From an uncultured Spirochaetota bacterium (lineage in GTDB: Bacteria > Spirochaetota > Brevinematia > Brevinematales > JAOACQ01), in the NCBI GenBank assembly GCA_963768055.1, contig CAVYGN010000002.1:1792001-1856000 (forward strand): a DNA stretch of 64,000 nucleotides, in the 5' to 3' direction. Positions within the stretch are counted from its first letter, which is position 1; every line of letters starts with the position of its first letter. Position numbers and translations under genes: made by a program. Under the pieces are notes generated by a model. It did not search any database, was not told where the DNA came from, and saw nothing but the letters and a program-made list of their open reading frames with translations. This document shows, piece after piece, positions 1-64,000 of this stretch.

Positions 1-674
1 CTGAGAGAAATATCAATATTTTCCAATTCTTCCAGGGCTCTTGCGCAAACTGTCGTATGTGCGATTACCGAGTCTCCCGCTATCGATTCGGCGATATGAG
101 GGAAAAAACGGGTGTTTTTTCCCAGAAAAAGCTTTTCTACTCCGCGGTGCTGGTAGCCAAGCTGGATCTCCAGGTGGTAGAGGTTTTCTCCATGGCAGGA
201 AAAACGGAAATGGCCCGGTTCGATGATGCCGGCATGCACAGGGCCTACCGCTACCTCATGGATCTCATCGCCTTCGATTTTAAAAAAAGGATAATTTTCC
301 ATTGTTTGAGTTTTATCAAACCTGTCCGAAGAATACCTCACCGGCTTCAGCCATGGATGGCCCTCAGGTTTAATTCCAAATTCTTCAAAAAATTCCCTCT
401 CGAACATATGTAAAGAGGGCATTTCAGGCGTAATAGCCGGATATGATCTTTCACTTTTGAACATTGCCGAAGATACAAGCAGCCTGGAGTTTTCATCATC
501 CGCCAGGACTGTAAAAAGAAGGACCCCTTCGCGCTTTTTCAGGCCGAAGAAAGCCACAACTCTTTTATAGTTCCTGCATTCCTTTATTATTTCACTCCTC
601 AAAGCTTGAATGTCCAGAACCGGTATTTCATCCAGATTCAAGACCCGGCTGTTTCTCGTTATTGCCCAGTTCAT
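1..674 (-). CDS. hyfG: HyfG/HycE-like (NuoC/D-family) large subunit of an Ehr-type complex; 5' part only, runs off the window
   Basis: Not in the ORF track. Manual translation from ATG at 674 (overlaps the stop of the hyfF-like gene): MNWAITRN...GHPWLKP...EVAVGPVHAGIIEPGHFRF...LGYQHRGVEK...AESIAGDSVIAH. Confidence 0.9.
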   Translation of the reverse strand, partial: MNWAITRNSRVLNLDEIPVLDIQALRSEIIKECRNYKRVVAFFGLKKREGVLLFTVLADDENSRLLVSSAMFKSERSYPAITPEMPSLHMFEREFFEEFGIKPEGHPWLKPVRYSSDRFDKTQTMENYPFFKIEGDEIHEVAVGPVHAGIIEPGHFRFSCHGENLYHLEIQLGYQHRGVEKLFLGKNTRFFPHIAESIAGDSVIAHTTVCARALEELENIDISL

Positions 675-2080
675 TTCAGGCCGTCCGCCGCATTCGTTAT
701 GATCCGGAATATGTAATCAGGAAGCCCCAGGCCCATTGAGAAAAGAAGGGACAGCATGATCGCCTGCGGAATAATATTTAGAAATCTATTGTGTGAAGGG
801 GAGATCTTATGTTCCGGTTTTCCCCAGCTCATTTTAAAAACAGCGGTTCCCATCCCGGCAATAGTAACTGTAATTAAAAGAAAGAATAAAATAACCATTA
901 CAGGCTGTCCGTTTCCGATCATTGCCTTCACAATGGCAAACTCGCTGAAAAATATCGGAGAAGGCGGTATTCCGGCTATGCCGATAAATGAAAGTATCCA
1001 GAACCAGCCGGTTGCCGTATCGTTTTTTAAAAGGCCTGAGACGCCGTCTGTTTTTTTAGTGCCGAAGCTATGAAGAATATTTCCGGAGGTTAAAAAGAGC
1101 GAAACCTTGGAAAGAGAATGAAATACGATCTGCAGGAAAGCGGCCAAAACAGCGCTTCCGCCGATACCCAGGGCAATAGAAATTATGCCCATATTTTCAA
1201 TGGAAGAATAGGCCAGCATCCTTTTATAATTTTTCATCCTTACTATATAAACGGCGCTAACAAGCAGAGACAGGAATCCCATGCCGATCAGAAGTATTTT
1301 TGCAAAGCCGTCCTGTCCAGCCTGGATCATCAGCTTGTAAACCCGGATAATCCCCAGCAGCGCGGTGTTCAGAAGAGTGCCTGAAAGCATAGCCGATACA
1401 GGGGACGGCGCTTCCGAATGAGCGTCGGGAAGCCAGGCATGCATTGGGGCCAGGCCGGTTTTTGTCCCGAGACCGACTAAGATGAAAATAAATGAAAGTT
1501 TAAGCCAGAACGGGTTGATCAGCTTTGCGTTTTGATAGAGATCGGTAAAAAAGAGCGAATTTATGCTGCCCATCCCCAGGGACAGGAAAATGATCCCGAC
1601 AAAGGCCAGGGATATACCGATGGAGCAGATGAATATGTATTTCCAGGCTGCTTCGAGCGAAGCATCGGTCTTGCTGAAATAGATAAGGTAAGAGCTTGTC
1701 AGGGTCGTAGCCTCCACGAACACCCATAACAGGCCCAGGTGGGTTGCCAGTATCACACAGGTCATTGAAAAAACAAATAGAAGAAAGAAAACGGTATAAT
1801 AAGTATGGCTCTTTTTCGGAGCCTCGCTGCGCCTCAGGTAACCGATATTGTAGATTGAAACACAAAAATAAAGTACGGCAAGTATCATCATAAAAAGAAT
1901 ATTGATCTCATCAACCTGAAGATAGGGGGTAAATTGCCCGGGCTTTAAAAGGAGAAGAATCGTAATAAAAATGTAAATAATGGAGTATCCCAGATTGGCG
2001 AACGCATTGATCGATCTTGATTGAATGAGAAAGAGCAGAAGCCCCAATACAAGCGGGAAAATTAAAAGCGTTTCAATCAT
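671..2080 (-). CDS. hyfF: HyfF-like proton-translocating membrane subunit (NuoL/M/N-MrpA/D family)
   Basis: Multi-TM protein with WVFVEATT, HAWLPDAHSEAPSPVSAMLSG and KRMLAYSSIE motifs; operon position. Confidence 0.9.
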   Translation of the reverse strand: MIETLLIFPLVLGLLLFLIQSRSINAFANLGYSIIYIFITILLLLKPGQFTPYLQVDEINILFMMILAVLYFCVSIYNIGYLRRSEAPKKSHTYYTVFFLLFVFSMTCVILATHLGLLWVFVEATTLTSSYLIYFSKTDASLEAAWKYIFICSIGISLAFVGIIFLSLGMGSINSLFFTDLYQNAKLINPFWLKLSFIFILVGLGTKTGLAPMHAWLPDAHSEAPSPVSAMLSGTLLNTALLGIIRVYKLMIQAGQDGFAKILLIGMGFLSLLVSAVYIVRMKNYKRMLAYSSIENMGIISIALGIGGSAVLAAFLQIVFHSLSKVSLFLTSGNILHSFGTKKTDGVSGLLKNDTATGWFWILSFIGIAGIPPSPIFFSEFAIVKAMIGNGQPVMVILFFLLITVTIAGMGTAVFKMSWGKPEHKISPSHNRFLNIIPQAIMLSLLFSMGLGLPDYIFRIITNAADGLK

Positions 2081-2082
2081 AG

Positions 2083-2718
2083 TTAGTCCTTTAAATCTGT
2101 TAACGTGTCTATATGGTCCCGATTGTAGCGGATTTGTATTTTATTTACAAAGAGGCCTAACAGATAGATGCAGATAAATATGTCCAGAAGCACCCCCATA
2201 TTTACTATCAGCGGCATTTCCTTTGCAATGGACAGCGAGAGAAGGAATATGCCGTTTTCCAGCATCATATATCCCATTACATGAGTAACTATCTTTTTCC
2301 TGGTCATAATAATGAAGAGCGCTGAGATAATAAATGAGATCGATATTCCGAAATAAAGCGGCCTGATATTATTTCCGTTTTTCATCGACCAGTAGGAGAT
2401 GAAAAATCCGAAAGCAAAAATAATACTTACTATCAGTACGGAATAAAAACCGGGCAGATAGGGCTCAACTTCCTTCAAAATCGAGTTTTTTCTTACTATG
2501 CGGACCAGGATAATCGGGATGATAATAGTTTTGAATATGATAGTCTCTAAAGAAAGAAATAAAAAAGTGACCTGCTCGATCCTTCCGAAATCTGCCAGTA
2601 TCATTAAAAACAGGATTATTCCCTGTACGGCCAGAGCTTTGATATAACCCTCTATACGGCTGGTCGCCGCTGTAAAAAGAAGGGTTACGCCGAATAGAAC
2701 GAGTAGAAAATTTATCAT
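2083..2718 (-). CDS. hyfE: HyfE-like membrane subunit
   Basis: Hydrophobic, GYMMLENGIFL motif; start MINFLL at 2718 overlaps the upstream stop (ATGA). Confidence 0.85.
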   Translation of the reverse strand: MINFLLVLFGVTLLFTAATSRIEGYIKALAVQGIILFLMILADFGRIEQVTFLFLSLETIIFKTIIIPIILVRIVRKNSILKEVEPYLPGFYSVLIVSIIFAFGFFISYWSMKNGNNIRPLYFGISISFIISALFIIMTRKKIVTHVMGYMMLENGIFLLSLSIAKEMPLIVNMGVLLDIFICIYLLGLFVNKIQIRYNRDHIDTLTDLKD

Positions 2719-3638
2719 GGCCTGACTCCGAAAGAGAAAAATGCAGTCAAGGATAATATAATTAACGCGAGAGATGTCATCAGCAGAATAAATTGCGGTA
2801 CCTTGGACATCCTGAGCCTGGCTATAAAAGACTCCAGGCAACCTATGAGTACGGCGCTTATCATTTGCACTGCGGTAAATAACAAAATGTAATAAAAAAG
2901 AGGCAGGTTCACGGGAATAATAAGGGCCTCAATAAGTGAAGTAATAACAACCATTTTCATTCCCGATCCGTAATTGATAAGGGCCAAGTCGGGCCCTGAA
3001 TTGTCCAGGACCATTACTTCATGGATCATAGTAAGTTCGAGATGGGTGTTCGGGTCGTCTACAGGCACTCTTGAGCCTTCGGTAATGAGCATAATAAATA
3101 ATGCGGCTATTATCAGGGCCATTATCAATGTTATCAAACTGTTATGCAGATAGGGAAGGGAGAGTATCTTTTCAAAAGATATGCTTCCCGAAAGCATCGC
3201 CAGCGATGCCATGATTATGAAGAAAGCCGGTTCGATAAAGCTGGTAAAAGCCGCCTCGCGGCTCGCGCCCATTCCCTCGAAGCTTGAACCGGTATCCATT
3301 GCGCCCAGGATGCTTAAAAACTTGCCGGTTGCCAGGATATAGGCAAACAATATGAAGTCGCCGTCGAAGGGCAGGACAGAAGAACTTAATGTAATCGGAA
3401 CCAGCAGACCTGCGAACAGGATTGAAGCGAACGTGACGGATGGCGCTATCTGAAAAATAATTGAAGTGGAAAACCCGATTACTTCGCCCTTTTTCAATAA
3501 TTTAAAAAAATCAAAGAACGGCTGAATTACCGGGGCCCCCTTCCTTCCCGTCCAGAAGGCCTTGGTTTTATTAATAATACCGAGATATAAAAAGGGCATA
3601 GTTAAAAGGAATATGATATTTATTATTTTTACCGTCAT
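2715..3638 (-). CDS. hyfC: HyfC/HycD (NuoH-like) membrane subunit
   Basis: GRKGAPVIQPFFD, DTGSSFEGMGASRE and RVPVDDPNTHLELTMIHE motifs; start MTVKII at 3638 (ATGA overlap). Confidence 0.9.
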   Translation of the reverse strand: MTVKIINIIFLLTMPFLYLGIINKTKAFWTGRKGAPVIQPFFDFFKLLKKGEVIGFSTSIIFQIAPSVTFASILFAGLLVPITLSSSVLPFDGDFILFAYILATGKFLSILGAMDTGSSFEGMGASREAAFTSFIEPAFFIIMASLAMLSGSISFEKILSLPYLHNSLITLIMALIIAALFIMLITEGSRVPVDDPNTHLELTMIHEVMVLDNSGPDLALINYGSGMKMVVITSLIEALIIPVNLPLFYYILLFTAVQMISAVLIGCLESFIARLRMSKVPQFILLMTSLALIILSLTAFFSFGVRP

Positions 3639-5624
3639 TTGTAGCTGCCTATAGTCAGGAGTATTGTTATGATGAGAAAGATTAGGCCGTAAAGAATGTA
3701 CAGCTGGGTGTTTCCGTTCTGGATCCATGAAAACAATTCGAGGAATTTTAAGACTCCTTTAACGGCCGGCCTTATGATATTTTGAGTTACCCAATCACGG
3801 CTCTCCGATTGAAAGTCCGAAGTTACGGGAAAAAGCCCGGAAGGCTTTTTTAATTTTTCTTCAATACCGGCTAAGGGCTTCATCAGCGCCAGGAACGGCT
3901 GGGCAAAGGAGGATGAAGTATACTGCATCCGGGAGTTACCCGCCTGATAACCGCAGTTCCAGGTTTTAAAATACCTTACGGATTTCCCCGCCAGAAGTAT
4001 ACGCCTGAAGACGATTATTATTATTGATATCGATATAAAAACCATGCAGCCTGCCGAGATTCTGCCGAGGATAAGTATAATTCCTTCGGAAGATAACACA
4101 GGCTGCGCCCCCTGCGTAAGCGCCATTACAGGTTTTTCCACCATATTGAAGACATATTGTGGAAATATCCCGATTATTAAACAGAACAGGGATAATAAAG
4201 CCATCGGGATCAGTAAAGTCATTTCACTCTCCCGGGCTTTTTCGGCATGAAAGCTTCTGGGCAAGCCCAGGAAAACTGTACCCGAAACCTTTGTAAAGCA
4301 TAACAGGGCCATTGTTCCGACAAAAGCTAATGAGGCTATGGTAAGGACTAAGACGGTAAAGATAACCGCGCCTCCTGTTTTAAGCCCTGAAAGCATCCCT
4401 GAATAAATCAGAAATTCGCTTATAAAACCGTTAAAGGGCGGGAGTCCGCAGATTGCGGCGGAACCGATGATAAAAAACAGGGCTGTAAAGGGCATTTTTT
4501 TAATCAGTCCCCCCATTTCTTCGATATTCCGGGTATGGGTTTTCATATATACGGAACCTGCACCGAAAAACAGCAGCTCTTTGAAGATCGAATGGTTGAG
4601 AATATGGAGCAGCCCCCCGCCGAAACCAAGGAATGCCATCATGGCGTTGCCGTAAGAAAGTCCGAGCATGCCGGTCCCTATTCCTATTCCGATAATACCT
4701 ATATTTTCAACACTGTGATAGGCAAGAAGCTTTTTTATGTCATGCTGGGCTATTGCGTAGATCACTCCGAAGAGCGCTGAAAGGGCGGATATTATGATGA
4801 CAAAGTATGAAAGACCGGGAGAAGGCGTTCCTATTCAAGGTAAGTATCCTGAGAATGCCGTATATTCCGGTTTTGATCATGATACCCGACATAATTCCGG
4901 ATACGTTACTTGGCGCGGCCGGATGCGCCCTGGGAAGCCATGAATGAAACGGCATAAAGCCGGCTTTTGTCCCGAAGCCGGCGAAAAACAAAATAAAAAT
5001 TAAATTTGCTGTTTCCTTATTTTTTTCAAAAAAGGATTTGAAAGAATTAAAATTATAATCACCGGATTGGAGCGAGGCGATAATAAATCCGGCGATGATG
5101 AATACTGTGCCGATATGCATAGCTATGAGATAATTAATGCCGGCCCGGAATACTTCTTCTTTTTCATTCTCAAAAACCACAAGGAAAAATGACGATAGCG
5201 ACATAATTTCCCATAGTATTAGAAAAAATAATGCGTTCTGGACGACAAAGAGCATAAGCATGGACGAGATCAAAATGCTCAATAAGAAGAAAAAGGAGGT
5301 TGTCGTCATTTTCCGGCCGAAATAAATCTTCATATATCCGGTGGAGTAGAAGGCCCCCAGGGAACCCATAATAGAAATTATAATGATAAAAAAGGCGGAA
5401 AGGGGATCGATAATAAAACTTACACTGCCGATCGGCTGATTCAGCGTATAATCAAATAAAAGGCTGCCGTTTCCGGACAGAACCCGGACCGATGGAAACA
5501 GGAGTAAAACCGTTCCGGCAGCGAAAAATATCGTTAATATCCAGCCTTTGAATTTCTCCGGGATTAGCGTTGTTAATAAACCTCCGGCCAGAATCAGGCC
5601 GATACCATAAAAAAAACAATCCAT
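3635..5624 (-). pseudogene. hyfB: HyfB/HycC-like membrane subunit split by a one-base frameshift near 4834 (true pseudogene or sequencing error)
   Basis: ORFs 4740-5624 (LILWEIMSL, HSWLPRAHPAAPS) and 3635-4765 (KKLLAYHSVENIG, PPFNGFISE) join if one A is removed from ACC TTG A ATA GGA. Confidence 0.85.
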
Positions 5625-5630
5625 TTCCTT

Positions 5631-6305
5631 CTATTTTTTCAACCATTCCTGTTCTTTCAATTCGATATATCTGATGATAATTTCCCTGCCGTTTTGTTCC
5701 TTCAATAACTTAATACATTCTTCCTGCCGGCAGAGAAAGGATATTTTCGATAGGATTTCAAGGTGCCTTTTCGGATTGGCGCTCAAAACAATAAACAGCG
5801 TACTTACAAATTCATTGTCAATCGCTCCGTAATCGATGGGATTTTTAAGAAAGCAAACTGTAACGCTTTCATGTTCGATATCGGCAAGTATCGGATTCCT
5901 CGGATGGGGTATTGCAATACCTTTTCCTATAGCCGTCGGCATCATTTCTTCTCTTTCCAGAAGCGAGTAAATTAGCGCTTCCTTTGTAGTTTCGGGAGGT
6001 ATCGGCATAATATCCGCGGCGCTCTTGATGGTCTCGGTTACGGTCTTCCCTTCGATCCCGTAAAATATTCCCCCTCTTTTCAAAAGCCCTGAAATCGATA
6101 CGGGAAGCCTGGTGAGGTTCATTTCAAGTATTTTATGCGATACGTTAAGGTTGTTCGTTAGTACCCATTCTTTGATTTCAGCCATATTGAAGCGGTATTC
6201 ATGATTTATCTGGTATGCCGGAAGCTTTCGTTCCGCTATCCATTGTAATACGGTTTTTTCCGTAACCTCCAGAAGTTCGACAATGTCCTTTATTTTCAAT
6301 TCCAT
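5631..6305 (-). CDS. Excisionase-type HTH fused to a PTS EIIA (Ntr/Fru-type) domain
   Basis: N-terminal IKDIVELLEVTEKTVLQWIAERKLPA HTH; REEMMPTAIGKGIAIPH EIIA phosphorylation motif; first gene of the operon. Confidence 0.85.
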   Translation of the reverse strand: MELKIKDIVELLEVTEKTVLQWIAERKLPAYQINHEYRFNMAEIKEWVLTNNLNVSHKILEMNLTRLPVSISGLLKRGGIFYGIEGKTVTETIKSAADIMPIPPETTKEALIYSLLEREEMMPTAIGKGIAIPHPRNPILADIEHESVTVCFLKNPIDYGAIDNEFVSTLFIVLSANPKRHLEILSKISFLCRQEECIKLLKEQNGREIIIRYIELKEQEWLKK

Positions 6306-6406
6306 TCCGTTCCCTTGGATTAATGTTTCACAGAATAAATAGGCGTTTATTTTAACATAAAATCATGGAATTTTCAAAAAAAGCCATTGTATCGATTATC
6401 TATAGT

Positions 6407-7390
6407 TTAAACTCCGGATTGCAACGGTTTATTCCCCAGGACGGCTTCGATCCTTTCTTCCACTTCAGGGGTGAGTTTGGGTACGGTCTCAAGGGATTTA
6501 ATATTCTCGATCACCTGGCCGGGACTGCTCGCTCCTGTAATAACCGTGCTTATATTTTTATTTTTCACGCACCAGGCAATCGCCAGTTGGGCCAATGTGC
6601 AGCTTAAATCCGACACGATAGGTATGAGCTTCCTGACTTTTTCGATCCTTTCCGGGTTAAGCTCCCTATCCCTGAGCCACTCGTACCCCGGAAGGCCCAG
6701 ACGGCTTCCAGCAGGAATTCCATCATTGTACTTGCCTGTAAGAATTCCTGAATCCAGCGGGCTCCATGTCGTCAGGCCCAGGCCGATTTCCTTATAAAGC
6801 CTTAAAAATTCCCTCTCGACTTTTTCACGGGTGAACATATTATACTGGGGCTGTTCCATCCGCGGCTTATGCAGATGATGAGAGTCGGCGATCATATAAG
6901 CCTGCATTATCTGATCAGCGCTCCATTCGGAAGTGCCCCAGTAAAGGGCCTTTCCCTGTGAGATTATATCATGCATCGCCCATACTGTTTCTTCTACGGG
7001 AGTTTCCGGGTCAGGCCTGTGGCAGAAGATGAGGTCTACGTAATCCAGTTGAAGGCGTTTAAGCGATCCGTCAATAGCCTGCATCAGGTATTTTCTATTA
7101 AGGGTGAAACTTTCATTAGGACCTTTGTTCAATCCCCAGAAAAACTTTGTCGAAATGGAATAGCTGACCCTCCGCCAGCCTAGTTTCTTAAGAGTGTTCC
7201 CCATTATTATCTCGGACTGACCTAAGGCGTAAGCTTCCGCGTTATCGAAGAAATTGACGCCCGCGTCATATGCCGCCTTCATAATAGCGATCGATTTCCC
7301 CTCGTCGACCTGCGTTCCGTATGTTACCCAAGAACCGAGAGACAACTCGCTCAATTTAAGTCCCGAGCTTCCAAGATGTCTGTAATTCAT
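6407..7390 (-). CDS. Aldo/keto reductase (Kv-beta-like)
   Basis: [24 protein letters not shown] and TWSPL motifs. Confidence 0.9.
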
Positions 7391-7536
7391 ATATTGTTCC
7401 TTCCAATCGTTATTTCTATAAAAATAATCATTTTGGATTGTGTTTTCAATTAATTCAGGAACTTATATCTAAAAATGTTGACTTGACCGGCGTCCTCAGA
7501 TAGAATTTTCCTGAAACCTTAGAGGAGGTTAAAATC

Positions 7537-8232
7537 ATGAAAAAGACGTGTATATTTATAGTATTTCTATTAATTCTGGCTGTTTTCAGCTGTTCAAAAA
7601 AAGTAAGTACTGAAAGTTTTTCTGGAAAGATACTTTTGACCGCCGGTAGTGTTTTAGTTAATGACACTCCGGCAAGCGTGGACTCTGATGTCCCGGCGGA
7701 TTCCACCATTACAACCGGAAAGGATTCCATCTGTGAAATCGTTTTTAACGGGAAAAACATCATTCATATACTCGAAAACAGCTCCATAAAACTGAATATG
7801 CTCCAGGAGCAGAAAGGAATAAAAATCAAATCGGGGGGCCTGGAAGCTGTTGTCAAAAACCTCGGCTATGCAAAAGACGGACTGCCCCCTTTTAAAGTCG
7901 AGACGGAGACGGCGGTCGCGGCTGTCCGCGGCACCACCTTTTATGTCAGGGCCATCGATAGTTCAAATACAGTAGTATGCGCCTGCAACGGTGTTGTTGC
8001 GCTGGGGAACCCGGGCCAGACTAATTTAGAGACTGTAGAATCCCGCCATCATACCGGTTTTGTCTTTATTTCAGGTACAAACGGCCTCAGTTTCAGGGAA
8101 GTAAAACTTAAGTATAAAAATGATGCCGAATTGAAAAAGATTGTCGGCCATAACAACAGGGATATGGAGGAACTGGCCGCAAAAATCGGGGTAAAAATCG
8201 ATTGGCGGCATGTCGACAGGGCCGTCCGGTAG
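7537..8232 (+). CDS. FecR-domain lipoprotein
   Basis: Lipoprotein signal (LILAVFSC); VETETAVAAVRGTTF FecR motif. Confidence 0.75.
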   Translation: MKKTCIFIVFLLILAVFSCSKKVSTESFSGKILLTAGSVLVNDTPASVDSDVPADSTITTGKDSICEIVFNGKNIIHILENSSIKLNMLQEQKGIKIKSGGLEAVVKNLGYAKDGLPPFKVETETAVAAVRGTTFYVRAIDSSNTVVCACNGVVALGNPGQTNLETVESRHHTGFVFISGTNGLSFREVKLKYKNDAELKKIVGHNNRDMEELAAKIGVKIDWRHVDRAVR

Positions 8233-8262
8233 GACGGTCCGGTAAGACAGCAATCCGGAGTT

Positions 8263-9297
8263 TTATTGGGAATTATATTTTTCAGTATATTCTTTCCAGA
8301 ATAATTGATTTTGTTTCAGTAATTTTGGAATGTCCAGATTATAAGGGCATCTGCCGACGCATTTTCCGCACTCTGTACATTTATCAACCTGCATAATCTG
8401 ATCGTTAACCATTGAAAATGCCCTTTCAAACGGCATTCTTTTAATGAATGAATTGACCACCAATACTGTGCTGATCTTAATATCTTCGGGGCAGGGCTGG
8501 CAATAATCGCACCTGTGACACCAGACGCCGCCGGATTCTTTGCGTATTCTTTCGATTTCTTCTTTTTCCGATTTTGAAAGCGGAATCATCTTATCAACTA
8601 TGTCGGATATTTCTTTCATTTCGCCGATTTTTTCAATTCCGGGGTCCGGGACAATGCCGTCGAACTGCAAAAGATATTTAAAACAGAGATTTGCATCGTT
8701 CAAAAGTCCGCCTCCCAACGGCTTCATTGCAATAATTCCCAGGTTCATTTTTTTTGCAAGGGGTATTACTTCTTCTTCAGCCTGCCTGTCTATAAAATTA
8801 TACGGGATCTGAATCGAATAGAATTTATCGGTCATCAGCATTTTTTTTGCAATACTCATCGTATGGGAGCTGAATCCTTCGAATCTGACTTTACCCTGTT
8901 TTACGGCAAGCGACAGCCCTTCATAAGCTCCGTCTTTTGCCATTACAGCGTTAAATTTTTCTTCAGAGCTTACGCCATGAAGCTGATAAATATCTATATA
9001 ATCGGTTTTGAGTCTTTTCAAAGAATTATCGATATGTTCCAAAATGGTTTTTTTATCGCCTGCCGCAGACTTTGTTGCAATTACAAGTTCGTGCCTTGGA
9101 ATTCCATTAATTGCAATTCCTATTTTTTCCTCGCTGTCGGAATAGCCTTTCGCAGTATCGATGAAATTTATACCTAAATTCAAAGATTCTTTAATTACTT
9201 CGACGGCTAGGGGTACTGGGAGACGCATGATCGGAATTCCTCCGAATGCAACTCTGCTGACCATTAATCCTGTTTTACCGAATGCTATTTTTTTCAT
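8263..9297 (-). CDS. Aldo/keto reductase with C-terminal 4Fe-4S dicluster
   Basis: FGGIPI, FIDTAKGY and AMKPLGGG; CHRCDYCQPCP and CTECGKCVGRCP. Confidence 0.9.
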   Translation of the reverse strand: MKKIAFGKTGLMVSRVAFGGIPIMRLPVPLAVEVIKESLNLGINFIDTAKGYSDSEEKIGIAINGIPRHELVIATKSAAGDKKTILEHIDNSLKRLKTDYIDIYQLHGVSSEEKFNAVMAKDGAYEGLSLAVKQGKVRFEGFSSHTMSIAKKMLMTDKFYSIQIPYNFIDRQAEEEVIPLAKKMNLGIIAMKPLGGGLLNDANLCFKYLLQFDGIVPDPGIEKIGEMKEISDIVDKMIPLSKSEKEEIERIRKESGGVWCHRCDYCQPCPEDIKISTVLVVNSFIKRMPFERAFSMVNDQIMQVDKCTECGKCVGRCPYNLDIPKLLKQNQLFWKEYTEKYNSQ

Positions 9298-9375
9298 AAT
9301 GCCTTTCTAATACAATTATTTCAAACCTTGATAAGGATATTTAAATCCTGAATTTAAGTCAAATCGGTAAGTTGC

Positions 9376-10368
9376 TTAATTTTTTTCAACCCTCGCACCC
9401 TGAACAATCAGCGGCTTATAAATTGCCGAAGCCCCGGATTCGTAAAGGGCGCTTTCCAGCGGCGAAATATCTTCCCCGGGCCAGAGGGCTATTATCGTAC
9501 CGCCGCTGCCCGCTCCTGCAAGCTTCGCCCCAAGGGCCCCGGCTTTAAGAGAAGCGGAAATCAGCCGTTCGTTCGGTTCGCCCGAACCTCCCAGCAAACG
9601 CTGGATTTTGTGATTTTCATTCATCAGATCCCCTAAAAGCGGCCAGTCTTTTAAAATAAGCGCCTTTTTTCCCTGCCTGGCAAGGTCCGCGATCTTTTTA
9701 TATCCTTCCACAACGTCGGCCTCGCCATTCAGCCAGCGTTCCGCGATGGGCCTGTGAACATTGCCTGAAATTCGTTTCACTCCGGTATGAGCAAGGATAA
9801 AGGGCAGATCTTTTACAAAACCTGCAAGCGGTTCGACCGAAGCGTAATTTTTATCATCTGTAATGCCTGAAAAATATTTCCCCCTGAATTCCATATAATT
9901 CAGGCCCCCGAAAACGTTCATATAGGCATCCTGAAACCCGCAGACGATTTTGAGGTGATTAAATTCTATATAACGTACCTTCTCAGCAAGCTCGTAAGAA
10001 TTCGGATATATTCCCCGCCAGGCAAGAAGCGCCTGAAGTATGGCAGTAAGAAGGGCGGTGGAACCGGCCATGCCGCTTTGAACTGGGATCACGCTTCCGA
10101 ATCGGATCCGGCAGCATAATTCCGGCAATTCCATGAAATCGAGGACCGCGCGCACTATATCGAAAGAATCGTTCCGTAAACGTATATCATCCGGACCGGC
10201 TACTTTAATTTCCCTGCCTCCCGTTTCCATTACAAGGCCCTGTTCGGGCGTCAGGGCTGCAAAGGCGAGCATTCCTATCGAACAGGAAAGGACCGCTCCT
10301 CCGTACATATCCGATGGATTTCCGATAATAGCCGCCCTTCCCGGCGCGGTTGCAGTCAGCCCGGTCAT
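9376..10368 (-). CDS. GHMP-family sugar kinase, glucuronokinase-like
   Basis: GHMP motif IPVQSGMAGS and GAKLAGAGSGG; GNPSDMYG and SGNVHRPIAERWLNG resemble plant glucuronokinase as recalled. Confidence 0.8.
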   Translation of the reverse strand: MTGLTATAPGRAAIIGNPSDMYGGAVLSCSIGMLAFAALTPEQGLVMETGGREIKVAGPDDIRLRNDSFDIVRAVLDFMELPELCCRIRFGSVIPVQSGMAGSTALLTAILQALLAWRGIYPNSYELAEKVRYIEFNHLKIVCGFQDAYMNVFGGLNYMEFRGKYFSGITDDKNYASVEPLAGFVKDLPFILAHTGVKRISGNVHRPIAERWLNGEADVVEGYKKIADLARQGKKALILKDWPLLGDLMNENHKIQRLLGGSGEPNERLISASLKAGALGAKLAGAGSGGTIIALWPGEDISPLESALYESGASAIYKPLIVQGARVEKN

Positions 10369-11243
10369 ATCTTTCCGGCCAGGTCTTTTATATATTTGCG
10401 GACGGAGTTTCCGTACCGGGAGTCGGAAAGTGAAAAATCGATAAAAGCCCGGAAATAGCTCTCAAAGTTGCCTATGTCGTAGCGTCTCTGATTTGCTGAA
10501 AGAGGCCAGGCGTAAACCGGCCTTCCCATGCCGATAAGCAGCCTTATCGCATCTGTCAACTGTATTTCGCCGTTCCTGCCGGGCCTGGATTTTTTCAGGG
10601 CCTCAAAGATATGCGGGCTGAAAACATACCTTGCGGCAACTGCGAGGCAGCCCGGTGAGTTTTCCGGAGAAGGTTTTTCGACAATATCGGCCATAACAGC
10701 CGCTCTGCCGGAGCCTGGCGGGCCTTTATGCCCGATATCGGCAATACCGTAACGAAAGGTCTCGGCGGGTGAAACCTCTTCGACGGCTATAGTCGCAGAA
10801 GCTCCCGATTCCCTGTGGAACTTCAACATTTCAGGAAGCAATTCCTCATTATCTTTTGCATCGATGATGCTGTCTCCCAGTGCAACGGCAAAATCTTCAC
10901 CTCCTGTGAAATCTTCACACAGAGATACGGCATGTCCCAGACCCCTTGGAATGTCCTGGCGCGTGTAAAAAAAACGCAATTTACCTTCAAGGAATTTAAA
11001 ATCCTTCAACGCTTCGCCGCTTAATGAATTGTCAATGTCCAGATGGTCTTCGATCGCCCTTTTTTGCCTGCAGGTAACTGTCATTACCTGGGTTATTTCC
11101 GCCCTCAGCAGTTCTTCAGCCACATAATGTATTACAGGTTTTCGTCCGACCGGCAGCATCTCCTTCGGCAGGGCTTTGGTAAGGGGTAAAAGCCTTGTTC
11201 CCAATCCTGCAGCCGGTATGACCGCCTTTACGATCGGAATCAT
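10365..11243 (-). CDS. galU: UTP-sugar-1-phosphate uridylyltransferase (GalU family)
   Basis: KAVIPAAGLGTRLLPLTKALPKEMLP, GLGHAV, VEKP and GEIQLTDAI motifs. Confidence 0.85.
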   Translation of the reverse strand: MIPIVKAVIPAAGLGTRLLPLTKALPKEMLPVGRKPVIHYVAEELLRAEITQVMTVTCRQKRAIEDHLDIDNSLSGEALKDFKFLEGKLRFFYTRQDIPRGLGHAVSLCEDFTGGEDFAVALGDSIIDAKDNEELLPEMLKFHRESGASATIAVEEVSPAETFRYGIADIGHKGPPGSGRAAVMADIVEKPSPENSPGCLAVAARYVFSPHIFEALKKSRPGRNGEIQLTDAIRLLIGMGRPVYAWPLSANQRRYDIGNFESYFRAFIDFSLSDSRYGNSVRKYIKDLAGKI

Positions 11244-11266
11244 TTTTCCCTCCTTGAAGAAACTAT

Positions 11267-13039
11267 CTAACGGTAATGATAAAAATTTTGAAGTTCATAG
11301 AAAGCCAGTTTTCTTTTCTTTTTATCGGCGGACAATAATCCCTTAATATTATAAAAATTCTGAATCGGATGCAGACGGCGGGGGCACCGGAAATCGTAAA
11401 GAATCCATGGGGAGAGGCCCTTTACGCTTTTAATTTTCGCTATCACGGCAAGCTGGTTTTTATAAACGTCAAGCTGGCAATCCTCGGTGTAGATATCTTC
11501 TGATGAACCTCTTTCCCCAGCCCGGGCGTCCGCCCCGAATTCGGAAATAATTACCGGCTTGGACGGCCTGCTGTTTCTGAATATCGTTGAAAGTTTATTA
11601 AAATCCCTCTCGTACCACCCGTAATATTCATTTATACCTATGACATCCAGGTGCTCCGCTATACGGTCGGCTATCTTTAAATTTTCATGGTCTACAAGAC
11701 AGGCTGCGGATACAAGCCTTGAAGGATCGATTTCCCTCGCCTTTTGAACCAGTCCGGCCATGAATCTGTAACGGGGATCGGTATCCGGGTTTTCATTGCC
11801 CACAGACCAGAAAATTACGCTTGCCCTGTTTCTATCCCTCTTGATCAATTCCGTAAGCTGGTTGATAGCATCGCGGTATGTTCCGGGATTGGAAAAATCG
11901 ATAGCCCAATAAACCGGTATTTCTTCCCACAGCATGATGCCCATTTTATCTGCGAGTTCTGCAGTTCTTTCGGTATGGGGATAATGGGCCAGCCGGATAT
12001 AGTTGCAGTTCAATTCCTTTGCAAGCGATATATTTTCTATAATCTCGTCGTCGGACATGGCTTTTCCGTTTTGAATGCTTTCCTCATGGCAGCTTATTCC
12101 CTTAAGAAAGACAGGTTTGCCGTTCAACAGGATTTCATTCCCGTTCGTTCTGATCTCGCGGAAGCCTATACTGTCCCCGACCGAGTCATTAGCATAGGAT
12201 AAAGCCACATCGTAGAGCTTCGGTTTTTCAGGAGACCATAATTCAGGGGCAGCCTTGAAAAGGGCTTCTCCCCTGCCGCCTTTGACAGCGATCGGAACGT
12301 GGAGGGAAAGCCCGGGTATATCAAGAACGGCTTTACCGTTTTGCACCTCGCCGGCCACGGCCATGAAGGCCCTGATTAATTTAAAATCGCTATTAGGGAC
12401 CAGGCTCAGACTGAATTCACTTATAAAAGTTTCAGGAAGCCTGATTAATTCGACGTCGCGATAAATCCCGCCGTAATTGAACCAGTCCATATTCTCGCAT
12501 GGAACATTCGTTCTTTTACGGGTGTTATTGGCCACGATTAGAATCCTGTTGGTATTTTGAAGAAAATCGGTCGCTTCAGCATAAAAAGGGGTTGAGCCGC
12601 CTAAATGCAACCCGACGAATTTGCGGTTAAGGAAAATCTTGGCTTCGTAATTGACAGCTCCGAATTTGAGAAAGACCCTTTTCTCTGCGTGACGCCTGTA
12701 ATTGAAAGTCCTGGTATATATAGCGCTTCCTTCGTATAAGAAAAAGCGTTCGCCAAGCATATTCCAGCATGAAGGCACAAAAATAGTTTCCCACTGTTCA
12801 AAGCTGAAGTCAAGAGGGAGCGGCCGGCCCTCGTCATCAAAATAACTTTCCTCGTACCACCTGGAACGGATGCAGTTGTCGTATTGATCTATCCCGAAGT
12901 TCCACCAGCCGTTGAGGGATTCTTTTTCCCTGCCGCGGTCGAAGATCATCTCGTCGCTTTTAATAAGTTTTTTTAAGAAGGGAGCATTGTAATCGATATC
13001 ATGTATATTGGAAAAGAAATCATCCTTCTGAAGCGCCAT
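11267..13039 (-). CDS. uidA: GH2 beta-glucuronidase
   Basis: DWFNYGGIYR, RLAHYP, WSVGNE (acid/base), ISEFG (nucleophile) and NIKG (NxKG glucuronidase signature). Confidence 0.85.
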   Translation of the reverse strand: MALQKDDFFSNIHDIDYNAPFLKKLIKSDEMIFDRGREKESLNGWWNFGIDQYDNCIRSRWYEESYFDDEGRPLPLDFSFEQWETIFVPSCWNMLGERFFLYEGSAIYTRTFNYRRHAEKRVFLKFGAVNYEAKIFLNRKFVGLHLGGSTPFYAEATDFLQNTNRILIVANNTRKRTNVPCENMDWFNYGGIYRDVELIRLPETFISEFSLSLVPNSDFKLIRAFMAVAGEVQNGKAVLDIPGLSLHVPIAVKGGRGEALFKAAPELWSPEKPKLYDVALSYANDSVGDSIGFREIRTNGNEILLNGKPVFLKGISCHEESIQNGKAMSDDEIIENISLAKELNCNYIRLAHYPHTERTAELADKMGIMLWEEIPVYWAIDFSNPGTYRDAINQLTELIKRDRNRASVIFWSVGNENPDTDPRYRFMAGLVQKAREIDPSRLVSAACLVDHENLKIADRIAEHLDVIGINEYYGWYERDFNKLSTIFRNSRPSKPVIISEFGADARAGERGSSEDIYTEDCQLDVYKNQLAVIAKIKSVKGLSPWILYDFRCPRRLHPIQNFYNIKGLLSADKKKRKLAFYELQNFYHYR

Positions 13040-13247
13040 TTTTGTCCCCTGAATTCAAAATACGGCGTTAAAGTATAAATTCTTATCCAATTATTTTCAA
13101 TACAAATTTTATAATTCTCTCAAAGCTTCAACAGGCGATATTCTTCTTGCCCGCCTTGCAGTGACAGCAGTATAGCCGTCCCCCGTCTGTCATATTTTGA
13201 TTAAAGTCAGTTATAACCTTAGAATATAAACCGATGCTGGAGGCATA

Positions 13248-13994
13248 TTGATGCTGGATTATCTTTTTCCCGACCTTAAAAGAAGATCGGGACTGAAGGA
13301 AATCATGGACGGGGATTCGGCGGATATGAAAAAACTATTAAAGACTGTCAGTCAATTCGGATTATTGAATTTTCTCTTTACAGCGTCCAGAAGGCTCATA
13401 AGGAAAAATTTTTTCAATGTTATGAAACTGTCTCCGGAAGTTGAATATACTATGCTCGATATAGGCGCCGGGGGATGCGATATTGATAAATGGGCTGTGA
13501 ATGAAGCCCGGCGGTCAGGCTTCAAACTTCGGGTAACCGCACTCGATAACGATGGGCGGATATTGCCGGCGGTGCGCCTGGCGCTTAAAGATTATCCGGA
13601 GATCAGGATCGTTCAAGCCTCAGCGTTTGATTTAAACGATAATGATAAATATGATTTCATATTTTCAAATCATTTTCTGCATCATCTTGAATGGGACGGC
13701 ATAGGGAAAATAATCCGCTATGCCATGTCGGCGGCCAGGATTGGGTTTTTATTCAATGATATCAAAAGGACAATGAGCGCTTACATATTTTATACGATTT
13801 TTACCGCGATTTTTATACATGGGAGCCTTGCTTATTACGACGGGCGCCTTTCAATACGCAGGGGTTTCCTGAAAGAGGAATTGCGGGTATTTCTGGATCA
13901 ATTACCGCGCCGGCAAAACGGCCTTGACATTGAATTAGCGGAAACCTTTCCCTCAAGGATATATATAACAGGAACAGCGGGTTTACCAGGGTGA
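13248..13994 (+). CDS. Class I SAM-dependent methyltransferase
   Basis: LDIGAGGCD, FSNHFLHHL and DGRLSIRRGF. Confidence 0.8.
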   Translation: MMLDYLFPDLKRRSGLKEIMDGDSADMKKLLKTVSQFGLLNFLFTASRRLIRKNFFNVMKLSPEVEYTMLDIGAGGCDIDKWAVNEARRSGFKLRVTALDNDGRILPAVRLALKDYPEIRIVQASAFDLNDNDKYDFIFSNHFLHHLEWDGIGKIIRYAMSAARIGFLFNDIKRTMSAYIFYTIFTAIFIHGSLAYYDGRLSIRRGFLKEELRVFLDQLPRRQNGLDIELAETFPSRIYITGTAGLPG

Positions 13995-14050
13995 CACTGG
14001 TTAAACAATTGATAATTATGGATGAATCCGTGGTATAATAATATAATTAA

Positions 14051-14223
14051 GGGCGGTTCCAAAAACTAGATTTTTAAAAAATAATCGTAATAATGAATCT
14101 AATAATTCCGCCCAATAGTGCCCTGGTGCCTGGCCCCAGGACAGGCCACTTGTCCCCGTAAGGGTTTATCCCCGTCAGGGGGGCTACCTTGCTGCCCCAA
14201 GGGGGCAGTTATTAGAAGTGCCC
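14051..14223. mobile_element. Putative MITE-like element, 173 bp
   Basis: Imperfect terminal inverted repeats GGGCGGTTCCAAAAACT / GGGCACTTCTAATAACT (13/17), TTAA on both flanks, GC-rich internal hairpins. Confidence 0.5.
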
Positions 14224-14266
14224 TTAACATGTAGAAGTTAAATAAAAAGATATTCTACAGAACGAA

Positions 14267-14293
14267 GTGACATATTTTGAAGTTTCATGTGTT
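14267..14293 (+). promoter_or_regulatory. Putative ECF sigma promoter GTGACA-N16-GTGTT
   Basis: Directly upstream of the ECF gene; same motif and spacing at 17740-17766. Confidence 0.65.
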
Positions 14294-14313
14294 CAATATA
14301 TTAACAAGAGGTC

Positions 14314-14802
14314 TTGATGCAGAAAACCGACGTCGAGGAATATTATAAAAAGTATGGCCCTATGGTGCTGAGGAGATGCAGGTGGCTTCTCAAAGACGAG
14401 GAAAGGGCGCTTGATGCTATGCAGGATGTGTTTGTTCTTCTACTGAGAAATCTGGACAGGCTTAAAGGCGAATATCCGTCAAGCCTTTTATACAAAATGG
14501 CGACCAATGTCTGCCTGAACCTGATCCGGGACAGCAGGAAAATAGCCGAATCAAGGGATGAGGAAGTTTTGAATTCGATCGCATCGGCCGGCGATCAGTT
14601 TTCCGGGATAGTTGAGAGCGACATATTAAACAGGCTTTTTGACGGCGAGAAAGAATCGACAAGGGCCATTGCCGTATATCACTACATAGACAGGCTGACG
14701 CTGGAGGAAACTGCGAAGGAGACAGGTCTTTCTGTTTCAGGGGTGCGGAAGCGTTTGAAAAGGCTCCGAGAAAAAGCCGACATTCAGGAGAAATTATTAT
14801 GA
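14314..14802 (+). CDS. ECF-type sigma-70 factor
   Basis: ALDAMQDVF and LYKMATNVCLN (region 2); TLEETAKETGLSVSGVRKRL (region 4). Confidence 0.9.
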   Translation: MMQKTDVEEYYKKYGPMVLRRCRWLLKDEERALDAMQDVFVLLLRNLDRLKGEYPSSLLYKMATNVCLNLIRDSRKIAESRDEEVLNSIASAGDQFSGIVESDILNRLFDGEKESTRAIAVYHYIDRLTLEETAKETGLSVSGVRKRLKRLREKADIQEKLL

Positions 14803-15593
14803 AAGAGAATAATATATCGGATCTTAAGCTTGAAAGATATTTTCTAGGCGAATTGCCTTCCCGGGAGCTCAATAAAATAAAGTCCTTATTGGAGACGGAC
14901 CAAGCCCTTTCAGAACGTCTCGATAACCTTAGAAAATCCAACGAGGATATACTAAGCCTTTATAAATCTTCGGAAATAGCGGAGAGGATCCAACGCCGCC
15001 TGAGGGCCTCGGAGGCAGAGGCCTACACCCGGGGAAAATCGGGAAAAAAAGCCGGTATGTTCAGGCGTTATAAATTTTTAATGCCCGCCCTGTCTGCCGC
15101 AGTACTGGCGGCCGTAATGATTCCGATCGTTATTCTGTATATAGGAAATGGGAATGATTACCGTGTCAAGGGGCAGGCTTCCCTCCTGATATACAGGAAA
15201 ACCGCATCCGGCGGAGAACTGCTGAAAAACAGCGATAATGCAAGGAAAGGCGACCTTCTCCAGCTCGGATATACTGCCGGGAGGGAAAGATACGGAGCGA
15301 TATTTTCCATAGACGGCAGAGGCAATCTTACATGGCATTTTCCTTTAAATGTCAGTAACGATACCCGGCTTGAACAGGGGCGAAGGGCATTGCTGCCGGA
15401 ATCTTATGAACTCGATAATGCGCCGGAATTCGAACGCTTCTTTTTTGTTATGTCGGATAAGAAAATAAACCTGAGCGATGTTATCCTTAACGCAGGTATT
15501 CTGGCCGGGGACCCCGGCAGCTCCGGAGTAAAAAGCCTTGAACTTTTTAAGAATTATCAGGTGATTGTAATAACATTATTGAAGAGGGATTAA
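14799..15593 (+). CDS. Putative membrane anti-sigma factor with DUF4384-like extracytoplasmic domain
   Basis: Coupled to the ECF gene; LERYFLGEL N-terminus, single TM, RVKG...GDLLQL...SIDGRG...SYELDNAPEFERFF. Confidence 0.65.
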   Translation: MKENNISDLKLERYFLGELPSRELNKIKSLLETDQALSERLDNLRKSNEDILSLYKSSEIAERIQRRLRASEAEAYTRGKSGKKAGMFRRYKFLMPALSAAVLAAVMIPIVILYIGNGNDYRVKGQASLLIYRKTASGGELLKNSDNARKGDLLQLGYTAGRERYGAIFSIDGRGNLTWHFPLNVSNDTRLEQGRRALLPESYELDNAPEFERFFFVMSDKKINLSDVILNAGILAGDPGSSGVKSLELFKNYQVIVITLLKRD

Positions 15594-15596
15594 AAG

Positions 15597-17726
15597 ATGA
15601 AAATCCGGATTTGTTTTGCAGTCCTTTTTATAAACATGATTATTTTTATGCATGCTTACAGCTTTCAGGAGAATGGTACGCCCCTGCGGAGGTTCGGCTT
15701 TTTTATTGGTGAGAATGACGGCGGCCATGACCTGGAACCCTTACGCTATGCAGTGCGCGATGCCGAGTCGGTTTCCCGCCTGTTCATGGAAATGGGTGGT
15801 ATAAAACAGCAGGACAATATATTCCTAGTAGAGCCGTCACTGGAAGAAATCCAGGGTAAGCTGAAAACTCTTAAGACGAAGCTTGGATCGCTACGAAGCA
15901 AATATTCCAGGCTGGAGCTGATTTTTTATTATTCAGGCCATTCCGATGAAGAAGGCTTACTGGTCTCGAAAGATAAATTTTCATATAAAGATTTAAAAGA
16001 TGCAATCAGAGACATGCCTGTCGATATGCGTATTGTTATACTGGATTCATGTTCTTCAGGAGCGCTCACAAAGCTTAAGGGAGGAACCAGGCAGCAGGCG
16101 TTTTTAATGGACAATTCGATAAAGATGGAAGGTTATGCGATCATGACCTCAAGCTCTTCAGATGAAGCCTCCCAGGAGTCCGACAGCCTGAAGGGCTCAT
16201 ATTTTACCTATGCTCTGATATCAGGACTCAGGGGGGCTGCCGATACGGGGGGAAATAAAACGGTTACCCTTAATCAGGCCTATCAGTATGCTTACAGGGA
16301 GACCCTTGCGAAAACGGAAAAAACTCTCGGGGGGGCCCAGCACCCGAGCTACGATATACGTATGAACGGTTCCGGAGATGTCGTATTGACCGACCTCCGG
16401 CGGACGACAGCCTCTCTGAAACTTGCGCCGGACATTTCCGGCAGGCTTAATATCCGTGATGATTCCGGCATCCTCGTGGCGGAGATAAACAAAGTCGAAG
16501 GCAGCACTGTCGAACTGGGGATGGAACCGGGTCCCTATAAAATCAATGTTGAAATCGGCAGGAAGGACTACCAGGGTGAAATAACGATTAATGAAAACGA
16601 AAGCGCCGTTTTTTCAAAAGATTTACTGGCTGAGGTAAGTACGGAAAAGACAACAATGCGCGGAAATGAAAATTCTGCCGATCAAACGAATAAGCCTTCT
16701 GAAAATTATATTACGATCCCGTTCTCTTTGACCGTTTTACCATTGTTAAATACTACATCAAATAAAACAATCATCAATCTGGAGCTGAATATCGGCGCAG
16801 GGTACTGCGACAGGCTCGAGGGGACAGCTATCGGGTTTGTTAATATCACAGGAGAGAATGCAAAATACCTGGACTTATCCCTGACCAGTTTGACTTTTCA
16901 TGATTTTACCGGATTTGAAGCCTCTCTTCTGGCCTTCACAGGCCATGATTTTAAAGGCGCACAGTTATCGCTGGTTAATATAGTAATGAATGATTTCGAT
17001 TCGTTTCAGTCGGGGCTTGCCAATATAGACGGAAGAGACTTTCATGGCGTTCAATTAGGACTTGTTAATATCGATGGAAATAATTTCAACGGTTTCCAGG
17101 CAGGCCTGGTTAATATTATAGGGAACAGTTTTTCAGGCTTCCAGGCCGGATTGGCTAACCTTGACATTTATTCATTTAACGGCCCGGAGATCGGGCTTCT
17201 TAATATAAATACTGAAGTGAGCGGCTTGCAGCTCGGGCTTATCAACTTTTCCACCGGGCTGAACGGCGAAGCGATAGGGCTGATCAGTGTCGTTTTATCT
17301 AACGGTCAGACGCATCTAGAAGCCTGGGCGGATGAAACGGGATTTTTAAACATAGCCTTGATCAACGGCTCCAGGACAGTTTACAATATTTATACGATAG
17401 GCATCGATACGGCAGGGACATACTGGACATACGGGCTTGGATTGGGTTTACATATACCGGCCGATCCTTTCTATATAAACGTTGAAATTATAGACTCCAG
17501 CGTCAGCCATATCGCCGCATGGGACGGCAATAATACTCTCGGAAGGTTCAGGGTATATGCGGGTTTCAGTATTTTCGAACATCTGTCAGTGATAGCGGGC
17601 GTCTCGCTGAACTACTACAGGAATTGGAATGGAAATTCGGCCTATGTTCCCTCCTTTAATATAAGCAAGAGTTTTGCGGACGGCGGCATATTGTGGCCCG
17701 GAATTTTCGCCGGACTGCAATTTTAA
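15597..17726 (+). CDS. Exported caspase-family (peptidase C14) protein with C-terminal LA_2272-like repeats
   Basis: Signal peptide; His/Cys dyad in YYSGHSD and ILDSCSSG; ~15-aa GFQAGLVN repeats; C-terminal Phe. Confidence 0.85.
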   Translation: MKIRICFAVLFINMIIFMHAYSFQENGTPLRRFGFFIGENDGGHDLEPLRYAVRDAESVSRLFMEMGGIKQQDNIFLVEPSLEEIQGKLKTLKTKLGSLRSKYSRLELIFYYSGHSDEEGLLVSKDKFSYKDLKDAIRDMPVDMRIVILDSCSSGALTKLKGGTRQQAFLMDNSIKMEGYAIMTSSSSDEASQESDSLKGSYFTYALISGLRGAADTGGNKTVTLNQAYQYAYRETLAKTEKTLGGAQHPSYDIRMNGSGDVVLTDLRRTTASLKLAPDISGRLNIRDDSGILVAEINKVEGSTVELGMEPGPYKINVEIGRKDYQGEITINENESAVFSKDLLAEVSTEKTTMRGNENSADQTNKPSENYITIPFSLTVLPLLNTTSNKTIINLELNIGAGYCDRLEGTAIGFVNITGENAKYLDLSLTSLTFHDFTGFEASLLAFTGHDFKGAQLSLVNIVMNDFDSFQSGLANIDGRDFHGVQLGLVNIDGNNFNGFQAGLVNIIGNSFSGFQAGLANLDIYSFNGPEIGLLNINTEVSGLQLGLINFSTGLNGEAIGLISVVLSNGQTHLEAWADETGFLNIALINGSRTVYNIYTIGIDTAGTYWTYGLGLGLHIPADPFYINVEIIDSSVSHIAAWDGNNTLGRFRVYAGFSIFEHLSVIAGVSLNYYRNWNGNSAYVPSFNISKSFADGGILWPGIFAGLQF

Positions 17727-17739
17727 CATCCCACCAAAA

Positions 17740-17766
17740 GTAACACATTCTCCTCTTTCCCGTGTT
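17740..17766 (+). promoter_or_regulatory. Putative ECF sigma promoter GTAACA-N16-GTGTT
   Basis: Matches 14267-14293 in motif and spacing. Confidence 0.65.
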
Positions 17767-17790
17767 TAAATATTATAAACAAGAAGGAGA

Positions 17791-18951
17791 ATGAGTATGA
17801 AACTAATTCAATCGTTAATTGTTGCGGTTTGTCTTTTATCGGCGGGCCTGATGTATGCTGGGGAAGAAAATAACAGCCAGACAAACTACGTCGTTGTTCC
17901 CTTCAGCGTGACGATTTTCCCGATATGGGGAACCGGAATGAAGACTATCGACGATGCCCAGATTAATATCGGCGCCGGTTATTGCGATATGCTCGAGGGC
18001 CTGTCCATGGGCTTTGTCAACATAGTAGGAGAGGATGCAGTGGGCCTCGACTGCTCTCTTGTGGGGATTACAGGCCATAATTTCAACGGCGTGCAGTGCT
18101 CCCTTGTGACTTATACCGGGAATGACTTTTCCGGAGGACAATTCAGCCTGGTGAATATCGTTTCCGGAAATTTCTCGAAGGCGCAGTCAGGGCTGGTTAA
18201 TATTGTTGGAGGGAATTTTGAAGGATTCCAGGCCGGGCTTATGGATATTGTTGCGGGAGATTTTAAAGGCTTCCAGGCAGGCCTTGCAAATGTCAATCTG
18301 GGAAATTTCAACGGTTTCCAGGCAGGACTGGTTAATATTATGGGAGACGGATTTTCGGGTTTTCAGACCGGATTGGCCAATCTTGACATTTCATCTTTTA
18401 ACGGGCCGGAGATCGGACTTTTAAATATTAACATGGAAACGAGCGGCTTCCAGTTCGGGCTTATCAACTTTTCAAAGGGGCTGGACGGCGAAGCTATAGG
18501 GCTCATCAGTATCGTTTTAAGCAATGGACAAACCCATGGGCAGATCTACGTGGATGAAAACGGTTTCGGAAATATAGCGCTGATAAACGGTTCCAGGACA
18601 ATTTATAATATTTATACAGTCGGAATCGATCAAACCGGTACGTACTGGACGTATGGGCTCGGCCTGGGTTTGCATATACCTCTCGATCCTTTTTATATAA
18701 ATATGGAAATTATAGGCTCCAGCGTCAGTCATATTTCGGCATGGGACGGGAACAATACCCTCGGAAGATTCAGGGTTTATGCCGGATTCAGCATATTCGA
18801 ACACCTATCCATGATAGCAGGCCTTTCTCTGAACTACTACAGGAGCTGGAATGGAAATCCTGCGTATGTTTCCCCATTCTATAACTTAACTAAGACTCTT
18901 GCGAACGGCGACACATTATGGCCCGGGATTTTCGCGGGCGTAATGTTTTAA
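17791..18951 (+). CDS. LA_2272-like surface repeat protein; paralog of the C-terminal half of the upstream caspase gene
   Basis: Signal peptide, GFQAGLVNI repeats, near-identical C-terminal blocks (IALINGSRT, YWTYGLGLGLHIP, WDGNNTLGRFRVYAG). Confidence 0.8.
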   Translation: MSMKLIQSLIVAVCLLSAGLMYAGEENNSQTNYVVVPFSVTIFPIWGTGMKTIDDAQINIGAGYCDMLEGLSMGFVNIVGEDAVGLDCSLVGITGHNFNGVQCSLVTYTGNDFSGGQFSLVNIVSGNFSKAQSGLVNIVGGNFEGFQAGLMDIVAGDFKGFQAGLANVNLGNFNGFQAGLVNIMGDGFSGFQTGLANLDISSFNGPEIGLLNINMETSGFQFGLINFSKGLDGEAIGLISIVLSNGQTHGQIYVDENGFGNIALINGSRTIYNIYTVGIDQTGTYWTYGLGLGLHIPLDPFYINMEIIGSSVSHISAWDGNNTLGRFRVYAGFSIFEHLSMIAGLSLNYYRSWNGNPAYVSPFYNLTKTLANGDTLWPGIFAGVMF

Positions 18952-18981
18952 AATAACCTTCTGTATAGCCTCCATTCACAC

Positions 18982-19011
18982 GCCCAGCCCCTATAAAAGG
19001 GGCTGGGCTTT
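18982..19011 (+). terminator. Rho-independent terminator
   Basis: GCCCAGCCCCT-ATAAA-AGGGGCTGGGC stem followed by TTT at the operon end. Confidence 0.75.
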
Positions 19012-19163
19012 AAATTTTGATGAATCTGCCTCTTCAAGTTAAAATAATAAAGGGATTTTAATTTATATCCGGAAGTAATTATGCAGAGATTCGTTTATAA
19101 GGGTTTTCAATGCGGAACAGCAATCTCCGGGTCCGTATCTCCAAGGGGAAAGAGGGGGCGAAT

Positions 19164-19970
19164 TTGAATATAGATTACGTACATGGCTATAATGAAAGGG
19201 AATCCGTCCGCCTGGAAGATCAGGCGAATTTCCTGAACAAGCTTCTTCACCATGATTCGATTTTTCCGAAAGATTCGATAGTTCTTGAAGCCGGCTGCGG
19301 CGTCGGGGCCCAGACAAAAATTGTCGCTCCAAAAAACCCGGATTCGAAATTCATTTCTATCGATATTTCAGAAACATCGCTGGCAAAAGCCGAATCGCTC
19401 ATAAAATCGCTTAATATTGAAAATGTGGAATTTCAAACCGGGGATATTTTCGATCTAAAATTTGATGACGGATTCTTCGATCATGTTTTTGTTTGCTTTG
19501 TCCTGGAACATCTTCCAAATCCGATCGATGCGTTAAAATCATTGAAGAGGGTGATAAAAAAAGGAGGAACGATTACTTTAATAGAAGGGGATCATGGCTC
19601 CGCTTATTTTTATCCCTACAGCCGGTATGCGCAGGAAGCAATAAATGCGCAGATAGAATTACAGGCGAAAAACGGCGGGAATGCATTGATCGGCAGACAG
19701 ATTTATCCATTGCTTTTATACTCAAATTTCAGGAATTGCAATGTGTCTCCGAGAACCGTATATGTCGATTCAAGTAAACCTGATTTTGTTGAAGGCTTTA
19801 CCAAAAATACATTTACGGCTATGATTGAAGGGATAAGAGATAAAGCTATATCCTCTTCAATAATTGATGAATTATCTTTTGAAAGGGGAATTAGAGATCT
19901 TCATAGAACAACCGAAATTGACGGGGTTTTTTGTTATACTTTTTTTAAGGGCGTCGGCTGCAATTTATAA
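19164..19970 (+). CDS. Class I SAM-dependent methyltransferase
   Basis: VLEAGCGVGAQT and FDHVFVCFVLEHL; TTG start after a G-rich RBS. Confidence 0.85.
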   Translation: MNIDYVHGYNERESVRLEDQANFLNKLLHHDSIFPKDSIVLEAGCGVGAQTKIVAPKNPDSKFISIDISETSLAKAESLIKSLNIENVEFQTGDIFDLKFDDGFFDHVFVCFVLEHLPNPIDALKSLKRVIKKGGTITLIEGDHGSAYFYPYSRYAQEAINAQIELQAKNGGNALIGRQIYPLLLYSNFRNCNVSPRTVYVDSSKPDFVEGFTKNTFTAMIEGIRDKAISSSIIDELSFERGIRDLHRTTEIDGVFCYTFFKGVGCNL

Positions 19971-19990
19971 TTAATTAATGGAGGTTTAAA

Positions 19991-20893
19991 TTGGGTATTA
20001 TGGCGAAAAATATAGAGACCAAAAAGAAATTTATTGAAAAACTTTACCAGTCGGGTGAAGAAAGAATGATCCATCTGCTTACCAATCAGTTTGAGTTAGT
20101 GGATGAAATGATCGGGATAACCGAGGGCGAAGATAGTGTGAAATTTGGATGGTTTTACCGCCTTATCATTAATCTCCTGACCAGCCTTGAAATGGATGAA
20201 GAAGAAGCCAGGAGCCATTATTTTAAAATTCTGGAAAACAAATATTACCTTTCAGAAAAGATGGGGAGGGACATCGGGATACGCGTAGCGGCGCTGGATT
20301 ATTTTCAAAACATTATTAAATCCCTGAAAAACCCGAAGATAATGGAGATCGCTTTTTTTGAACAAATTCTTAAACTTAGCAAAGAAGATCCGAAAACCGG
20401 ATGCTATAATTCCAAATTCATTTCCGAATTTGTCATTAAAGAACTAAAAAGAGCTAAAAGGCATAAATTGAAACTATCCCTGATCATGATCGATCTTGAC
20501 GACTTTAAGGATGTAAATGATAAATTGGGACATTTAGGAGGAGATAAAGTACTGAAGGAATTCAGCCATATCCTGTCAAACTCTGTCAGGGATGAAGATA
20601 TTATCGCCCGTTTTGGAGGAGATGAATTTATGATCGTACTGCCGCAAACAGGCCGTACAGGGGGCCGTAGCCTGGCTGAAAGAATAATTTCAAAATGCAA
20701 GGACTATTTCCATGATAAAAAAGATATTACCAATAAGATCGATATTACATTTTCCTGCGGTATTGCCACCTATCCCTATGATGCCCTGGATTATGAAGGC
20801 CTTGTAAAAGTAGCCGACAATGCCCTTTACAGCGCGAAACATCTAGGTAAAAACAGGATCTTTTATAATCCGGATAAGGAGGAACCGGCATAA
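19991..20893 (+). CDS. Diguanylate cyclase (GGDEF)
   Basis: DPKTG, DLDDFKDVND, RDED I-site, RFGGDEF. Confidence 0.9.
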   Translation: MGIMAKNIETKKKFIEKLYQSGEERMIHLLTNQFELVDEMIGITEGEDSVKFGWFYRLIINLLTSLEMDEEEARSHYFKILENKYYLSEKMGRDIGIRVAALDYFQNIIKSLKNPKIMEIAFFEQILKLSKEDPKTGCYNSKFISEFVIKELKRAKRHKLKLSLIMIDLDDFKDVNDKLGHLGGDKVLKEFSHILSNSVRDEDIIARFGGDEFMIVLPQTGRTGGRSLAERIISKCKDYFHDKKDITNKIDITFSCGIATYPYDALDYEGLVKVADNALYSAKHLGKNRIFYNPDKEEPA

Positions 20894-20924
20894 CTGATTC
20901 TCAATGCGGCCGTTGGAGGAATTA

Positions 20925-21668
20925 ATGACTAAAAAGCCTGATTATGGAATCGATGCTCCAAAAGTAATCGCTAACCTCACTATAGCCTTTGTTTCGATAA
21001 TATTAATCCAAATTGCAGCAGATGTCTTCATCCTCAAAGAGATCTCCCCCGCTTATATTATTATAAATCTGGTTTTAATAATTTCAGGATTAAGTTTTCT
21101 AATAACAATTATCAAAATGTTTTTAAGCAGCCTGGTTTACAAGATAAAAAACAGGGATATTGTATTGAACAAATTAGAAATTAAAGGTAATGAGAGAGTT
21201 TTAGATGTCGGATGCGGTTTGGGATTATATCTGATAGGGGCTGCAAAAAGATTATCAACAGGTCATATTACCGGAATTGATATCTGGCAGGCGGAGGACC
21301 TTTCAAAGAATAATAAAAGCAATACTGAAAAAAACATTAAAATTGAGAGCGTTGCAGGTAAAATCGACTTAATAACGGCGGATATGAGGGAAATGCCTTT
21401 TAAGGATGATTCTTTTGATATTCTGGTGAGCAGTTTCGCTATCCATAATCTTTATTCTGAAGTTGAAAGGAAAAAAGCCTTGCTGGAAATCATCAGGGTT
21501 GTTAAAAGCTCCGGTAAGATTTGTTTAATCGATTTTAGATATATCGACGAGTATAAAAATATCCTTGAACAACATGGCGCAAAAAAAATTATAATAGACA
21601 GGGCTAAAATGGTTTTTCCAGGCACAAAAGTATTATATGCGATAAATGTTAATAAATCTATCGAATGA
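20925..21668 (+). CDS. Membrane-anchored class I SAM-dependent methyltransferase
   Basis: YGIDAP, two TM helices, VLDVGCGLG, GIDIW. Confidence 0.85.
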   Translation: MTKKPDYGIDAPKVIANLTIAFVSIILIQIAADVFILKEISPAYIIINLVLIISGLSFLITIIKMFLSSLVYKIKNRDIVLNKLEIKGNERVLDVGCGLGLYLIGAAKRLSTGHITGIDIWQAEDLSKNNKSNTEKNIKIESVAGKIDLITADMREMPFKDDSFDILVSSFAIHNLYSEVERKKALLEIIRVVKSSGKICLIDFRYIDEYKNILEQHGAKKIIIDRAKMVFPGTKVLYAINVNKSIE

Positions 21669-21839
21669 ATTCATCAAAACCAGTGCGGGGGTGATCGGGA
21701 TTGTTTTCCCTGTGCTTGCAGAAAGCCGTCAGCGGCTGAATTGACTTTTATCTCTATATTATCTAAATTAAATTGCTTATTAATATTTTTTTTCAATAGT
21801 AAAAGCAGGCCCTAATAATATAATTTAGAAGGAGGTTTT

Positions 21840-22232
21840 ATGAAGCCTTTTCTAGGGAAATTAGAGCCTTATATCTATTCCATTTTCAGGATCATAATAG
21901 GTTTCCTATTTTTTTGGCATGGCTCTATGAAATTGATCGGATTCCCATCGATGAGCGGGGGAATGCCTGCGTTTTTACTGTATACCAGCGGTTCAATCGA
22001 ATTTTTCGGGGGACTACTGATGATGTTCGGGCTTTTTGTCCCTATTATAGCTTTTATTGCATGCGGTGAAATGGCCTTCGCTTACTTTATGGCACACGCC
22101 CCTCACGCTTTACTTCCTATAATCAATCATGGCGAACCTGCAGTCTTATTCTGCTTTTCTTTTCTCTATATTTCGGCTAAGGGTTCGGGATTATGGAGTT
22201 TAGACACGCTGATTTTCAAAAGAAAAAAGTGA
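21840..22232 (+). CDS. DoxX family membrane protein
   Basis: RIIIGFLFFWHGSMKL, GEMAFAYF and GLWSLD. Confidence 0.85.
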   Translation: MKPFLGKLEPYIYSIFRIIIGFLFFWHGSMKLIGFPSMSGGMPAFLLYTSGSIEFFGGLLMMFGLFVPIIAFIACGEMAFAYFMAHAPHALLPIINHGEPAVLFCFSFLYISAKGSGLWSLDTLIFKRKK

Positions 22233-22263
22233 ATACGGGATAGTTCACAGGAAACGATAACAA

Positions 22264-23265
22264 ATGATAATTCAGGAATTTTACGAACAATATTGGGGCC
22301 GCATAGAAAATCGCTGTATGTCTATTTTAAATCAGGGGAACCCGCCCCCTTCGGTCAAAGAAATCGTTCTTTACAACTTTAAAAATCCCGGAAAACGCCT
22401 GAGACCTTATCTTTCTATGGGTTTATCGCTTTGTTTTAACCCGCGGATCGATGAAAGGGACCTTGATTTCGCGGCTTCTGTTGAACTCCTTCATAATGCA
22501 TCATTGATCCATGACGATCTTGAAGACCAGGATTTTTTGAGGCGCGGGGAGTTGAACATCTGGAAAAAGTTTTCACCGGTGCAGGCTATTAACACGGGAG
22601 ACCTTTTTTTCACAAAAGCGATTGAAATTATGCTTGTTTCGGAAATATCAGGGAATATCAAATTGGAATTAATAAGGAGGACTATAAAAGCGATAAATGA
22701 ACTTATTCATGGACAAATGCTAGAAATTTCGTTTCAGAACACTATAGATATGACCTGGAAGGATTGGGAAGATATTGCGGCTAAAAAAACCGGGGCATTA
22801 TTCCGATTAATATTCGAGGGCGTATTTCTTATTTCCGGGTTGAATATCAGTGATTATGCCGATGGATTCAGCAGTATTGGAAGATTGGTCGGAAATCTTT
22901 ACCAGATGCGTGATGATCTTCTGGATGCAATAGGCTTAAAAGAAGGCAGGCGTCAGGGCAGCGATATCCTGGAAGGGAAAATGACATGCCTGTCCATTAA
23001 AGCTATGGAAAAGGGCGATGAAAATTCCCGGTTGATCAGGGAAGCCCTTTTAAACCCGGGCCAGGAAGATCAGGAATCCCGGATCAACAGGTTAATAGAC
23101 ATGTATGAGGGCCAGGGAATTACCTTTGAATTATTACAGCAGTTTTCTATCCTTCTGGAAGAGTGCCGGAATCATCCGATAACAATTAATTTTCCCCGGA
23201 TAAAACCCGCTTTTAACGATTTCCTGGATCTGCTGGCAATAAAAGATAGAAAGGCAGAAGTATGA
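22264..23265 (+). CDS. Polyprenyl diphosphate synthase
   Basis: GKRLRP, ELLHNASLIHDDLED, KKTG, YQMRDDLLD. Confidence 0.9.
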   Translation: MIIQEFYEQYWGRIENRCMSILNQGNPPPSVKEIVLYNFKNPGKRLRPYLSMGLSLCFNPRIDERDLDFAASVELLHNASLIHDDLEDQDFLRRGELNIWKKFSPVQAINTGDLFFTKAIEIMLVSEISGNIKLELIRRTIKAINELIHGQMLEISFQNTIDMTWKDWEDIAAKKTGALFRLIFEGVFLISGLNISDYADGFSSIGRLVGNLYQMRDDLLDAIGLKEGRRQGSDILEGKMTCLSIKAMEKGDENSRLIREALLNPGQEDQESRINRLIDMYEGQGITFELLQQFSILLEECRNHPITINFPRIKPAFNDFLDLLAIKDRKAEV

Positions 23266-24173
23266 TTAATATTAAAGATCTTATGCTTGCGGTAAGATTG
23301 CCTTTTCTGACGGCCAGCGTTTTTCCGGTGATACTTTCAATAGTCTGGTGCGCCCTCGATGCAGGAAAATTTAATATATGGTATGCATTGTTATCTATAT
23401 TAGGAGTAATTTTAGTCCTTTTCGGAGCAAATACTATTAACGATTATTCCGACTGGAATTTTTCAGACGCATCGAATCCTAATTCAAGTCCTTTCAATGG
23501 CGGGACCCGGAGCAAAATTGAGAACAGGGTCCCCAGAGGCCTTTTTCTCGTGATTGCATTGGTTTGCGCTGCCATCCTTGCCTTGATTGCTTTGGCTTTT
23601 ATAACAACGGGCCGGTTTTTTGTTTTATATTTTTCCCTTGCAGGTTTACTTTTTGGATATCTATATTCCTCTCCGCCGTTTAGACTGCATTCGAAGGGAT
23701 TAGGCGAACTCGTTATATTCCTGGCCTATGGCCCGATTTTAAGCGCGGCAGTATGCTACGTGATGACCGGTCTTATTAGCCCTCAGCATTTTTTTATCGG
23801 CTTGCCGGCGGGAATTTCAACCGTTTCAATTTTATGGATCAATCAGTTTCCAGATTATAATCCGGATAAGGACGCGGGTAAGAAAAACCTCACTGTAAGG
23901 CTCGGATTAAAAGCATCCAGGTATTTTTATGTATTTTTGATTTTTTCGGTTTACCTGTCGGTTGCCTTTTTAATATATTTTCATCTTTATCCGATCTGGA
24001 CGGGAATGGTAATCGTTCTCATTCCGGGAAGCATAAAAGCAATCGGAATTCTATTTAAAAATTATCAGGATCCGAAAAAACTTCTTCCCGCTCAGGGTTT
24101 CACGATCCGGTTTCAGTTGTTGATTGTTTTACTTATAACAATCGGTTTGATCATGGGGCACTGGATTTATTAA
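23262..24173 (+). CDS. menA: MenA-like UbiA-family prenyltransferase
   Basis: NTINDYSD, YSSPPFRL, GLGE, NQFPDYNPDKDAGKKNLTVRLG. Confidence 0.8.
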   Translation: MINIKDLMLAVRLPFLTASVFPVILSIVWCALDAGKFNIWYALLSILGVILVLFGANTINDYSDWNFSDASNPNSSPFNGGTRSKIENRVPRGLFLVIALVCAAILALIALAFITTGRFFVLYFSLAGLLFGYLYSSPPFRLHSKGLGELVIFLAYGPILSAAVCYVMTGLISPQHFFIGLPAGISTVSILWINQFPDYNPDKDAGKKNLTVRLGLKASRYFYVFLIFSVYLSVAFLIYFHLYPIWTGMVIVLIPGSIKAIGILFKNYQDPKKLLPAQGFTIRFQLLIVLLITIGLIMGHWIY

Positions 24174-24195
24174 ATATTTTGATAAGGATGGGATT

Positions 24196-25344
24196 ATGAA
24201 AATTATTATTGTCGGAGCAGGATTCGCCGGGATCGAATGCGCTAAAAAACTTGGCCCTTTAAAAGGGCATGAAGTAACCTTATTCAATAAGACCGACCAC
24301 ACAACGATGATTCCCTCCCTGCCGGATGTGGCTGGAGGCCGGGTCGATAAAAAATATGTCATTGAAAAAATCGTTAATCTTATCCCGAAAAACATCCTGT
24401 TTAAAGTCGAGACAATCACTTCCATCGATCTGGACATAAAGGAAGTTCGTTCGGCAAAAAATATTTATAAGTATGATTTATTAGTCCTTGCTGAAGGCGC
24501 GGAAGTCAACTATTACGGGTTCAATCAGAATCTGGACAAAGTATATACGCTTGAGAACGTTGAAGACGCCTTGAAAATAAACCGGGAAATCTTAAAAAAA
24601 GCGGAGAACGGCAAACTGAAGAATGTGGTTATCTCCGGTTCGGGTTTTACGGGCCTTGAGGTGGGAGCCAATCTGCATACGGCATTAAAAGCTTATCCTG
24701 AAATCAGCATTCGGTTTATAGAAAAAACAGATACGATTCTCTCGCCGCAGGAACCGGTTTTCGCAGCCTATTTGAAAAAAGAATTCGAAAAATTAGGGTT
24801 TCACTTTCATATGAAAGACATTATTAAGAATTTTGACGGTAATAAAGTTGTCCTTGGAAGCGGCTTGGAATTTGAGCAGGCTGTCTTAATCTGGACCAGC
24901 GGACTTAAGAGGGCAGTTAACATTACCGGCAGTATAAAAGAATTGCCTAACGGCAGGCTTATCGTCAATGAGGATTTGAGACTCCCCGATTATGGCGATG
25001 TTTTCGCGATCGGGGATTGTTCCGCTTTTCAATACAAAGGCAAATACCTCAGGATGGGAGTGGATTTCGCTGATAAGATGGGTTCTCTTACCGGGGAAAA
25101 TATAAAAAGGCATGTCCTGGGAATTCCGTTAAAAAATTACAAACCTTTTGATCTGGGCTGGATACTGCCGGTAAATTATACAAGCGCCGGCGTTCTTTTA
25201 ATAATCAGGATAAAAGGGAGAATCGGTATCCTGATGCATTTTATGATAATAGCGTTGAAAAATTACAACCTTACCAATTTTTTCGCTTATCTAGGTTATG
25301 CAATCAAATTCTTTTTTACCGGAAAGTTTTATAGAAAAGGATAA
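24196..25344 (+). CDS. Type II NADH dehydrogenase-like FAD-dependent oxidoreductase
   Basis: GAGFAG and GSGFTG dinucleotide motifs, YDLLVLA, VFAIGD. Confidence 0.75.
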   Translation: MKIIIVGAGFAGIECAKKLGPLKGHEVTLFNKTDHTTMIPSLPDVAGGRVDKKYVIEKIVNLIPKNILFKVETITSIDLDIKEVRSAKNIYKYDLLVLAEGAEVNYYGFNQNLDKVYTLENVEDALKINREILKKAENGKLKNVVISGSGFTGLEVGANLHTALKAYPEISIRFIEKTDTILSPQEPVFAAYLKKEFEKLGFHFHMKDIIKNFDGNKVVLGSGLEFEQAVLIWTSGLKRAVNITGSIKELPNGRLIVNEDLRLPDYGDVFAIGDCSAFQYKGKYLRMGVDFADKMGSLTGENIKRHVLGIPLKNYKPFDLGWILPVNYTSAGVLLIIRIKGRIGILMHFMIIALKNYNLTNFFAYLGYAIKFFFTGKFYRKG

Positions 25345-25391
25345 TTGGTGACCAGAGAAGGCTACCTGAATGCGGAAAAGTAGTCTCTGCT

Positions 25392-26771
25392 TCATTCCTT
25401 TATGTATTTTGAAAGAAATTCCAGCAGCCCTTTCAAATCGATACTTTTTGAATAAGCGTCAAGCCTGGAAATAAAAGGCTCCGATTCGGGATGATCGGGC
25501 CCGGCATCTTTAATATATTTACGGATGCCCATAATATCGCCGGATTTTGCAAGGCGGTATAACATTTTAAGGGCATCATGGGCTGGAGGGGTAAGCTTGC
25601 CGGCCGGCGGGGCCTTTTCAAACGAACTGCCGCCGCTTAAAGTACCGGGTGTTGTCAATTCATTGTTTTGAATATCAAAAACAAGGTCAAACCAGAAAGT
25701 GCTGCCTTTTCCCTGCTTGCTTTTCACAAAGAGGTCGCCCCCCTGCATTTTCACAAGATTCCTGCTGATCGAAAGGCCTAAACCGGTTCCTTTGGATTTA
25801 CCCGTACTGTTATTCAGCTGATGGAACGAATTGAAGATATTCTCCAGTTCGTTTGAGGGAATTCCAATCCCGCTGTCTTCGATCTCAAAGCGAATTTTAA
25901 TCCGGTTAGGTTCCTCCATCGGCACCGTTTTAAGGTTGAAATTAACATAGCCTTTCTGCGTAAATTTTACAGCGTTTGACAGGAGGTTTAAAAGAATCTG
26001 CCTCAGCTTTGTTTCGTCTCCGATCACTTTTATGGGTAATTTTGAAGCGGAGCTGAATCGAAATAAAATATTTTTTTCATTCGATTGAATACTGATGGTT
26101 TTAGAAATATTTTCAAGGAATTCGGGAAAATTAAATTGCTTTTTTTCAATTTCCATCTTGCCGGCTTCGATTTTCGATAAATCAAGCAAATCGTTGATCA
26201 ATGCCAATAATTGCCTGCCGCTTTTTCCCATGACTTCAAGGTAATCGAGCTGCTGATCCGTCAGATCCCCCCCTTTTTGAAAAATCTGGATATAACCTAA
26301 AATCGAGTTGAGCGGAGTCCGGAGTTCATGGCTAACATTGGCCAGAAATTCGCTTTTGGCCTGGTTAGCCTTCAATAATTCGTTGTTTTTCTCGATCAAT
26401 CTCAAATATAAATTGATTTTGTTGATAAACTGGTCTTCCTGTATAGGCTTCGTAATATAATCCACCGCGCCGATCCTGTACCCCATGTTCTCGAATGAAT
26501 CTGTTTTGTATTCCGCGGTTAAGAAAATAATAGGGATGTTTTCAGTTTTCTTCCTTTGTTTTATCAATGTTGCGGTTTCAAAACCGTTCATTTCCGGCAT
26601 TTGTACATCGAGAATGATCAGGTCGACCTCCATTTTTAAAAGCTTCAGGAGCGCATCTTTCCCGGAATTAGACTCTATTATATTGCAATTGAGGTGGGTA
26701 TTTAAAATGGTTTTTAAAGTCAACAGATTGTTTGCATTATCGTCAACGATAAGGATATTGGCGCTGATCAT
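25392..26771 (-). CDS. Hybrid REC-histidine kinase
   Basis: ILIVDD...LDVQMP; SHELRTPL; NLLSNAVKF; GTGLGL. Confidence 0.9.
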   Translation of the reverse strand: MISANILIVDDNANNLLTLKTILNTHLNCNIIESNSGKDALLKLLKMEVDLIILDVQMPEMNGFETATLIKQRKKTENIPIIFLTAEYKTDSFENMGYRIGAVDYITKPIQEDQFINKINLYLRLIEKNNELLKANQAKSEFLANVSHELRTPLNSILGYIQIFQKGGDLTDQQLDYLEVMGKSGRQLLALINDLLDLSKIEAGKMEIEKKQFNFPEFLENISKTISIQSNEKNILFRFSSASKLPIKVIGDETKLRQILLNLLSNAVKFTQKGYVNFNLKTVPMEEPNRIKIRFEIEDSGIGIPSNELENIFNSFHQLNNSTGKSKGTGLGLSISRNLVKMQGGDLFVKSKQGKGSTFWFDLVFDIQNNELTTPGTLSGGSSFEKAPPAGKLTPPAHDALKMLYRLAKSGDIMGIRKYIKDAGPDHPESEPFISRLDAYSKSIDLKGLLEFLSKYIKE

Positions 26772-26786
26772 CCGGATATTTCCCTT

Positions 26787-28484
26787 TTATTTTTTTATTT
26801 TCTTATAAATTTTAGCATTTTTATCATAAACTGAAAAATATTCCGTTCCCTTATTAATTGTAATATCCTCTTTATCCCCTAAAACAAGAAAACCGCATAT
26901 ATCTAAAGATTCCTGAAAAAGATTCAATACCTTTTTCTGCAGCTCATTATCAAAATAAATCAAAACATTCCTGCAAATGATAAGCTGAAATTCATTAAGG
27001 ATCCCGCTATTGACTATACTGTGCTGGAAGAAAAGGATATTATGCTTGAGATAATCCTTGATTTTTAAATAACCGGTTTTAATCTCGAAGTATTTTTCAA
27101 ATTGATTAGACCCCCCGGATAAAATATAATTGCTTTTAAAAAGATCGAAATTTTGTTTTGAATAAAGGCCGTTTTTAGCCTCTTCGATCACATAAGGGTT
27201 CATATCGGTTGCATAAATTTGCGTTTTATCAAGGATCCCCGATTCGTCAAGAAGTATTGCAAGCGAATAGGCTTCCATTCCTGTCGAACACCCCGCGCTC
27301 CATATTTTAATACGGCTGTAGGAATTTAAATAAGGGAATACTTTATCTTTTAATATCCTGAAGACTTCAGGATTCCTGAAAAAATCGGTTACATTTACCG
27401 TTAAATCCAATAAAAAGTCTTCGAAATGATCAGCATCCGAAAGGACCTCATCCCTTAAACCGCCTAATGTTGAAAGATTTTCCTTGATCATAAAAAGCCG
27501 GATCCTTCGTTTAATACTATCGATGCTGTAATTTTGAAAATCATATCTGTAAATATTAAATATTGATGATAAGAGCTGCCTTACTTCATCGTCATTTAAG
27601 GAAAATTTCTCCAGGTTATCTGATAAGAAAGAAACAATTTGCGGCATCTTAAGCACATAATCAGGATTTTTTGTTTCAATGCAATTCAATGGCAGATCCT
27701 TTGCCACGCATTCCTCAGGATCCTCGACAATAATCGTACTTTCGTTCTCTTTTAAATATCCAAGGGCCTTACAGCCGTCGCTCCCGTAACCGCTTAGTAT
27801 AATTGCCAATAATCCCTCACGGTATTCCGCGGAAAGAGACCTGAACAAGACCTCGATCGAGGGCCTCGCGTAATTAACCGGAGGATCTTTTGAAAGGATT
27901 ATCTTTTTTTCGACGGCCTCCATCTGATATCCCGACGGGGCTATATAAATGGTCTTATTTTTAATCACAGCGCCTTTCCGCGGCGTTGAAACCGAATATT
28001 CAGTTCTTGACTTGATGAGTTTTTCAAGAAGATTGGGGCTGTCTTCCAATACATGCTGTATTATAAATATCGAAATATCGCAAACCGGAAGATTCTCTAC
28101 AATCGTAAAGATTTTTTCCATGCTTTCAGCCGAACCTCCGATTGCGATAGCCCTTATATCTATATTCCCGCTTTTTTTAAGAGATTTTCGCGGTATGCAG
28201 GTATTTGCGATCCCTAACCCGATTAAATATGAACAAAGATACCTGTGAAGGATGAATATTTTAAGCGTCATAGGCGGATTGATATCGCAAAATCCGGCTA
28301 ATATTTCAATTATCTCGGCCGGGAGCATTTTTGCATCGAAAAAAGTGATCTGGACGGAATCTAAGCCTTTCCCGGGATTGCACAGAAGTTTTAAAAGCTC
28401 GGCCCTTTCTTTGTCGCTATCAGTGAATCCTGTAACAGAGATATGAAGGATATTTTTAATAGTATCTTTTTGAACCGCCATCAC
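26787..28484 (-). CDS. CheB methylesterase-CheR methyltransferase fusion
   Basis: CheB: GGSA, IQH, RPSIE, SGYGSDG. CheR: NVTDFFRNP, WSAGCSTGME, CRNVLIYF. Confidence 0.85.
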   Translation of the reverse strand: MMAVQKDTIKNILHISVTGFTDSDKERAELLKLLCNPGKGLDSVQITFFDAKMLPAEIIEILAGFCDINPPMTLKIFILHRYLCSYLIGLGIANTCIPRKSLKKSGNIDIRAIAIGGSAESMEKIFTIVENLPVCDISIFIIQHVLEDSPNLLEKLIKSRTEYSVSTPRKGAVIKNKTIYIAPSGYQMEAVEKKIILSKDPPVNYARPSIEVLFRSLSAEYREGLLAIILSGYGSDGCKALGYLKENESTIIVEDPEECVAKDLPLNCIETKNPDYVLKMPQIVSFLSDNLEKFSLNDDEVRQLLSSIFNIYRYDFQNYSIDSIKRRIRLFMIKENLSTLGGLRDEVLSDADHFEDFLLDLTVNVTDFFRNPEVFRILKDKVFPYLNSYSRIKIWSAGCSTGMEAYSLAILLDESGILDKTQIYATDMNPYVIEEAKNGLYSKQNFDLFKSNYILSGGSNQFEKYFEIKTGYLKIKDYLKHNILFFQHSIVNSGILNEFQLIICRNVLIYFDNELQKKVLNLFQESLDICGFLVLGDKEDITINKGTEYFSVYDKNAKIYKKIKK

Positions 28485-31400
28485 TCAGCCTGTTTTTCCC
28501 GTTTTTTTTCTATCCATGCGCCTATTAGGTGGATCAGCCCGTCGTAATCGATAGGTTTTGTAATATAATCATCCGCTCCGGCTTCCAGGCATTTTTCCCG
28601 GTCACCCGCAAGGGCTTTCGCGGTCAATGCGATAATGGGTATTTCTTTCATACGGCTATTTTTACGAATTTCCCTCGTGGTTTGATAACCGTCCATTTCA
28701 GGCATCATAATGTCCATTAAAACCAGGTCTACCTTTTGAGTATTAAGGAGTTTCAGCGCCTCTTTCCCATTTTGCGCATCCAGAATTTTCGCATTAAAAT
28801 CTTCCAGAGCGCTTGTCAGTACAAATACATTCTTAATATCGTCATCCACAATCAATATAGTTTTTTCTCTCAAATCCAGCCGTTCGGCGCCGCTTCCGGT
28901 ATTTATCCTCCTGCTATTTTGCGTGTTGCTTTCTTTTGCCCTGTTCAGGAAATAATCGGCTTCTTCCATAAGCCTGATGTCCGAATGAACTGTTTTAATT
29001 ATAATGCTTTCAGAATATTTTTTCAGGGTCTTTTCCTGATCCGCGGTCAGGTTTTTCCCCGTATAAATAAGAACGGGTAAATTCAATTTTTTTTCTTTTA
29101 TGATTTTGCAGATTTCAAAGCCGTTTCCCTCTTTTAAACCCAGATCGATTATAGCCAGGTTGAATTCGCTTTCATTAATTTTTTCCAGCGCTTCCTCCCG
29201 GGAAACCGCTTCGGATATTTGAGTGTTTCCTTTTGACAGGAGCTGATGCAAAGCTTTTCTCAAGACTTCGTTATCCTCCACTAATAATATTTTATTGATT
29301 TTGCTTTTCGATCCCGGCTTAGAGAGCATATTGTTTAAGGATAATTCAAATTTTTCTAAATTAACCGGTTTTTCAATATAATCGAAGGCACCGCTCCGGC
29401 TGTAATTCTCATCCTTGTCTTTTCCTGAAATGATCATCACGGGAATTTTTTCAAGCTCCCTTGTGCTTTTCAGATCCCTGAGGATATTAAACCCGTCGGT
29501 GTCGGGTAAAATCAAATCAAGCAATATGCCTTGCGGCCGGTATCTCTTTATCATTTCCATCCCGTCTTTTCCATTTAAAGCGAAAAGGACTTTAAGGTTT
29601 TTTTTATGAAGAACTTCAAGTAAATTTAATACAAATGACCGGTCGTCGTCTATAATCATAATAACCGTATCAAGAGGAGCAATATTGTCCCTGTCGTCTA
29701 AAATTAAATCTCCTGCGGTTTGAACATCGGCAGCCGCCCTCTCCTGTACTGGTTTAGAATTCTCTCTGCCGGCGTCTAAAATCGGGAACAAAATAGAAAA
29801 AGTGCTTCCGGATCCTTTCTCGCTATCGATTGTGATTTTTCCCCTGATCAGGGCGGCGAGCTCTCTGGCTATGGATAATCCGAGGCCTGTACCGCCGTAT
29901 TGCCTGGAAATTGATCCGTCGACCTGCTGGAACGCTTCAAATATTATTTCCTGCTTGTTTTTGGGAATTCCCTCCCCCGAATCGGTGACCGATACGCTGA
30001 ATGGATATTCCGGGGTGTCCCTTTTATCCAATATTAATTTTACCCCCCCCTTTTTTGTGAATTTAAACGCATTTGATAAAAAATTACGTACTATCTGCGA
30101 CAATTTGTCTTTATCGGTGACTAGAGAGCCTTTGATATTATCTTTGACAGCAAAATCCAGCTCCTTTTCTATTGCCAGGGGAGAAAACATACTCTTAAAT
30201 TCTTTAACGAATCCCCGTGAGTCGAAAGAAGAAACCTGAAGGGATATTTTACCGGATTCAATTTTCGACAGGTCTAAAATATCATTTATAAGACGCAACA
30301 ATTCGTTTCCAGATTGATAAATAACTTTTAATCTTTCAATGTCGGGAACGGAAAAAGTATTTTTCTCATTCCTGGAAAGGATACTTGACAATAGAATAAT
30401 GGAGTTAAGAGGGGTTCTGAGTTCATGCGACATATTTGCCAGGAACTGGGATTTATACTTGTTTGCCCCTTCCAGTTCTATTTTCGACCGCGATAATATT
30501 TCATTATTTTCTTTAAGCTGTTCAGCCCTGGTCTCAAGCTGTTCCTGTTGCTCTTTAAGTAAATCATTGGATTGCTGGAGTTCTTCGCTTTGCTGCTGGA
30601 GCTGCTGCTGCTGTTCTTCAAGCAATGAATTTGTCTGCTGGAGTTCCTCGCTCTGCTGCTGGAGCTGCTGCTGCTGTTCTTCAAGGGTTGTATTGACCGC
30701 CTGGATTTCAGCCGATTTTCTCTGCGCCTCTCCGGTCGCCTCTTCCGATATTTTTAAAAGTTCTTTGATTTTATTATTCTGCAGGGAAGAATATAAATAA
30801 TTAGCAATAATGCTATTAGACGAGGTTAAAAAATCGATGACGGCGGGGCTCATCGATTCAAAGGAAGCTATCTCTATGATTCCAAGGAGTTCATCTTCAA
30901 AAACTATTGGAAGAGTATAAGTATTCAAAGGAGATCCCGCCGATGTCCCGGTCGGAATGATAATTTCATTCTGCCGGATATTTTTCAGGAAGATGGGTTT
31001 TTTTTCAAGGGCGGCCTGGCCGACCACCCCTTCCCCTAATTTGTAACGATCCGAGAGATTGGATTTTTCCGTATACGCGTAAGATCCCTCCAGCATCAAC
31101 AAACCCGGTTCGGCGTTGTAAATATAGAAAACGCACATTCCCGCATTTACATATCTGCCTATAAAGCTTGAGGAAATATTACATATTCTTTCAGGCGAAA
31201 GGTTGCCGTACAATTCATGGGCAAGTTTATTCAACCCGTCTTTAAGCCAGAATTGCTCGTCATTAATATGTTTATTATTTTTAAGGCTTTCGGTCATAAT
31301 TTTCATGGCTATGCTTAAAGTGTCCTTTTCACTGCGGGGGACAATCATAATGCTGTAATCCCCGTTTGCCACCGCATTTGCCTGGAGGACCATGGTTTTT

Positions 31401-32173
31401 AAATATTCCGACATTTTCGAAAAGGCATTTTCGAGCATTCCGATCTCGTCTCCTGAAGCCGAACCCTTCTTTTCAACGGTTTCTAAATCGCCGTCCGCGA
31501 TGCGGTCAGAAGCCCTGATCAGGCCGCCGATCGGGATCGTGACGCTGCGGATAAACAAATAAGCTATGAAAGCCCCGGCCGTTACGCTTAGAATAAATAA
31601 TAATCCGATAAAAAATATTGTGGAATTTCTTATTTTAACGGAACCGTCGACAAGGGTTTCTACAAGATTTTCTTCATAGGAGGTTAATTTATCCATTTTC
31701 TCATTTATCAATTGGACCTGGCTGTTCCCTTTTGTTTTTGTAATGACAGCAGCCTCGGCATATTTCTTCTCCTTAACGTTTTGAATGACTTCGGCCCTGA
31801 TGGGTCTCCAGTCCAGGATCGCCTGGTAAGCCGATTCGTATAAAACTTTGTCCCCTAAAAAACCGGTTTTGATTATTTCGAATTCTTCTATAATCATATC
31901 TTCATGGGTATTCACATCGGATATGGCCCGATCCAGTTCATCAGAAGACCTGGAAAGCACTATGTCTTTCATGGAACGGTGCATGGCGAAAATATTGGCC
32001 TGAACCTCCAGGGAAGCTTTTGTTTTTTTATAAGGATGGTCGTAGATTTCTTTGGTGGTAGTTGATAAATAAGACATCTGAACGATGGCTATAAATCCCG
32101 CTATTGAAAAAATTAAAATGATGATAAAAAAGCCGAGGCCCAGTTTATAAGGGATCTTTAAATTTTTAAACAT
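28481..32173 (-). CDS. Membrane hybrid histidine kinase (four-helix sensor, HAMP, GAF, Q/E-rich coil, HisKA, HATPase, three REC)
   Basis: Two TMs, DEIG HAMP, GEGVVGQAA GAF, SHELRTPL, three receiver motifs; start MFKNLK after GGAGGG. Confidence 0.9.
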   Translation of the reverse strand: MFKNLKIPYKLGLGFFIIILIFSIAGFIAIVQMSYLSTTTKEIYDHPYKKTKASLEVQANIFAMHRSMKDIVLSRSSDELDRAISDVNTHEDMIIEEFEIIKTGFLGDKVLYESAYQAILDWRPIRAEVIQNVKEKKYAEAAVITKTKGNSQVQLINEKMDKLTSYEENLVETLVDGSVKIRNSTIFFIGLLFILSVTAGAFIAYLFIRSVTIPIGGLIRASDRIADGDLETVEKKGSASGDEIGMLENAFSKMSEYLKTMVLQANAVANGDYSIMIVPRSEKDTLSIAMKIMTESLKNNKHINDEQFWLKDGLNKLAHELYGNLSPERICNISSSFIGRYVNAGMCVFYIYNAEPGLLMLEGSYAYTEKSNLSDRYKLGEGVVGQAALEKKPIFLKNIRQNEIIIPTGTSAGSPLNTYTLPIVFEDELLGIIEIASFESMSPAVIDFLTSSNSIIANYLYSSLQNNKIKELLKISEEATGEAQRKSAEIQAVNTTLEEQQQQLQQQSEELQQTNSLLEEQQQQLQQQSEELQQSNDLLKEQQEQLETRAEQLKENNEILSRSKIELEGANKYKSQFLANMSHELRTPLNSIILLSSILSRNEKNTFSVPDIERLKVIYQSGNELLRLINDILDLSKIESGKISLQVSSFDSRGFVKEFKSMFSPLAIEKELDFAVKDNIKGSLVTDKDKLSQIVRNFLSNAFKFTKKGGVKLILDKRDTPEYPFSVSVTDSGEGIPKNKQEIIFEAFQQVDGSISRQYGGTGLGLSIARELAALIRGKITIDSEKGSGSTFSILFPILDAGRENSKPVQERAAADVQTAGDLILDDRDNIAPLDTVIMIIDDDRSFVLNLLEVLHKKNLKVLFALNGKDGMEMIKRYRPQGILLDLILPDTDGFNILRDLKSTRELEKIPVMIISGKDKDENYSRSGAFDYIEKPVNLEKFELSLNNMLSKPGSKSKINKILLVEDNEVLRKALHQLLSKGNTQISEAVSREEALEKINESEFNLAIIDLGLKEGNGFEICKIIKEKKLNLPVLIYTGKNLTADQEKTLKKYSESIIIKTVHSDIRLMEEADYFLNRAKESNTQNSRRINTGSGAERLDLREKTILIVDDDIKNVFVLTSALEDFNAKILDAQNGKEALKLLNTQKVDLVLMDIMMPEMDGYQTTREIRKNSRMKEIPIIALTAKALAGDREKCLEAGADDYITKPIDYDGLIHLIGAWIEKKREKQAE
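30573..30685. repeat. Intragenic duplication with 63-bp period encoding LEEQQQQLQQQSEELQQ twice
   Basis: 50-bp copies at 30573-30622 and 30636-30685, two mismatches. Confidence 0.9.
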
Positions 32174-32344
32174 TCCTGACACCCTCCAAAATAATTCCAT
32201 CAGTAAAAACATTTTTTACTGATTGTATTGTATTTAACAGGCGTTAATATTTCAAAGAATTATAATAAAACCATGACAGGCATTAAGCTCATATGTTAGA
32301 AAAATATTAGGGTAGGGAGTATATTTGATAAATGGCTGTGGTGA

Positions 32345-32572
32345 TCAGGGCTGTTTTTCATCCTGGGGGACTTCAACCCTGTAAGTGACCTTATCGTTTA
32401 AAAGATCGTTGATGGCGCTTATAGTAACCTTTTCTTTCTGGCTCCTGTTTATTGGTATCTCAAGGTCTTCGTCGTTTTTCTGTGAAAGATATCGGGCATA
32501 TTTGGACATCGCGCTGGTTTTTTCGTATTTATTCCCCTGGAAAGAGAGAATTTTATCTATCTGTAAAGACAT
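32345..32572 (-). CDS. rpoZ: RNA polymerase omega subunit, spirochaete-type
   Basis: 75 aa, GNKYE...KYARYL...KVTISAINDLLNDKVTY pattern; GGAGG RBS before MSLQ. Confidence 0.7.
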   Translation of the reverse strand: MSLQIDKILSFQGNKYEKTSAMSKYARYLSQKNDEDLEIPINRSQKEKVTISAINDLLNDKVTYRVEVPQDEKQP

Positions 32573-32669
32573 TTCTTCCTCCATGAAGATAATATAGATC
32601 ATTAAGTATAAATTATGTAGATCTTTATGTCAATTTTATAATTGGAAATAAGTTACAAATAGGTGCGCG

Positions 32670-34184
32670 TCAGCTTTGCAGGCAGATCATACATATGTCG
32701 TCTTCGAAGTCTTCATTTCCCTTGAAATTTATCAGGCTTCTCATCAGGTTTGCGACAAATTCATCAGGCGGTAATTTTGAAAAGCTCAGCAGGGACCTTT
32801 TAAGCTCATATTCCTCAAAATCTTCCATCATATTGTATGAGCTGATAGTATCGGTTAAGCCGTCGGTATAGATAAGAAGCTTCGAATTTTCTTCGAGGAT
32901 AACTGTAAGATCTTTGTGCATAGCCGCCGCTTCGGTATTTTCAAGTATGCCGAGGGGAATTCCCTTGTTATCGGAGGGAAGGTTGCCGATTTTATTATTT
33001 CCGATTATATATGGAAGGTTATGGCCGGCGTTAGCGTATGTAAATGCCCTTTCTGAAAAATCATAAATACCGTAAAGGGCTGTAATAAAAAGTTCGGTGG
33101 AAAGGTCCATCAGGAAAAGGTTTAACCGGGATAAAAATAATGAAGGGCTGTGGGTCCATTCTCCCGCTTGAAGTATGAAACTCTTTACCATAGACGTCAT
33201 CATTGCCGCCGGTGCGCCATGGCCCGATATATCGCTGATGAATATCCCTGCTTTCGCCTTTTCTTTGAAGGATATGAAATCATAAAAATCACCGCCCAAT
33301 TTTTCCATCGGCCTGTAGCATACGCTTATCCGATCGAACGGCGGGACTTTCGGGATCATCTGAAGCTGGATCCTTTTCGCTATTTCAAGCTCGCTCTCTA
33401 TCTGGCTGTTCTTCAAATTTATCTGCCGGCGTTCAAGTTCTAGCTCCAGATTTTTTGTCTTTAGTTCGGAGGTTAAAAGTTCAAGCGATTTAGATTTTGT
33501 TATTAATTCCCGGTTTTGATTTTCTATTAAAAGGGTTCCGGCGAAATCTTTTAATTTGTTTTTATAGAATGTAAAGCATATGAAAAGGCCTATGATTAAC
33601 GCTAAAGTACTGTTTGTGATATTGGCGGCTAAAATACTGCTGTCCTTTTGCAGGGCTATGGCCCCCGTTAAAAAAACAAGATGGGGAAGTGCATATATGA
33701 GCAATGCCGATTTCAAACTCATATTCATCAATATTCCCGTACCCAGAAGGCCGATCAGATAAACCAGGAATTGTCCGTTAGTCAACTGATCCGCTACGCT
33801 GTTCAGCGAGCTGAGCATTAAAATTGAAAAAGCGTAGAATTTATTAATGAAGACTTGGTATATTTTTATATTTCCAGGTCTATCATGAAAAAGGGCGAAG
33901 TTAATTACTGCAGTGAAGATTGTTACGAGCAAAAACCCCAGATCGGCAAGGGTGTTCAAAAAATCGTGATAATAATGCCGATTATTCGGGTTATACAGGT
34001 CGGACAGATCGGAAAAAATAATTACGGGGACTAAATATAAAATCAGCAGCAGGCTAAAATATTTAATCTTGCGGTAATTTTGAAAATCTATTTCATTTTT
34101 GAAAGTCTCTTTCTCAATACCGACCAGTTCTACAGCAGGCGGCTTGAAAATAGAAGAATATATCGATTTAATAAATTTCTTCAT
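32670..34184 (-). CDS. Membrane SpoIIE/PP2C-family phosphatase
   Basis: Multi-TM N-terminus; LGGDFYD, DISGHG, NAGH, YTDGL, DDI. Confidence 0.9.
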   Translation of the reverse strand: MKKFIKSIYSSIFKPPAVELVGIEKETFKNEIDFQNYRKIKYFSLLLILYLVPVIIFSDLSDLYNPNNRHYYHDFLNTLADLGFLLVTIFTAVINFALFHDRPGNIKIYQVFINKFYAFSILMLSSLNSVADQLTNGQFLVYLIGLLGTGILMNMSLKSALLIYALPHLVFLTGAIALQKDSSILAANITNSTLALIIGLFICFTFYKNKLKDFAGTLLIENQNRELITKSKSLELLTSELKTKNLELELERRQINLKNSQIESELEIAKRIQLQMIPKVPPFDRISVCYRPMEKLGGDFYDFISFKEKAKAGIFISDISGHGAPAAMMTSMVKSFILQAGEWTHSPSLFLSRLNLFLMDLSTELFITALYGIYDFSERAFTYANAGHNLPYIIGNNKIGNLPSDNKGIPLGILENTEAAAMHKDLTVILEENSKLLIYTDGLTDTISSYNMMEDFEEYELKRSLLSFSKLPPDEFVANLMRSLINFKGNEDFEDDICMICLQS

Positions 34185-34330
34185 GACGGCAGCTCCTTCA
34201 ACACCAAATTTATTAGAAGCGCCCTTAAAAAATTATGCCATATAATTAAATTCAAAGCAAATTTAAAAAGGGCCATTCAATATTATACTGATCTTTATAA
34301 AATCAAATTTTATCGTGCATTATGACGGGT

Positions 34331-34427
34331 TGTCATTTCGGAGCGTTTATCCTGCGGAAGAAATCTTCCCCGATGCAAGATTTCTCGTCCCCCTACGGGG
34401 ATAAACGCTTTGCTCCTCGAAATGACA
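34331..34427. repeat. 97-bp palindromic REP/MITE-like element
   Basis: Nested inverted arms TGTCATTTCG/CGAAATGACA, AGCGTTTATCC/GGATAAACGCT, AGAAATCTT/AAGATTTCT. Confidence 0.8.
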
Positions 34428-34602
34428 TTGCCATCGAAAAATGACGGAAAGTGAATATTCTTAATTCGGGGGGAATAGGATTGAGCTTCAGGGTAGCATC
34501 TGCAATGTAATTAATCTTGCCATATCAATACGATGATGTTATATTTATGTGTTTTTCATAAAGAGCGGGCCGGGGATGAAAAAAATATAGGAGGATTATT
34601 GT

Positions 34603-35142
34603 ATGGGCGAGTATTTAAATCAAATTCCTGAAAAGATCCGGGATCACATTAAAGGAATAACAAGGACATCAGGATTACCCGATACCGATGATTCGGTGGA
34701 AAAGATCGCCGAGGCATGGCTTGAAAAAGAAAAGAAGTTCGTCGGTGAGATCGAGGCTCAAAAAATGGAGGAAGTTGAAATCCTGAGAAAGGATGAGCCC
34801 AACGGCGCTGTCATTATGACTTATTCAGGATCCCTGCTCTCCATCGGACCGATAATTAACGACTCCAGGAAAGTAAGCTACGCCAGCATAGAACTAAGGC
34901 AGGACGTACCCCACATGCTTTCAAAAGACGACGCGAAGATGACTGAGGACCTTGCGACCGACCAGCGCGCCATGTTCGATGACGGCCCCGTTCAAAAAAC
35001 TTCTCCTATTTTCAAGATAGCCGTTTCAGCTATCAAATTGCCTCCTGAAGAAGAAGCCGCGAAGCTGGATAATGTGACTCTGATATTGACAAAGGAATTT
35101 GTGAACGTAAATAAAACTTTTGTGAGCGATGAAGAGAAGTAA
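34603..35142 (+). CDS. Hypothetical acidic protein, first gene of the kinase cluster
   Basis: AGGAGG RBS, 179 aa, no motif recognised. Confidence 0.75.
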   Translation: MGEYLNQIPEKIRDHIKGITRTSGLPDTDDSVEKIAEAWLEKEKKFVGEIEAQKMEEVEILRKDEPNGAVIMTYSGSLLSIGPIINDSRKVSYASIELRQDVPHMLSKDDAKMTEDLATDQRAMFDDGPVQKTSPIFKIAVSAIKLPPEEEAAKLDNVTLILTKEFVNVNKTFVSDEEK

Positions 35143-35172
35143 AGCCAATTACGAAAGGGGACAAGGGAAAAA

Positions 35173-36798
35173 TTGGACAATTTAATGGAGCGGATCGGTA
35201 AATATCTGATCATTGAGAAAATAGCTACGGGCGGGATGTCGAACGTTTACAAAGTCAAACACCCCACTCTGGACAGTTATATGATCTTGAAGCAGCTCAA
35301 TATAAAAGGGGTAGAGGGGGTAGTTGAAAGGTTTAAAAGAGAAGCCCGAATCATGTTTAACTTTAGAAGTGAGAATATCGTACAGGTTTATGATCATTTC
35401 AAAGAGGGAACCTCATATTATATAGTAATGGAATATATAGACGGCATGGGGCTGGACAAGGTAATACAGGCTAAAAGGCATCTGACGACCGAGGCCGCCG
35501 TTCTTATACTGTTCGAAATATGCAAGGGGTTAAAATATGCGCATGACAAGGGAGTAATCCATAGGGATATAAAACCGGCCAATATTATGGTTTCAAAAGA
35601 AGGCGAGATCAAGCTTACGGATTTCGGCATTGCCAAGTCCGAGGAAGACGCTCCCGACGGATTGACGCTGAAGGGCACCACCCTGGGTACTCCTTCATAT
35701 ATGGCTCCGGAACAGATCGCCGACAGCAAAGATGTTGATAAAAGGGCCGATATTTTTTCGCTTGGGGTTCTTTTTTACCAGTCGCTTACCGGAAAATTAC
35801 CCTTTGCTTCCGATATCCCGGCCAAGACAATTGCACTGATTGAAAAGGGAAGGTATAAGAAGCCGAGGAGGATAAATCCAAGGATCCCGCCTAAAATTCA
35901 GACGATAATAACTAAAATGATACGCAAAAAGGCAAGGTCAAGGTTTAAGGACCTGGGCTTTGTATTGGAGAGATTAAGCCCGTATTTAAAACAATATAAA
36001 ACTCAACAGCAAAAGAACGACGACATCAGGGATTATATTTTCGGCGATGAAAAATCATTTTCTTTTAAAAGGATCCAGAAAAGCGGGGCCTTTTATTTCC
36101 GCATTATAGCCCTGGTATTTTTGATATCGGGGATCCTCGGATATTATTTTTATCATAAGGGATTATATCATGACCTTTTAGTGAGGGGCAGTTATGGTAA
36201 GATCTCCCTTAAGATAACACTGGATAAAAGCATTAGGAAATATAATCCCGATATCATTAAAGCGACTCTTTTCAGCAAAGATAAAAATGGGAACTTCAGG
36301 GAAACCGGAAGCCTAAACTGCCGGTTAGCGACCAATAGAAATTATAAATCCGAGGAATTTATCCATTATTTATCCGATGATATATACCTTAAAGCCGACG
36401 ATTATATCCTCAGTTCCGATATTATCGATGAGAAGTTTTACAGGGAATTTAAAGTCGAGCCTATGACGGGGGAGGAATCCTTTAAATTTCCGGCCAGGGC
36501 AAAAGAGATTGAATTGTTATACACAGAGCCGCCCGAATTGCCGCTGGATATCCGGTATTATTTTTATGATAAGACGGATGAAACCAGGATCGGCGATGTT
36601 GCAATTTATCTTTATGACCGGAATGACTGGGTCAAATGGGAAATTTACAGGGATAAACGTAAAGACGCGTTATTAACGGATAAAACTTATTATTTCAAAT
36701 TTGAAAAGGAAGGGTATTTGACTAAGAGGCTGAATATTTCAGTCAACAGGTCTGAAACGGTACTGAAACTATTCGTTTATCTTGTTCCGATACAGTAA
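35173..36798 (+). CDS. Membrane Hanks-type Ser/Thr kinase
   Basis: IATGGMSNVY, HRDIKPAN, DFGIA, YMAPEQ; one TM. Confidence 0.95.
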   Translation: MDNLMERIGKYLIIEKIATGGMSNVYKVKHPTLDSYMILKQLNIKGVEGVVERFKREARIMFNFRSENIVQVYDHFKEGTSYYIVMEYIDGMGLDKVIQAKRHLTTEAAVLILFEICKGLKYAHDKGVIHRDIKPANIMVSKEGEIKLTDFGIAKSEEDAPDGLTLKGTTLGTPSYMAPEQIADSKDVDKRADIFSLGVLFYQSLTGKLPFASDIPAKTIALIEKGRYKKPRRINPRIPPKIQTIITKMIRKKARSRFKDLGFVLERLSPYLKQYKTQQQKNDDIRDYIFGDEKSFSFKRIQKSGAFYFRIIALVFLISGILGYYFYHKGLYHDLLVRGSYGKISLKITLDKSIRKYNPDIIKATLFSKDKNGNFRETGSLNCRLATNRNYKSEEFIHYLSDDIYLKADDYILSSDIIDEKFYREFKVEPMTGEESFKFPARAKEIELLYTEPPELPLDIRYYFYDKTDETRIGDVAIYLYDRNDWVKWEIYRDKRKDALLTDKTYYFKFEKEGYLTKRLNISVNRSETVLKLFVYLVPIQ

Positions 36799-36828
36799 GC
36801 CGGCTGGATTTTATGAAGGGGTTCTTAT

Positions 36829-37719
36829 ATGACGGTAATCGTTAAAAGATTATTTCTCTGTATCATAGGGTTACTGGGAGGGTTTTCTTCCTGGTCCGCG
36901 GTGGAATCTGTAATAATTTTCCAGTCATTTTTTCCTTCGTACCTGGTATTCGGTTCTGTTCTGGGAATGATTGTCGGCGCGTTTACAGGCGGATTCTTCG
37001 GTTCGAGCGAGGGCATTTTCCTCTCGGACTGGAAAAAAATATGGAAGGGGATCTTTACCGGGACTATTACCGGCATAATCGGAGGGGCGGCGGGATTTAT
37101 AGCCGGACAGGCGGCATTATTCGCCGCCGGCAATAATATTATTCGATCGGCTTCGGATATCGATAATTGGGCCCTGCCTCTCGCCAGGGCCTGCGGCTGG
37201 GCCATTCTTGGCGTTTTTATAGGCCTGACTGAGGGGATTAGAGCCGGATCTTTTAATAAGTTAAGGGTGGGATTTTTAGGCGGGTTATGCGGAGGGATCG
37301 TAGGAGGCTTAGCCGTGGAATATCTGCCCAGGGTCATCAGCAATCTGCCGATGTCAAGACTTATCGGTTTTCTTATTTTCGGGCTTATGATCGGTTTTTT
37401 TTATTCTCTTCTCGAAAAATCTTTTTCTTTTGGAATATTGAGGCTTTTGAACGGTAAATTTAAAGGTAAGGAGTTTTTATTAAACCAGAGAAGGATAATG
37501 ATAGGATCCTCAGGTAAATGCGAAATTTCATTGATCGATTATGACAATGTAGAGCCCCTGCACGCTGAAGTAATATCCAGGGGCATTAATATCAGTATCA
37601 GAAAGCATGCAAAAGAATCTATTATGAAGGTTAACGACGATATGGTCGAAAATCAGAAGCTCATGCTGGACGACGTGATCCAGATAGGAGGCGCCAAGTT
37701 CCTCTTCAAATATAGTTGA
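36829..37719 (+). CDS. Gly-rich multi-TM protein with C-terminal FHA-like domain
   Basis: GxxxG-rich TMs; GKEFLL...IGS...HAEV...VND...DVIQIG. Confidence 0.75.
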   Translation: MTVIVKRLFLCIIGLLGGFSSWSAVESVIIFQSFFPSYLVFGSVLGMIVGAFTGGFFGSSEGIFLSDWKKIWKGIFTGTITGIIGGAAGFIAGQAALFAAGNNIIRSASDIDNWALPLARACGWAILGVFIGLTEGIRAGSFNKLRVGFLGGLCGGIVGGLAVEYLPRVISNLPMSRLIGFLIFGLMIGFFYSLLEKSFSFGILRLLNGKFKGKEFLLNQRRIMIGSSGKCEISLIDYDNVEPLHAEVISRGINISIRKHAKESIMKVNDDMVENQKLMLDDVIQIGGAKFLFKYS

Positions 37720-37734
37720 TTAAGGGGGTTCATT

Positions 37735-39171
37735 GTGTCTCAAAGATTGATAGTATTTTTTGCATTAATTTTTATATTCTGCAAGTCCTTCGGCGACTTT
37801 TTGAATATTACGGAGATTGATAATTCCGATTTGCTGTTCAGCCAGAAAATCAAGGTTTATGTAAGCGTTCTTGATGATGAGGGGAAACCGGTAAATCGAA
37901 TATCGTCAAATGATTTCAGGGTTTACGAATCATCCCGGCCCGGTGTAAACGATCATAAACCGGCAATCATTACCGGGTTTATTCCCGAAGCTAATATTGA
38001 AAACGGGGTCAGTTTTTTGCTTCTACTCGATAACTCAGGCAGCATGTATAATGATATCAATGATAAAGAGACTGATGACCCGGGCAAAACCAGAATCGCC
38101 AATGCGAAAGAAGCGGTCTTGAATTTTTTAAACAGCATGGAAAATCCGAAAGACAAGGCCGGGATAGCGTCCTTTAACAGCTTCTATACCCTCTATTGCG
38201 GTCCCTTAAAAGACAAATCAAGGGTTGAAAATTATCTCGATGAAATAAAAAAACCGAAGGGCGACGAAGGGTGGACTGAAATTTATTCGAGCCTGTTTCT
38301 TGCCGCGGATGATTTTAAACAGATTTCAGGAAGAAAAGTTATAATCATCCTGTCAGACGGTGAAAATATGCCGTATTATAAAAATACGGGTAAATTGCAG
38401 AAGGATTTCGGAAAAAGGTTGTTTACATACCAGGATGACATTGGAAAATACCTGCATGAATGTGTAACCGTATTTGTGATAAACTACGGTAAACCTGAAG
38501 AAATAAAGGATAGCGGATTAAAAATAATAGCCCGGGAAACCGGGGGGTCGGTATTCGATGCTTCAAATGCCGATGAATTGAAAAGCGTTTATTCAGTCAT
38601 CAGGAACAGAATACTTAACGAATATTTAATCACCTACAAAGCGGGAATGGAACCTTCCGATAAAAAATATCTGCGGGTAGAACTGGAAACTACAAACGGC
38701 AATATAAATTCGGCCAGGTTTTATTACTCCAGCCTTATTTTTGGCGTTCCTGCCGGAAATTTTACGCCTATTTTATTGGCGCCTATAATATTGGCAATAA
38801 TTTTACTATGGATCCTGTCCATGATCAAGTTTAAAAACAGGAATAAAAAACCATTGCTCGAAGTCCTGGACGCCCCGATGAGGACTGTCATAAACAGGAC
38901 CCTGGCCCTGACAAAAAATGAGACGGTAATTGGAGCTTCCCCAAAGGCTGATATGACAATTCCCGGCAAGCATGAGGAGGACAGGGAATACGCGACGATA
39001 ATTTATGACGAGAAAACTAAAATTTATGCCGTTAAGAGTAAAGATGAAATCATGGTAAACAATAAGCCGGTCAGGACCAAGGTGCTTGAATCGGGAGATG
39101 TTATCAACGCCGGAGGTGTTTCAATCGTCTTCGATTCCGGCGATTCTGGCGGGGAAAAGAAAGATCATTGA
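37735..39171 (+). CDS. vWA-domain membrane protein with C-terminal FHA-like domain
   Basis: MIDAS DNSGS, ILSDG; TM; VNNKPV...LESGDVI. Confidence 0.8.
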   Translation: MSQRLIVFFALIFIFCKSFGDFLNITEIDNSDLLFSQKIKVYVSVLDDEGKPVNRISSNDFRVYESSRPGVNDHKPAIITGFIPEANIENGVSFLLLLDNSGSMYNDINDKETDDPGKTRIANAKEAVLNFLNSMENPKDKAGIASFNSFYTLYCGPLKDKSRVENYLDEIKKPKGDEGWTEIYSSLFLAADDFKQISGRKVIIILSDGENMPYYKNTGKLQKDFGKRLFTYQDDIGKYLHECVTVFVINYGKPEEIKDSGLKIIARETGGSVFDASNADELKSVYSVIRNRILNEYLITYKAGMEPSDKKYLRVELETTNGNINSARFYYSSLIFGVPAGNFTPILLAPIILAIILLWILSMIKFKNRNKKPLLEVLDAPMRTVINRTLALTKNETVIGASPKADMTIPGKHEEDREYATIIYDEKTKIYAVKSKDEIMVNNKPVRTKVLESGDVINAGGVSIVFDSGDSGGEKKDH

Positions 39172-39950
39172 TCCTCTTTAAATTTACGGCCTTCAAAGTA
39201 GCCTGTTTTTAAGGATTTAATATTTTCGATCATATTCTCTAAAATATCGAAACCTGAGCCTATCTCGGCTCTTGAATGAGCGTCAGAACCCGTCGTTATT
39301 ATCTGTCCGCCTGCAAGGGAATATCCGGTGAGGATGTAAATTCCCGGCATCGGTTCTTCAATGCCTTTTCTCAGGGTGGAAGTATTCAATTCGAGAGCTA
39401 TGCCGTTTTTTTTCATCTTTTCAAGCACTTCCCCCTCGATCTTACCATAAAAATTTTCTCCCAGGTATCTTTTCGGAAAATCGAAATGCGCGATAACGTC
39501 GAAACCGCCGAATTCGACCGACTTTAATAGCTCAATAAAGTACATTTCAAATATTTGATCTTTGGTATATAGCCTTTCAAGATCATTTTCGCCGACAAAA
39601 TGGTTGCCGATCCAGTGAACCGCGCCCAAAATCATGTCAAAATCCAATTTAAGAACTTTCTCGAATTCTTTCGGATGAAGGTGCGGTTCTCCGACTTCAA
39701 CGCCCTTCAGAACCTTTAAACCGGGGCTATACTCCCGCCTGGCCCTGTCGATTAATTTTGAATAATTATCAAAGTCGAAACCTTCAATTCCATTGGCAAG
39801 GTCAAGGTGTTCTGTAAAACATATTATTTTTATATTTTTTTTAACGGCTTCACAGCACATATCCGGGATAGGATCGGCGCCGTCTTTTGAGATTGTCGAG
39901 TGGACATGAAGGTCCATCCTTACCGGCATAAAAAACCTCTGTTTTGCCAA
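39165..39950 (-). CDS. PHP-family histidinol-phosphatase (HisJ-like)
   Basis: DLHVHS, FTEH, GVEVG, IAHFD, ELNTS, GSDAH. Confidence 0.85.
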   Translation of the reverse strand: MAKQRFFMPVRMDLHVHSTISKDGADPIPDMCCEAVKKNIKIICFTEHLDLANGIEGFDFDNYSKLIDRARREYSPGLKVLKGVEVGEPHLHPKEFEKVLKLDFDMILGAVHWIGNHFVGENDLERLYTKDQIFEMYFIELLKSVEFGGFDVIAHFDFPKRYLGENFYGKIEGEVLEKMKKNGIALELNTSTLRKGIEEPMPGIYILTGYSLAGGQIITTGSDAHSRAEIGSGFDILENMIENIKSLKTGYFEGRKFKEDQ

Positions 39951-40013
39951 GTGTGATTAATTATCAAGGAAATATTTTAAAGTAATGCATAACATTAAGC
40001 AAATGTAGGACGG

Positions 40014-40107
40014 CAGTCGACAGTCAGCAGTCGAAAGTCAATATTTTAAGCAATACTTTATAGGTGATAATGTGACTGCAGACTGTAGACTAAAGACTGT
40101 TGACTGA
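40014..40107. repeat. Inverted pair of heptamer tandem arrays
   Basis: CAGTCGA-CAGTCAG-CAGTCGA-AAGTCAA ... TGACTGC-AGACTGT-AGACTAA-AGACTGT-TGACTGA. Confidence 0.75.
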
Positions 40108-40160
40108 AGTAATTTGATATAACGTCTCAATTGAATTAAAATCATTCGATTGAGGGTAGT

Positions 40161-41399
40161 ATGGACGCTGATATCATAGTTATCGGAGCAGGCCCGGTTG
40201 GAATGCTCTCGGCCCTCCTTGCCGATAAAGCAGGACTTTCTGTCATCTTACTTGAAAAAAGCTGCGAAAGGCAGCCGAACTCCAGGGCCATCGGGATAAC
40301 ACCGCCTTCGCTTGAGATCCTGCGTAATGTTTCCCTTGACCTTAAATTTGTCGATCTCGGCGTACCGGTAAGCCGTTCGGAGGTAATTGGAGAAATGTTA
40401 TCAATGGGAAGGGCGGATTTCTCATGCTTTAAAAGCGATTACAAATTCATACTGGCGATACCACAAAATATAACCGAATCAGTCCTTGAAGAAGCGCTTA
40501 AAAAAACCGCCAATATCAGATTTTTAAGGGGCCATGAAGCAAAGAGTTTTTCATATGATTCCTCCATTTTAAATGTAAAGGGAGAAACGGCAGCAGGGGA
40601 TTATTTTCAATTTTCATCCAGATTCGCCCTGGCATGCGACGGGGGTAAAAGCGCTTCGAGGGAATCTCTTAAGATCCGTTTTATCGGGTTCCCTTACAAG
40701 GAAACTTTTCTGATGGGGGATTTCGATGACAATTCGGGCTGGAAAGACGAGGCCAGGCTTTACCTTACCTCGAGGGGATCGGTGGAATCCTTTCCCCTCC
40801 CGGGAGAGAGAAGAAGGTATGTATTGAGGACGCCTTATTTCATCAAGGAAAACACATCCGATTTTTTAGAAAAAGAAATCCCTGAAAGGTGCGGGGTCGA
40901 TATTGGGAAAGTTTGCAAATACTGGGAAAGCGCCTTCGGAGTGGGGCGATATCTTGCGGAATATTTCTACAAGGAGAAGGTTTTACTCTGCGGTGATGCG
41001 GCCCATATAATGTCGCCAATAGGAGGGCAAAACATGAACACCGGATTCGCCGACGCGGAACTTGCGGTCTGGCTTATTAAAAAAACGCTTGACGGCGATA
41101 TAACTACCGAAAGATCAGCCGCTCTTTACAACCGTTTCAGAAAAAAAGCCGCGGTAAGCGCAGCCTGGAGGGCCGGTTTTTTAATGAAGGTCGGTACTTC
41201 CGGCGGGATGATTTTTTCTATTGTCCGTTCATTCGGCGGTTATATTATATTTCACAGCCTGTTAAAGAGGGTATTCATACCTATGGCCGGTATGCTTAAT
41301 ATACCTTTCAGAAACCTGAATTCGCCGGACTTTCAGCCGATCCTTAGAGGTAGTCTCCCACGAGTTTTTCGGAGAGGTCCCATAACTTTCTTCCGGTAA
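40161..41399 (+). CDS. FAD-dependent monooxygenase
   Basis: IGAGPVG, ACDGGKS, GDAAHIMSPIGGQNMNTG. Confidence 0.9.
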   Translation: MDADIIVIGAGPVGMLSALLADKAGLSVILLEKSCERQPNSRAIGITPPSLEILRNVSLDLKFVDLGVPVSRSEVIGEMLSMGRADFSCFKSDYKFILAIPQNITESVLEEALKKTANIRFLRGHEAKSFSYDSSILNVKGETAAGDYFQFSSRFALACDGGKSASRESLKIRFIGFPYKETFLMGDFDDNSGWKDEARLYLTSRGSVESFPLPGERRRYVLRTPYFIKENTSDFLEKEIPERCGVDIGKVCKYWESAFGVGRYLAEYFYKEKVLLCGDAAHIMSPIGGQNMNTGFADAELAVWLIKKTLDGDITTERSAALYNRFRKKAAVSAAWRAGFLMKVGTSGGMIFSIVRSFGGYIIFHSLLKRVFIPMAGMLNIPFRNLNSPDFQPILRGSLPRVFRRGPITFFR

Positions 41400-42201
41400 T
41401 CCTATCATTGGAGTTTTCAGCTGTCTTAACCGGTTTTCTTTTATAAAAATATTTTCCGGTAATTTCCTTTACATCGCTTGAATAAGCCAGGTAAACGGAA
41501 GTATCGGCCCCCTGTTCCGGTGCGGTTATGAAAGCTCCAAAAATACGCATCATTGCCCTGAAAATCTGATTTTTTGAATTGAGCCCGAAACCTGTTCTTA
41601 CTACCCCCGGATGCAGGGAATTGGAGTTTATTCCTAAGCCTTTTACACGTTCGGCCAGTTCAACCGAAAAAAGATTGACGCAGATCTTTGAGGCGCTGTA
41701 AGCATAAAAACCCTTATAAGCGCTGACTTCGACCACCTTGCTTAAATCTATTTTTTTAAGAAACCTGTGAGCGTTGGAAGAAACATGTATTATCCTGGAG
41801 GGCGAACTCTTTTTTAAAAGATCGAGAAGGAGGTTTGTCAATAGAAAATGAGACAGATAATTTACGGCGAAAGTTATTTCGATCCCGTCCTTTGAAGACC
41901 TTTCGTCCATAAAAACACCTCCTGCATTATTTATAAGAACGTCAAGCCTGTCAAACCTTTCCCTGAATTCGGCAGCTATGCCTTTAACTTCTTTGAGAGA
42001 AGTAAGATCACCCCTTATCCCCTCGACCTTTTTACTGCCGGTCCTGCCTTTTATCTCATTTACTACTCTATTGATTTTATTCTGGTCTCTTCCATGGATT
42101 ATGACAGTCGCACCCAGCCCTGCGAGAGCTTCTCCTGTGGATTTCCCTATGCCGTTTGTGGCTCCGGTTATTAAAACCACACTTTGCCTGATATCTTCCA
42201 T
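41344..42201 (-). CDS. Short-chain dehydrogenase/reductase
   Basis: TGATNGIG, NNAG, YSASK, LHPG. Confidence 0.9.
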   Translation of the reverse strand: MEDIRQSVVLITGATNGIGKSTGEALAGLGATVIIHGRDQNKINRVVNEIKGRTGSKKVEGIRGDLTSLKEVKGIAAEFRERFDRLDVLINNAGGVFMDERSSKDGIEITFAVNYLSHFLLTNLLLDLLKKSSPSRIIHVSSNAHRFLKKIDLSKVVEVSAYKGFYAYSASKICVNLFSVELAERVKGLGINSNSLHPGVVRTGFGLNSKNQIFRAMMRIFGAFITAPEQGADTSVYLAYSSDVKEITGKYFYKRKPVKTAENSNDRITGRKLWDLSEKLVGDYL

Positions 42202-42322
42202 ATACTCTCCTTATCAGAAAATTTCCCTTAATAATATTAGAATCTATTAATTTTTATCAGCAGCGTCAACAAGTTGCTTTTATTTTCATATAGCTATATA
42301 TTTTTATTAGAGAGAAAAGATT

Positions 42323-43063
42323 ATGTATTTCAGGCTTATTTTAACGGCATTCTTACTCCTTGCCTGCGAAACAATGACGGCGGAGAATTCTTCGCTTATA
42401 TTTCTTAACAGGATACTATCCGGTAATGAACTTAATTTTGATAAAAATATAAAACGTATTTCGGGCGGAAGGTTTCTTCTCGTTGACGATCCTGCCAATT
42501 ATGCCATATATGAGATGCTCGAAAAACATATAAGGGCCTTTCAGAAGGATATAGAAAACCAATCCGATCTCATTTCATATTACAATTACCAGGAAGCGGT
42601 GATGGGGAATATGGTAGATATTCTGCAAAGGATCCGAGAGCTTTTATTGAAAAGGGACGATCCTGTATTAAACGACAGCGACAGAGGCATAATTGACAAC
42701 GAGATAAGTCAGGATTATGACCAGATAATATTCGATTTGAAACAGTCGGAATTCAACGGTAAACATATATTTGAAGAATTGTTCGACAGCGGGGCGGTTA
42801 AAAGCCTTTTTACCGGAAAAGATTATTTCAGGCTTGATAATGTCGACAAACTGATCGACTACTTCATCTACCAGAGAACATTCGCCGGGGCCCGGGCTGG
42901 CAGTCTTTCTCATGAGATATCGGGCGAGAGGACTGCAAAAGAAAATATGACAAAATCCCAGAGTGTTAACGACACTGATATAGCCCGGGAAACATCGGAA
43001 CTTACCCTTGATCATTTAAAAATAATAGTGAATCTTCTTATGCTCCATGAATCAAAAAACTGA
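42323..43063 (+). CDS. Flagellin-like protein with an N-terminal signal peptide
   Basis: RISGG...DDPA...LQRIREL...DRGIIDNE...SEFNG and C-terminal ENMTKSQS.NDTDIARETSEL; hydrophobic leader ending LLLAC. Confidence 0.7.
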   Translation: MYFRLILTAFLLLACETMTAENSSLIFLNRILSGNELNFDKNIKRISGGRFLLVDDPANYAIYEMLEKHIRAFQKDIENQSDLISYYNYQEAVMGNMVDILQRIRELLLKRDDPVLNDSDRGIIDNEISQDYDQIIFDLKQSEFNGKHIFEELFDSGAVKSLFTGKDYFRLDNVDKLIDYFIYQRTFAGARAGSLSHEISGERTAKENMTKSQSVNDTDIARETSELTLDHLKIIVNLLMLHESKN

Positions 43064-43084
43064 TATTTGTCGGATTTAATGTTT

Positions 43085-44584
43085 TCATCCCAGAGCCGCT
43101 TTCTTTATCTGCTCCTCATAATAATTATTCAGGGTTTTTTCCATTGCGAACAGGTCCTGTTTTGTCTTAATTTTATATTTTTTTAAAATATCTTTTTCGA
43201 TGAGAGAAAAATAAATAGTCTGGTCCCTGACATGGGCCAGAATATTGGCTAAATAAACGATATGCACAAGGTCACTGGTCTCATCCGGAGATAAAAGGGG
43301 CTGATGATGGCAGTTAATAACATCCACGATATTGTCGGGGAAATTCCAATGCCTGGCTATATCGGCGCCGATCCTTGCGTGGGATAGTCCCATCGAAAGC
43401 CTCTCGATCATACTACAGTTGATGCCTTTATCGATGCAATGATTGCTTATTTTATCCATCAGGATAGGGTAGGCTGTTACAGCTATGATCTTTCCCATAT
43501 CATGGAGAATCCCGCCGATATAAGCGTCATCCTGAAGATCGGTTCTTTTCATGTCATTGGCAAGGTGAAATGCATAAGAAGCCACGCGGTACGAATGCTG
43601 CCAGATTTCGTCCATTTTGCCGAATTTCTGGGATAATATATTCTGCGTCCCGTAAGAATAAAGCAGACTTTTAAGGCCCTTGACGCCGATAAGGGATATC
43701 GCGTTGGTTATATTGCTGACCTTCTGGGGGAGCATATACTGGGCTGAATTTACGATCCTGAGAAGCTCGGCTGTGAGCGTAAGATCGCTATGGATGACCG
43801 ATGCAACCTTTGTGAACGCAACATCCCTGTCGGAGAGCATGCGTTCAAGCTCCTGAATTTTTTCCGGAAATATGGGGAGTTTGTTAATTTCAGCCAATAT
43901 CAAATCTGAAATATAATTGACCTGCATTTCTGTGACAGTATCAAGGTAAATATCGACGGAGACAACCGTTTCATTGTTTTTATCGTCTTTAACAACTTTA
44001 TAAAAACTTTCATCCAGCCCTATGCTTCTGAGCATGAGCATCGACGATATGAGGCCGAGGCCTGTTCCTTCCGTAACGTCGGTAAGCTTCTGATAAGCTT
44101 CGGCTATATCCCTGGTCTTTTTGGATTCATCGATCATATTCCTGATCCTTTCCATTTCCTGTTTTGTCGGTAAATTGCTGTTTTTAACAGTTATATTCAG
44201 GACATTGTTTTTCAATAAAAAAACCACTTTAGAATAAAGCGAATATTTTCCGAAATCGCGCTGGAGGACCTCAAGCTTGTCATGCAAATCCTTCGCAAAG
44301 GTTTCCATACCTTTCCGGTAATTTTCCGGATCGTCTATATTCAGGCTCAAAAACTTGAAATATACACGTTTTAAATTCGATTTATTTGCATTTGTAACGA
44401 ATTCCCGGAGAAAATAAGAGGTCTCATCCATAAGGTTTTCTTTATTTATGCAATGTAAAATATATGCCAGGGCTTCCATGATAAATTCCGATTGTTCATG
44501 GGTAACAAAATCGAACTTATACTCTATGGGATCGCCCCGGGTTATCGATTCGGATATTGAATCCAGATAATTAGCTATATCCAT
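43085..44584 (-). CDS. HDOD-domain protein with N-terminal HATPase-like region
   Basis: LTAELLRIVNS, WQHS, ILHDMGK, HARIG..IARHWNFP; N-terminal EFVTNA and GTGLGL. Confidence 0.8.
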   Translation of the reverse strand: MDIANYLDSISESITRGDPIEYKFDFVTHEQSEFIMEALAYILHCINKENLMDETSYFLREFVTNANKSNLKRVYFKFLSLNIDDPENYRKGMETFAKDLHDKLEVLQRDFGKYSLYSKVVFLLKNNVLNITVKNSNLPTKQEMERIRNMIDESKKTRDIAEAYQKLTDVTEGTGLGLISSMLMLRSIGLDESFYKVVKDDKNNETVVSVDIYLDTVTEMQVNYISDLILAEINKLPIFPEKIQELERMLSDRDVAFTKVASVIHSDLTLTAELLRIVNSAQYMLPQKVSNITNAISLIGVKGLKSLLYSYGTQNILSQKFGKMDEIWQHSYRVASYAFHLANDMKRTDLQDDAYIGGILHDMGKIIAVTAYPILMDKISNHCIDKGINCSMIERLSMGLSHARIGADIARHWNFPDNIVDVINCHHQPLLSPDETSDLVHIVYLANILAHVRDQTIYFSLIEKDILKKYKIKTKQDLFAMEKTLNNYYEEQIKKAALG

Positions 44585-44624
44585 ATGACCTCTTTATGCA
44601 GTTATTATTTTCGGCCGGGAAATT

Positions 44625-45191
44625 TTATAACATAACAGAGCTACCGCTCCTTCTATAAAGCTCATCTTTTAAAATACCGATATAGGGCAGATTACGGTAA
44701 TTTTCAGCAAAATCCAAGCCATACCCTACGACAAAAACATCCGGTATCTCAAACCCGTTATAATCGGGCTGAATGGAAATTTTCCGTTTCATCGGTTTAT
44801 CAAGAAGGGTGCATATTTTTAACGATTTCGGACGTCTGGCCTTTAAATTTTCAAGAAGAAAATGAAGGGTAAGGCCTGTATCTACGATATCCTCGATGAT
44901 AAGCACATGCTCCCCTTCGATATCGAGGTCGAGGTCCTTTTGTATTCTGACAGTTCCTATCGATTCCGTAGAGGGACCGTAACTTGATACGGCTATAAGG
45001 TCATATTTAAGCTTTAGGCGGACCGTTCTCATAAGGTCGGCCATAAATGTCAGGGCGCCCTTGAGGATCCCTACAAGTACAGGGTTCCTGCCTTTATAAT
45101 CCTCCGTGATTTCGTTACCGATTTCAAATACCCTTTTCCGGATCAAATCTTCAGGCAGAATAATTTTTTCAAGATCGGATATCATTTCCAT
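44625..45191 (-). CDS. hpt: Hypoxanthine phosphoribosyltransferase
   Basis: GILKGA, VLIIEDIVDTGLT, FVVGYGLD..ENYRNLP. Confidence 0.95.
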   Translation of the reverse strand: MEMISDLEKIILPEDLIRKRVFEIGNEITEDYKGRNPVLVGILKGALTFMADLMRTVRLKLKYDLIAVSSYGPSTESIGTVRIQKDLDLDIEGEHVLIIEDIVDTGLTLHFLLENLKARRPKSLKICTLLDKPMKRKISIQPDYNGFEIPDVFVVGYGLDFAENYRNLPYIGILKDELYRRSGSSVML

Positions 45192-45203
45192 CTCCTGAAA
45201 ATC

Positions 45204-45905
45204 TTATTTTAAGGATTCATCGCCGTCAGTAAACTGACAGTAGATATGGTTCCCGTTGCAGAAGGGTTTATTGTCGGATTTACCGCACCTGCAAAGCGTA
45301 ACACGGTTTCTTGCCTCGTATGGAATACCGCCACGGGATTCGATTTTCACATATCCCTTGACCCATATAGGACCGCTCACGTGATGCACCGGATCTTCAA
45401 CAAGGCTTATCGAAGGGGTGAAATCCGGTTCATAAGGCGTCCCTTTTATTTTGTCCCAGGCAACCAGCCTGCCTGAAGGGCAATCGCAGGCTTCCTGAAT
45501 GGCCATATCACGGGATTTTTTATCCTCCGAACGCTCGGTAAGGTTCCATGTGTCTCCGTCCCTGTGACAGAACAGGGCGATTGCGCAAAGTTTTTCGTCG
45601 TCCGTTAATACCAGTCCGGGTCCCGTGTATTTATCCGCGGTTTCCAAATACGGTTTTCTTAACGCTGTTTCATTCCCGTCAAAACCAGCTTTATTATGTT
45701 CGCCATCGCAGAAAGGCATTTTTTTTGAGGCACCGCAGCGGCAGAGGGAATAATTTTCCTTTAATGGAAATGATTCGCCTTTTTTCCAGCTAACAGGTAT
45801 TCCTTCGGCATCGGGCACTATGATTTCCTTTTCAAGCGGCAGTCCCCCTGAAATTATATATGGACCGTTTTTACTGATTAAAACCTTTGCCTCACTCTTT
45901 TCCAT
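45204..45905 (-). CDS. CDGSH iron-sulfur domain protein (two CDGSH motifs plus a central ferredoxin-like part)
   Basis: LCRCGASKKMPFCDGEH, CPSG, LCRCGKSDNKPFCNGNH. Confidence 0.9.
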   Translation of the reverse strand: MEKSEAKVLISKNGPYIISGGLPLEKEIIVPDAEGIPVSWKKGESFPLKENYSLCRCGASKKMPFCDGEHNKAGFDGNETALRKPYLETADKYTGPGLVLTDDEKLCAIALFCHRDGDTWNLTERSEDKKSRDMAIQEACDCPSGRLVAWDKIKGTPYEPDFTPSISLVEDPVHHVSGPIWVKGYVKIESRGGIPYEARNRVTLCRCGKSDNKPFCNGNHIYCQFTDGDESLK

Positions 45906-45927
45906 ACAATTTCCTTACCATAGTCAA

Positions 45928-46395
45928 TTAGTCCTGTGTTTTATGACCCGAAATGGTGAAATTACCGCAGGAATTTTTTGCAGGGTCGTAAACCATGCTC
46001 CAGGAATAAAAATCCGTGTCATCGGTCAATACCTGTTCCGTTTTCCATTGTTTAACATTCATCCGTCTGTCAAAAAAGTTGCAAAAGATCTTTCTGGCTC
46101 CGGCATTTATTATTCCTGCGAATTGAACGCGGAAAAGTCCCCGGTTTACAAGTATGAAATTCATTTCGGGATGATTGTTTAAAGACTGGGCGACATATTT
46201 GAAAGCTGCATTCAAGGCTAATGCAGCCTCATTGTAGCCGGGTATCCATATATCGTCGTATTTTTCGTAAATATGGTTTTTATCTTTCAGAATTGCCCAA
46301 TCTTTCGGTTCAATGGGATATGACGAGGCGTAAACACTCCTGATTATACATAATATAAGAGCGGGCGCTAATAAAAGACCCGGCATAAACCTCAC
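45928..46395 (-). CDS. Hypothetical exported protein
   Basis: Signal-like N-terminus; GTG start overlaps the stop of the upstream gene. Confidence 0.6.
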   Translation of the reverse strand: MRFMPGLLLAPALILCIIRSVYASSYPIEPKDWAILKDKNHIYEKYDDIWIPGYNEAALALNAAFKYVAQSLNNHPEMNFILVNRGLFRVQFAGIINAGARKIFCNFFDRRMNVKQWKTEQVLTDDTDFYSWSMVYDPAKNSCGNFTISGHKTQD

Positions 46396-47687
46396 AAGGG
46401 CGCCTGCCAGTTTTTCATACCGCCGAACACATCAAGGAGTATATCAGCGCAGGCATCCAGTTGTTTTTTTGTATGATAGGAGGAGATTGATAATCTCAGC
46501 CGCGTCCGCTTATTTGAAACGGCCGGATAGGTGACCATACCCGTGAACAGTCCTTTTTCCATAACTCTCTTACTTATCTCGCGCAGGCGTAAATCGCTGC
46601 CTGCTATGACCGGTATGACCTGGGATTTGGTATCGCCGATATCCAGGCCGCAGTCTTTAAGTTTTTTATGCATGTACCTGGTATTTTTCCAGAGCTTGTC
46701 TTTTTCGGATTTATCTTTGGTGAAAATTTCAAGGACCTTCAGTATGCCTGCGGCTGTATGGGGGGCCATCGCGCAGGAAAAAACATAAGAGCGGGCCAGC
46801 ATCCGCATATAATTGATCAGCTTGCGGTCGGCCGCGGCGAAACCACCGATAGCTCCGAACGACTTGCTGAAAGTACCGACCGTTATATCGATTTCATCCT
46901 CTACTCCGAAATGCTCGGCTACTCCCCTGCCGTTTTCCCCGAAAATAAGAGTAGCATGGGCCTCGTCGAGCAGGATCTTCGCCCCATACTTTTTACAAAC
47001 CTTGACGAGCTCAGGAAGGTCGGCCAGGTCACCGTCCATGCTGTAAACGCTTTCGAGGCAGACAATGACCCTCTTTTTCCCCAATCCTCTGAGTACCTTG
47101 TCGAGGTGTTTGGCGTTGTTATGGCTGAAAACCTTGATATCCGCTCCGGCGAGCTTCGCACCGTCATAGCTGGAAGCATGGGATAAAATATCCAGCACTG
47201 CCACGTCCCCGGTCTTTAAAAGGCATGAGAGGACCCCAAGGTTAGAGGCATAACCGGTCGGGAAAATCATGACATCTTCTTTCTTTTTAAACGCAGCGAC
47301 GGCTTCCTCGAGCTTCCTGGTTATATCGTAATAACCGCTGAACAGGGGTGCTGAAACTGCTCCAGTACCGTATTTTGCCACAGCATTTTGAACTTCCTTG
47401 ATCACTTCCGGATGATAAGAATATCCCAGGTAATTATAGGCGCAAAAATTAAGAAATTTCCTCACCGAGTTTGTGTTTCTGTCAAAGACGTCGAATTCCG
47501 CTATCGGGGCGGACATAATAGGGCTTTGATACGGGAAGTATTTTTTATCCTTCGCGTCTTTAACCATTTCCCAGAAATAATCTTTAACGGCGAAAAGATC
47601 GTCGCTTTCAAACTCTGCGAAATCAGCCAATGAATAATTATTTGAATCAAGGTTCCTGATATCCATGTCTTTAGTGCCTAAACCCAT
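46392..47687 (-). CDS. PLP-dependent alpha-oxoamine synthase (serine palmitoyltransferase / AONS family)
   Basis: YNYLG, GYASNLG, SHAS, SMDGD, DEAH, GTFSKS. Confidence 0.85.
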   Translation of the reverse strand: MGLGTKDMDIRNLDSNNYSLADFAEFESDDLFAVKDYFWEMVKDAKDKKYFPYQSPIMSAPIAEFDVFDRNTNSVRKFLNFCAYNYLGYSYHPEVIKEVQNAVAKYGTGAVSAPLFSGYYDITRKLEEAVAAFKKKEDVMIFPTGYASNLGVLSCLLKTGDVAVLDILSHASSYDGAKLAGADIKVFSHNNAKHLDKVLRGLGKKRVIVCLESVYSMDGDLADLPELVKVCKKYGAKILLDEAHATLIFGENGRGVAEHFGVEDEIDITVGTFSKSFGAIGGFAAADRKLINYMRMLARSYVFSCAMAPHTAAGILKVLEIFTKDKSEKDKLWKNTRYMHKKLKDCGLDIGDTKSQVIPVIAGSDLRLREISKRVMEKGLFTGMVTYPAVSNKRTRLRLSISSYHTKKQLDACADILLDVFGGMKNWQAPL

Positions 47688-47840
47688 GACTAACCCTCCA
47701 AAAAAAAGATAATACGTTTGCTAATGACGCCGGATATTCCGGCATCCGCAAGGCGGTAGTCCTGAAAAACCCTTCTATTTTAACATATTTTGAGGGAAAT
47801 TGAAAGCTTATCTAAAATATTCAATCAGAACGGATTCTCA

Positions 47841-49103
47841 CTATGCATAAGATTGTTGGAGGCATTGGTTGCCATTTTCCTGGGCCCAGCAAATCCCGTC
47901 AAGGGATGCTGCGTTGTATTTATCCATGGATATATTCATCTCATTTAATATAGAGGCGACAGCGGAAAAATTATTCTCCTCGCTATTCTCAACAAGAAGA
48001 AGGAGCCTTCCGAGGATGTTTTTATGCTCGAGCAGGGCTTCGTTAATGTTCTGGCTTAAATTAAGTTCGGAAAGGATCTCTTTCAGGGGCATCTTGAACA
48101 GCGGTTCCATGAGAGAGAGCAAGCCTACCAGGTATGCTTCATCGACCATCGATTTGCCGATATCGGTCTTTGAATTTTTTAATAAGAGTTCCATCGTCTT
48201 CGCCCTTTCAATGGCGGCGAATAACAGGGGATTGCCGTTCGATTTCTCTTTCATGTACGCGTATTCCATAAGGATAAGCCAGTTTAATAGTTGCCTGTGT
48301 CCGAGCAGAGCTATGGCCTGCCTTATAGACTCGATCTTGTGCCTGCTTCCTATGGCCGCCGAATTGATGAATTGCAGAAGATTAATCGTCATTTCAGGCC
48401 ATTTTTTAAATGATCTTTCCAGGTCTTCAATATCCGAGTCCTTATAGATAAGGCTGATCAATTCCATTATGGCAAGTTTCCGTGGATCGACGCCCCTGCC
48501 CTTTATTATCGTAGGCCTGGCGAAGAAATAACCCTGAAAGAGGGTAAAACCCAGGTCCTTATAATAGAAAAATTCCTCCATATCCTCGATCTTTTCGGCG
48601 AGGCATTCGACAGGATAAGATTTAAACATCCTGAACTTTGAAGCGATCAATTCCTTCGAATTCTGCCTGACATCGACTTTTATATAAGCCACCTTTCCGA
48701 AAAGGGGTTCGAAGCGTTTTATAATATCCTCATTGAATACGAAATCGTCGAGAGCAAAAACGAACCCTTCCTGCTTCATGTTATCTATCATTTCAAGGAG
48801 TACCGGGTCTATCCTGGTAGTTTCAAGTATCTCGAGGACAAAACGGTCTTTCTGCAGAGTTTTCAGAAGGTCTCTTTTTATTATTTCATCGTTTATATTA
48901 ATAAATGCGAGCTTGTCTCCCATGAGCTTGGAGAAACTGATATTGTTCAAGGTATTTACAATAACCGTAGCTGTAGCCACAAGATCATCCGTGACCTTTG
49001 CAAAATTATTTTCATCCTTCCTGAAGAGTAACTCGAAACCGACGATATTCTGCGCACAGTCCAAAATTGGCTGTCTGCCCAATAATATATTGCCAGCGTT
49101 CAT
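47841..49103 (-). CDS. EAL-HDOD (YuxH-like) signalling protein
   Basis: RQPI...FELLFR, ALDDF, AEKIE, FQGYFF; C-terminal HDOD. Confidence 0.85.
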   Translation of the reverse strand: MNAGNILLGRQPILDCAQNIVGFELLFRKDENNFAKVTDDLVATATVIVNTLNNISFSKLMGDKLAFININDEIIKRDLLKTLQKDRFVLEILETTRIDPVLLEMIDNMKQEGFVFALDDFVFNEDIIKRFEPLFGKVAYIKVDVRQNSKELIASKFRMFKSYPVECLAEKIEDMEEFFYYKDLGFTLFQGYFFARPTIIKGRGVDPRKLAIMELISLIYKDSDIEDLERSFKKWPEMTINLLQFINSAAIGSRHKIESIRQAIALLGHRQLLNWLILMEYAYMKEKSNGNPLLFAAIERAKTMELLLKNSKTDIGKSMVDEAYLVGLLSLMEPLFKMPLKEILSELNLSQNINEALLEHKNILGRLLLLVENSEENNFSAVASILNEMNISMDKYNAASLDGICWAQENGNQCLQQSYA

Positions 49104-49349
49104 AAGAAAGTAACCCGCCTCTTTTCAAGACTATTCTTGAATAGCAACAGAAATACATCAAAATCAACTCAACTAAATATAATTTAAGATATTAAAAATG
49201 GCAATAAAAGAGGGGAATAGAGATATGTTTATTCTTCACTTTAACTGAACTTATGCTGATTTGCAGTATTTTCCCTGTAATTTGTTTTTTTAATTATTAG
49301 TTTTTATAATGAGAGTTGGTCATTAGGAGCCTTTTTATATTTATAAGAC

Positions 49350-49421
49350 GGGGATGTAGCTCAGCGGGAGAGCATTGCGTTCGCAACGCAGGGGCCGGGG
49401 GTTCAAATCCCCTCATCTCCA
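49350..49421 (+). tRNA. tRNA-Ala (anticodon CGC), CCA not encoded
   Basis: GGGGATG/CATCTCC acceptor stem with G3:U70, anticodon loop TTCGCAA, GGTTCAAATCC T-arm. Confidence 0.95.
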
Positions 49422-49532
49422 GAGTTACTTTTCAGTAATTCCTTTCATTACAATCGGTTGTAAAATCGCAGGATTCGCTGTGTACATTTTGTGTACAATT
49501 TGTAACCACTCAATTCGTATTGGGAGGTTACC

Positions 49533-50594
49533 ATGGGGCTCATTAAAAGATCGAACGGAATATATTATGTTCGAATCAAGAGAAGCGGAATCCTGACAAT
49601 GTTCAGCCTGAGAACCAGAAACAACCATCTGGCAAACGATCTGTATCAAGCATATCTGGTTCAACAATTGAGATCAAATATCGCTCCTTCGGCTTTTAAA
49701 AAAGTAAAAGCAGCTGGCTCACGACAGGAAAAAAAGAAAGATACTCCTTATACAAATCAGTTAAAACATACGTTTGAATCCATTTGGAACGAATATTTCC
49801 AGGCAAAGATGGCAAGTAAACTCTCCAAATCGCAGTTGGGTATAAAAAAACAAGTTTTTCGTCATTTGAAGGAATTTAAACTTTACAAGGTAGAAGGGAT
49901 AAACCAAGCTTTTCTAAATCAACTTTTCATATCATATAGAAGCAAATATACTGAAGACACAATCCGAAAATTCGTCGCGGAATTAAAATGCTTCCTGAAT
50001 TATTGCATCAAAAACGATGTATTTTCAGACAGGGAATATCACAAACTTACTTTTCCTAAAGTAATCACAAAGGTGAGAGACACATTGATTAAAAGGGATG
50101 ACATAGAGAAGATCCTTGAATACCTTAGACAAAATGATGAAGATTTCTATACTTATTTTTTAAATCTTTTAAACCTTTACGGCCGACCAAATGAAATTCC
50201 AGGTCTTCAGAAAAAGAATTTCAACTTCAATGAAAAGCTTTGTAAAGTGTATATGAATAAAACCCGGAAAGAGAAAACAGTTGTTTTGACGGACCAGAAC
50301 TTTATAAACTATATGAGGCAAATGACTGATTGTCTAAACGATGATGATTATATACTTAAAGGCCATAACCAGGGGCCAAGTTACTATCCAAATAAATTCA
50401 GGCGGCTTAAAGAAAAACTCAACTTGAATAGGAACTACTTCTTGTACAGTGTAAGGCACACTGTTTCAAGTTTATTATATGAAAAAACAAAGGATATAAA
50501 GTTTCTTACAAACCAGTTGGGAAATGAAGAGAAAATTCTTATTAAACACTACATTAACACCAATCTTGAGGATTTTAAAAAATATTTAGTTTGA
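49533..50594 (+). CDS. Tyrosine recombinase/integrase 1
   Basis: GRPNEI, NKT, YSVRH, QLGN, KHY; adjacent to the tRNA. Confidence 0.85.
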   Translation: MGLIKRSNGIYYVRIKRSGILTMFSLRTRNNHLANDLYQAYLVQQLRSNIAPSAFKKVKAAGSRQEKKKDTPYTNQLKHTFESIWNEYFQAKMASKLSKSQLGIKKQVFRHLKEFKLYKVEGINQAFLNQLFISYRSKYTEDTIRKFVAELKCFLNYCIKNDVFSDREYHKLTFPKVITKVRDTLIKRDDIEKILEYLRQNDEDFYTYFLNLLNLYGRPNEIPGLQKKNFNFNEKLCKVYMNKTRKEKTVVLTDQNFINYMRQMTDCLNDDDYILKGHNQGPSYYPNKFRRLKEKLNLNRNYFLYSVRHTVSSLLYEKTKDIKFLTNQLGNEEKILIKHYINTNLEDFKKYLV

Positions 50595-50831
50595 GGTAAG
50601 AAACTCTAAGGTCTTATATTTATCCGGCAAGATATTCTGGATCATCCCTTCCAAACATCTCTTCAAGTTCAATATGGCTATTTGTCTTCATTAAAAATAA
50701 TTAAAATATTTAAAAAAATTTTTATTTGTATACAATTAAATGAAATATCACTATTTTTGCCCAAAAATATATACTTTTTTATAACTATCTCAATTTATAT
50801 TTAGATATAAGAGGGAATGGTTTCTTAAAAA

Positions 50832-51911
50832 ATGGAAAAGAAAAGAAGATATTCTAGAAGGTCACATCATAGAAATTTATTTCTTAGAAATGGAATCTAT
50901 CAATTTAAAAAAATGATTAATGGACAATTGATTCGGTTTTCATTATGGACTAATAATTTATCTTTGGCCGAAAACTTACGGGATATTATTCTTAAGGAAC
51001 GATTTTCTGAGTTTAGGAAATTAAAAGATAATAAATCACTTAAAAAAGCTCAAGAATTAGATCTAATTAATAAAAGAACCGAAAATTTGGAACAGGTTTG
51101 GAATGAATATTTTAAATTTAAAGAATTGGAAAACTTATCAACTTCACAAATGAATATTAAAAGAAAAGTTTTCCAAGACTTTTTGAAAAATCAAATTACA
51201 TCAATTGATGATTTTACTCAGTCGAATATTAATAATCTTATGAGTATTTATAAGAAAAAATACCATGATGACAGTACAAAAAAATATGTTTCGGAAATCA
51301 AATGTTTTCTAAATTTTTGTGTCAGAAGTGGTTACTTTACTCGTGAAAACTATGACCGATTATCCTGGCCAAAATTACGAACAAAAGTAAATTCAACTGT
51401 AATCTCAAAATCTGATCTCGAAAAGATTTTTAAATATACCAAACAAAATGATAAGGATTTCTTTTTTTATCTGCAAGCGCTTTATTTTTTGAGTTGTAGG
51501 CCTTCAGAGGTTTTGGCACTTAAAAATGAAAATTTTGATTTTTCAATGTGGACTTGTAAAATCTGGATGAATAAAACAAAAAAGTTCAAAAATGTTCTTA
51601 TTGTTAATAATGAGTTTTGCCAACTACTTATAGAATATTTTCAGAATAAAACTAATGATTATCTCTGTGAACGTCATGAATCAAAGGAATATTATAGTAA
51701 AAAGTTTAAACAGTTGAAAATTCAATTGGGATTAAATTCAAGTTACACCCTTTACAGTTTTCGGAAAAGCTCAGCTTCGCATTTATTTGAAAATACAAAA
51801 GATATAAAGTTTGTATCAAATCAATTGGGAGATAACCAAGCTATGGCAATGAAACACTATATTCATTTTGATACAAATCAATATTTGCAAAAGTATCAAA
51901 ATAGTCTTTGA
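50832..51911 (+). CDS. Tyrosine recombinase/integrase 2, paralog of integrase 1
   Basis: CRPSEV, NKT, YSFRK, QLGD, KHY. Confidence 0.85.
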   Translation: MEKKRRYSRRSHHRNLFLRNGIYQFKKMINGQLIRFSLWTNNLSLAENLRDIILKERFSEFRKLKDNKSLKKAQELDLINKRTENLEQVWNEYFKFKELENLSTSQMNIKRKVFQDFLKNQITSIDDFTQSNINNLMSIYKKKYHDDSTKKYVSEIKCFLNFCVRSGYFTRENYDRLSWPKLRTKVNSTVISKSDLEKIFKYTKQNDKDFFFYLQALYFLSCRPSEVLALKNENFDFSMWTCKIWMNKTKKFKNVLIVNNEFCQLLIEYFQNKTNDYLCERHESKEYYSKKFKQLKIQLGLNSSYTLYSFRKSSASHLFENTKDIKFVSNQLGDNQAMAMKHYIHFDTNQYLQKYQNSL

Positions 51912-51981
51912 TTTTTAGAAATGTCAGTCATTTAAATTTTATGAGAAGTATAAATATTAACAATAAGGAGGGTAAAAAACA

Positions 51982-53026
51982 ATGGAGAAAAATCTTTATG
52001 AAACTTTATTAGGAATCGCTCAAAACTTTGAATTTACCGATATTGACAAAGTTAATGTGGGTGCTTTGAAAAGAAAATCAAAGTCTGAGCTTTATTATAA
52101 CAGGTTTATATTTACTTCTTTAGCTCATATTCCTGATCGAGTAAAAAAAAATCCTGAGAAGTATTTCAAACACTGTTTCTATTGTTTTAAAGATGATCTT
52201 AATATTATTTATAATGAGAGAGGGGGGTTCGGACAATAAACATTCATGGTTTATGTGGCTAATCAACAATTATCAACTAATCTGGGAAGCTTATTATAGA
52301 AGGTGGAATGGTGATTTCGATCCTACTGAGTATAAACTGGCATTCAGCCATAAACAAGTTGTAGAAGCAAAATTCCAAGGTTTCAAATATTGCTATGAAA
52401 GTGGCTACTGGAACCATAGAGAATATAGACTCAGTAATAATTGTCTACTAATAGGAAAAAGTAACATGTTGTACCTTGATATACCGATTGAAGATCAAGA
52501 CAATATAGAAGGGCAAGTGTATAAAAAGATTGATGATGTTTTGCGACTTGGTGTCTTCCAGACTACCAATGAGAAAGAACGAAAGATTATTCATGACCGA
52601 TTCAAATTTAAAGAGATGGAATTTGATATTTATTACAATAGTAAACCTCTTTTTGAGACATTACTCCATGAAGATGAATATCACTATGAAACAACTGCCT
52701 ACCTCAAGGTAAATAAATCATCTGAACTTTATTCCTACAATGTTACTGCTAAGAAAGAAAGAAGAGACTATAACCTACCAGATGATCTCTATAAAATAGA
52801 ATTGCGGTTGAAGTTTCCGTACTTCAAGGAATTGTTTAAGGTTTATCCCGAAGTAAGAACTTTAAATCCAGTCGAGCTATTTGAATGGTTGAAAAGTAGG
52901 ACATCAGCTTATTCTATTATTAATAAGTCGTTGCGAGAGATAAGGGGAATAGTTGAAGAACCGTATATCCGTTGGAAGATTCTGGATGATTTAAATAGGG
53001 AGTGGAGAGAACTGAAAGCCTCGTAG
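51982..53026 (+). CDS. Hypothetical, possibly replication-initiator-like protein; probably one gene frameshifted at the G6 tract 52222-52227
   Basis: AAGGAGG RBS at 51982; removing one G fuses ORFs 51982-52239 and 52193-53026; C-terminal Y..K...LYKIELRL. Confidence 0.5.
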
Positions 53027-53030
53027 CTGG

Positions 53031-53240
53031 AACTTTGATGCCGAAGGCAGCAAAGTTAGTTCCCCGAAACGCGAAGCGTTTAAGTTGTTTACTGCGGGCC
53101 CGCAGGACCGCAGTAAACCCCCTTTAAGGGGTTATAGTTGGCGCTAACAGTTGACCCGCAGGTCAACTGCACAACTTTTGGGTCTCAGTTCCCCAAAAGT
53201 TGCCCGTTACATTGGGGGTCTCAGTCCCCCCCAATGTAAC
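53031..53240. other. Dense hairpin cluster (putative origin or structured RNA)
   Basis: About seven adjacent inverted repeats in a GC-rich 210-bp stretch inside an AT-rich island. Confidence 0.75.
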
Positions 53241-53455
53241 CCAGAAAATTTATTGACCAATAGCAGAGTATTTCAAACCCCCATTTTGAATATTTGATAG
53301 CCTTTTGATTCAGGATAAATTGGGGGATTTGAATTTCTAAATCTTATACAACTGTGAAATTACTTTTTATCAAAGACGTGCATTTTCATTTTCTCTGCCT
53401 GCTTTAAAGTATGGTTATTTCCTTGCAGGTACACTAACAGTCTCTTTTTTAGGGG

Positions 53456-53464
53456 TGTGGATAA
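53456..53464 (-). promoter_or_regulatory. Consensus DnaA box TTATCCACA
   Basis: TGTGGATAA on the + strand; single copy seen. Confidence 0.45.
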
Positions 53465-53624
53465 CAAGCTGAAGACTTGACATAATCTGGTATGGTTATA
53501 AATACTTAAGCTATCTGTTTAGGGAGGGTAGGTTGTTTAAAATTATGGCTAAGATCATTGAGGATTTTGCAGCGATTATAACTTTGGGATAATATTAGAT
53601 AATGGATAGAATGACCATAATATA

Positions 53625-53653
53625 TTGACTTCATGAGATGAAAGAACTATACT
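53625..53653 (+). promoter_or_regulatory. sigma70 promoter TTGACT-N17-TATACT
   Basis: Near-consensus, upstream of the 53729 ORF. Confidence 0.6.
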
Positions 53654-53728
53654 TCCAATGGGGGTAGATCATTGCTTATGCCGGACACTTTAAGATATTT
53701 TTTCAAACAAGATTAAGGGAGGTCTTCT

Positions 53729-54208
53729 ATGTCTAATTATTTCACCCTTGTATCCCATCATATACAAGATCAAGGTCAGAGAGATGAATTTTATCAAGAA
53801 GTCCAGTTCCCTAACAGAAATTTATCAATTGGCTGGGGTGAAGTAAACCATTTTGGGAAAGATTATGATAAGATAAAACATGATATAGATCTTCAATACC
53901 CAGTTTTTAAAGGAACAAATAATCCGGATAACGGAGGCAAGTCTTTATCTATGTTTTGTTCTTTACAGCCCGGTGATATCGTATTCGTTAGAGGGAATGC
54001 TAAAATAATCGATGTCGTAGTTATAACAGGAGCCCCGTCTTATGATTATAATCAAGGGGATTATAAAACAAATAACTATTGTACAAAGATTCCTTTCGTG
54101 CCATTGTTCGAGGACACCAGAATGAGGATTTTGACAATTGATATTCCGGCTGATATTAGAGAACAGGTCCTTTTTGAAGGAGGTAAAGCTTGTAATGAGA
54201 AGAATTGA
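53729..54208 (+). CDS. Hypothetical protein resembling PUA-like N-terminal domains of Mrr/McrB-type proteins; possible late frameshift extending it to 54260
   Basis: SIGWG...F..LQPGDIVFV...VITG..YDY pattern; GGAGG RBS. Confidence 0.5.
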   Translation: MSNYFTLVSHHIQDQGQRDEFYQEVQFPNRNLSIGWGEVNHFGKDYDKIKHDIDLQYPVFKGTNNPDNGGKSLSMFCSLQPGDIVFVRGNAKIIDVVVITGAPSYDYNQGDYKTNNYCTKIPFVPLFEDTRMRILTIDIPADIREQVLFEGGKACNEKN

Positions 54209-54277
54209 AGAAAATATAGCCTTACGCCTGCTTCAAATGATAATTGAACAACTTAATTAAAAGGGAGGTTAAGAAAC

Positions 54278-54526
54278 ATGCCGAACAAGAAAGAAACCGG
54301 AAAGAGAGCTGCAAGTAATGCATCCAAGACTTTGACAAGTAAATCAACTAGCAAAACTTCAAAGGTAGCTGCTGGGAGCGCTTTGTCACAGAGAAAGGCC
54401 CCCAAGAAAGAGACCTCATCTCGAGCTGCTTCAGCTGCATCAAAAACCCTTCGTGATGGCAGGACAAGCAAAGCATCCAAGTCTGCAGCTGGAAGTGCTT
54501 TGGCTCAAAAACCTAAAAGGAAGTAA
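54278..54526 (+). CDS. Small basic Ser/Ala/Lys-rich protein with an internal duplication
   Basis: GGGAGG RBS; two copies of KET..RAAS.ASKTL....TSK.SK.AAGSAL.Q. Confidence 0.8.
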   Translation: MPNKKETGKRAASNASKTLTSKSTSKTSKVAAGSALSQRKAPKKETSSRAASAASKTLRDGRTSKASKSAAGSALAQKPKRK

Positions 54527-55128
54527 TCAGACTTAAACCTTAGTAAAGCCACCCTCTGTTCTCACCAAGATCAATCAACAATAACTCTGGAAAACCTTAA
54601 AGGTAAAGTCTTTTCCACAAGGAAATAGCCAAAACAGATTCCTTTTATTCCATAACGGTAACATGGATAATAGACAGACAACTGATCTGAAACATATGGT
54701 TGTACCCAAAAGTACAGGTGTGGATTCAAAAGTACACCCTATGACCTTGAAGTTCAGAAACTACAAAAAAAGGTAAATAAATTGATTCAGATGGAACACC
54801 CTTGTTGAAAGCATTAGTGTTTTGTGTCACATCTCGGAACTCAGCCCGTAGGCTTCGTTAAGGTTATTTTTGGTTCAGTGGGGTTATTCTTGCACTTAGG
54901 GAAAACATAACCGGAAGGAGACTATTAAATATCTACAAATGGATGAAGAATGATAATCCCAACATCACAGGTTAAAAAGCTAAAGCAAAAGGAAAGGAAA
55001 GAAGGGAATTGGCACAGCGTTAGCAGAAATCCTATTTGTGTTTTATTGTTAGAACAAAGATTAAATAGAAATAACTGGAAATCATATATAATTATTATTA
55101 CTATGCCAGAAATACTTTTGTCAATGCT

Positions 55129-55794
55129 TTGTTCTCTGAAGGAATAACTTTATATCACTCCGAGCATTCAGATGAACTAATCAATAAAATTCAACAGAAT
55201 ATTCCTGAAATAGTGGTTTTGGATGTTATTAATGAAGATTTTACTGGCATATTTGAACTTGTAAAACAAATAAAGAATCATTCATCTGATGAAATGAAAA
55301 AGACAGCGATAATTCTTCTTATAGGCTCTATCGACAAACAAACAATTACTTCCGCAATTCAGGCCGGAGTAATTGGATTTATTAAAAGCAATGCTGCAGT
55401 AGATTTTGTTTACAAATATATTATGGATACTTATCAAAAGGTCCGGGGGGTTCCCCCTGAAAGAAAATATGTGAGGATTAAAATCGAATCTAATGACAGG
55501 ATCGGCATCAAATTCCGGTCTCCTGTGAATTCACGGCTTATTATCGGTCAAATTAAAGATATCAGCTTCGGCGATATCGCTGTAGAATTAGCCGGTACAT
55601 TCCCCCCTGAATCAATAGCCAACGGATCGGAGATAAAGAATATGCAGTTCATTTTAGAAGGAAAGGATGTGTTTATCGATGGAATTGTGGTTGTTTATCA
55701 AAATAAATTTTGCGCATTTAGATTTAAAGACATGACGACAGAAATAAAAGAAATCATTTCTCAGTATGTTTTTAAAAAAATATGCTGTATATAA
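55129..55794 (+). pseudogene. N-terminally damaged REC + PilZ-like protein
   Basis: VVLDV...GFIK (REC); RKYVR and DISFGD (PilZ, G to D change); in-frame stop upstream and no clear start or RBS. Confidence 0.6.
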
Positions 55795-56233
55795 GAAAAT
55801 TTGCCTATTAAGTTAAATCAGTAACTTGTTTAAATCTTGTTAGTTTATGCTTACGATATTTTGCATTTCCCCAAAAATTTCAGATTCGAGTAATATTTCC
55901 AAATCAAAATCTGAATGATTAAAATTAAAATTCTGATCTATAAAATAATAGAGAGGAGTAATAATCGTATACCATGGCTATGAAAGAGCCGTTCGTGGGG
56001 TATTTATTTAAAAAAGATATTTATCTGAAATTACTGAAAGAAGTCTACGAAGGCTGTGATGAATATGGTTGATGATTGGTTTTTAATATGATAGTACTCC
56101 GGAGGGGGATTCAAAATCTGAGAATAAATGAAAAAAGTCCACAAAGGAAGTGATACTTGGGTTCGTGGGGAGGTTAAAAAAAAGTATTTTTAAGAATCTG
56201 AAATTTTCATTCAAATTTATAAATAAATGTAAA

Positions 56234-56312
56234 ATAAGTAGCGAAAAACCTTTGATTTTCTGAATGACTTGTTTTATAATAATATAAGTAGCGAAAATAG
56301 AATATTTCGCTA
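56234..56312 (+). promoter_or_regulatory. Promoter TTGATT-N17-TATAAT flanked by TAGCGAAA repeats
   Basis: ATAAGTAGCGAAAA at 56234 and 56284; inverted TTTCGCTA at 56305. Confidence 0.6.
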
Positions 56313-56325
56313 TTTAGAGGTTTTT

Positions 56326-56970
56326 ATGGAATTAACAGTTTTTCTTGAAGATGAGGAAATTGAACGGCTATTAAGAGCGTTTAATCTTAGAATGAGAAAC
56401 GGCATTATGATGAATGCCATTATCCGGTTAATGGGCTATTGTGGGCTTCGAGCTTCAGAATGTATCGGGCATGAAAAGAGAGCAGGGGGAGGTTTACGGA
56501 TTCAGGACGTAAACCTGAACACAGGTCAAATTACCATAAGAGATTCAAAAGATACAAGAGGTAAAGATCAACGACGTAGGAAGACGAAGAATGGCCGGAT
56601 CGTATTTGCTGGTGGTGAGACCCTCGAGGCTCTAAGAAAATGGTGGACAGATATTCGGGCAATACAATCAATGCTGGAGCCTTATGATGATGATTATTTT
56701 TTTGTGAATAGAAATGGAATGAAGATTTCCAATGCTCAGCTTCGGAAAACCATCCGAATTTATGCCGAGAAAGCAGGGATCCCGCCTGAGAAACGGCACG
56801 CTCATGCCCTGAGACATAGTGCCGGCACCCGTTTTTACAGGGAAACGAAGGATCTGTTAACTGTCCAGAAAATTCTCGGTCATTCATCACCAACAGATAC
56901 AGCACGTTATGCTCATGTCACCGGAGCTGATGTTGAAGAAATTATGCGGAGAGTCCAGAAAAAGAATTGA
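56326..56970 (+). CDS. Short tyrosine recombinase (catalytic domain only)
   Basis: GLRASE, HALRH, LGH, TARY; 214 aa from ATG after AGAGG. Confidence 0.9.
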   Translation: MELTVFLEDEEIERLLRAFNLRMRNGIMMNAIIRLMGYCGLRASECIGHEKRAGGGLRIQDVNLNTGQITIRDSKDTRGKDQRRRKTKNGRIVFAGGETLEALRKWWTDIRAIQSMLEPYDDDYFFVNRNGMKISNAQLRKTIRIYAEKAGIPPEKRHAHALRHSAGTRFYRETKDLLTVQKILGHSSPTDTARYAHVTGADVEEIMRRVQKKN

Positions 56971-57199
56971 CTTTTCATATCACCATAATATTTTCCTATG
57001 AAAATTACTAAACTGGTTTCTTTTAGGTTAATTCTCAAAATGAAACGGTGCATGGGGGCAGTAAGACTATAACTATGACTTCACCACTGTGAAGTATGGA
57101 CAGGAAAGCAGCTGCTGAAGTTCGTAAAAGTTCAGCCTCTATTCCCGCATTGGTGCCATGGAATTTTGCCAACATCCCAAATTGTATCTTACCATTGGA

Positions 57200-57430
57200 T
57201 TTCCAGTCGTCGCCTCGTCGTCATTCATCCCAAGAATTCCCGATCTATGTAGACTGGAGCTTAAATCGCTCCTGATAACTTTAATGAGTGTCGTTTTTAT
57301 GGCTCTGCCCGCAAACAGATTGTTTTGTATAAGTTCCTGGTCCTTACACGCAGGCACTCTATGTCCGGTAGTACTTTGTCGTCATACCGCTAACAGGACT
57401 GAAAAAGCTAATCAACCTGTAGATTATTGA
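57200..57430 (-). pseudogene. Decayed N-terminus of a lambda-family phage portal protein (bounds approximate)
   Basis: Fragments across frames: RLISFFSP, DDKVLPDIECLRVRT, ELIQNNLFAGRAIKT, IDREFLGMNDDEA. Confidence 0.7.
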
Positions 57431-57454
57431 TTATGTTAGGGGTCGATCCAATGA

Positions 57455-57666
57455 TCAGATGTCCCTCGGTAATACGAATCTTGCTATGGAAGTGGATGAA
57501 CCTACATTTAGGTGTCGACATACCCCCCGCCAGTAATTGATATTATTGCGGATTTCCTCCGCCTGGTCGATGGTATAATTCTGTCCCAGAATAAGTGCAT
57601 CGTCTGCTGTTATCCATGCAGACAGCTTTGCCTGGGCCTGTTCTGTTCTTGTGTTATTGCGGACAT
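57455..57666 (-). pseudogene. Decayed DUF6148-like phage head-tail joining gene
   Basis: MSAITQEQ / AQAKLSAWITADDALILGQNYTID..EEIRNNINYWRG...FVLPRDI; frameshift at a duplicated AGAAC. Confidence 0.7.
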
Positions 57667-57775
57667 ACGTGCAGGTTTGTTAGATAAGAAAATTAATTGA
57701 ATTGATTAAAAATATGATTTTTTAAATCTCCTGTAATTTTTAAGGACAAAGGGAGATAACAGGAGAAAAGAATTT

Positions 57776-58823
57776 TTAAGGATCAAGATATTTTTCAGCA
57801 TCTTTATCAAACCATTCCGCTTCATGTAAATATTCTTTTCCAATTTCTTTTAAAAATTTAGATGTTTCAGGCCAATTAACTTCCAATAATTTAGAGTTAT
57901 TGAAGTAGGCATCAGCTAATTCTTTTTCTTGACGGCCACCTTCCTGTAGGCTCCTTGTTGTGGCTCCACGTGAATTATATTTCCCAATTGATAAACCAGT
58001 TTTAATTCTTTCATAACCTTTCTCAATAAATTCTCTTGCAATTAAACATGGCCAAATTTTATCATTTGGAGGTGGAACTCGGGAAAGTATTTCACCAATT
58101 TTATCCTCGGATATACTTTTTCTATTATTTATTTCAGCATAAGTTATTGCTTTATCACACCAAGCTCTAAGATAATCATCCCTTGTTTTCTCTTCCTTTA
58201 TGTTGAATCCAGGATAAGTATGCCAATTTTTTAATACATTAAATGCAAATTGGGCATTTAAAACGGAACTTTCATTAACTTCAGTTTCTGCTTTATCCTC
58301 ACCTTCAGGTTTATAAATATTACATATTAATTCTACAAAACTTTCCGGATTATCATTTATGTCCTGTGAAATGAACTTTGGTTGGACTATTGAATATTCA
58401 AGTAAAGGAAGATAGGCTATTTCCATATGAATTACCCTTTCAGTTGGCAAATCAGTAAACTTATATAAAGCATTAAAAATATTCTCAATATAATGAGTAC
58501 TTAACGAATCACTGAGTATAATATTCCGTTTATCTTCTGGTATGGTTAATACTTTTTCTAATAAAGATAAATAATCATCAAAAGCTGCAAATTTTTCAAT
58601 ATCTATATTACCACTGCCTAAAATTACAATTAACAAATCAAACCTTTCATATTTAATAAGATATTCTTTTACCTTGATAAATATTTCATTTGATTTAATC
58701 CATTGTGGGAAAAAATAATGTAATTTGTTCCAATATCTTTCTTGAACTAAGTGATACTTTTCAAGAAGAGCAAGAATTCTATTATCAAAATCCAGATGGA
58801 ATATTATATCTGTTGCAGTTACA
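57776..58823 (-). pseudogene. C-terminal part of a large hypothetical protein, truncated by the IS
   Basis: The ORF-track start lies inside the IS; C-terminus NSRGATTRSLQEGGRQEKELA...WPET. Confidence 0.65.
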
Positions 58824-58825
58824 TG

Positions 58826-60054
58826 TGACCCGCTCCCCAAAATTTGGTCCAACTTATATGTTAGTATATAATATAAGGAGGACATTTTATGGCGAAGAAA
58901 GGTTTCACACCGGAACAGATTATTCAGAAACTCAGGGAAGTCGAAGTTAACCAGTCAAAGGGCATGAGCATGGCCGAATGTATCAGGCAAATCGAAGTAA
59001 CAGAACAAACCTATTACCGCTGGAGGAAAGAATACGGCGGTATGAGGACAGACCAGGCCAAAAGGCTCAATGAACTGGAAAAGGAAAATAGCAGGCTCAA
59101 AAGGATAGTAGCTGATAAAGAGCTTGACATACAGATACTCAAAGAATTCATGAGGGTTGAATCAAAAAACTCCTCAGCCCGGTAAAGAGAAATTTAACAG
59201 TCATTGAGGTTTGTAATAATCTCGAAATATCTCAACGCCGGGCTTGCCTGACAATCGATCTCTGGAGAAGTTCAGTAAGATACCAACCAAAGAAAACAGA
59301 TGAAGAAGAAAGGCTGACGGAAGACATTATCAAACTGGCGACGTCTTACGGCCGCTATGGATATAAAAGGATCACATCGATGCTCAGGGAAGAAGGATGG
59401 AGGGTCAATCACAAGAGGGTTCTAAGGATATGGCGCAAAGAGGGGCTAAAAGTCCCCAAAAGGCATCCGAAGAGAAAAAGACTGTGGCTTAACGATGAAT
59501 CCTGTGTAAGGTTAAGGGCCGAACATCGCAATCATGTATGGAGTTATGACTTTGTCCAGGACAGGACAAGCGACGGCAGGCCGATAAAAATATTGACCCT
59601 TGTTGATGAATATACCAGGGAAGCGCTGGCTGTGGATGTAGAAAGGCAAATAAAGTATCCCTATTTAATAGACAGATTATCGGAACTGTTTATTGAAAAG
59701 GGAACGCCTGAATATATCCGGAGCGACAACGGGTCTGAATTCATCGCCAAACCGCTCCGGAAATGGCTTAAAAGTGTGAACGTAAAAACCCTCTACATAG
59801 AACCTGGAAGCCCCTGGGAAAACGGATATGTTGAATCGTTCAACGGAAGACTCAGGGATGAATTTCTTAACGGAGAACAATTCGATACGCTTTTTGAAGC
59901 TAAAGTATTGACCGAGAGATGGAGGAGGGAGTATAATACAGTAAGACCTCACAGCTCACTGGGTTACCGTCCACCGGCCCCGGAGGCTATTTTTTTGGCT
60001 GCAAAAGCTTCTTAAACTAACTTATAAACTGGACCAAAGAATGGGGAGAGGTCA
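58826..60054 (+). mobile_element. IS3-family insertion sequence (IS407-like ends), 1229 bp
   Basis: IRL TGACCCGCTCCCCAAAATTTGGTCCA; IRR reverse complement TGACCTCTCCCCATTCTTTGGTCCA; orfA/orfB layout. Confidence 0.95.
58889..60015 (+). CDS. IS3-family transposase OrfAB via programmed -1 frameshift
   Basis: orfA HTH 58889-59185; slippery AAAAAAC at 59164-59170; orfB WSYDF, SDNG, ESFNG (DDE). Confidence 0.95.
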
Positions 60055-60056
60055 CA

Positions 60057-61446
60057 TATAGAAAGCGCTGGACAACTATTTAAACATAGTGAAATGAAAT
60101 ACTTACCTAATTTATCTAATAATATAAAATGTGGCAATTCTCTTATAGCCAGCGATTTTTATGAAAGCAAGGACAGCCTTTTTGATAAAGAAACCTTAAG
60201 ATTAATTAATGCATTTGATTGGGTTGGCTCCAACGGTTTTAAAAAAATCATGGATGAAGGTGGTTTTGATTGTGTGATAGGGAATCCTCCTTGGGGTAGT
60301 TTTATTTCAGAAGAAGAAAAAAAATATTTAATTAAAAAATTTAAGAATAAAAAAGGAGAAGCGGAATCACATTTATATTTTATTGAAAAAGGTATGATAT
60401 TATTAAATCAAAGTGGTTTGTTAGGCTATATAACACCTAATACTTGGTTAACAGTTATAAATTCAGCGGAAATAAGAAATTATTTACTTCAAAATTATTC
60501 AATTAAACATATTCGAGAGTTATCAAAATATATATTCAAAGATGCTCCTGATATAGTTCCTATTCTTGTTTTTATTTCAAAGGATAAGAGCAATAAAACA
60601 TGTGATGCACAATTATCAACAGAAATAAAAATTCAAGAATCTAATTTCAAACTATCCTTTATTTCTAATAAAATTAACCAAGAAACCTGGCTTAATAGTA
60701 ATATGAGTATTATTAACTTAAGATTATCTAAAAGTGTTAAGAGTATTTTAAATAAATGTAATGAAATAAAAAATCATTTAATTGATCTTACAGATATTTT
60801 ATATGGAATAAAAACAGGAGATAATGAAAAATATTTATCATTTCAACCTTTTGAAAATAATTGTGTAAAAGCTTTGAAGACAGGTGAAATTAAGCGTTAT
60901 TATTTAGAATGGAAAGGTTTATATCTTAAATGGAATCCCAATCTTGCAGGCTATAGACAAACCCCTGTTGATATTCCAAAGATTATTATTCAATATATAA
61001 GAAAAATAAGCATGCCAAGAAGAATTATTGCTGCTTTAGATGAAGATGGGGTTTATTATCCGTTGAATAATTACTCTTATGTAATATTAAAACCGAATCA
61101 AGTCTTTTCATTAAAGTACATACTCGGAATTCTTAATTCTAATCTCATAAATTATTATTTCTCAAATACATTTATTGATTACAATATTAAACCTACTTAT
61201 CTTCAGTTATTGCCAATAGTAAATATTGATTTAAATGATAAAATACTCTTGAATACTTATTCAACAATAATTTCTCTTGTCGATCAAATGATTGCCACAC
61301 AAAAAAGTCTTCAAATTGCTCAAATCGAACAGGATAAGGTATTATTAAACCAACAATTTGAAATTCTTAATAAAAAAATAGATAAATTGGTTTATGAACT
61401 TTATGGTCTAACAGAAGAGGAAATTAAGGTGGTGGAGGGGGAATGA
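60057..61446 (+). pseudogene. C-terminal part of an Eco57I/TaqI-like (type IIG-style) adenine methyltransferase, truncated by the IS
   Basis: NIKCGNSLI, GFDCVIGNPPW, LGILNS, LYGLTEEEI; SAM-binding motif I absent; the frame is open back to the IS end. Confidence 0.8.
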
Positions 61447-61537
61447 TTTTAAAAAGTTTGATTTTTACTTATAAGTTTTATTTATCAGATGTATAAGAAT
61501 TTTATTGGTCTGACTGAGTGTGTCAAGGTAGTGGCAG

Positions 61538-62401
61538 ATGAATGAAAATGAATTTGAAATTTATTATGTGAAACATATTTATGTAAATACTTTTAAAAAA
61601 ATAATAGAGGAATATGAAAAGTTAAAACGAACAAATCATATTTGGCTTTTCAAGGGTCATAGTGATTCTACCTGGCATTTATCTACTATGTTTGAAAGAT
61701 GTTTGAGAAATTATCCAATTGATAATAAAAAAAAGATTGAGATTGAAAAAGAGATCATAAAAGAATTTGAAAGAAAAGCGGCACTTTATCTTGATGAAAT
61801 TCCCGACCATAATAATTATTTGGAATGGCTGTCCCTAATGCGGCATTATGGAGCTCCATGTAGAGCATTGGATTTTACATATTCATTTTATGTAGCTTTA
61901 TATTTTGCAATAGAAGAAATGAAATGGAATGAGAAAGATAATAAAATAAAGAGTTGTGCTGTTTATGCCATAAACAATAACTTATTTAAGTCATCTAAGC
62001 TAAAAAGTAGATATTTATTTATGCCAAATATGGATGGATCAGAATTTGATACTGATAAAAAAAGAAAAAAATTTATTTGGGATAAAGATAATCCTGATAA
62101 TTTTGTGTTCAATTTAACTCCTTATTTTTTGAATAAACGGATTACAATTCAACAAGGTACATTCCTTTTACCCTGGAATATTGAAGAAAAATTTGAAGAT
62201 AATCTAAAAGGAAATTGTGATTTAAATTGCCCCAAAAAATCCCAACATTATATAAAAAAAATGATTATTACATTAACAAAAAAAGAAAGAAAAGAAATCA
62301 TTCAAGAACTCCATAAAATGAATATCAATAAAGCGACATTATTTCCTGGAATTACAGGTTTTGCCGAATCTCTCAGCATTAGGTTGGAACTTGATAAATG
62401 A
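61538..62401 (+). CDS. FRG-domain protein
   Basis: WLFKGH, MRHYGAPCRALDFT..YVALYFA, NKRITIQQG, TLFPG. Confidence 0.85.
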   Translation: MNENEFEIYYVKHIYVNTFKKIIEEYEKLKRTNHIWLFKGHSDSTWHLSTMFERCLRNYPIDNKKKIEIEKEIIKEFERKAALYLDEIPDHNNYLEWLSLMRHYGAPCRALDFTYSFYVALYFAIEEMKWNEKDNKIKSCAVYAINNNLFKSSKLKSRYLFMPNMDGSEFDTDKKRKKFIWDKDNPDNFVFNLTPYFLNKRITIQQGTFLLPWNIEEKFEDNLKGNCDLNCPKKSQHYIKKMIITLTKKERKEIIQELHKMNINKATLFPGITGFAESLSIRLELDK

Positions 62402-62759
62402 TTGCTTTTAGATAGGTTGTGAAATGTCAGACCCGAATGAATGAACCTGCAGGAGAGTTGTTGAAGCGGATTATTGAGGAGAAGGGATGAAATAATGAAC
62501 AATTTTTCAATATATAAATACTTACCCAACGATTTTGCTGATAACTTTATTACAAAAGGTGAAGTCCTTTTTAGACCTCTAACTTATTTTATAAAAGAAT
62601 TTAATGAAAAAATTACTCTGATATCAGATATTTTTATATTTATACTTATGGCCATGTATTTTATTAGTTCAATATAAACAGGTATATAAATCGGAATTTC
62701 CCATTATAATAAATGTTTTGTCTTTTCCCTCTGCATTTCCATTCCAGCCTGCCACATTG

Positions 62760-62795
62760 AATTTTGATAAAAGCGCCAAGAGGGGATAGAATAAA
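62760..62795 (+). repeat. 36-bp promoter-containing direct repeat, copy 1
   Basis: 35/36 identical to 63887-63922; TTGATA-N17-TAGAAT. Confidence 0.85.
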
Positions 62796-62828
62796 GGAAT
62801 GTCAACAAATAAATTTTAAGGGGAAGAT

Positions 62829-63194
62829 ATGAAAATAAAAACACGAGAACAAATTCCATCTGAAGCTATTGTTGAGCGTTATGGTGTTAATAAAGAGCTT
62901 GTGATTGGTGAATATGATGATTCTAACCAGATTGTATTAAGAATAATAAGTCTTGATGTAAACAAGTTTATTCCTGTCCATATACATGATTTTCCTCATA
63001 TCTGGAAGATTGAAAAAGGTCTTGGCTTATTAACTGATAATGATGGTATTGAGCATAGAGTAGAGGCAGGGCAATTCCTTTTTATTAAAAATAATGAAAA
63101 ACATGGTATTAGAAACATTGGGGATGATAAACTTGAATATTTATGCTTCGGGACAATTGAAAGCGAAAAAATAGCTCCTCAAAAAGCTGATTAA
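62829..63194 (+). CDS. Cupin-domain protein
   Basis: PVHIHDFPH...G.G and FIKNNEKHGIRN. Confidence 0.85.
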   Translation: MKIKTREQIPSEAIVERYGVNKELVIGEYDDSNQIVLRIISLDVNKFIPVHIHDFPHIWKIEKGLGLLTDNDGIEHRVEAGQFLFIKNNEKHGIRNIGDDKLEYLCFGTIESEKIAPQKAD

Positions 63195-63235
63195 AAAGAT
63201 TTTTGGAGTATTAATGGTTCGATTATACTGGAGGC

Positions 63236-63847
63236 ATGATGAGTAATGAAATACAATCTCTTGGATTTAATCCGACTGGTATAAAAGGAAAATTTACTGG
63301 TATTTTAATGAATATTATTCATGGCAATCAATATAAAAAAATTATTAAAAAATACATACTGAATAGAGTTAATTCAAGAGATGAGCTTAAAATATTAGAT
63401 ATTGGTTGTGGAGGAGGAAAAGCAGTAAATATTTTTTCAATATTGTTAATGAACTCAAAAATTTATGGAATTGACCATTCCGCTGATATGGTAGCTCTTT
63501 CAGGCAAAGTCAATAAAAAAGGCATTAAAGAGGGTAATGTTGAAATAAATCAGGGAGATATAATAGCTCTTCCTTATTCAGATAGATATTTTGACATGAT
63601 AACGGCTTTTGATACTATAAATTTCTGGAATGATTTTAATAAAGCTATTTCTGAAATAATAAGAGTATTGAAAAAAGGCGGGGCTTTCATTATAGTAAAC
63701 GCTTATCCAAAAGAAGGGACAAAATGGTGGGATTTTGTAAAATTTAAAAATGATAGTGAATATCGGGAAGCATTGGTAAAACATAATTTTTCAGATATAA
63801 ATATTATTATTGATAAAAACAATATAATAATACAGGCTAAAAAATAG
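63236..63847 (+). CDS. Class I SAM-dependent methyltransferase
   Basis: ILDIGCGGG, YGIDHS, FDMITAF. Confidence 0.85.
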   Translation: MMSNEIQSLGFNPTGIKGKFTGILMNIIHGNQYKKIIKKYILNRVNSRDELKILDIGCGGGKAVNIFSILLMNSKIYGIDHSADMVALSGKVNKKGIKEGNVEINQGDIIALPYSDRYFDMITAFDTINFWNDFNKAISEIIRVLKKGGAFIIVNAYPKEGTKWWDFVKFKNDSEYREALVKHNFSDINIIIDKNNIIIQAKK

Positions 63848-63886
63848 TCTATTGCTCTTCCCCCCTCTGCTTTGCCAGACTCTAAT

Positions 63887-63922
63887 AATTTTGATAAAAG
63901 CGCCAGGAGGGGATAGAATAAA
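63887..63922 (+). repeat. 36-bp promoter-containing direct repeat, copy 2
   Basis: Match to 62760-62795; followed by an RBS and ATG at 63944. Confidence 0.85.
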
Positions 63923-64000
63923 AGAAATAAATGAAGGAATATTATGGATACAAATGAAATAAATGATATTGAAATGATAAAATTATTAATTGAAATAATT

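Follow-up and report, generated by a model that had tools for sequence, protein, structure and literature searches.

Bacterial β-glucuronidases are usually discussed as enzymes that feed glucuronate to UxaC/UxuAB catabolism. Other scavenged sugars are known to enter biosynthesis, as in the AmgK/MurU, Fkp and NahK-type routes, which convert a free sugar to a sugar 1-phosphate and then to an NDP-sugar and so skip de novo synthesis. These routes use other kinase families or other sugars than the cassette described here, and we know of none that is coupled to a hexuronidase. Recycling of free glucuronic acid (GlcA) to a UDP-sugar is proven in plants and fish, and a bacterial version is predicted from sequence. 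In plants, the GHMP sugar-1-kinase GlcAK1 (EC 2.7.1.43) is followed by a UTP-dependent pyrophosphorylase, the large eukaryotic UDP-sugar pyrophosphorylase (USP), to convert GlcA to UDP-GlcA. The plant kinase is reported to be specific for GlcA, which is supplied by inositol oxygenase or wall turnover (PMC2823444). The zebrafish kinase DrGK is likewise described as specific for GlcA, with a Km of 31 µM for the kinase domain, and in zebrafish and Xenopus it is fused to a putative uridyl pyrophosphorylase in a single polypeptide, GKUP, with the domain order transferase then kinase; for the zebrafish protein, activity as a pyrophosphorylase is given as weak or unproven (PMC3938481). GlcA salvage in bacteria is itself an older idea, as glucuronokinase (GlcAK) homologs in "a few bacteria" were pointed out in 2009 (PMC2823444). 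The statement in the preliminary description of our locus that kinase-based salvage is best known from plants therefore has to be widened to zebrafish and to these bacterial homologs.

The window analysed here is a 64,000-nucleotide stretch of contig CAVYGN010000002.1 from an uncultured Spirochaetota bacterium. The cassette occupies positions 9376-13039 on the minus strand and, according to the ORF list and Pfam, consists of three genes encoding a GH2 β-hexuronidase (P0003; 11267-13039; 590 aa; Glyco_hydro_2_N/2/2_C), a GalU-like UTP:sugar-1-phosphate nucleotidyltransferase (P0002; 10365-11243; 292 aa; NTP_transferase) and a GHMP sugar kinase (P0001; 9376-10368; 330 aa; GHMP_kinases_N/C and GalKase_gal_bdg). 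The GH2 and transferase genes are separated by 23 bp, and the transferase stop and kinase start overlap by 4 bp. The preliminary description of a tight three-gene operon was thus accurate, as were its three family assignments. The gene order transferase then kinase is that of the GKUP domains, with two genes in place of one polypeptide. Just upstream of the GH2 start, at 13100-13072 on the minus strand, lies the best consensus match in the region to a -35/-10 pair (TTGAAA-17-TATACT, 10/12), which is weak evidence for a promoter, as the 12 promoter-like sites in the region are no excess over shuffled sequence (mean 9.4). The cassette contains no transporter gene. Downstream of the kinase gene, in the same orientation, lie two genes for aldo-keto reductases (8263-9297 and 6407-7390); they are not kept beside the cassette in three related genomes.

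The closest solved relative of P0003 is FsGUS, a named β-glucuronidase (6ncy/6ncz; 723 bits over residues 5-588), followed by 6d89/6d1n and then the galacturonidase 7vqm. The similarity to BuGUS-1 (6D1N etc.; 454-462 bits) also extends over nearly the full length. The NxKG motif noted earlier was found in the translation as YNIKG, aligned to YNRKG of 6ncy, and corresponds to the N-x-K carboxylate-binding motif defined for loop 8 (PMC12243196). P0003 also carries a YW motif, IPVYWAI, aligned to ipvywai of 6ncy and ipvywti of 6d89. According to a review, this motif is that of the hybrid glucuronidase/galacturonidase (GUS/GalAse) enzymes FsGUS and BuGUS-1, both of which also have NxK, and takes the place of an Arg found in pure galacturonidases (PMC10535898). 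The NCBIfam model for E. coli UidA-type β-glucuronidase (NF007538) gave 253 bits, under its cut-off of 544. By these comparisons P0003 is a member of the FsGUS/BuGUS-1 branch rather than the UidA branch, and is predicted to be of the hybrid type. Galacturonate is therefore also a candidate sugar, so that the original proposal of glucuronate as the released sugar has to admit a second hexuronate. Unlike P0003, FsGUS and BuGUS-1 are enzymes of gut Firmicutes and Bacteroides studied for cleavage of drug and oestrogen glucuronides, and what we consulted of the review makes no mention of their coupling to a kinase/transferase pair (PMC10535898). P0003 has no obvious signal peptide.

The kinase motifs quoted in the preliminary description, GNPSDMYG, IVCGFQD...VFGGLNYMEF and SGNVHRPIAERWLNG, are all present in the P0001 translation, and the plant motifs it cited were confirmed in glucuronokinase 1 of Ziziphus (P0181), in which GNPSDVY, GLQD..QVYGGLVYMDF and SGKVHSTVRQRWLDG align to them. 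P0001 and plant GlcAK1 have in common the motifs GNPSD, G-x-QD...GGL-x-YM-D/E-F and H-x5-RW-L-x-G. The likeness is real, with 28% identity to plant GlcAK1 (E 7e-28) and 28% to fish GKUP (E 2e-30), compared with E values of 3.5e-11 and 1.2e-7 to the two HddA-like kinases of the same genome. The best solved matches are HddA-type kinases (4n3o, E 1.5e-15; 3k85). P0001 reached no NCBIfam equivalog cut-off, scoring 76 bits for mevalonate kinase (MVK), 71 for HddA (NF049969; cut-off 600) and 44-62 for GalK (TIGR00131, 44 bits; cut-off 226.65). Elsewhere the genome encodes a canonical GalK (374.5 bits) and two HddA-like kinases (397 and 189 bits) accompanied by HddC-GmhB or GmhA/GmhB, which suggests that P0001 is neither GalK nor HddA.

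P0001 belongs to a large uncharacterised bacterial GHMP clade, here called W, which comprises thousands of sequences (over 2,700 clusters at 90% identity). Its members are currently labelled "galactokinase/mevalonate kinase-like". In a careful maximum-likelihood tree of 59 sequences, including 21 from W and 21 from the GlcAK clade (support given as UFBoot/SH-aLRT), the GlcAK clade was monophyletic (100/100) with W outside it, W was itself recovered (95/94), and the two together formed one side of a branch as sisters (97/90). Membership of P0001 in the plant/fish GlcAK clade was rejected on this topology, on its 27-28% identity and on its lack of Arg148 and Gln151. An AU test did not reject a grouping of W with HddA/fucokinase (FucK) (delta lnL 4.19, p 0.269), and when long-branch IspE and GalK sequences were added, a quick tree placed W, without resolution, beside HddA/FucK/MVK/GalK (SH-aLRT 84). 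Profile-profile comparison with HHalign scored W highest against GlcAK (404.8), with HddA/FucK second (321.9) and MVK third (292.7).

Individual residues divide in a similar manner. Motif I, G-N-P-S/T-D-x-Y/F, is found in 21/21 W and 21/21 GlcAK sequences, with N17, P18 and D20 in all of them, and differs in HddA/FucK and MVK. The H-x5-R-W motif is also common to both clades (H205 in 21/21 W and 19/21 GlcAK sequences, R211 in 18/21 and 20/21, W212 in 21/21 and 17/21). However, the GlcAK-invariant G-L-Q-D-R-V-x-Q, with Arg148 and Gln151 in 21/21 GlcAK sequences, is missing from W, which has A/Q at 148, Y at 149 and C/T/A at 151; the resulting QD-A/Q-Y form is common to W and HddA. The glycine-rich motif III of W is GAGxGG as in HddA, and that of GlcAK is two residues shorter. 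Taken at sequence level, W appears to be the nearest relative of GlcAK, while a link to HddA/fucokinase retains an AU p of 0.27. What stands of the original assignment as a glucuronokinase is the resemblance and the sister position; P0001 lies outside the clade, and we propose it as a hexuronate 1-kinase.

P0002 scored 240 bits against the galU model TIGR01099 (cut-off 326.8). As none of 41 Spirochaetota genomes sampled reaches this cut-off (best GalU, 273 bits), the low score carries little weight as evidence for re-specialisation. Of the positions that GalU and the kinase-linked clade both conserve, P0002 keeps 41, among them G13-x-G15-T16-R17, K23, K27, D124 and E189-K190-P191, and it has the nucleotide-binding motifs G-x-G-T-R-x-L-P-x-T-K and V-E-K-P. 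It is GalU-like (UTP type), not HddC-like, and in this also differs from the plant USP. Its identity to the housekeeping GalU of the same genome is 33%, and to the N-terminal domains of four metagenomic fusions 43% (P0127) and 39-49% (P0330, P0342, P0365). The kinase domains of these fusions belong to the GlcAK clade. In a quick tree of 63 sequences, P0002 and the kinase-linked or kinase-fused domains stood apart from 47 generic GalUs (SH-aLRT 93); one transferase that is not kinase-fused, P0322, joins the kinase-linked side. The GKUP N-terminal domain forms its own clade and has no detectable BLASTP similarity to P0002 (E 0.37). Of the earlier view of P0002 as a re-specialised GalU paralog, the paralogy is supported by its distance from the housekeeping enzyme and its grouping with GlcAK-fused domains; the GalU score adds little to this. 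We propose that P0002 is a UDP-hexuronate pyrophosphorylase.

The same transferase type, 39-49% identical to P0002, accompanies bacterial kinases of the GlcAK clade proper, in a Planctomycetia gene pair (P0296) as well as in the four fusions. Identity to plant GlcAK1 is 44-48% for these kinases (37% for P0127), compared with 28% for P0001, and the pairs and fusions are predicted to serve UDP-GlcA salvage. Our literature search found no biochemical test of such pairs. Unlike the cassette, none of those examined has an adjacent GH2 hexuronidase.

On balance we favour a self-contained cytoplasmic salvage pathway formed by a hexuronate 1-kinase and a UDP-hexuronate pyrophosphorylase. P0003 would hydrolyse imported β-D-glucuronides, and possibly β-D-galacturonides, to free hexuronate; P0001 would use ATP to phosphorylate the sugar at C1, giving GlcA-1-P or GalA-1-P; and P0002 would combine this with UTP to give UDP-GlcA or UDP-GalA. 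The product would join a nucleotide-sugar pool that could also be filled through a Ugd-like dehydrogenase, for which the genome has a gene (TIGR03026, 427 bits). Neither UxaC nor UxuA was found in the 94.75%-complete genome, so the cassette would be the main fate of the released hexuronate. Hexuronate cut from imported conjugates is in this scheme probably turned directly into an activated UDP-sugar.

An unlikely but credible alternative is that kinase and transferase act on some sugar that is not a hexuronate, either the second sugar released when P0003 cleaves a GlcA-β-1,x-glycoside or an unrelated envelope-glycan sugar, in which case the GH2 gene would be linked for some less direct reason. 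The missing Arg148 and Gln151, which set W apart from GlcAK, are consistent with this, whereas the motif I identical to that of GlcAK and the similarity of P0002 to transferases fused to GlcAK-clade kinases point to a hexuronate. Genomic context, proposed earlier as a check, bears on both sides. The W kinase was found in 4 of 401 Spirochaetota genomes, all in one family, and in each of the four a GH2 ortholog (69-100% identity) adjoins the kinase gene or sits 3.7 kb away. This GH2-kinase linkage outlasts a change of both flanks, as the flanking genes differ among the four genomes, and in one of them the two genes occur without the transferase between them. However, the linkage is confined to one lineage: outside these genomes only 1 of 110 W loci is GH2-linked (1/67 genome and 0/43 metagenome loci), and its gene layout matches that of one of these genomes. 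Other W genes lie beside those for HAD phosphatases and aminotransferases, GFO/IDH/MocA oxidoreductases and xylose-isomerase-like TIM barrels, FGGY kinases with aldolase/SDR (rhamnose-type) genes, or CinA. These varied contexts suggest that the W clade may hold several specificities.

It is improbable, in our view, that the pair is catabolic or regulatory, leading from hexuronate 1-phosphate or UDP-hexuronate to UDP-xylose, pentoses or other breakdown in place of the isomerase pathway. The lack of UxaC and UxuA would fit such a role, as would the two downstream aldo-keto reductase genes and a W-transferase pair in another phylum (locus L005) that precedes a gene for a UxaC-like amidohydrolase (42 bits in Pfam; similar to 4i6v), but the reductases do not stay with the cassette in the related genomes, the cassette holds no decarboxylase or epimerase, and the first two steps would be common to breakdown and salvage. 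Least probable is a heptose-7-phosphate kinase and NDP-heptose transferase for glycan synthesis: HddA/HddC, of the GDP-D-glycero-α-D-manno-heptose pathway, also places a GHMP kinase gene beside a nucleotidyltransferase gene, and the solved matches, the AU test, the automatic Atlas name "D,D-heptose 7-phosphate kinase family" and GmhB-like HAD genes adjoining some W members agree with it, but that system acts on a sugar 7-phosphate and needs GmhA and GmhB, neither of which, nor HddC, adjoins the cassette, two HddA-like clusters with HddC, GmhA and GmhB are present elsewhere in the genome, and P0001 differs in motif I (GNPSD, not GGGTD) and in its HddA model score, as P0002 does in its transferase type.

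The present locus adds two things to this picture, the coupling to a hexuronidase and a kinase from the sister clade. Compact bacterial pairs of a GlcA or GalA kinase and a pyrophosphorylase would be of use in the one-pot synthesis of UDP-GlcA, which at present depends on the Arabidopsis kinase. We put forward more tentatively the broader proposal that W is a second, purely bacterial hexuronate 1-kinase family which, in this lineage, with a dedicated GalU-derived UDP-hexuronate pyrophosphorylase and a hybrid GUS/GalAse, forms a mobile three-gene cassette that gives released glucuronate an anabolic fate as UDP-GlcA or UDP-GalA where the isomerase pathway is missing. If true, this would assign a function to a GHMP kinase clade that is very large and unannotated, and to a GalU-like clade whose members at present carry the name UTP-glucose-1-phosphate uridylyltransferase. 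An anabolic fate of glucuronate after bacterial glucuronidase is not considered in the portion of the gut glucuronidase literature that we surveyed. For the organism, the outcome would differ from catabolism: scavenged conjugates would supply the building of envelope or exopolysaccharide, and the two NAD+ reductions that the Ugd route involves would be avoided.

The cassette comprises three ORFs on the minus strand of the window, encoding the GH2 hexuronidase P0003 (11267-13039, 590 aa), the GalU-like nucleotidyltransferase P0002 (10365-11243, 292 aa) and the GHMP kinase P0001 (9376-10368, 330 aa), with a spacing of 23 bp between the first two genes and an overlap of 4 bp between the last two. 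The ORF listing returned exactly the coordinates of the preliminary description, and all of the motifs quoted there were present in the translations. Pfam detected GH2 N-terminal, central and TIM-barrel domains in P0003 and NTP_transferase in P0002, and P0001 matched both GHMP_kinases_N/C and the sugar-binding signature of galactokinase; all three proteins missed the NCBIfam equivalog cut-offs. The top promoter-like match of the region lay directly 5' of the GH2 start, in a scan whose total number of sites was not above that of shuffled sequences. From the gene order, homology and linkage observed here we infer every catalytic step of what we consider, with modest confidence, the most likely reading, a hexuronate salvage route. 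The GH2 enzyme would hydrolyse imported beta-glucuronides or beta-galacturonides, the kinase would phosphorylate the free acid at C1, and the GalU-like enzyme would uridylylate the product to UDP-hexuronate.

More than 2,700 relatives of P0001 were found at E ≤ 0.001 among 8,000 candidates scored. The majority are metagenomic sequences that carry the label 'galactokinase/mevalonate kinase-like', and those few with an organism name come from Chloroflexota. A search for longer proteins recovered GKUP, the fish glucuronokinase with putative uridyl pyrophosphorylase, whose kinase domain was 28% identical to P0001 (E 2e-30), with GNPSD, G-x-QD..GL-x-YM-D/E-F and SG-x-V/I-H...RWLNGEA-x-VV in register. 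Used as a query against the full library, GKUP matched 573 representatives at E ≤ 1e-30; cluster look-ups among these gave one the name plant glucuronokinase 1, while further members were bacterial (Planctomycetia) or carried the IMG name 'glucuronokinase'. P0001 aligned with plant glucuronokinase 1 at 28% identity (E 7e-28), and this alignment reproduced the plant motif parallels given in the preliminary description. Matches to the HddA-like kinases of the same genome were much weaker (E 3.5e-11 and 1.2e-7). A PDB sequence search with P0001 returned only HddA, MVK and GalK-type structures, none named glucuronokinase, and ESM Atlas labels for the kinase were generic or the automatic 'heptose kinase family'. 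Fusions to other domains were also seen: P0123, a 624-aa NCBI metagenome protein, combines an enoyl-CoA hydratase/isomerase-like domain (PF00378/PF16113) with a kinase of the P0001 clade (47% identity to P0001), and the green-alga proteins P0128 and P0308-P0309 (Ostreococcus and relatives), annotated solely as molybdenum cofactor biosynthesis, carry a kinase domain of the GlcAK clade joined to MoeA-type domains for molybdopterin biosynthesis.

A quick kinase tree of 84 rows separated the uncharacterised bacterial clade of P0001 (W) from the glucuronokinase clade that includes the plant and fish enzymes (G). Because this tree carried very long IspE and GalK branches and its backbone was unresolved, it was replaced by a careful tree whose 59 rows comprised 21 W, 21 G, 10 HddA/fucokinase and 7 mevalonate kinase sequences and included HddA and MVK rows from genomes of the phylum. 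Left out were IspE-like and GalK sequences, P0130, 14 of 34 GlcAK rows, one fucokinase and two near-duplicate MVKs; 19 of 40 window-family rows were removed, 17 W-clade rows being dropped and L039_Chthono and L045_Chthono regrouped with HddA/FucK. Support was 95/94 for W, 100/100 for G and 100/99 for HddA+FucK. The phylogeny with GlcAK, GalK and HddA proposed in the preliminary description gave a divided answer: the careful tree, without GalK, had a branch with W and G on one side (UFBoot 97 / SH-aLRT 90), but a W+HddA/FucK alternative was not rejected by the AU test (delta lnL 4.19, p 0.269), and the quick tree, with GalK, placed W closer to HddA/FucK/MVK (SH-aLRT 84). Profile-profile scores agreed with the careful tree (W-G 404.8, W-HddA/FucK 321.9, W-MVK 292.7, G-HddA/FucK 218.9, G-MVK 178.9). 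Four column signatures were exclusive to W and G (N17, P18, A35 and W212) and two to W and HddA/FucK (V26 and Y149); H205 and R211 were near-invariant in W as in G, and W retained the longer glycine-rich motif GAGxGG, as does HddA. The motif parallel with plant glucuronokinase was confirmed, but P0001 lies outside clade G, and W lacks Arg148 and Gln151, both invariant in that clade. P0001 therefore looks like the nearest relative of glucuronokinase, sharing sugar-binding motif I yet falling outside that clade.

On the GalU model P0002 scored 240 bits against a cut-off of 326.8; the best GalU in 41 genomes of the phylum scored 273, also short of this cut-off, so that the low score does not point to divergence. 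Another GalU-like gene (238.8 bits) lies on contig C1, the one without the cassette, at 1275481-1276257 and was only 33% identical to P0002, which retained the nucleotide- and phosphate-binding residues common to GalUs. The metagenomic protein P0127 (625 aa) is a fusion: its N-terminal domain was 43% identical to P0002, and its C-terminal kinase was 37% identical to plant GlcAK1 and fell inside clade G. Three further metagenomic fusions (P0330, P0342 and, from an Anaerolineae MAG, P0365) combined a P0002-like domain (39-49% identity) with a kinase 44-48% identical to plant GlcAK1. In quick trees, these fused domains and the transferases upstream of W kinases were placed apart from 12 GalUs of the phylum and from 35 of 36 diverse GalU-like domains (SH-aLRT 93); the remaining one, P0322, grouped with the kinase-linked transferases and is without a kinase domain. 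The N-terminal domain of fish GKUP is a different, unrelated-looking transferase. Since P0002 grouped with the kinase-fused domains and apart from the GalUs, it is of a transferase type that in bacteria is repeatedly coupled or fused to glucuronokinase-type kinases.

At residue 34 of P0002 (window ~11142-11144, minus strand), Arg was found in 8 of 10 members of the kinase-linked clade, whereas 11 of 12 housekeeping GalUs of the phylum have Asp at this position of the P-V-x-x-K-P motif, a charge reversal. Two other candidates were rejected: short transferases (~240 aa) beside Armatimonadota W kinases, considered as a GKUP type, grouped with other NTP-transferases, and an apparent 759-aa transferase-kinase fusion (L065) proved to be two genes in different frames.

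The closest solved structure to P0003 was 6ncy/6ncz, of FsGUS (723 bits over residues 5-588), followed by 6d89/6d1n, the galacturonidase 7vqm and 6d8k; the score against E. coli-type GUS was only about 171 bits. P0003 carries the NxK motif, described as binding the C6 carboxylate (PMC12243196), and the YW motif, which a review ascribes to FsGUS and BuGUS-1, enzymes of a hybrid glucuronidase/galacturonidase type (PMC10535898); the hybrid status of FsGUS is taken from that review. The sugar released may thus be GlcA or GalA. Direct reading of the translation revealed no hydrophobic signal-like stretch at the N-terminus of P0003.

Within the phylum, the kinase was found in 4 of 401 genomes (E ≤ 1e-40), all of the window's own family. 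Neighbourhood conservation held inside this lineage, where a GH2 orthologue was linked to the kinase in all four genomes, but not beyond it: in other phyla GH2 lay beside 1 of 67 W kinases in genomes and 0 of 43 in metagenomes among loci with room, so that the linkage is lineage-restricted. The order GH2-transferase-kinase was shared by the window and G181; in G211 the GH2 gene was separated from transferase-kinase by 3.7 kb with three opposite-strand ORFs, and G276 had GH2-kinase without the transferase, an arrangement also seen at the sole GH2-bearing locus elsewhere. Genes flanking the cassette were unrelated in each of the four genomes. Five of the family's 12 genomes had a GH2 orthologue; in the fifth, G285 (57% complete), the first 52 codons of the gene (contig C19, 7212-8976) lie in another frame than the remainder, a frameshift or assembly error, and no kinase or transferase was found within 7 kb. 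Outside the lineage, a nucleotidyltransferase was directly upstream of the W kinase at 25 of 62 loci in genomes and 16 of 47 in metagenomes, counting those with at least 900 bp upstream. Other recurrent neighbours were HAD phosphatases, aminotransferases, GFO/IDH/MocA oxidoreductases, xylose-isomerase-like barrels, FGGY kinase with aldolase/SDR, GH20 and a sulfatase. Because these neighbours differ, the W clade may hold more than one specificity. Activation of another sugar by the kinase/transferase pair is accordingly the main rival, a real if less probable possibility; the hexuronate assignment is based on the window's sub-lineage, with its consistently linked GH2. At two loci of Chthonomonadales MAGs (L039 and L045) the W kinase gene lay at most ~1.3 kb from a second, HddA/fucokinase-grouped GHMP kinase, making neighbours of two different sugar kinases.

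Several other features of the window were recorded. Downstream of the kinase, in the same orientation, lie two aldo-keto reductase genes. The nearer one (8263-9297, minus strand), 78 bp away, encodes a 4Fe-4S dicluster domain at its C-terminus, and the other (6407-7390, minus strand) is Kv-beta-like (346 bits, slightly below cut-off). Neither is kept beside the cassette in G181, G211 or G276, and a role as hexuronate reductases is conceivable. Judged from translations, the plus strand at 14314-18951 encodes an ECF-type sigma factor, a putative anti-sigma protein and two paralogues (709 and 386 aa) that have in common a conserved C-terminal part and a long series of 'GFQAGLVNI'-like repeats; the larger has a caspase-like H...C pattern in its N-terminal region. 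Translations of the minus strand at 671-5624 gave a series of polytopic membrane proteins similar to membrane subunits of Mrp/Mnh antiporters or of hydrogenase-4; among them, ORFs 4740-5624 and 3635-4765 look like a single split or frameshifted gene. The stretches 50001-52000 and 60001-64000 have a G+C of 0.27-0.29 against about 0.42 elsewhere and are possibly foreign or AT-rich islands.

The assembly (3.69 Mb, two contigs, 94.75% complete) contains an IspE-like kinase and a Ugd-like nucleotide-sugar dehydrogenase, and UDP-GlcA appears to be made by the cell. Searches of this 94.75% complete genome found neither UxaC nor UxuA, and no isomerase pathway of the usual kind for glucuronate. In one case (L005) a UxaC-like amidohydrolase neighboured a W kinase. 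Both observations would fit a route that is catabolic after identical first steps, an alternative that we consider improbable. A canonical GalK (374.5 bits) lies outside the window at ~795350-797510 of contig C1, within a 721-aa open frame whose N-terminal part starts with GalT-like sequence, which suggests a GalT-GalK fusion. Because the genome has this GalK and two HddA-like clusters with HddC, GmhA and GmhB, P0001 is neither the GalK nor the HddA of the organism, and an HddA-type heptose pathway, with which the AU result is compatible, is very unlikely.

The salvage route proposed here would follow the same logic as plant GlcAK and USP (described in PMC2823444) and zebrafish GKUP (described in PMC3938481). 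The occurrence of GlcAK genes in 'a few bacteria' was already noted in 2009 (PMC2823444); our literature search found no biochemical study of a bacterial glucuronokinase, and one may exist. The new elements are a kinase from the sister clade and its conserved coupling to a hybrid-type hexuronidase.

Follow-up and report, generated by a model that had tools for sequence, protein, structure and literature searches.

Rep_trans enzymes serve as rolling-circle initiators and, in known ICEs and integrative mobilizable elements (IMEs), as MOB_T relaxases, and MOB_T enzymes combine the role of relaxase with that of initiator for rolling-circle replication of the excised circle, as described in PMC5704250. 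The same source describes streptococcal IMEs that combine a tyrosine integrase with a Rep_trans protein (e.g. IMESag-rpsI or IME_Sga2069_rpmE), and cites the elements MTnPi1-3, which are reported to insert with low specificity in AT-rich DNA. The MOB_T nick sites quoted in PMC10233336 lie within a hairpin that has a G/C stem.

The window analysed here is a 64,000-nucleotide stretch from an uncultured Spirochaetota bacterium, in which a first-pass annotation had proposed a 5.3-kb minimal integrative and self-replicating element at 49422..54740. Our data indicate that this interval is probably the part nearest the tRNA of a small integrative element that resembles the IMEs and integrative rolling-circle replicons. 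The insertion by an integrase and the combination of a Rep-like gene with a possible origin were supported, while the proposed DnaA box, an intact replication gene and an attR were not.

Two tyrosine recombinases beside a tRNA-Ala gene

The tRNA gene next to the integrases was confirmed by ARAGORN and by Rfam (RF00005, 67.1 bits) as tRNA-Ala with the anticodon CGC (49350..49421, + strand). It is likely the integration target, with the element lying on its 3′ side, and an integrase-bearing insertion at this tRNA gene is supported. The twin recombinases were also verified, as both int1 (49533..50594, + strand, 353 aa; Pfam PF00589, E 3.2e-12, with a SAM-like domain and a match to the phrog_1 integrase) and int2 (50832..51911, + strand, 359 aa; E 1e-12, also matched in PHROG) match Pfam Phage_integrase. 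The two proteins are paralogous, with 38% identity over 338 aa (E 8e-77). In int1, YxxR replaces HxxR and G-N replaces G-H, and both changes are common to its clade. The relatives of int2 at E <= 1e-5 number only three besides itself, with 46-48% identity. Because the unusual integrase substitutions are common to three database relatives, they look like traits of the clade and not like decay.

The third-position GC content of the two genes differs (GC3 36% in int1 vs 22.5% in int2), which suggests that they have separate histories. This would be expected if int1 and int2 were two separate insertions at one tRNA hotspot, in a composite island from which the att sites and most of the cargo have been deleted, in which the nuclease gene described below is a pseudogene, and in which nothing moves or replicates. 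We regard such a dead island as rather unlikely. Both integrases are full length and keep the catalytic R, R and Y residues, and the AT-rich 237-bp spacer between them (50595..50831, 23.6% GC) contains no att-like or tRNA-like sequence and no TGTACWTTT.

Ends of the element and extent of the foreign DNA

Two adjoining copies of TGTAC(A/AA)TTTG, seen by motif scan and in the sequence, lie between the tRNA gene and int1 (49481..49502, + strand) and may be binding sites for a recombinase. Near the other end, the motif scan identified two copies of TGTACTTTT (54706..54736, - strand) that are inverted relative to those at the left end. The window contains four matches to TGTACWTTT where 0.91 are expected, and 49481 (+), 54708 (-) and 54728 (-) are the positions of three of these. 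The inverted presence of this motif at both proposed ends is the one observation that places a right boundary near 54740; the alignment of the left and right ends is otherwise weak, and the right end at 54740 is unproven.

A search of the whole window with the 23-mer from the 3′ end of the tRNA, allowing up to three mismatches, returned one match, which was the tRNA itself, and blastn with a word size of 7 gave nothing above chance for a second copy. The window thus yielded neither an attR nor a direct repeat of the tRNA end for this copy, as a dead island would predict. In terms of composition, GC3 is 18-36% from 49533 to the end of the window compared to 43-55% in the upstream host genes, the exception being an IS3 element (47-53%). 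By composition, the foreign DNA therefore extends over 14.6 kb or more, not 5.3 kb. A third recombinase in it is truncated to the catalytic domain, and it further includes the IS3, beside which lies the C-terminal piece of a phrog_18693 protein, and truncated defence genes, including a Type IIG enzyme of which the C-terminal half is present; these features are again consistent with a dead island. In summary, most components of the 5.3-kb element are present, and its right end, with no att repeat and with low-GC DNA continuing to the end of the window, is not borne out.

A split gene for a protein that is most likely Rep_trans-like

The gene downstream of int2, first read as one gene of ~347 aa, consists as sequenced of two overlapping ORFs in different frames. 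The N-terminal ORF of 85 aa (51982..52239, + strand) aligns to residues 1-82 of the intact 340-aa homologue P0002 (55% identity, E 2e-29) and bears an N-terminal FTxxDK strand, a candidate for motif N′. The C-terminal ORF of 277 aa (52193..53026, + strand) shows 60% identity to P0002, with its true frame starting from ~52226; this piece, to which the family alignment and the hhalign and Foldseek results below relate, contains as invariant motifs E, T-x-Y, YNVTAKxE and LYKxE. The ORFs and the P0002 alignment place the change of frame at a G6 homopolymer (52222..52227, + strand), as a frameshift or an assembly indel. A frameshifted nuclease gene would fit a dead island. However, a second gene in the window, the NuoL/Mrp-like gene at ~4800-4850, is frameshifted as well, which shows this assembly or genome to be subject to indels. 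Since the site is a homopolymer and a housekeeping gene is also affected, the frameshift may be an assembly error.

The family of this protein is very rare, with 18 relatives among 1.84 billion representatives. The Pfam, NCBIfam and PHROG models did not match any member, the Rep_trans Pfam model matched 0/19 members at E <= 1, and a search of PDB sequences with the family profile gave nothing meaningful. Two independent AlphaFold models, of P0002 (pLDDT 65.6) and P0012 (pLDDT 87.5, pTM 0.78), were compared by Foldseek to 350,542 PDB chains. For the P0002 model, 4cwe_A (prob 0.98) and 4cwc_A (prob 0.96) came out on top and chains of 4cij took ranks 5, 7, 8 and 10, and ranks 1-5 and 7 of the P0012 model were chains of 4cwc, 4cwe and 4cij (E 3.8e-4 to 8e-3, prob 0.99 to 0.69). 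TBPs come after the Rep_trans chains in the P0012 ranking; according to Carr et al. (PMC4797284), the sheets of Rep_trans and TBP have the same connectivity. The TM-scores to the Rep_trans structures are low (0.24-0.30), with an rmsd of 11-17 Å and an identity of about 8-11%.

The alignment of the family profile to pT181 RepC by hhalign had a single-comparison E of 0.038, and its register places T-x-Y, YNVTAKxE and LYKIE opposite ETKY, IYNKKQE and LWRVE of RepC, which are motifs II, III and IV of Rep_trans as given in the review PMC5714925. The invariant residues of the family align with motifs I to IV of Rep_trans; those at E209, Y248, R257, D264, K267 and E269 are located on predicted beta-strands or just after them, a placement also described for Rep_trans in PMC4797284 and PMC5714925. 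There are deviations, as the spacing in motif III is Y-x4-K-x-E in the family vs YxKxxE in Rep_trans, and in motif I (RxD) the Arg is not conserved. The look-alikes retrieved by a language model include clusters with Rep_trans (31-32% of members) and with Phage_CRI (14%).

Because Rep_trans structures are the best PDB matches and the invariant residues fall on motifs I-IV, the locus likely encodes a relaxase or replication nuclease. The gene formed by the two ORFs, judged by modelled fold and motifs, is most likely a very divergent nicking enzyme of the Rep_trans type. Its earlier description as Rep-like is accordingly plausible for a replication-type protein, while the statement that the locus has no relaxase is not supported.

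Seven hairpins downstream of the nuclease gene

Folding confirmed the hairpin array, which consists of seven consecutive hairpins in 210 bp (53031..53240, + strand) with 52.8% GC in surroundings of ~33% GC. The hairpins are located at 53031-53057 (H1), 53067-53081 (H2), 53087-53118 (H3), 53119-53131 (H4), 53148-53169 (H5), 53172-53202 (H6) and 53206-53240 (H7). As DNA, the array folds at -69.7 kcal/mol compared to -30.1 +/- 3.75 for shuffled sequences (z = -10.55), and 0/200 shuffles were as stable. H6 and H7 have the loop TCTCAGTYC in common on different, perfectly paired stems, and H3 and H5 have CCCGCAGG in common. The perfect pairing of the stems argues against the long neutral decay that a dead island would entail.

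The hairpins could also be unconnected with replication or transfer and represent terminators in series, a repeated element or a structured RNA, with the protein having some other DNA-related role. A terminator scan with loose settings accepts two of the hairpins, the array folded as RNA is strongly structured (z = -7.5), and the protein has no family-level sequence match. We consider this explanation improbable, as the hairpins have no T-runs and Rfam at E <= 1 matched nothing in 48000-58000 beyond the tRNA and two chance-level hits. The loop motif GGGTCTCAGT, with 0 mismatches, occurs in the window only at the array, which is thus not a dispersed repeat, and the occurrence of common loops on hairpins with different stems points to recognition of the loops themselves. 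The case for a nicking enzyme from fold and motifs speaks against this explanation as well.

The hairpins are instead probably the origin of the Rep_trans-like enzyme, and the array is a candidate double-strand and/or single-strand origin or oriT, in agreement with the first proposal of a hairpin origin. At the 5′ foot of H5 lies CGCTAACAG (53142..53150, + strand), which recurs unchanged as 9 nt in the loop of the oriT hairpin of ICEBs1 as printed in PMC10233336. This 9-mer occurs twice in the window vs 0.16 expected and sits at the foot of the hairpin, not in its loop; the shorter 7-nt core CTAAYAG occurs at chance frequency window-wide (11 vs 11.3 expected). The 9-mer at H5 may be taken as a lead to the nick site, not as proof.

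A DnaA box had also been proposed as part of the origin. The motif scan found a single perfect 9-mer, TTATCCACA (53456..53464, - strand), and with up to one mismatch the window contains 14 matches vs 17.6 expected, so the box was judged a chance match.

Small genes and the question of a phage satellite

The two small cargo genes are present as ORFs of 159 aa (53729..54208, + strand) and 82 aa (54278..54526, + strand). The 159-aa ORF has no match in Pfam, NCBIfam, PHROG or PADLOC, and its language-model look-alikes are DUF8426 clusters (score 0.95-0.96); it is possibly a DUF8426/EVE-like protein, which is a lead only. The 82-aa ORF is basic, has an internal two-fold repeat, and matches phrog_5079, a phage protein family without assigned function, in two stretches (E 2.1e-27). 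The reported lack of capsid and conjugation genes was upheld among the interval ORFs of at least 60 aa that were scanned.

In f1 the intergenic region comprises about five hairpins in a row, and the integrative satellites RS1 and TLC have only replication genes. The locus could by analogy be a helper-dependent satellite of a filamentous (ino-type) phage or a remnant of one, with a gpII/Phage_CRI-like initiator and with hairpins that are the counterpart of the intergenic region (plus and minus origins, packaging signal). The Phage_CRI look-alikes and the phage family of the 82-aa ORF agree with this, as do the Rep_trans-like motifs in Phage_Cri described by Carr et al. (PMC4797284) and the assignment of the CTXphi replication protein to the Rep_trans family in PMC4797284 and PMC5714925. 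Such an origin is nevertheless very unlikely, since no morphogenesis ATPase, coat or adsorption protein family was hit in 49422-64000, and neither tblastn with P0002 nor blastn with the 5.3-kb interval found anything in 50,697 phage records.

A related element in a Leptospirales genome

The only related locus examined (n=1), L001, is a 7.46-kb tRNA-Gly element in a Leptospirales MAG. It is bounded by 78-nt direct repeats that contain 46 nt from the 3′ end of tRNA-Gly, are 99% identical and lie 7463 bp from each other. Between the repeats are a 337-aa homologue of the Rep_trans-like protein, one unrelated integrase, and an HTH_17 excisionase-like gene, and the 146 nt after the homologue are structured (z = -4.9). 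A Rep-like gene and an integrase therefore do occur together elsewhere within clean att repeats. The exact int-int-ORF-hairpin synteny that had been suggested as a search pattern was found in 0/1 related loci, because L001 has the one unrelated integrase, the excisionase-like gene and no equivalent of the seven-hairpin array; no int2-like protein was found on the contig of P0002. The single integrase is compatible with a dead island, and the missing array with hairpins that have no part in replication. L001 also contains no inovirus-type morphogenesis ATPase, coat or adsorption genes, as opposed to what a filamentous phage satellite would suggest.

Proposed mechanism

If the locus is such an integrative module, one or both recombinases would excise the element as a circle. 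The Rep_trans-like enzyme, using the invariant beta-strand tyrosine and a metal held on the conserved acidic residues, would then nick one strand at a hairpin-presented site within the array. The nick could start rolling-circle replication of the excised circle and/or provide a single strand to the transfer apparatus of a helper, and the remaining hairpins may serve as protein-binding sites or as a single-strand origin for complementary-strand synthesis. This copy itself may be inactive, because the nuclease gene is frameshifted (unless by assembly error) and there is no recognisable attR.

Comparison with known systems

RIT elements, PICI and ICEs share tyrosine recombinases with this element, and PICI and ICEs also have fixed positions in the chromosome for their insertion. 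In RIT elements there are three recombinases, each from a distinct subfamily, whereas the two found here belong to one clade. Family scans (Pfam, PHROG) detected none of the packaging, primase and capsid-redirecting genes of PICI and no secretion genes as in ICEs, so the earlier exclusion of these three layouts stands.

The best structural match is to the pT181-family rolling-circle plasmids (RepC/RepD; 4cwc, 4cwe, 4cij; PMC4797284), which have the same motif order, a Tyr on a beta-strand, and a GC-rich hairpin origin within AT-rich DNA. In contrast, pT181 is a free plasmid without integrase whose origin lies inside rep, while the candidate seven-hairpin origin lies after the gene here, and sequence identity in the Foldseek alignments is ~8-11%. 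The MOB_T relaxases NicK, Orf20 and RelSt3 (of ICEBs1, Tn916 and ICESt3) are likewise Rep_trans-type enzymes on integrated elements, as described in PMC6499999, PMC9371924 and PMC12614216, and the hairpin array has the 9-mer in common with ICEBs1 oriT. Unlike the present locus, these ICEs carry a coupling protein and type IV secretion, and many MOB_T relaxases have an N-terminal HTH that was not seen here. The MOB_T hairpins read C-run, loop, G-run, while H6 and H7 read G-run, loop, C-run.

The earlier view that the locus fits no IME layout does not hold, as PMC5704250 documents IMEs that pair a tyrosine integrase with Rep_trans and also IMEs that have two tyrosine recombinases. MTnPi1-3 of Prevotella intermedia are small mobilizable elements with a tandem tyrosine recombinase pair instead of a single integrase; they are compared here, as cited in PMC5704250, by recombinases and insertion site, and differ from the present element, which lies at a tRNA gene. 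The streptococcal IMEs are similar in being small and integrated, in encoding a tyrosine integrase of their own and an initiator/relaxase of the Rep_trans type, in having a few cargo genes but none for a mating pore, and in their site-specific integration at the 3′ end of a conserved gene. They differ in that the nuclease here has no Pfam Rep_trans match and an altered motif III spacing, that there are two integrases, that the target is a tRNA-Ala gene, that no att repeats were found in this copy, and that the related locus is from a Leptospirales MAG and not a Firmicute. On balance, we favour the view that the element is a variant, possibly decayed, of the known integrase plus Rep_trans-type elements and not a new class.

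A probable nuclease gene, frameshifted as sequenced, with few relatives

The gene of 347 amino acids reported in the first-pass annotation is present, but it is not one ORF. As sequenced, it is frameshifted, and the ORF list gives two pieces in different frames, one of 85 aa (51982-52239) and one of 277 aa (52193-53026). Searching with the 277-aa piece returned three proteins at E <= 0.001 among 319 candidates, one being itself and the others being the relatives P0002 (340 aa, 60% identity) and P0003 (341 aa, 36%). The 85-aa piece aligned to residues 1-82 of P0002 (55% identity, E 2e-29), and because this alignment stops exactly at ...ERGG, the frame change is placed within the G6 run at 52222-52227.

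At 3635-5624 (- strand), a gene for a NuoL/Mrp-type membrane subunit is likewise split by a frameshift, into ORFs 4740-5624 and 3635-4765. Positions 4-140 and 164-286 of the Proton_antipo_M profile fall on the separate ORFs, and the frame change lies near 4800-4850, away from any long homopolymer. This split is either an assembly indel or a pseudogene. A second frameshifted gene therefore means that there are indel errors in the assembly or pseudogenes in the genome, which bears on the reading of the nuclease-gene frameshift.

A profile search of 1.84 billion representatives recovered 20 proteins at E <= 0.001, two of which are the window's own pieces, leaving 18 relatives; the family is, by this measure, very rare. 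None of 19 family members matched the Pfam model PF02486 (Rep_trans) at E <= 1, nor did the window's pieces match it at E <= 0.01, while the positive control, pT181 RepC, matched at E 7.7e-11. Judged by sequence, the nuclease is outside PF02486 as that model now stands. No consistent Pfam family was obtained for the members, which gave one match each to 17 unrelated families, and no family match was found in NCBIfam, PHROGs, PADLOC or by PDB sequence profile. Similarly, tblastn returned nothing in 72,556 plasmids or 50,697 phages. As a separate line of evidence, the language-model look-alikes of the nuclease include clusters with Rep_trans (31-32% of members) and Phage_CRI (14%).

Predicted fold and motifs of the nuclease family

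Structures were predicted for P0002 (mean pLDDT 65.6; residues 141-300 form a confident core) and for P0012, a compact relative of 287 aa (mean pLDDT 87.5, pTM 0.78), and both models were compared by Foldseek with 350,542 PDB chains. For P0002, RepDE occupied ranks 1 and 2 (4cwe_A, prob 0.98; 4cwc_A, 0.96) and four RepSTK1 chains were within the top ten. For P0012, chains of 4cwc, 4cwe and 4cij occupied ranks 1-5 and 7 (E 3.8e-4 to 8e-3), followed next by TATA-binding proteins (TBP); the highest probability across both models was 0.99. The best matches of both models were thus three solved Rep_trans entries, which was taken to indicate the crescent-shaped sheet, and the low TM-scores to these structures (0.24-0.30) identify the nearest fold and not a tight superposition. 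In the part of Carr et al. (PMC4797284) that describes it, the Rep_trans catalytic domain is a crescent of two 5-strand modules with a connectivity common to TBP, and the conserved residues lie on adjacent strands. The TBP matches are explained by this common connectivity.

Seven residues are invariant across the family (P0002 numbering: E209, Y248, A252, R257, D264, K267 and E269), with Y236 and N249 near-invariant, and the conserved residues make up the motifs T-x-Y, YNVTAKxExR and D-x-[YF]-K-x-E. The pT181 RepC reading frame, which spans the start of the pT181 record, was used to seed a search that gave at least 120 listed matches, all near-identical staphylococcal proteins at least 86% identical. 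Since these relatives are too alike for a profile-profile test, hhalign was run with the family profile against the single RepC sequence. One local alignment was obtained (E 0.038, from one comparison), in which T-x-Y, YNVTAKQE and LYKIELRLK lie opposite RepC ETKY, IYNKKQE and LWRVEIELK, with Y248 aligned to the RepC Tyr of IYNKKQE. In each model, a predicted beta-strand terminates at the invariant Tyr and a short helix comes next.

The Rep_trans motifs, as far as an extract of PMC5714925 sets them out, are N' (a conserved Asp), I (RxD), II (T/SxY/ExG), III (YxKxxE, with the catalytic Tyr on a beta-strand) and IV (W/LxRxE). Three acidic metal ligands are contributed by N' (D), I (RxD) and IV (W/LxRxE). 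Rolling-circle initiators and MOB_T relaxases of the Rep_trans type are characterised by site-specific, metal-dependent nicking that leaves the DNA linked covalently through a 5'-phosphotyrosine. Candidates for all five are found in the nuclease family in the same order, although they differ in detail. The candidate for motif N', the Asp of an N-terminal FTxxDK, occurs in most members but not all; motif I has the invariant Glu E209 in place of Asp and no Arg; motif III has its K and E at +5 and +7 from the Tyr rather than at +2 and +5; and motif IV has Lys for Arg (L-Y-K-I-E, with E269 invariant). In summary, the nuclease is, with good probability, a predicted Rep_trans-type nicking enzyme that has diverged deeply. 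The Foldseek ranks, the hhalign register and the order of the motifs speak against the earlier statement that the element lacks a relaxase, as an enzyme of this type is likely encoded.

Two paralogous integrases downstream of tRNA-Ala

The tRNA and the two integrases claimed for this locus were recovered. ARAGORN placed tRNA-Ala(CGC) at 49350-49421 (+) as the sole tRNA of the window, in agreement with Rfam. The gene int1 (49533-50594, 353 aa) starts 111 nt downstream of it and is separated from int2 (50832-51911, 359 aa) by a 237-bp spacer of 23.6% GC. Both products match Pfam Phage_integrase and PHROG integrase families, and they are paralogues with 38% identity across 338 residues. The integration/excision module that an IME carries of its own is therefore represented by two full-length tyrosine recombinases downstream of a tRNA. 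No excisionase-like gene was found in the window, in contrast to the related Leptospirales locus L001, which has one (HTH_17).

The canonical tyrosine-recombinase catalytic set was the yardstick for substitutions in int1 and int2. An alignment was made of the two proteins, three database relatives of int2, the L001 integrase and the window's third recombinase. Two Arg and the Tyr are invariant throughout, while int1, int2 and the three relatives have YxxR and G-N/D where the other aligned recombinases have HxxR and G-H. Because the substitutions are common to the whole int1/int2 clade, they are read from the alignment as a clade trait and not as decay. Only three relatives of int2 were found at E <= 1e-5 (46-48% identity), none of them on the contig of P0002, and int2 had no match among plasmids.

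The reading that we favour, if only with some reserve, is that of an element of IME-like or integrative rolling-circle type, of which the present copy may be inactive. If the locus were instead a dead composite of two insertions, the difference in GC3 between int1 (36%) and int2 (22.5%), which hints at separate histories, would be accounted for, but the spacer between them contains no att-like sequence (blastn word size 7 and motif search), and a composite is considered unlikely. A spacer remnant resembling the C-terminus of the ORF at 57776-58885, which would point to two insertions, was also considered and was rejected, as tblastn gave no match there. The favoured reading and its rivals overlap in part, and the probabilities assigned to them are not exclusive.

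A block of seven hairpins 3' of the nuclease gene

The hairpin array proved to be real. Seven hairpins lie head to tail at 53031-53240, directly 3' of the nuclease stop codon, in a block of 52.8% GC compared to approximately 33% in the surroundings. Folded as DNA, the block has a z of -10.55, and none of 200 shuffles folds equally well, whereas the 490 nt downstream are unstructured (z = +1.1). H6 (53172-53202) and H7 (53206-53240) both carry the loop TCTCAGTYC on stems that differ and are each perfectly paired, and no other copy of this motif is found in the window at 0 mismatches. H3 (53087-53118) and H5 (53148-53169) have CCCGCAGG in common. By analogy, a common loop on unrelated stems would be expected for hairpin sites that are read by a protein, and the portions of PMC4797284 and PMC5714925 concerned with Rep_trans origins describe the nick site as being presented in hairpin form. 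That the hairpins have a role unrelated to such an enzyme is very improbable. The DnaA box that had been offered as an origin signal was rejected as a match at chance level.

Within the block, at the foot of H5 and not in a loop, CGCTAACAG (53142-53150) matches, over all its nine bases, the ICEBs1 oriT hairpin given in an excerpt of PMC10233336, a match that was arrived at starting from the ICEBs1 sequence. Two copies of CGCTAACAG occur in the window against 0.16 expected, the other at 57388, and the shorter core CTAAYAG is at chance frequency across the window (11 against 11.3 expected). As a clue to the nick site, this sequence match is a lead only. The second exact CGCTAACAG (57388-57396, +) is flanked by the truncated third recombinase and a phrog_18693 fragment, in a stretch with few ORFs. 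It has no obvious hairpin around it and could be either a chance occurrence or what is left of another origin.

Two small ORFs follow the block. The first (53729-54208, +; 159 aa) has no family match in four libraries, and its language-model look-alikes are mostly DUF8426 clusters, one of them also with an EVE domain; its product may be a PUA-like reader of modified bases. The second (54278-54526, +; 82 aa) encodes a very basic protein, rich in Lys, Ser and Ala, with two copies of a repeat of about 40 residues. It matches phrog_5079 (unknown function) strongly, has a GC2 of 64%, unusual for the region, and could be a small nucleic-acid-binding protein.

Proposed ends of the element and the surrounding island

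No second copy of the tRNA 3' end (23-mer and 15-mer, <=3 mismatches) was found in the window that could serve as attR, and neither a general repeat search of the window nor blastn (word size 7) between 49300-49480 and the remaining window sequence gave anything above chance. The motif TGTACWTTT has four copies in the window (0.91 expected), at 8374, 49481 (+), 54708 (-) and 54728 (-), with a related copy at 49492; this sequence motif is the one feature that would place a right end near 54740, and in a global alignment the two proposed ends are weakly similar outside of it. The right end at 54740 is thus unproven. With this boundary, the frameshifted gene and the chance DnaA box set aside, the original observation was largely real. 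In terms of nucleotide similarity, the 5.3-kb interval gave one trivial 70-nt plasmid match and none in phages.

Four upstream host genes have a GC3 of 43-55%, while every gene from int1 to the window end except IS3 is at 18-36%. Given this low GC3 and the genes present there, the tract is a mosaic island that measures 14.6 kb or more, and the 5.3-kb interval is its tRNA-proximal portion. Just past the proposed right end is a receiver-PilZ gene (55129-55794, +; GC3 31%), either island cargo or a host gene. A third tyrosine recombinase (56269-56970, +; 233 aa, TTG start) lies 4.4 kb from the integrase pair. Only the catalytic domain is present (aligned with XerC positions 103-288). Its HxxR and G-H are canonical, and it resembles the N-terminally truncated remnant of another integrative element.

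Further along, IS3 (orfA 58889-59185, orfB 59380-60015) is located between two truncated genes in the region 57776-61446. Its transposase has matches in at least 5000 plasmid records, and those of highest identity (66-68%) come from Alphaproteobacteria. One neighbour (57776-58885, - strand) retains 311 C-terminal residues of a 1258-aa protein of the phrog_18693 type, and the other (60094-61446) the C-terminal half of a Type IIG restriction-modification enzyme; the truncated flanking genes suggest an IS-associated rearrangement. The gene at 61538-62401 (+) codes for an FRG-domain protein that was assigned by PADLOC to PDC-S15 (E 2.8e-42), a candidate defence family. With this gene and the Type IIG fragment, the distal part of the island resembles a defence island.

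A related tRNA-integrated element

A scan of species-representative genomes gave 180 matching stretches, from which one locus, L001 in an uncultured Leptospirales MAG, was confirmed. It encodes an integrase (391 aa), a 73-aa HTH_17 excisionase-like gene and then a 337-aa nuclease homologue, the rest of the element comprising zinc-ribbon membrane proteins, an XRE regulator and a GNAT acetyltransferase. L001 is bounded by 78-nt direct repeats that are 99% identical, lie 7463 bp apart and include the 3' 46 nt of tRNA-Gly. Flanking att direct repeats containing the end of the target gene, a further IME feature, are therefore present in L001 and were not found in the window. The nuclease homologue lies in a clean, small tRNA-integrated element in the one locus that was retrievable (18 relatives are known).

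The 146 nt 3' of the homologue are structured (z = -4.9) but contain no seven-hairpin array, and the 350 nt 5' of it are not structured (z = -1.7). The single L001 integrase is unrelated to int1 and int2, and none of the three int2 relatives lies on P0002's contig; different integration modules thus seem to be paired with the nuclease family. At L001 13605-13651, upstream of the gene for the XRE regulator, is an 11-bp inverted repeat (TATTCTAATAG ... CTATTAGAATA) with a 25-nt spacer. Its TTCTAATAG is identical over nine bases to the ICESt3 oriT, as given in the same excerpt of PMC10233336, and the repeat may represent an operator or a nick region.

It is a decidedly doubtful but broader proposal that these loci belong to a hidden lineage of very small tRNA-integrating rolling-circle replicons outside Firmicutes with three distinctive parts jointly. 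The first would be a deeply divergent branch of the Rep_trans/Phage_CRI fold that is missed by current family models, the second a compound origin of seven hairpins combining nick, binding and single-strand-origin functions in one block, and the third, in this member, paralogous tyrosine recombinases cooperating as a hetero-complex. If so, the 18 relatives would mark a class of integrative plasmids or satellites found in bacteria that have been poorly sampled. Apart from this proposal, a very divergent, unannotated family is probably added to the Rep_trans nuclease fold and is linked to tRNA-integrated elements in at least two genomes, and, if the family is active, automated relaxase and initiator searches miss such small elements in under-sampled bacteria. 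This particular copy may be dead. Its hairpin block is a defined substrate for studying origin recognition by such enzymes.

Comparison with known element classes

The judgement that the RIT, PICI and ICE layouts do not fit was borne out; each of these, and the inovirus layout, fails at a defining feature. RIT elements consist of three tandem tyrosine recombinases of distinct subfamilies, whereas here two recombinases of one clade are found and the third is truncated and 4.4 kb away. A satellite of a filamentous phage is hardly likely, as, unlike in a filamentous (ino-type) prophage, no morphogenesis ATPase or coat protein family was found in 49422-64000, and the phage collection gave no match for the locus; a satellite, as opposed to a prophage, would depend on a helper.

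An IME in the sense of PMC5704250 carries its own oriT and/or relaxase, lacks mating-pore genes, and is excised and transferred with the aid of a conjugative element. As for this layout, a candidate relaxase/initiator (frameshifted) and the hairpin block are present as a possible oriT/relaxase module, and no secretion-system family was matched. The description as integrative and probably self-replicating stands, but the claim that the locus lacks a relaxase and fits no IME layout does not, since comparable IMEs are documented. In passages of PMC5704250, tyrosine-integrase IMEs insert at the 3' ends of tRNA and other genes, some IMEs pair a tyrosine integrase with a Rep_trans protein, and three Prevotella IMEs have two tyrosine recombinases in tandem. 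The layout is therefore a variation on a known IME-type element and not a new class of mobile element. What is new here is the very divergent nuclease family, the compound hairpin block and the pairing with two paralogous integrases, and probably also the host range outside Firmicutes.

Follow-up and report, generated by a model that had tools for sequence, protein, structure and literature searches.

A single-copy array of seven DNA hairpins behind a Rep-like gene in Spirochaetota, a possible single-strand DNA origin of a small tRNA-adjacent module

What might seven hairpins in a row be doing directly behind an orphan gene and a pair of tyrosine recombinase genes? Positions 53031-53240 raise that question in the 64,000-nt stretch of an uncultured Spirochaetota genome that was analyzed here as a whole (the window). 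An earlier note, made from the letters of the window, had proposed that the array acts as single-stranded DNA, with a structured non-coding RNA as the alternative. Given the folds, the comparison with a second genome of the genus and the predicted structure of the neighboring protein, we assign a probability of about 45% to the reading that the array is a cis-acting single-stranded DNA region, composed of priming mini-hairpins and of twin hairpins recognized or nicked by the Rep-like protein, and that it is the non-coding cis region of an integrative element of ~3.9 kb found beside tRNA genes.

The upstream reading frame ends with a TAG at 53024-53026 and the first hairpin starts 4 nt further on, a gap that the earlier note had given correctly along with the position and sequence of every hairpin it listed (Table 1). 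Its count of about seven can be made exact, as MFE folds with both DNA and RNA parameters give precisely seven hairpins, and the MFE and centroid folds of 53020-53250 consist of precisely H1-H7. With DNA parameters the plus strand reaches -67.4 kcal/mol (z = -10.8) and the minus strand has z = -9.3; with RNA parameters the z-scores are -8.0 and -9.3, respectively, and in none of the four cases did any of 200 shuffled sequences reach as good a fold. From H2 to H7 all stems are perfect, and neighboring hairpins abut. H6 and H7, which lie 146-214 nt past the stop codon of the ~345-aa gene, do have different arms and a like apex, the 9-nt loops being TCTCAGTTC and TCTCAGTCC. The apex motifs of the array come in pairs (GAA, CCCGCAGG and TCTCAGT).

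Table 1. Features of the module and its hairpin array, in positions of the window.
Feature	Position	Strand	Description
tRNA-Ala(CGC)	49350-49421	+	Found by ARAGORN; left border of the module
Leader	49422-49532	+	111 nt ahead of recombinase 1; from alignment with G003
Block in leader	49489-49516	+	Conserved in G003; presumed promoter/operator
Tyrosine recombinase 1	49533-50594	+	353 aa; Pfam Phage_integrase (3.2e-12) and SAM-like domain
Tyrosine recombinase 2	50832-51911	+	359 aa; Pfam Phage_integrase
Rep_trans-like gene (~345 aa)	51982-53026	+	Overlapping ORFs 51982-52239 (85 aa) and 52193-53026 (277 aa)
H1	53031-53057	+	11-bp stem with one A.G mismatch (11/12 pairs), GAA triloop, CCGAAGG core
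H2	53067-53081	+	6-bp stem, GAA triloop, GCGAAGC mini-hairpin core
H3	53087-53118	+	11-bp stem, CCCGCAGG apex
H4	53119-53131	+	5-bp CCCCT/AGGGG stem
H5	53148-53169	+	9-bp stem, CGCA loop, CCCGCAGG apex in common with H3
H6	53172-53202	+	11-bp stem, 9-nt loop TCTCAGTTC
H7	53206-53240	+	13-bp stem, 9-nt loop TCTCAGTCC, arms unlike those of H6
Tail in common with G003	53241-53277	+	37 nt; similarity to G003 stops at ~53277, the presumed right end of the module

The genome, with 3,688,977 bases in 2 contigs, holds 969 perfect hairpins (stem of at least 8, loop of 3-10), and the array is the sole locus at which four of them start inside 250 nt; three per 250 nt are reached from six other start positions, one of them within the array itself. 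Out of 273 genomic TCTYAGT sites, stems of more than 6 bp surround only those of H6 and H7, and CCGAAGG and GCGAAGC fall within 60 nt of each other on one strand at only 4 places in the genome. The 219-nt array is present once in the 3.69 Mb. A dispersed palindromic repeat (REP/BIME or MITE) was considered and rejected, given the single copy and the restriction of TCTYAGT-loop hairpins to this locus of the genome. Among 401 sampled genomes of the phylum, two have the twin-loop pattern, and these are the two carriers of the module described below. Plasmid and phage collections held no DNA similar to the array, and the 4 stretches of viral contigs that matched the twin-loop pattern were all tandem coding-type repeats and none of them hairpins. 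The sequencing runs listed for the stretch included none of RNA. Low-share contigs from DNA metagenomes yielded the same strain and one sequence of the G003 type, with no joints and no new variant of the array, and are uninformative on expression and excision. The fold z-scores, the genome-wide hairpin scan and the single-copy status together confirm the observation: the structure of the array is far beyond chance and the most extreme locus of the genome.

One congeneric genome, G003, carries a homologous array (z = -7.4 as DNA and -5.8 as RNA). Pairs were counted hairpin by hairpin, with each hairpin folded separately; MAFFT put the 3' arm of H6 out of register. In G003, H6 has two two-sided changes (A-T to G-C and C-G to T-A) and one inserted Watson-Crick pair, remains unbroken, and keeps all 9 nt of the loop TCTCAGTTC. 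H7 also has two two-sided changes (A-T to G-C and T-A to G-C), but it lacks one G-C pair and has a bulged T, and its loop, TCTTAGTTC, is identical at 7 of 9 positions. One pair is flipped in H3 (C-G to G-C), which has a 2x1 internal loop and an identical CCCGCAGG apex, and the five pairs of H4 are unchanged. In total, there are five two-sided compensatory changes (in H3, H6 and H7), and the stems of H4, H6 and H7 are free of one-sided substitutions. By our own arithmetic, the chance is ~3e-7 that 8 independent substitutions would all land in 4 pairs, out of the 24 that H6 and H7 have together, and leave these complementary. Based on these compensatory changes without one-sided substitutions, selection for pairing in H6 and H7 is clear even from two sequences, and selection for structure in the hairpins is supported by the compensatory changes at this one homologous locus.

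The other parts of the array were maintained to different degrees. H1 is weaker in G003 (from -10.0 to -5.4 kcal/mol), the extended stem of H2 is gone, and H5 is missing. The heptamers CCGAAGG, at the apex of H1, and GCGAAGC, in H2, are both kept at equivalent positions, so the GNA mini-hairpin cores to which the earlier note had drawn attention are conserved. In the window as in G003, GTT opens and AAC closes H3 and H7. For the twin hairpins the loop consensus of the two genomes is TCTYAGTYC; as loops are kept while stems change, which is expected of a sequence-specific site, the earlier idea that they are recognition sites is consistent with the comparison. Over the last 60 nt of the ~345-aa gene and H1-H4 the window and G003 are 86% identical in nucleotides, the best-conserved stretch of the module. 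Structural conservation, by which the earlier note had proposed to judge the structure, is therefore found in the close homolog, while the distant ones are mixed. Neither distant homolog locus, L020 or L027, has the array motif: at L020 a recombinase lies beside the family gene and the unrelated downstream spacer forms four hairpins (z = -5.0), and at L027 the spacer has no excess structure (z = 0.0). Thus excess structure lies downstream of the gene at 3 of the 4 loci examined and the specific array at 2 of the 4.

Could the array function as RNA? It might be the structured 3' end of the transcript of the recombinase/Rep-like operon, or a small RNA on either strand, in which the hairpins would stabilize or terminate the message and the twin loops would be sites for binding a protein or for pairing with a second RNA. 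With RNA parameters the fold is just as good, and the region begins only 4 nt past a stop codon. As every stem pair is Watson-Crick, the covariation suits RNA as well as DNA and does not distinguish between them or between the strands. There are also weak terminator-like matches at H2 and H4 on the plus strand (5 T in 8). However, such sites number 3 in 5.5 kb against an expectation of 2.9, and a T-run is lacking at H1, H3 and H5-H7, so these are not intrinsic terminators. The covariance models of Rfam gave 0 matches at E <= 1 on either strand of 50000-56000. Seven hairpins exceed what termination needs, the reading frame of G003 enters H1, and what is conserved in the cores is the mini-hairpin with a GNA triloop, a structure whose known stability is that in DNA. 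We therefore regard an RNA as unlikely, though it keeps some weight.

The genes ahead of the array are shared as well: G003, which belongs to the same genus, has them in the same order beside tRNA-Tyr(GTA), not tRNA-Ala. Similarity between the two starts directly after the tRNA, and BLAST of the window against G003 found nothing in common beyond the array and tail, past ~53277. Given these limits on both sides, the shared unit is ~3.9 kb and comprises the leader, the two recombinase genes, the ~345-aa gene, the array and the 37-nt tail. It is the only DNA common to the window and G003 and lies beside two different tRNA genes, and so resembles either a small integrative element or a portable module for integration and replication. 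As a closed circle, the module would have a single large non-coding region, made up of the array and the leader of 111 nt. Recombinase 1 has weak NCBIfam matches to XerA, XerC and XerD and is 51% identical to the G003 copy (64% in nucleotides), and recombinase 2 has weak matches to XerA, XerD and integron-integrase-like families in the same library; the two are paralogs (38% identity by blastp).

In the congeneric genomes G001 and G002 the insertion site is empty, tRNA-Ala(CGC) being followed by unrelated chromosomal genes. The homologs of those genes in the genome of the window lie near the end of its other contig, which suggests that tRNA-Ala is followed there by island DNA, perhaps 60 kb of it, that runs across contig ends. 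The GC content falls to 27-36% from 50 kb on. An attL presumably lies somewhere in the leader, 49422-49532. Probes of 14-30 nt from the 3' end of the tRNA found no direct repeat downstream. A local alignment for end repeats gave 10/11 nt, a score reached by 23 of 500 and 12 of 500 shuffles, at places that are inconsistent between the genomes.

Both known copies of the module look defective. In the window, an apparent frameshift at the G6 run 52222-52227, which may be real or a homopolymer error of the assembly, splits the ~345-aa gene. The resulting 85-aa and 277-aa pieces are colinear, with 55% and 60% identity, respectively, with P0006, the 340-aa protein of the family encoded in G003, and so the two ORFs are one broken gene, 71% identical in nucleotides to its G003 counterpart. 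In G003, recombinase 1 is intact; two unknown ORFs and one IS separate it from recombinase 2, which is interrupted by another IS and frameshifted. A third IS lies at codon ~304 of the ~345-aa gene, past which the 3' end of the gene and the array resume, and the reading frame continues into H1.

The ~345-aa protein belongs to a very rare family. In a collection of 5.8 billion clusters, 3 proteins were found at E <= 1e-3, the query included, and a library of 1.84 billion representatives held 11 members, three of which are P0006 and the two pieces from the window. The family occurs in 4 of the 401 genomes of the phylum, and at one locus each in species-genome and metagenome collections; viral contigs and plasmid and phage collections held no relatives. 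Pfam gave no match at E <= 1 for the two pieces or for any of 10 family members, and no match was found in NCBIfam, PHROG or the sequences of the PDB. PF02486 was not found in the genome, and the ~345-aa protein has no match above the Pfam cut-off that would make it a member. Invariant in the family alignment (P0006 numbering) are F203, E207, E209, Y236, N240, Y248, A252, R257, D264, K267 and E269. Among them, E207, E209, D264 and E269 are candidates for the D-D-E metal-binding triad of Rep_trans enzymes (motifs N', I and IV), together with a mostly conserved D in FTxxDK.

The earlier note had called this neighbor Rep-like, and that description stands for the predicted fold, which is like that of Rep_trans, and not for profile comparison, which is not significant. 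Two AlphaFold models were compared: P0006 (pLDDT 61, with a good C-terminal half) and P0012 (pLDDT 88.7, pTM 0.79). The best PDB matches of both in Foldseek are the Rep_trans rolling-circle initiators 4cwe, 4cwc and 4cij. For P0006 these are 4cwe_A at E 1.4e-3 (probability 0.99), 4cwc_A at E 1.9e-3 and 4cij_B at E 7.0e-3, and for P0012 they are 4cwe_A at E 6.3e-5 (probability 1.00), 4cwc_A at E 8.0e-5 and 4cij_B at E 3.0e-3. VIA-align, which is independent of Foldseek, gave 4cwc_A a Z of 6.9 with both models, with 156 and 182 residues aligned. It ranked first for P0006 and 33rd for P0012, where the rest of the list was filled by short matches to terminal helices. TATA-box binding proteins (TBPs) reached Z of 5.9-7.0, and they and 4cwc_A are among the few matches that span the whole core. 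In the ESM Atlas most neighbors of P0012 are unnamed, and those with names belong to the Phage_CRI (0.95) and Rep_trans (0.94) clusters. The models thus have the fold of RepDE and RepSTK1, a TBP-like pseudo-twofold core, with TM-scores that are low (0.21-0.37 overall, 0.31-0.37 to 4cwe) and a VIA Z of about 7 that is middling; because of these scores, Rep_trans is an assignment of fold class and homology is unproven.

A candidate active site can be placed on these models. Tyr248 lies on a β-strand in both of them. Alignment with pT181 RepC by hhalign, as a single sequence or with 12 sequences, was not significant (E 0.21-0.24, probability 0.3%), the RepC alignment being shallow, as the 120 homologs listed of 1026 at E <= 1e-5 are all at least 86% identical. 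The stretch that it aligned puts Tyr248 on RepC Tyr191 (RIYNK), which we take to be the catalytic tyrosine, TxY on TKY, and LYKIE on LWRVE. According to the review PMC5714925, motifs of the Rep_trans active site include II, III (YxKxxE) and IV (W/LxRxE), with the catalytic Tyr in a β-sheet. The Tyr248, TxY and LYKIE stretch corresponds to these motifs as the review gives them, by way of the non-significant alignment. Deviations are YNxxAKxE for YxKxxE, ExE for RxD, and K for R in motif IV. We therefore describe the ~345-aa protein as Rep_trans-like in fold, bearing a plausible candidate active site, and not as a member of PF02486.

With such a protein beside it, the array would fit a single-stranded DNA origin. 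After excision of the element, the Rep_trans-like protein would nick one strand and rolling-circle synthesis would displace single-stranded DNA. On the displaced plus strand, H6 and H7 would each expose the 9-nt loop TCTYAGTYC on top of freely varying stems, where the protein, presumably a dimer, would recognize or nick it. The upstream hairpins with CCGAAGG and GCGAAGC cores would be a single-strand initiation signal of the sso/ssi type, from which the complementary strand is primed. Excision, nicking, the formation of single-stranded DNA and this division of labor among the hairpins are steps that we infer. A two-part origin, with priming upstream and Rep hairpins downstream, is suggested by the conserved loops on changing stems and by the kept cores of H1 and H2.

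Published accounts are consistent with such an origin. Rep_trans enzymes are described as nicking a site that a hairpin exposes at a plasmid origin or oriT (PMC5714925 and PMC7563843). H6 and H7 are hairpins with kept loops and co-varying stems, beside an initiator-like gene. Rolling-circle elements also need a single-strand origin at which host enzymes prime the complementary strand, according to PMC5714925 and PMC2440964. Such origins fold in a strand-specific manner into stable hairpins to which RNA polymerase or primase is recruited. Mini-hairpins of the GCGNAGC type are reported at single-strand priming sites, in the phage G4 origin and, with CCGAAGG, in ssiA of RSF1010 (PMC13037366), and these mini-hairpins and d(GNA) triloops have very high stability in DNA (PMC13037366 and PMC3201870). 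Some observations tell against an origin. Two identical candidate nick loops 36 nt apart are unusual for a double-strand origin. The G003 array lacks H5 and has weaker versions of H1 and H2, and both copies of the element are damaged. The direct repeats at the ends are marginal, and the link between the protein and Rep_trans is not significant by sequence.

Alternatively, the array may serve the recombinases rather than the Rep-like protein, either as an att site folded from a single strand, as in CTX or attC, or as an accessory site of architectural function, on which the complex for excision and integration would be built. The two Xer/integron-like recombinases are encoded directly upstream, no more than ~40 nt separate the array from the right end of the module, GTT and AAC bound H3 and H7 in both genomes, and stems differ between elements with different tRNA targets. 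However, the loops and not the stems are conserved, whereas a core site for a recombinase would show the opposite, and by eye no stem is like the tRNA-Ala or tRNA-Tyr target. A search by eye found no stems resembling the tRNA target and no complements of the loops elsewhere in the module. An attC site flanks gene cassettes and folds into an imperfect hairpin, which has R''/R' core sites, extrahelical bases and a central spacer that stays unpaired. The stems here are perfect, lacking the extrahelical bases and the unpaired spacer, and no gene cassettes are present. Given the above, a role as recombination or accessory site is quite improbable. An integron attC as such was rejected, as the stems of H2-H7 are perfect, cassettes are absent and the hairpins abut.

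Poorer still are the prospects of an array that is functionless now, whether as what is left of decaying palindromes in an element that has died or as a side product of local duplication. In favor of this, both copies of the element have broken genes, G003 shows decay of H1 and H2 and has no H5, and the paired apex motifs (GAA, CCCGCAGG and TCTCAGT) could reflect duplications. Against it, five two-sided changes, with no one-sided substitution in H4, H6 or H7, mark past selection, and identity between the 3' end of the gene and H4 reaches 86%, compared with 71% over the gene and 64% over recombinase 1. Since genes are broken and H1, H2 and H5 are unmaintained in G003, the array may be the relic of a past function.

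Read as a single-stranded DNA origin, the array can be set beside known systems. In the layout of pT181 plasmids there are IR-II and IR-III, in whose stead the twin loop hairpins are found here. The ~345-aa protein shares with RepC/RepD (PF02486) of those plasmids its predicted fold class and a conserved Tyr on a β-strand that is followed by a strand with LxK/RxE. Unlike them, it has no significant sequence similarity to the group and altered motifs I (ExE for RxD) and III (YNxxAKxE), and the element here is chromosomal, has two recombinases and carries its hairpins downstream of the gene. Hairpins beside or within the rep region, and a nick site exposed by a hairpin, are likewise known from pT181 plasmids (PMC5714925).

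Integrated elements offer further parallels. MOBT elements (ICEBs1 with NicK, ICESt3 with RelSt3, and the streptococcal IME_oriTs) also combine an integrase, a nicking enzyme of Rep_trans type and a short stem-loop origin, as described in PMC6499999 and PMC7563843. In contrast to the family described here, their proteins match PF02486 and occur in Firmicutes, and they have one recombinase instead of a paralogous pair. In these elements oriT precedes the relaxase gene, for ICESt3 in the orfK/orfJ spacer, according to PMC6499999. Actinomycete elements of the pSAM2 type use a tyrosine integrase to enter tRNA genes, replicate by rolling circle after excision and have double-strand origins that often carry hairpins; however, their RepSA is of the pC194 type, and they are 10-17 kb long with transfer genes and belong to a different phylum (PMC2440964 for the mechanism, origins and RepSA).

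The intergenic region of filamentous phages, CTX among them, resembles the array in holding several hairpins in one non-coding region. In f1, the run of hairpins there comprises the packaging, minus-strand and plus-strand origins. The CTX phage integrates as folded single-stranded DNA by means of Xer recombinases. Unlike these phages, the module has no phage structural genes, encodes recombinases of its own and has no stem that mimics the target. RstA of CTX is classed as Rep_trans in PMC5714925. With the G4 origin and ssiA of RSF1010 the array has in common GCGNAGC/CCGAAGG cores inside larger single-strand hairpins (PMC13037366), but only the 7-mers are similar and the module shows no gene for a primase. 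The module differs from all of the plasmids, integrative elements and phages above by a Rep-like protein that is invisible to profiles, a paralogous pair of recombinases, its very small size and the twin loops downstream. Protein, structure and DNA searches, and the literature on neighboring topics rather than on the motif itself, held no description of the ~345-aa family or of the array.

A more far-reaching scenario would make 49422-53277 a complete and self-sufficient integrative rolling-circle replicon of a kind not described before. Its divergent Rep_trans-like enzyme would make circles of single-stranded DNA, and its own Xer-like pair would use the folded hairpins of that strand, instead of a duplex attP, to integrate it into tRNA genes. 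By analogy, such a replicon would be the self-encoded counterpart of the use that the CTX phage makes of host XerCD. We consider this scenario a long shot.

If the array is a single-stranded DNA origin, the module would be a minimal chromosomal element of less than 4 kb that joins tRNA-adjacent integration with rolling-circle replication or mobilization. The ~345-aa protein would represent a branch of the Rep_trans fold that profile libraries do not recognize, in Spirochaetota, from which no such elements are known to have been described. The twin hairpins, with a conserved loop and free stems, are a candidate nick or recognition site, and the mini-hairpin cores are one for a priming signal. 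The known systems that process single-stranded DNA would then gain a new protein family along with the cognate site in DNA, and the reading would aid the annotation of similar orphan islands that consist of an integrase plus an unknown gene.

Among the seven hairpins of the array (H1-H7), like apexes form three pairs: GAA in H1 and H2, the octamer CCCGCAGG in H3 and H5, and TCTCAGT in H6 and H7. H5 is missing from the congeneric genome G003, and this points to a local duplication. The remaining loci of the module's own genome (G000, contigs C1 and C2) where three perfect hairpins (stem of at least 8) fall within 250 nt are C2:864230-864444, C2:1226524, C2:203231 and C1:1127998.

A distant member of the ~345-aa Rep-like family, in a Leptospirales metagenome-assembled genome (locus L020), comes after one tyrosine integrase gene and an ORF of 73 aa. 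Folding of the spacer on its 3' side (L020 6978-7118) gives four AT-rich hairpins (z = -5.0), and this spacer has no sequence in common with H1-H7. In the module itself, the ~345-aa gene is split into two overlapping ORFs at a run of six G, and the frame would be intact if the run were one G shorter. The split may reflect a genuine frameshift, phase variation or an assembly error in the homopolymer; none of the same-strain metagenome contigs checked spans the run.

The canonical catalytic set of tyrosine recombinases is R-K-H-R-H/W-Y. By eye, the Arg, Lys, Arg and Tyr are present in both recombinases of the module, with the first His replaced by Tyr (LYSVRH, LYSFRK) and the second His/Trp by Asn or Asp (QLGNEE, QLGDNQ). 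Further paralogs of recombinase 1 in G000, with 31-44% identity, lie at C2:1630552-1632751 and C1:690012-690626. One of the paralogs is a fragment directly adjoining the tRNA-Tyr of G000 itself (C1:689748-689878); in G003 it is this tRNA at which the module sits.

Low-GC island DNA follows tRNA-Ala, covering window 49422-64000 and continuing beyond (G000 C2 end, C1 end). A response-regulator/PilZ gene also lies within it. The chromosomal genes downstream of tRNA-Ala in G002, a congeneric genome where this site is empty, are located in G000 from C1:1787282 downward.

Features of the module, of its G003 copy and of the island after tRNA-Ala
Feature	Window position	Setting
Recombinase 1	49533-50594	module
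Recombinase 2	50832-51911	module
Six-G run	52222-52227	~345-aa gene
H3 apex octamer	53099-53106	array
H5 apex octamer	53155-53162	array
Further integrase	56269-56970	island
IS3-type transposase fragment	59380-60015	island
39-nt inverted repeats	58830-58868/60013-60051	island, with transposase fragment
IS3-type insertion 1		G003 module, between recombinases, along with two unknown ORFs
IS3-type insertion 2		G003 module, within recombinase 2
IS3-type insertion 3		G003 module, within Rep-like gene

Three IS3-type insertions lie within the G003 copy of the module (locus L009, G003:C1:1466000-1482000, at 2321-9833). From residue ~304 on, the database protein of its Rep-like gene (P0006) is IS sequence and not a native C-terminus; the same IS sequence is found at two further places in G003 and one in the congeneric G001. 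Downstream, L009 10499-15060 encodes a 609-aa protein with PD-(D/E)XK nuclease and FtsK/SpoIIIE ATPase domains, followed by 674-aa and 241-aa proteins, both without family matches. These genes may constitute a defence or DNA-translocation cassette.
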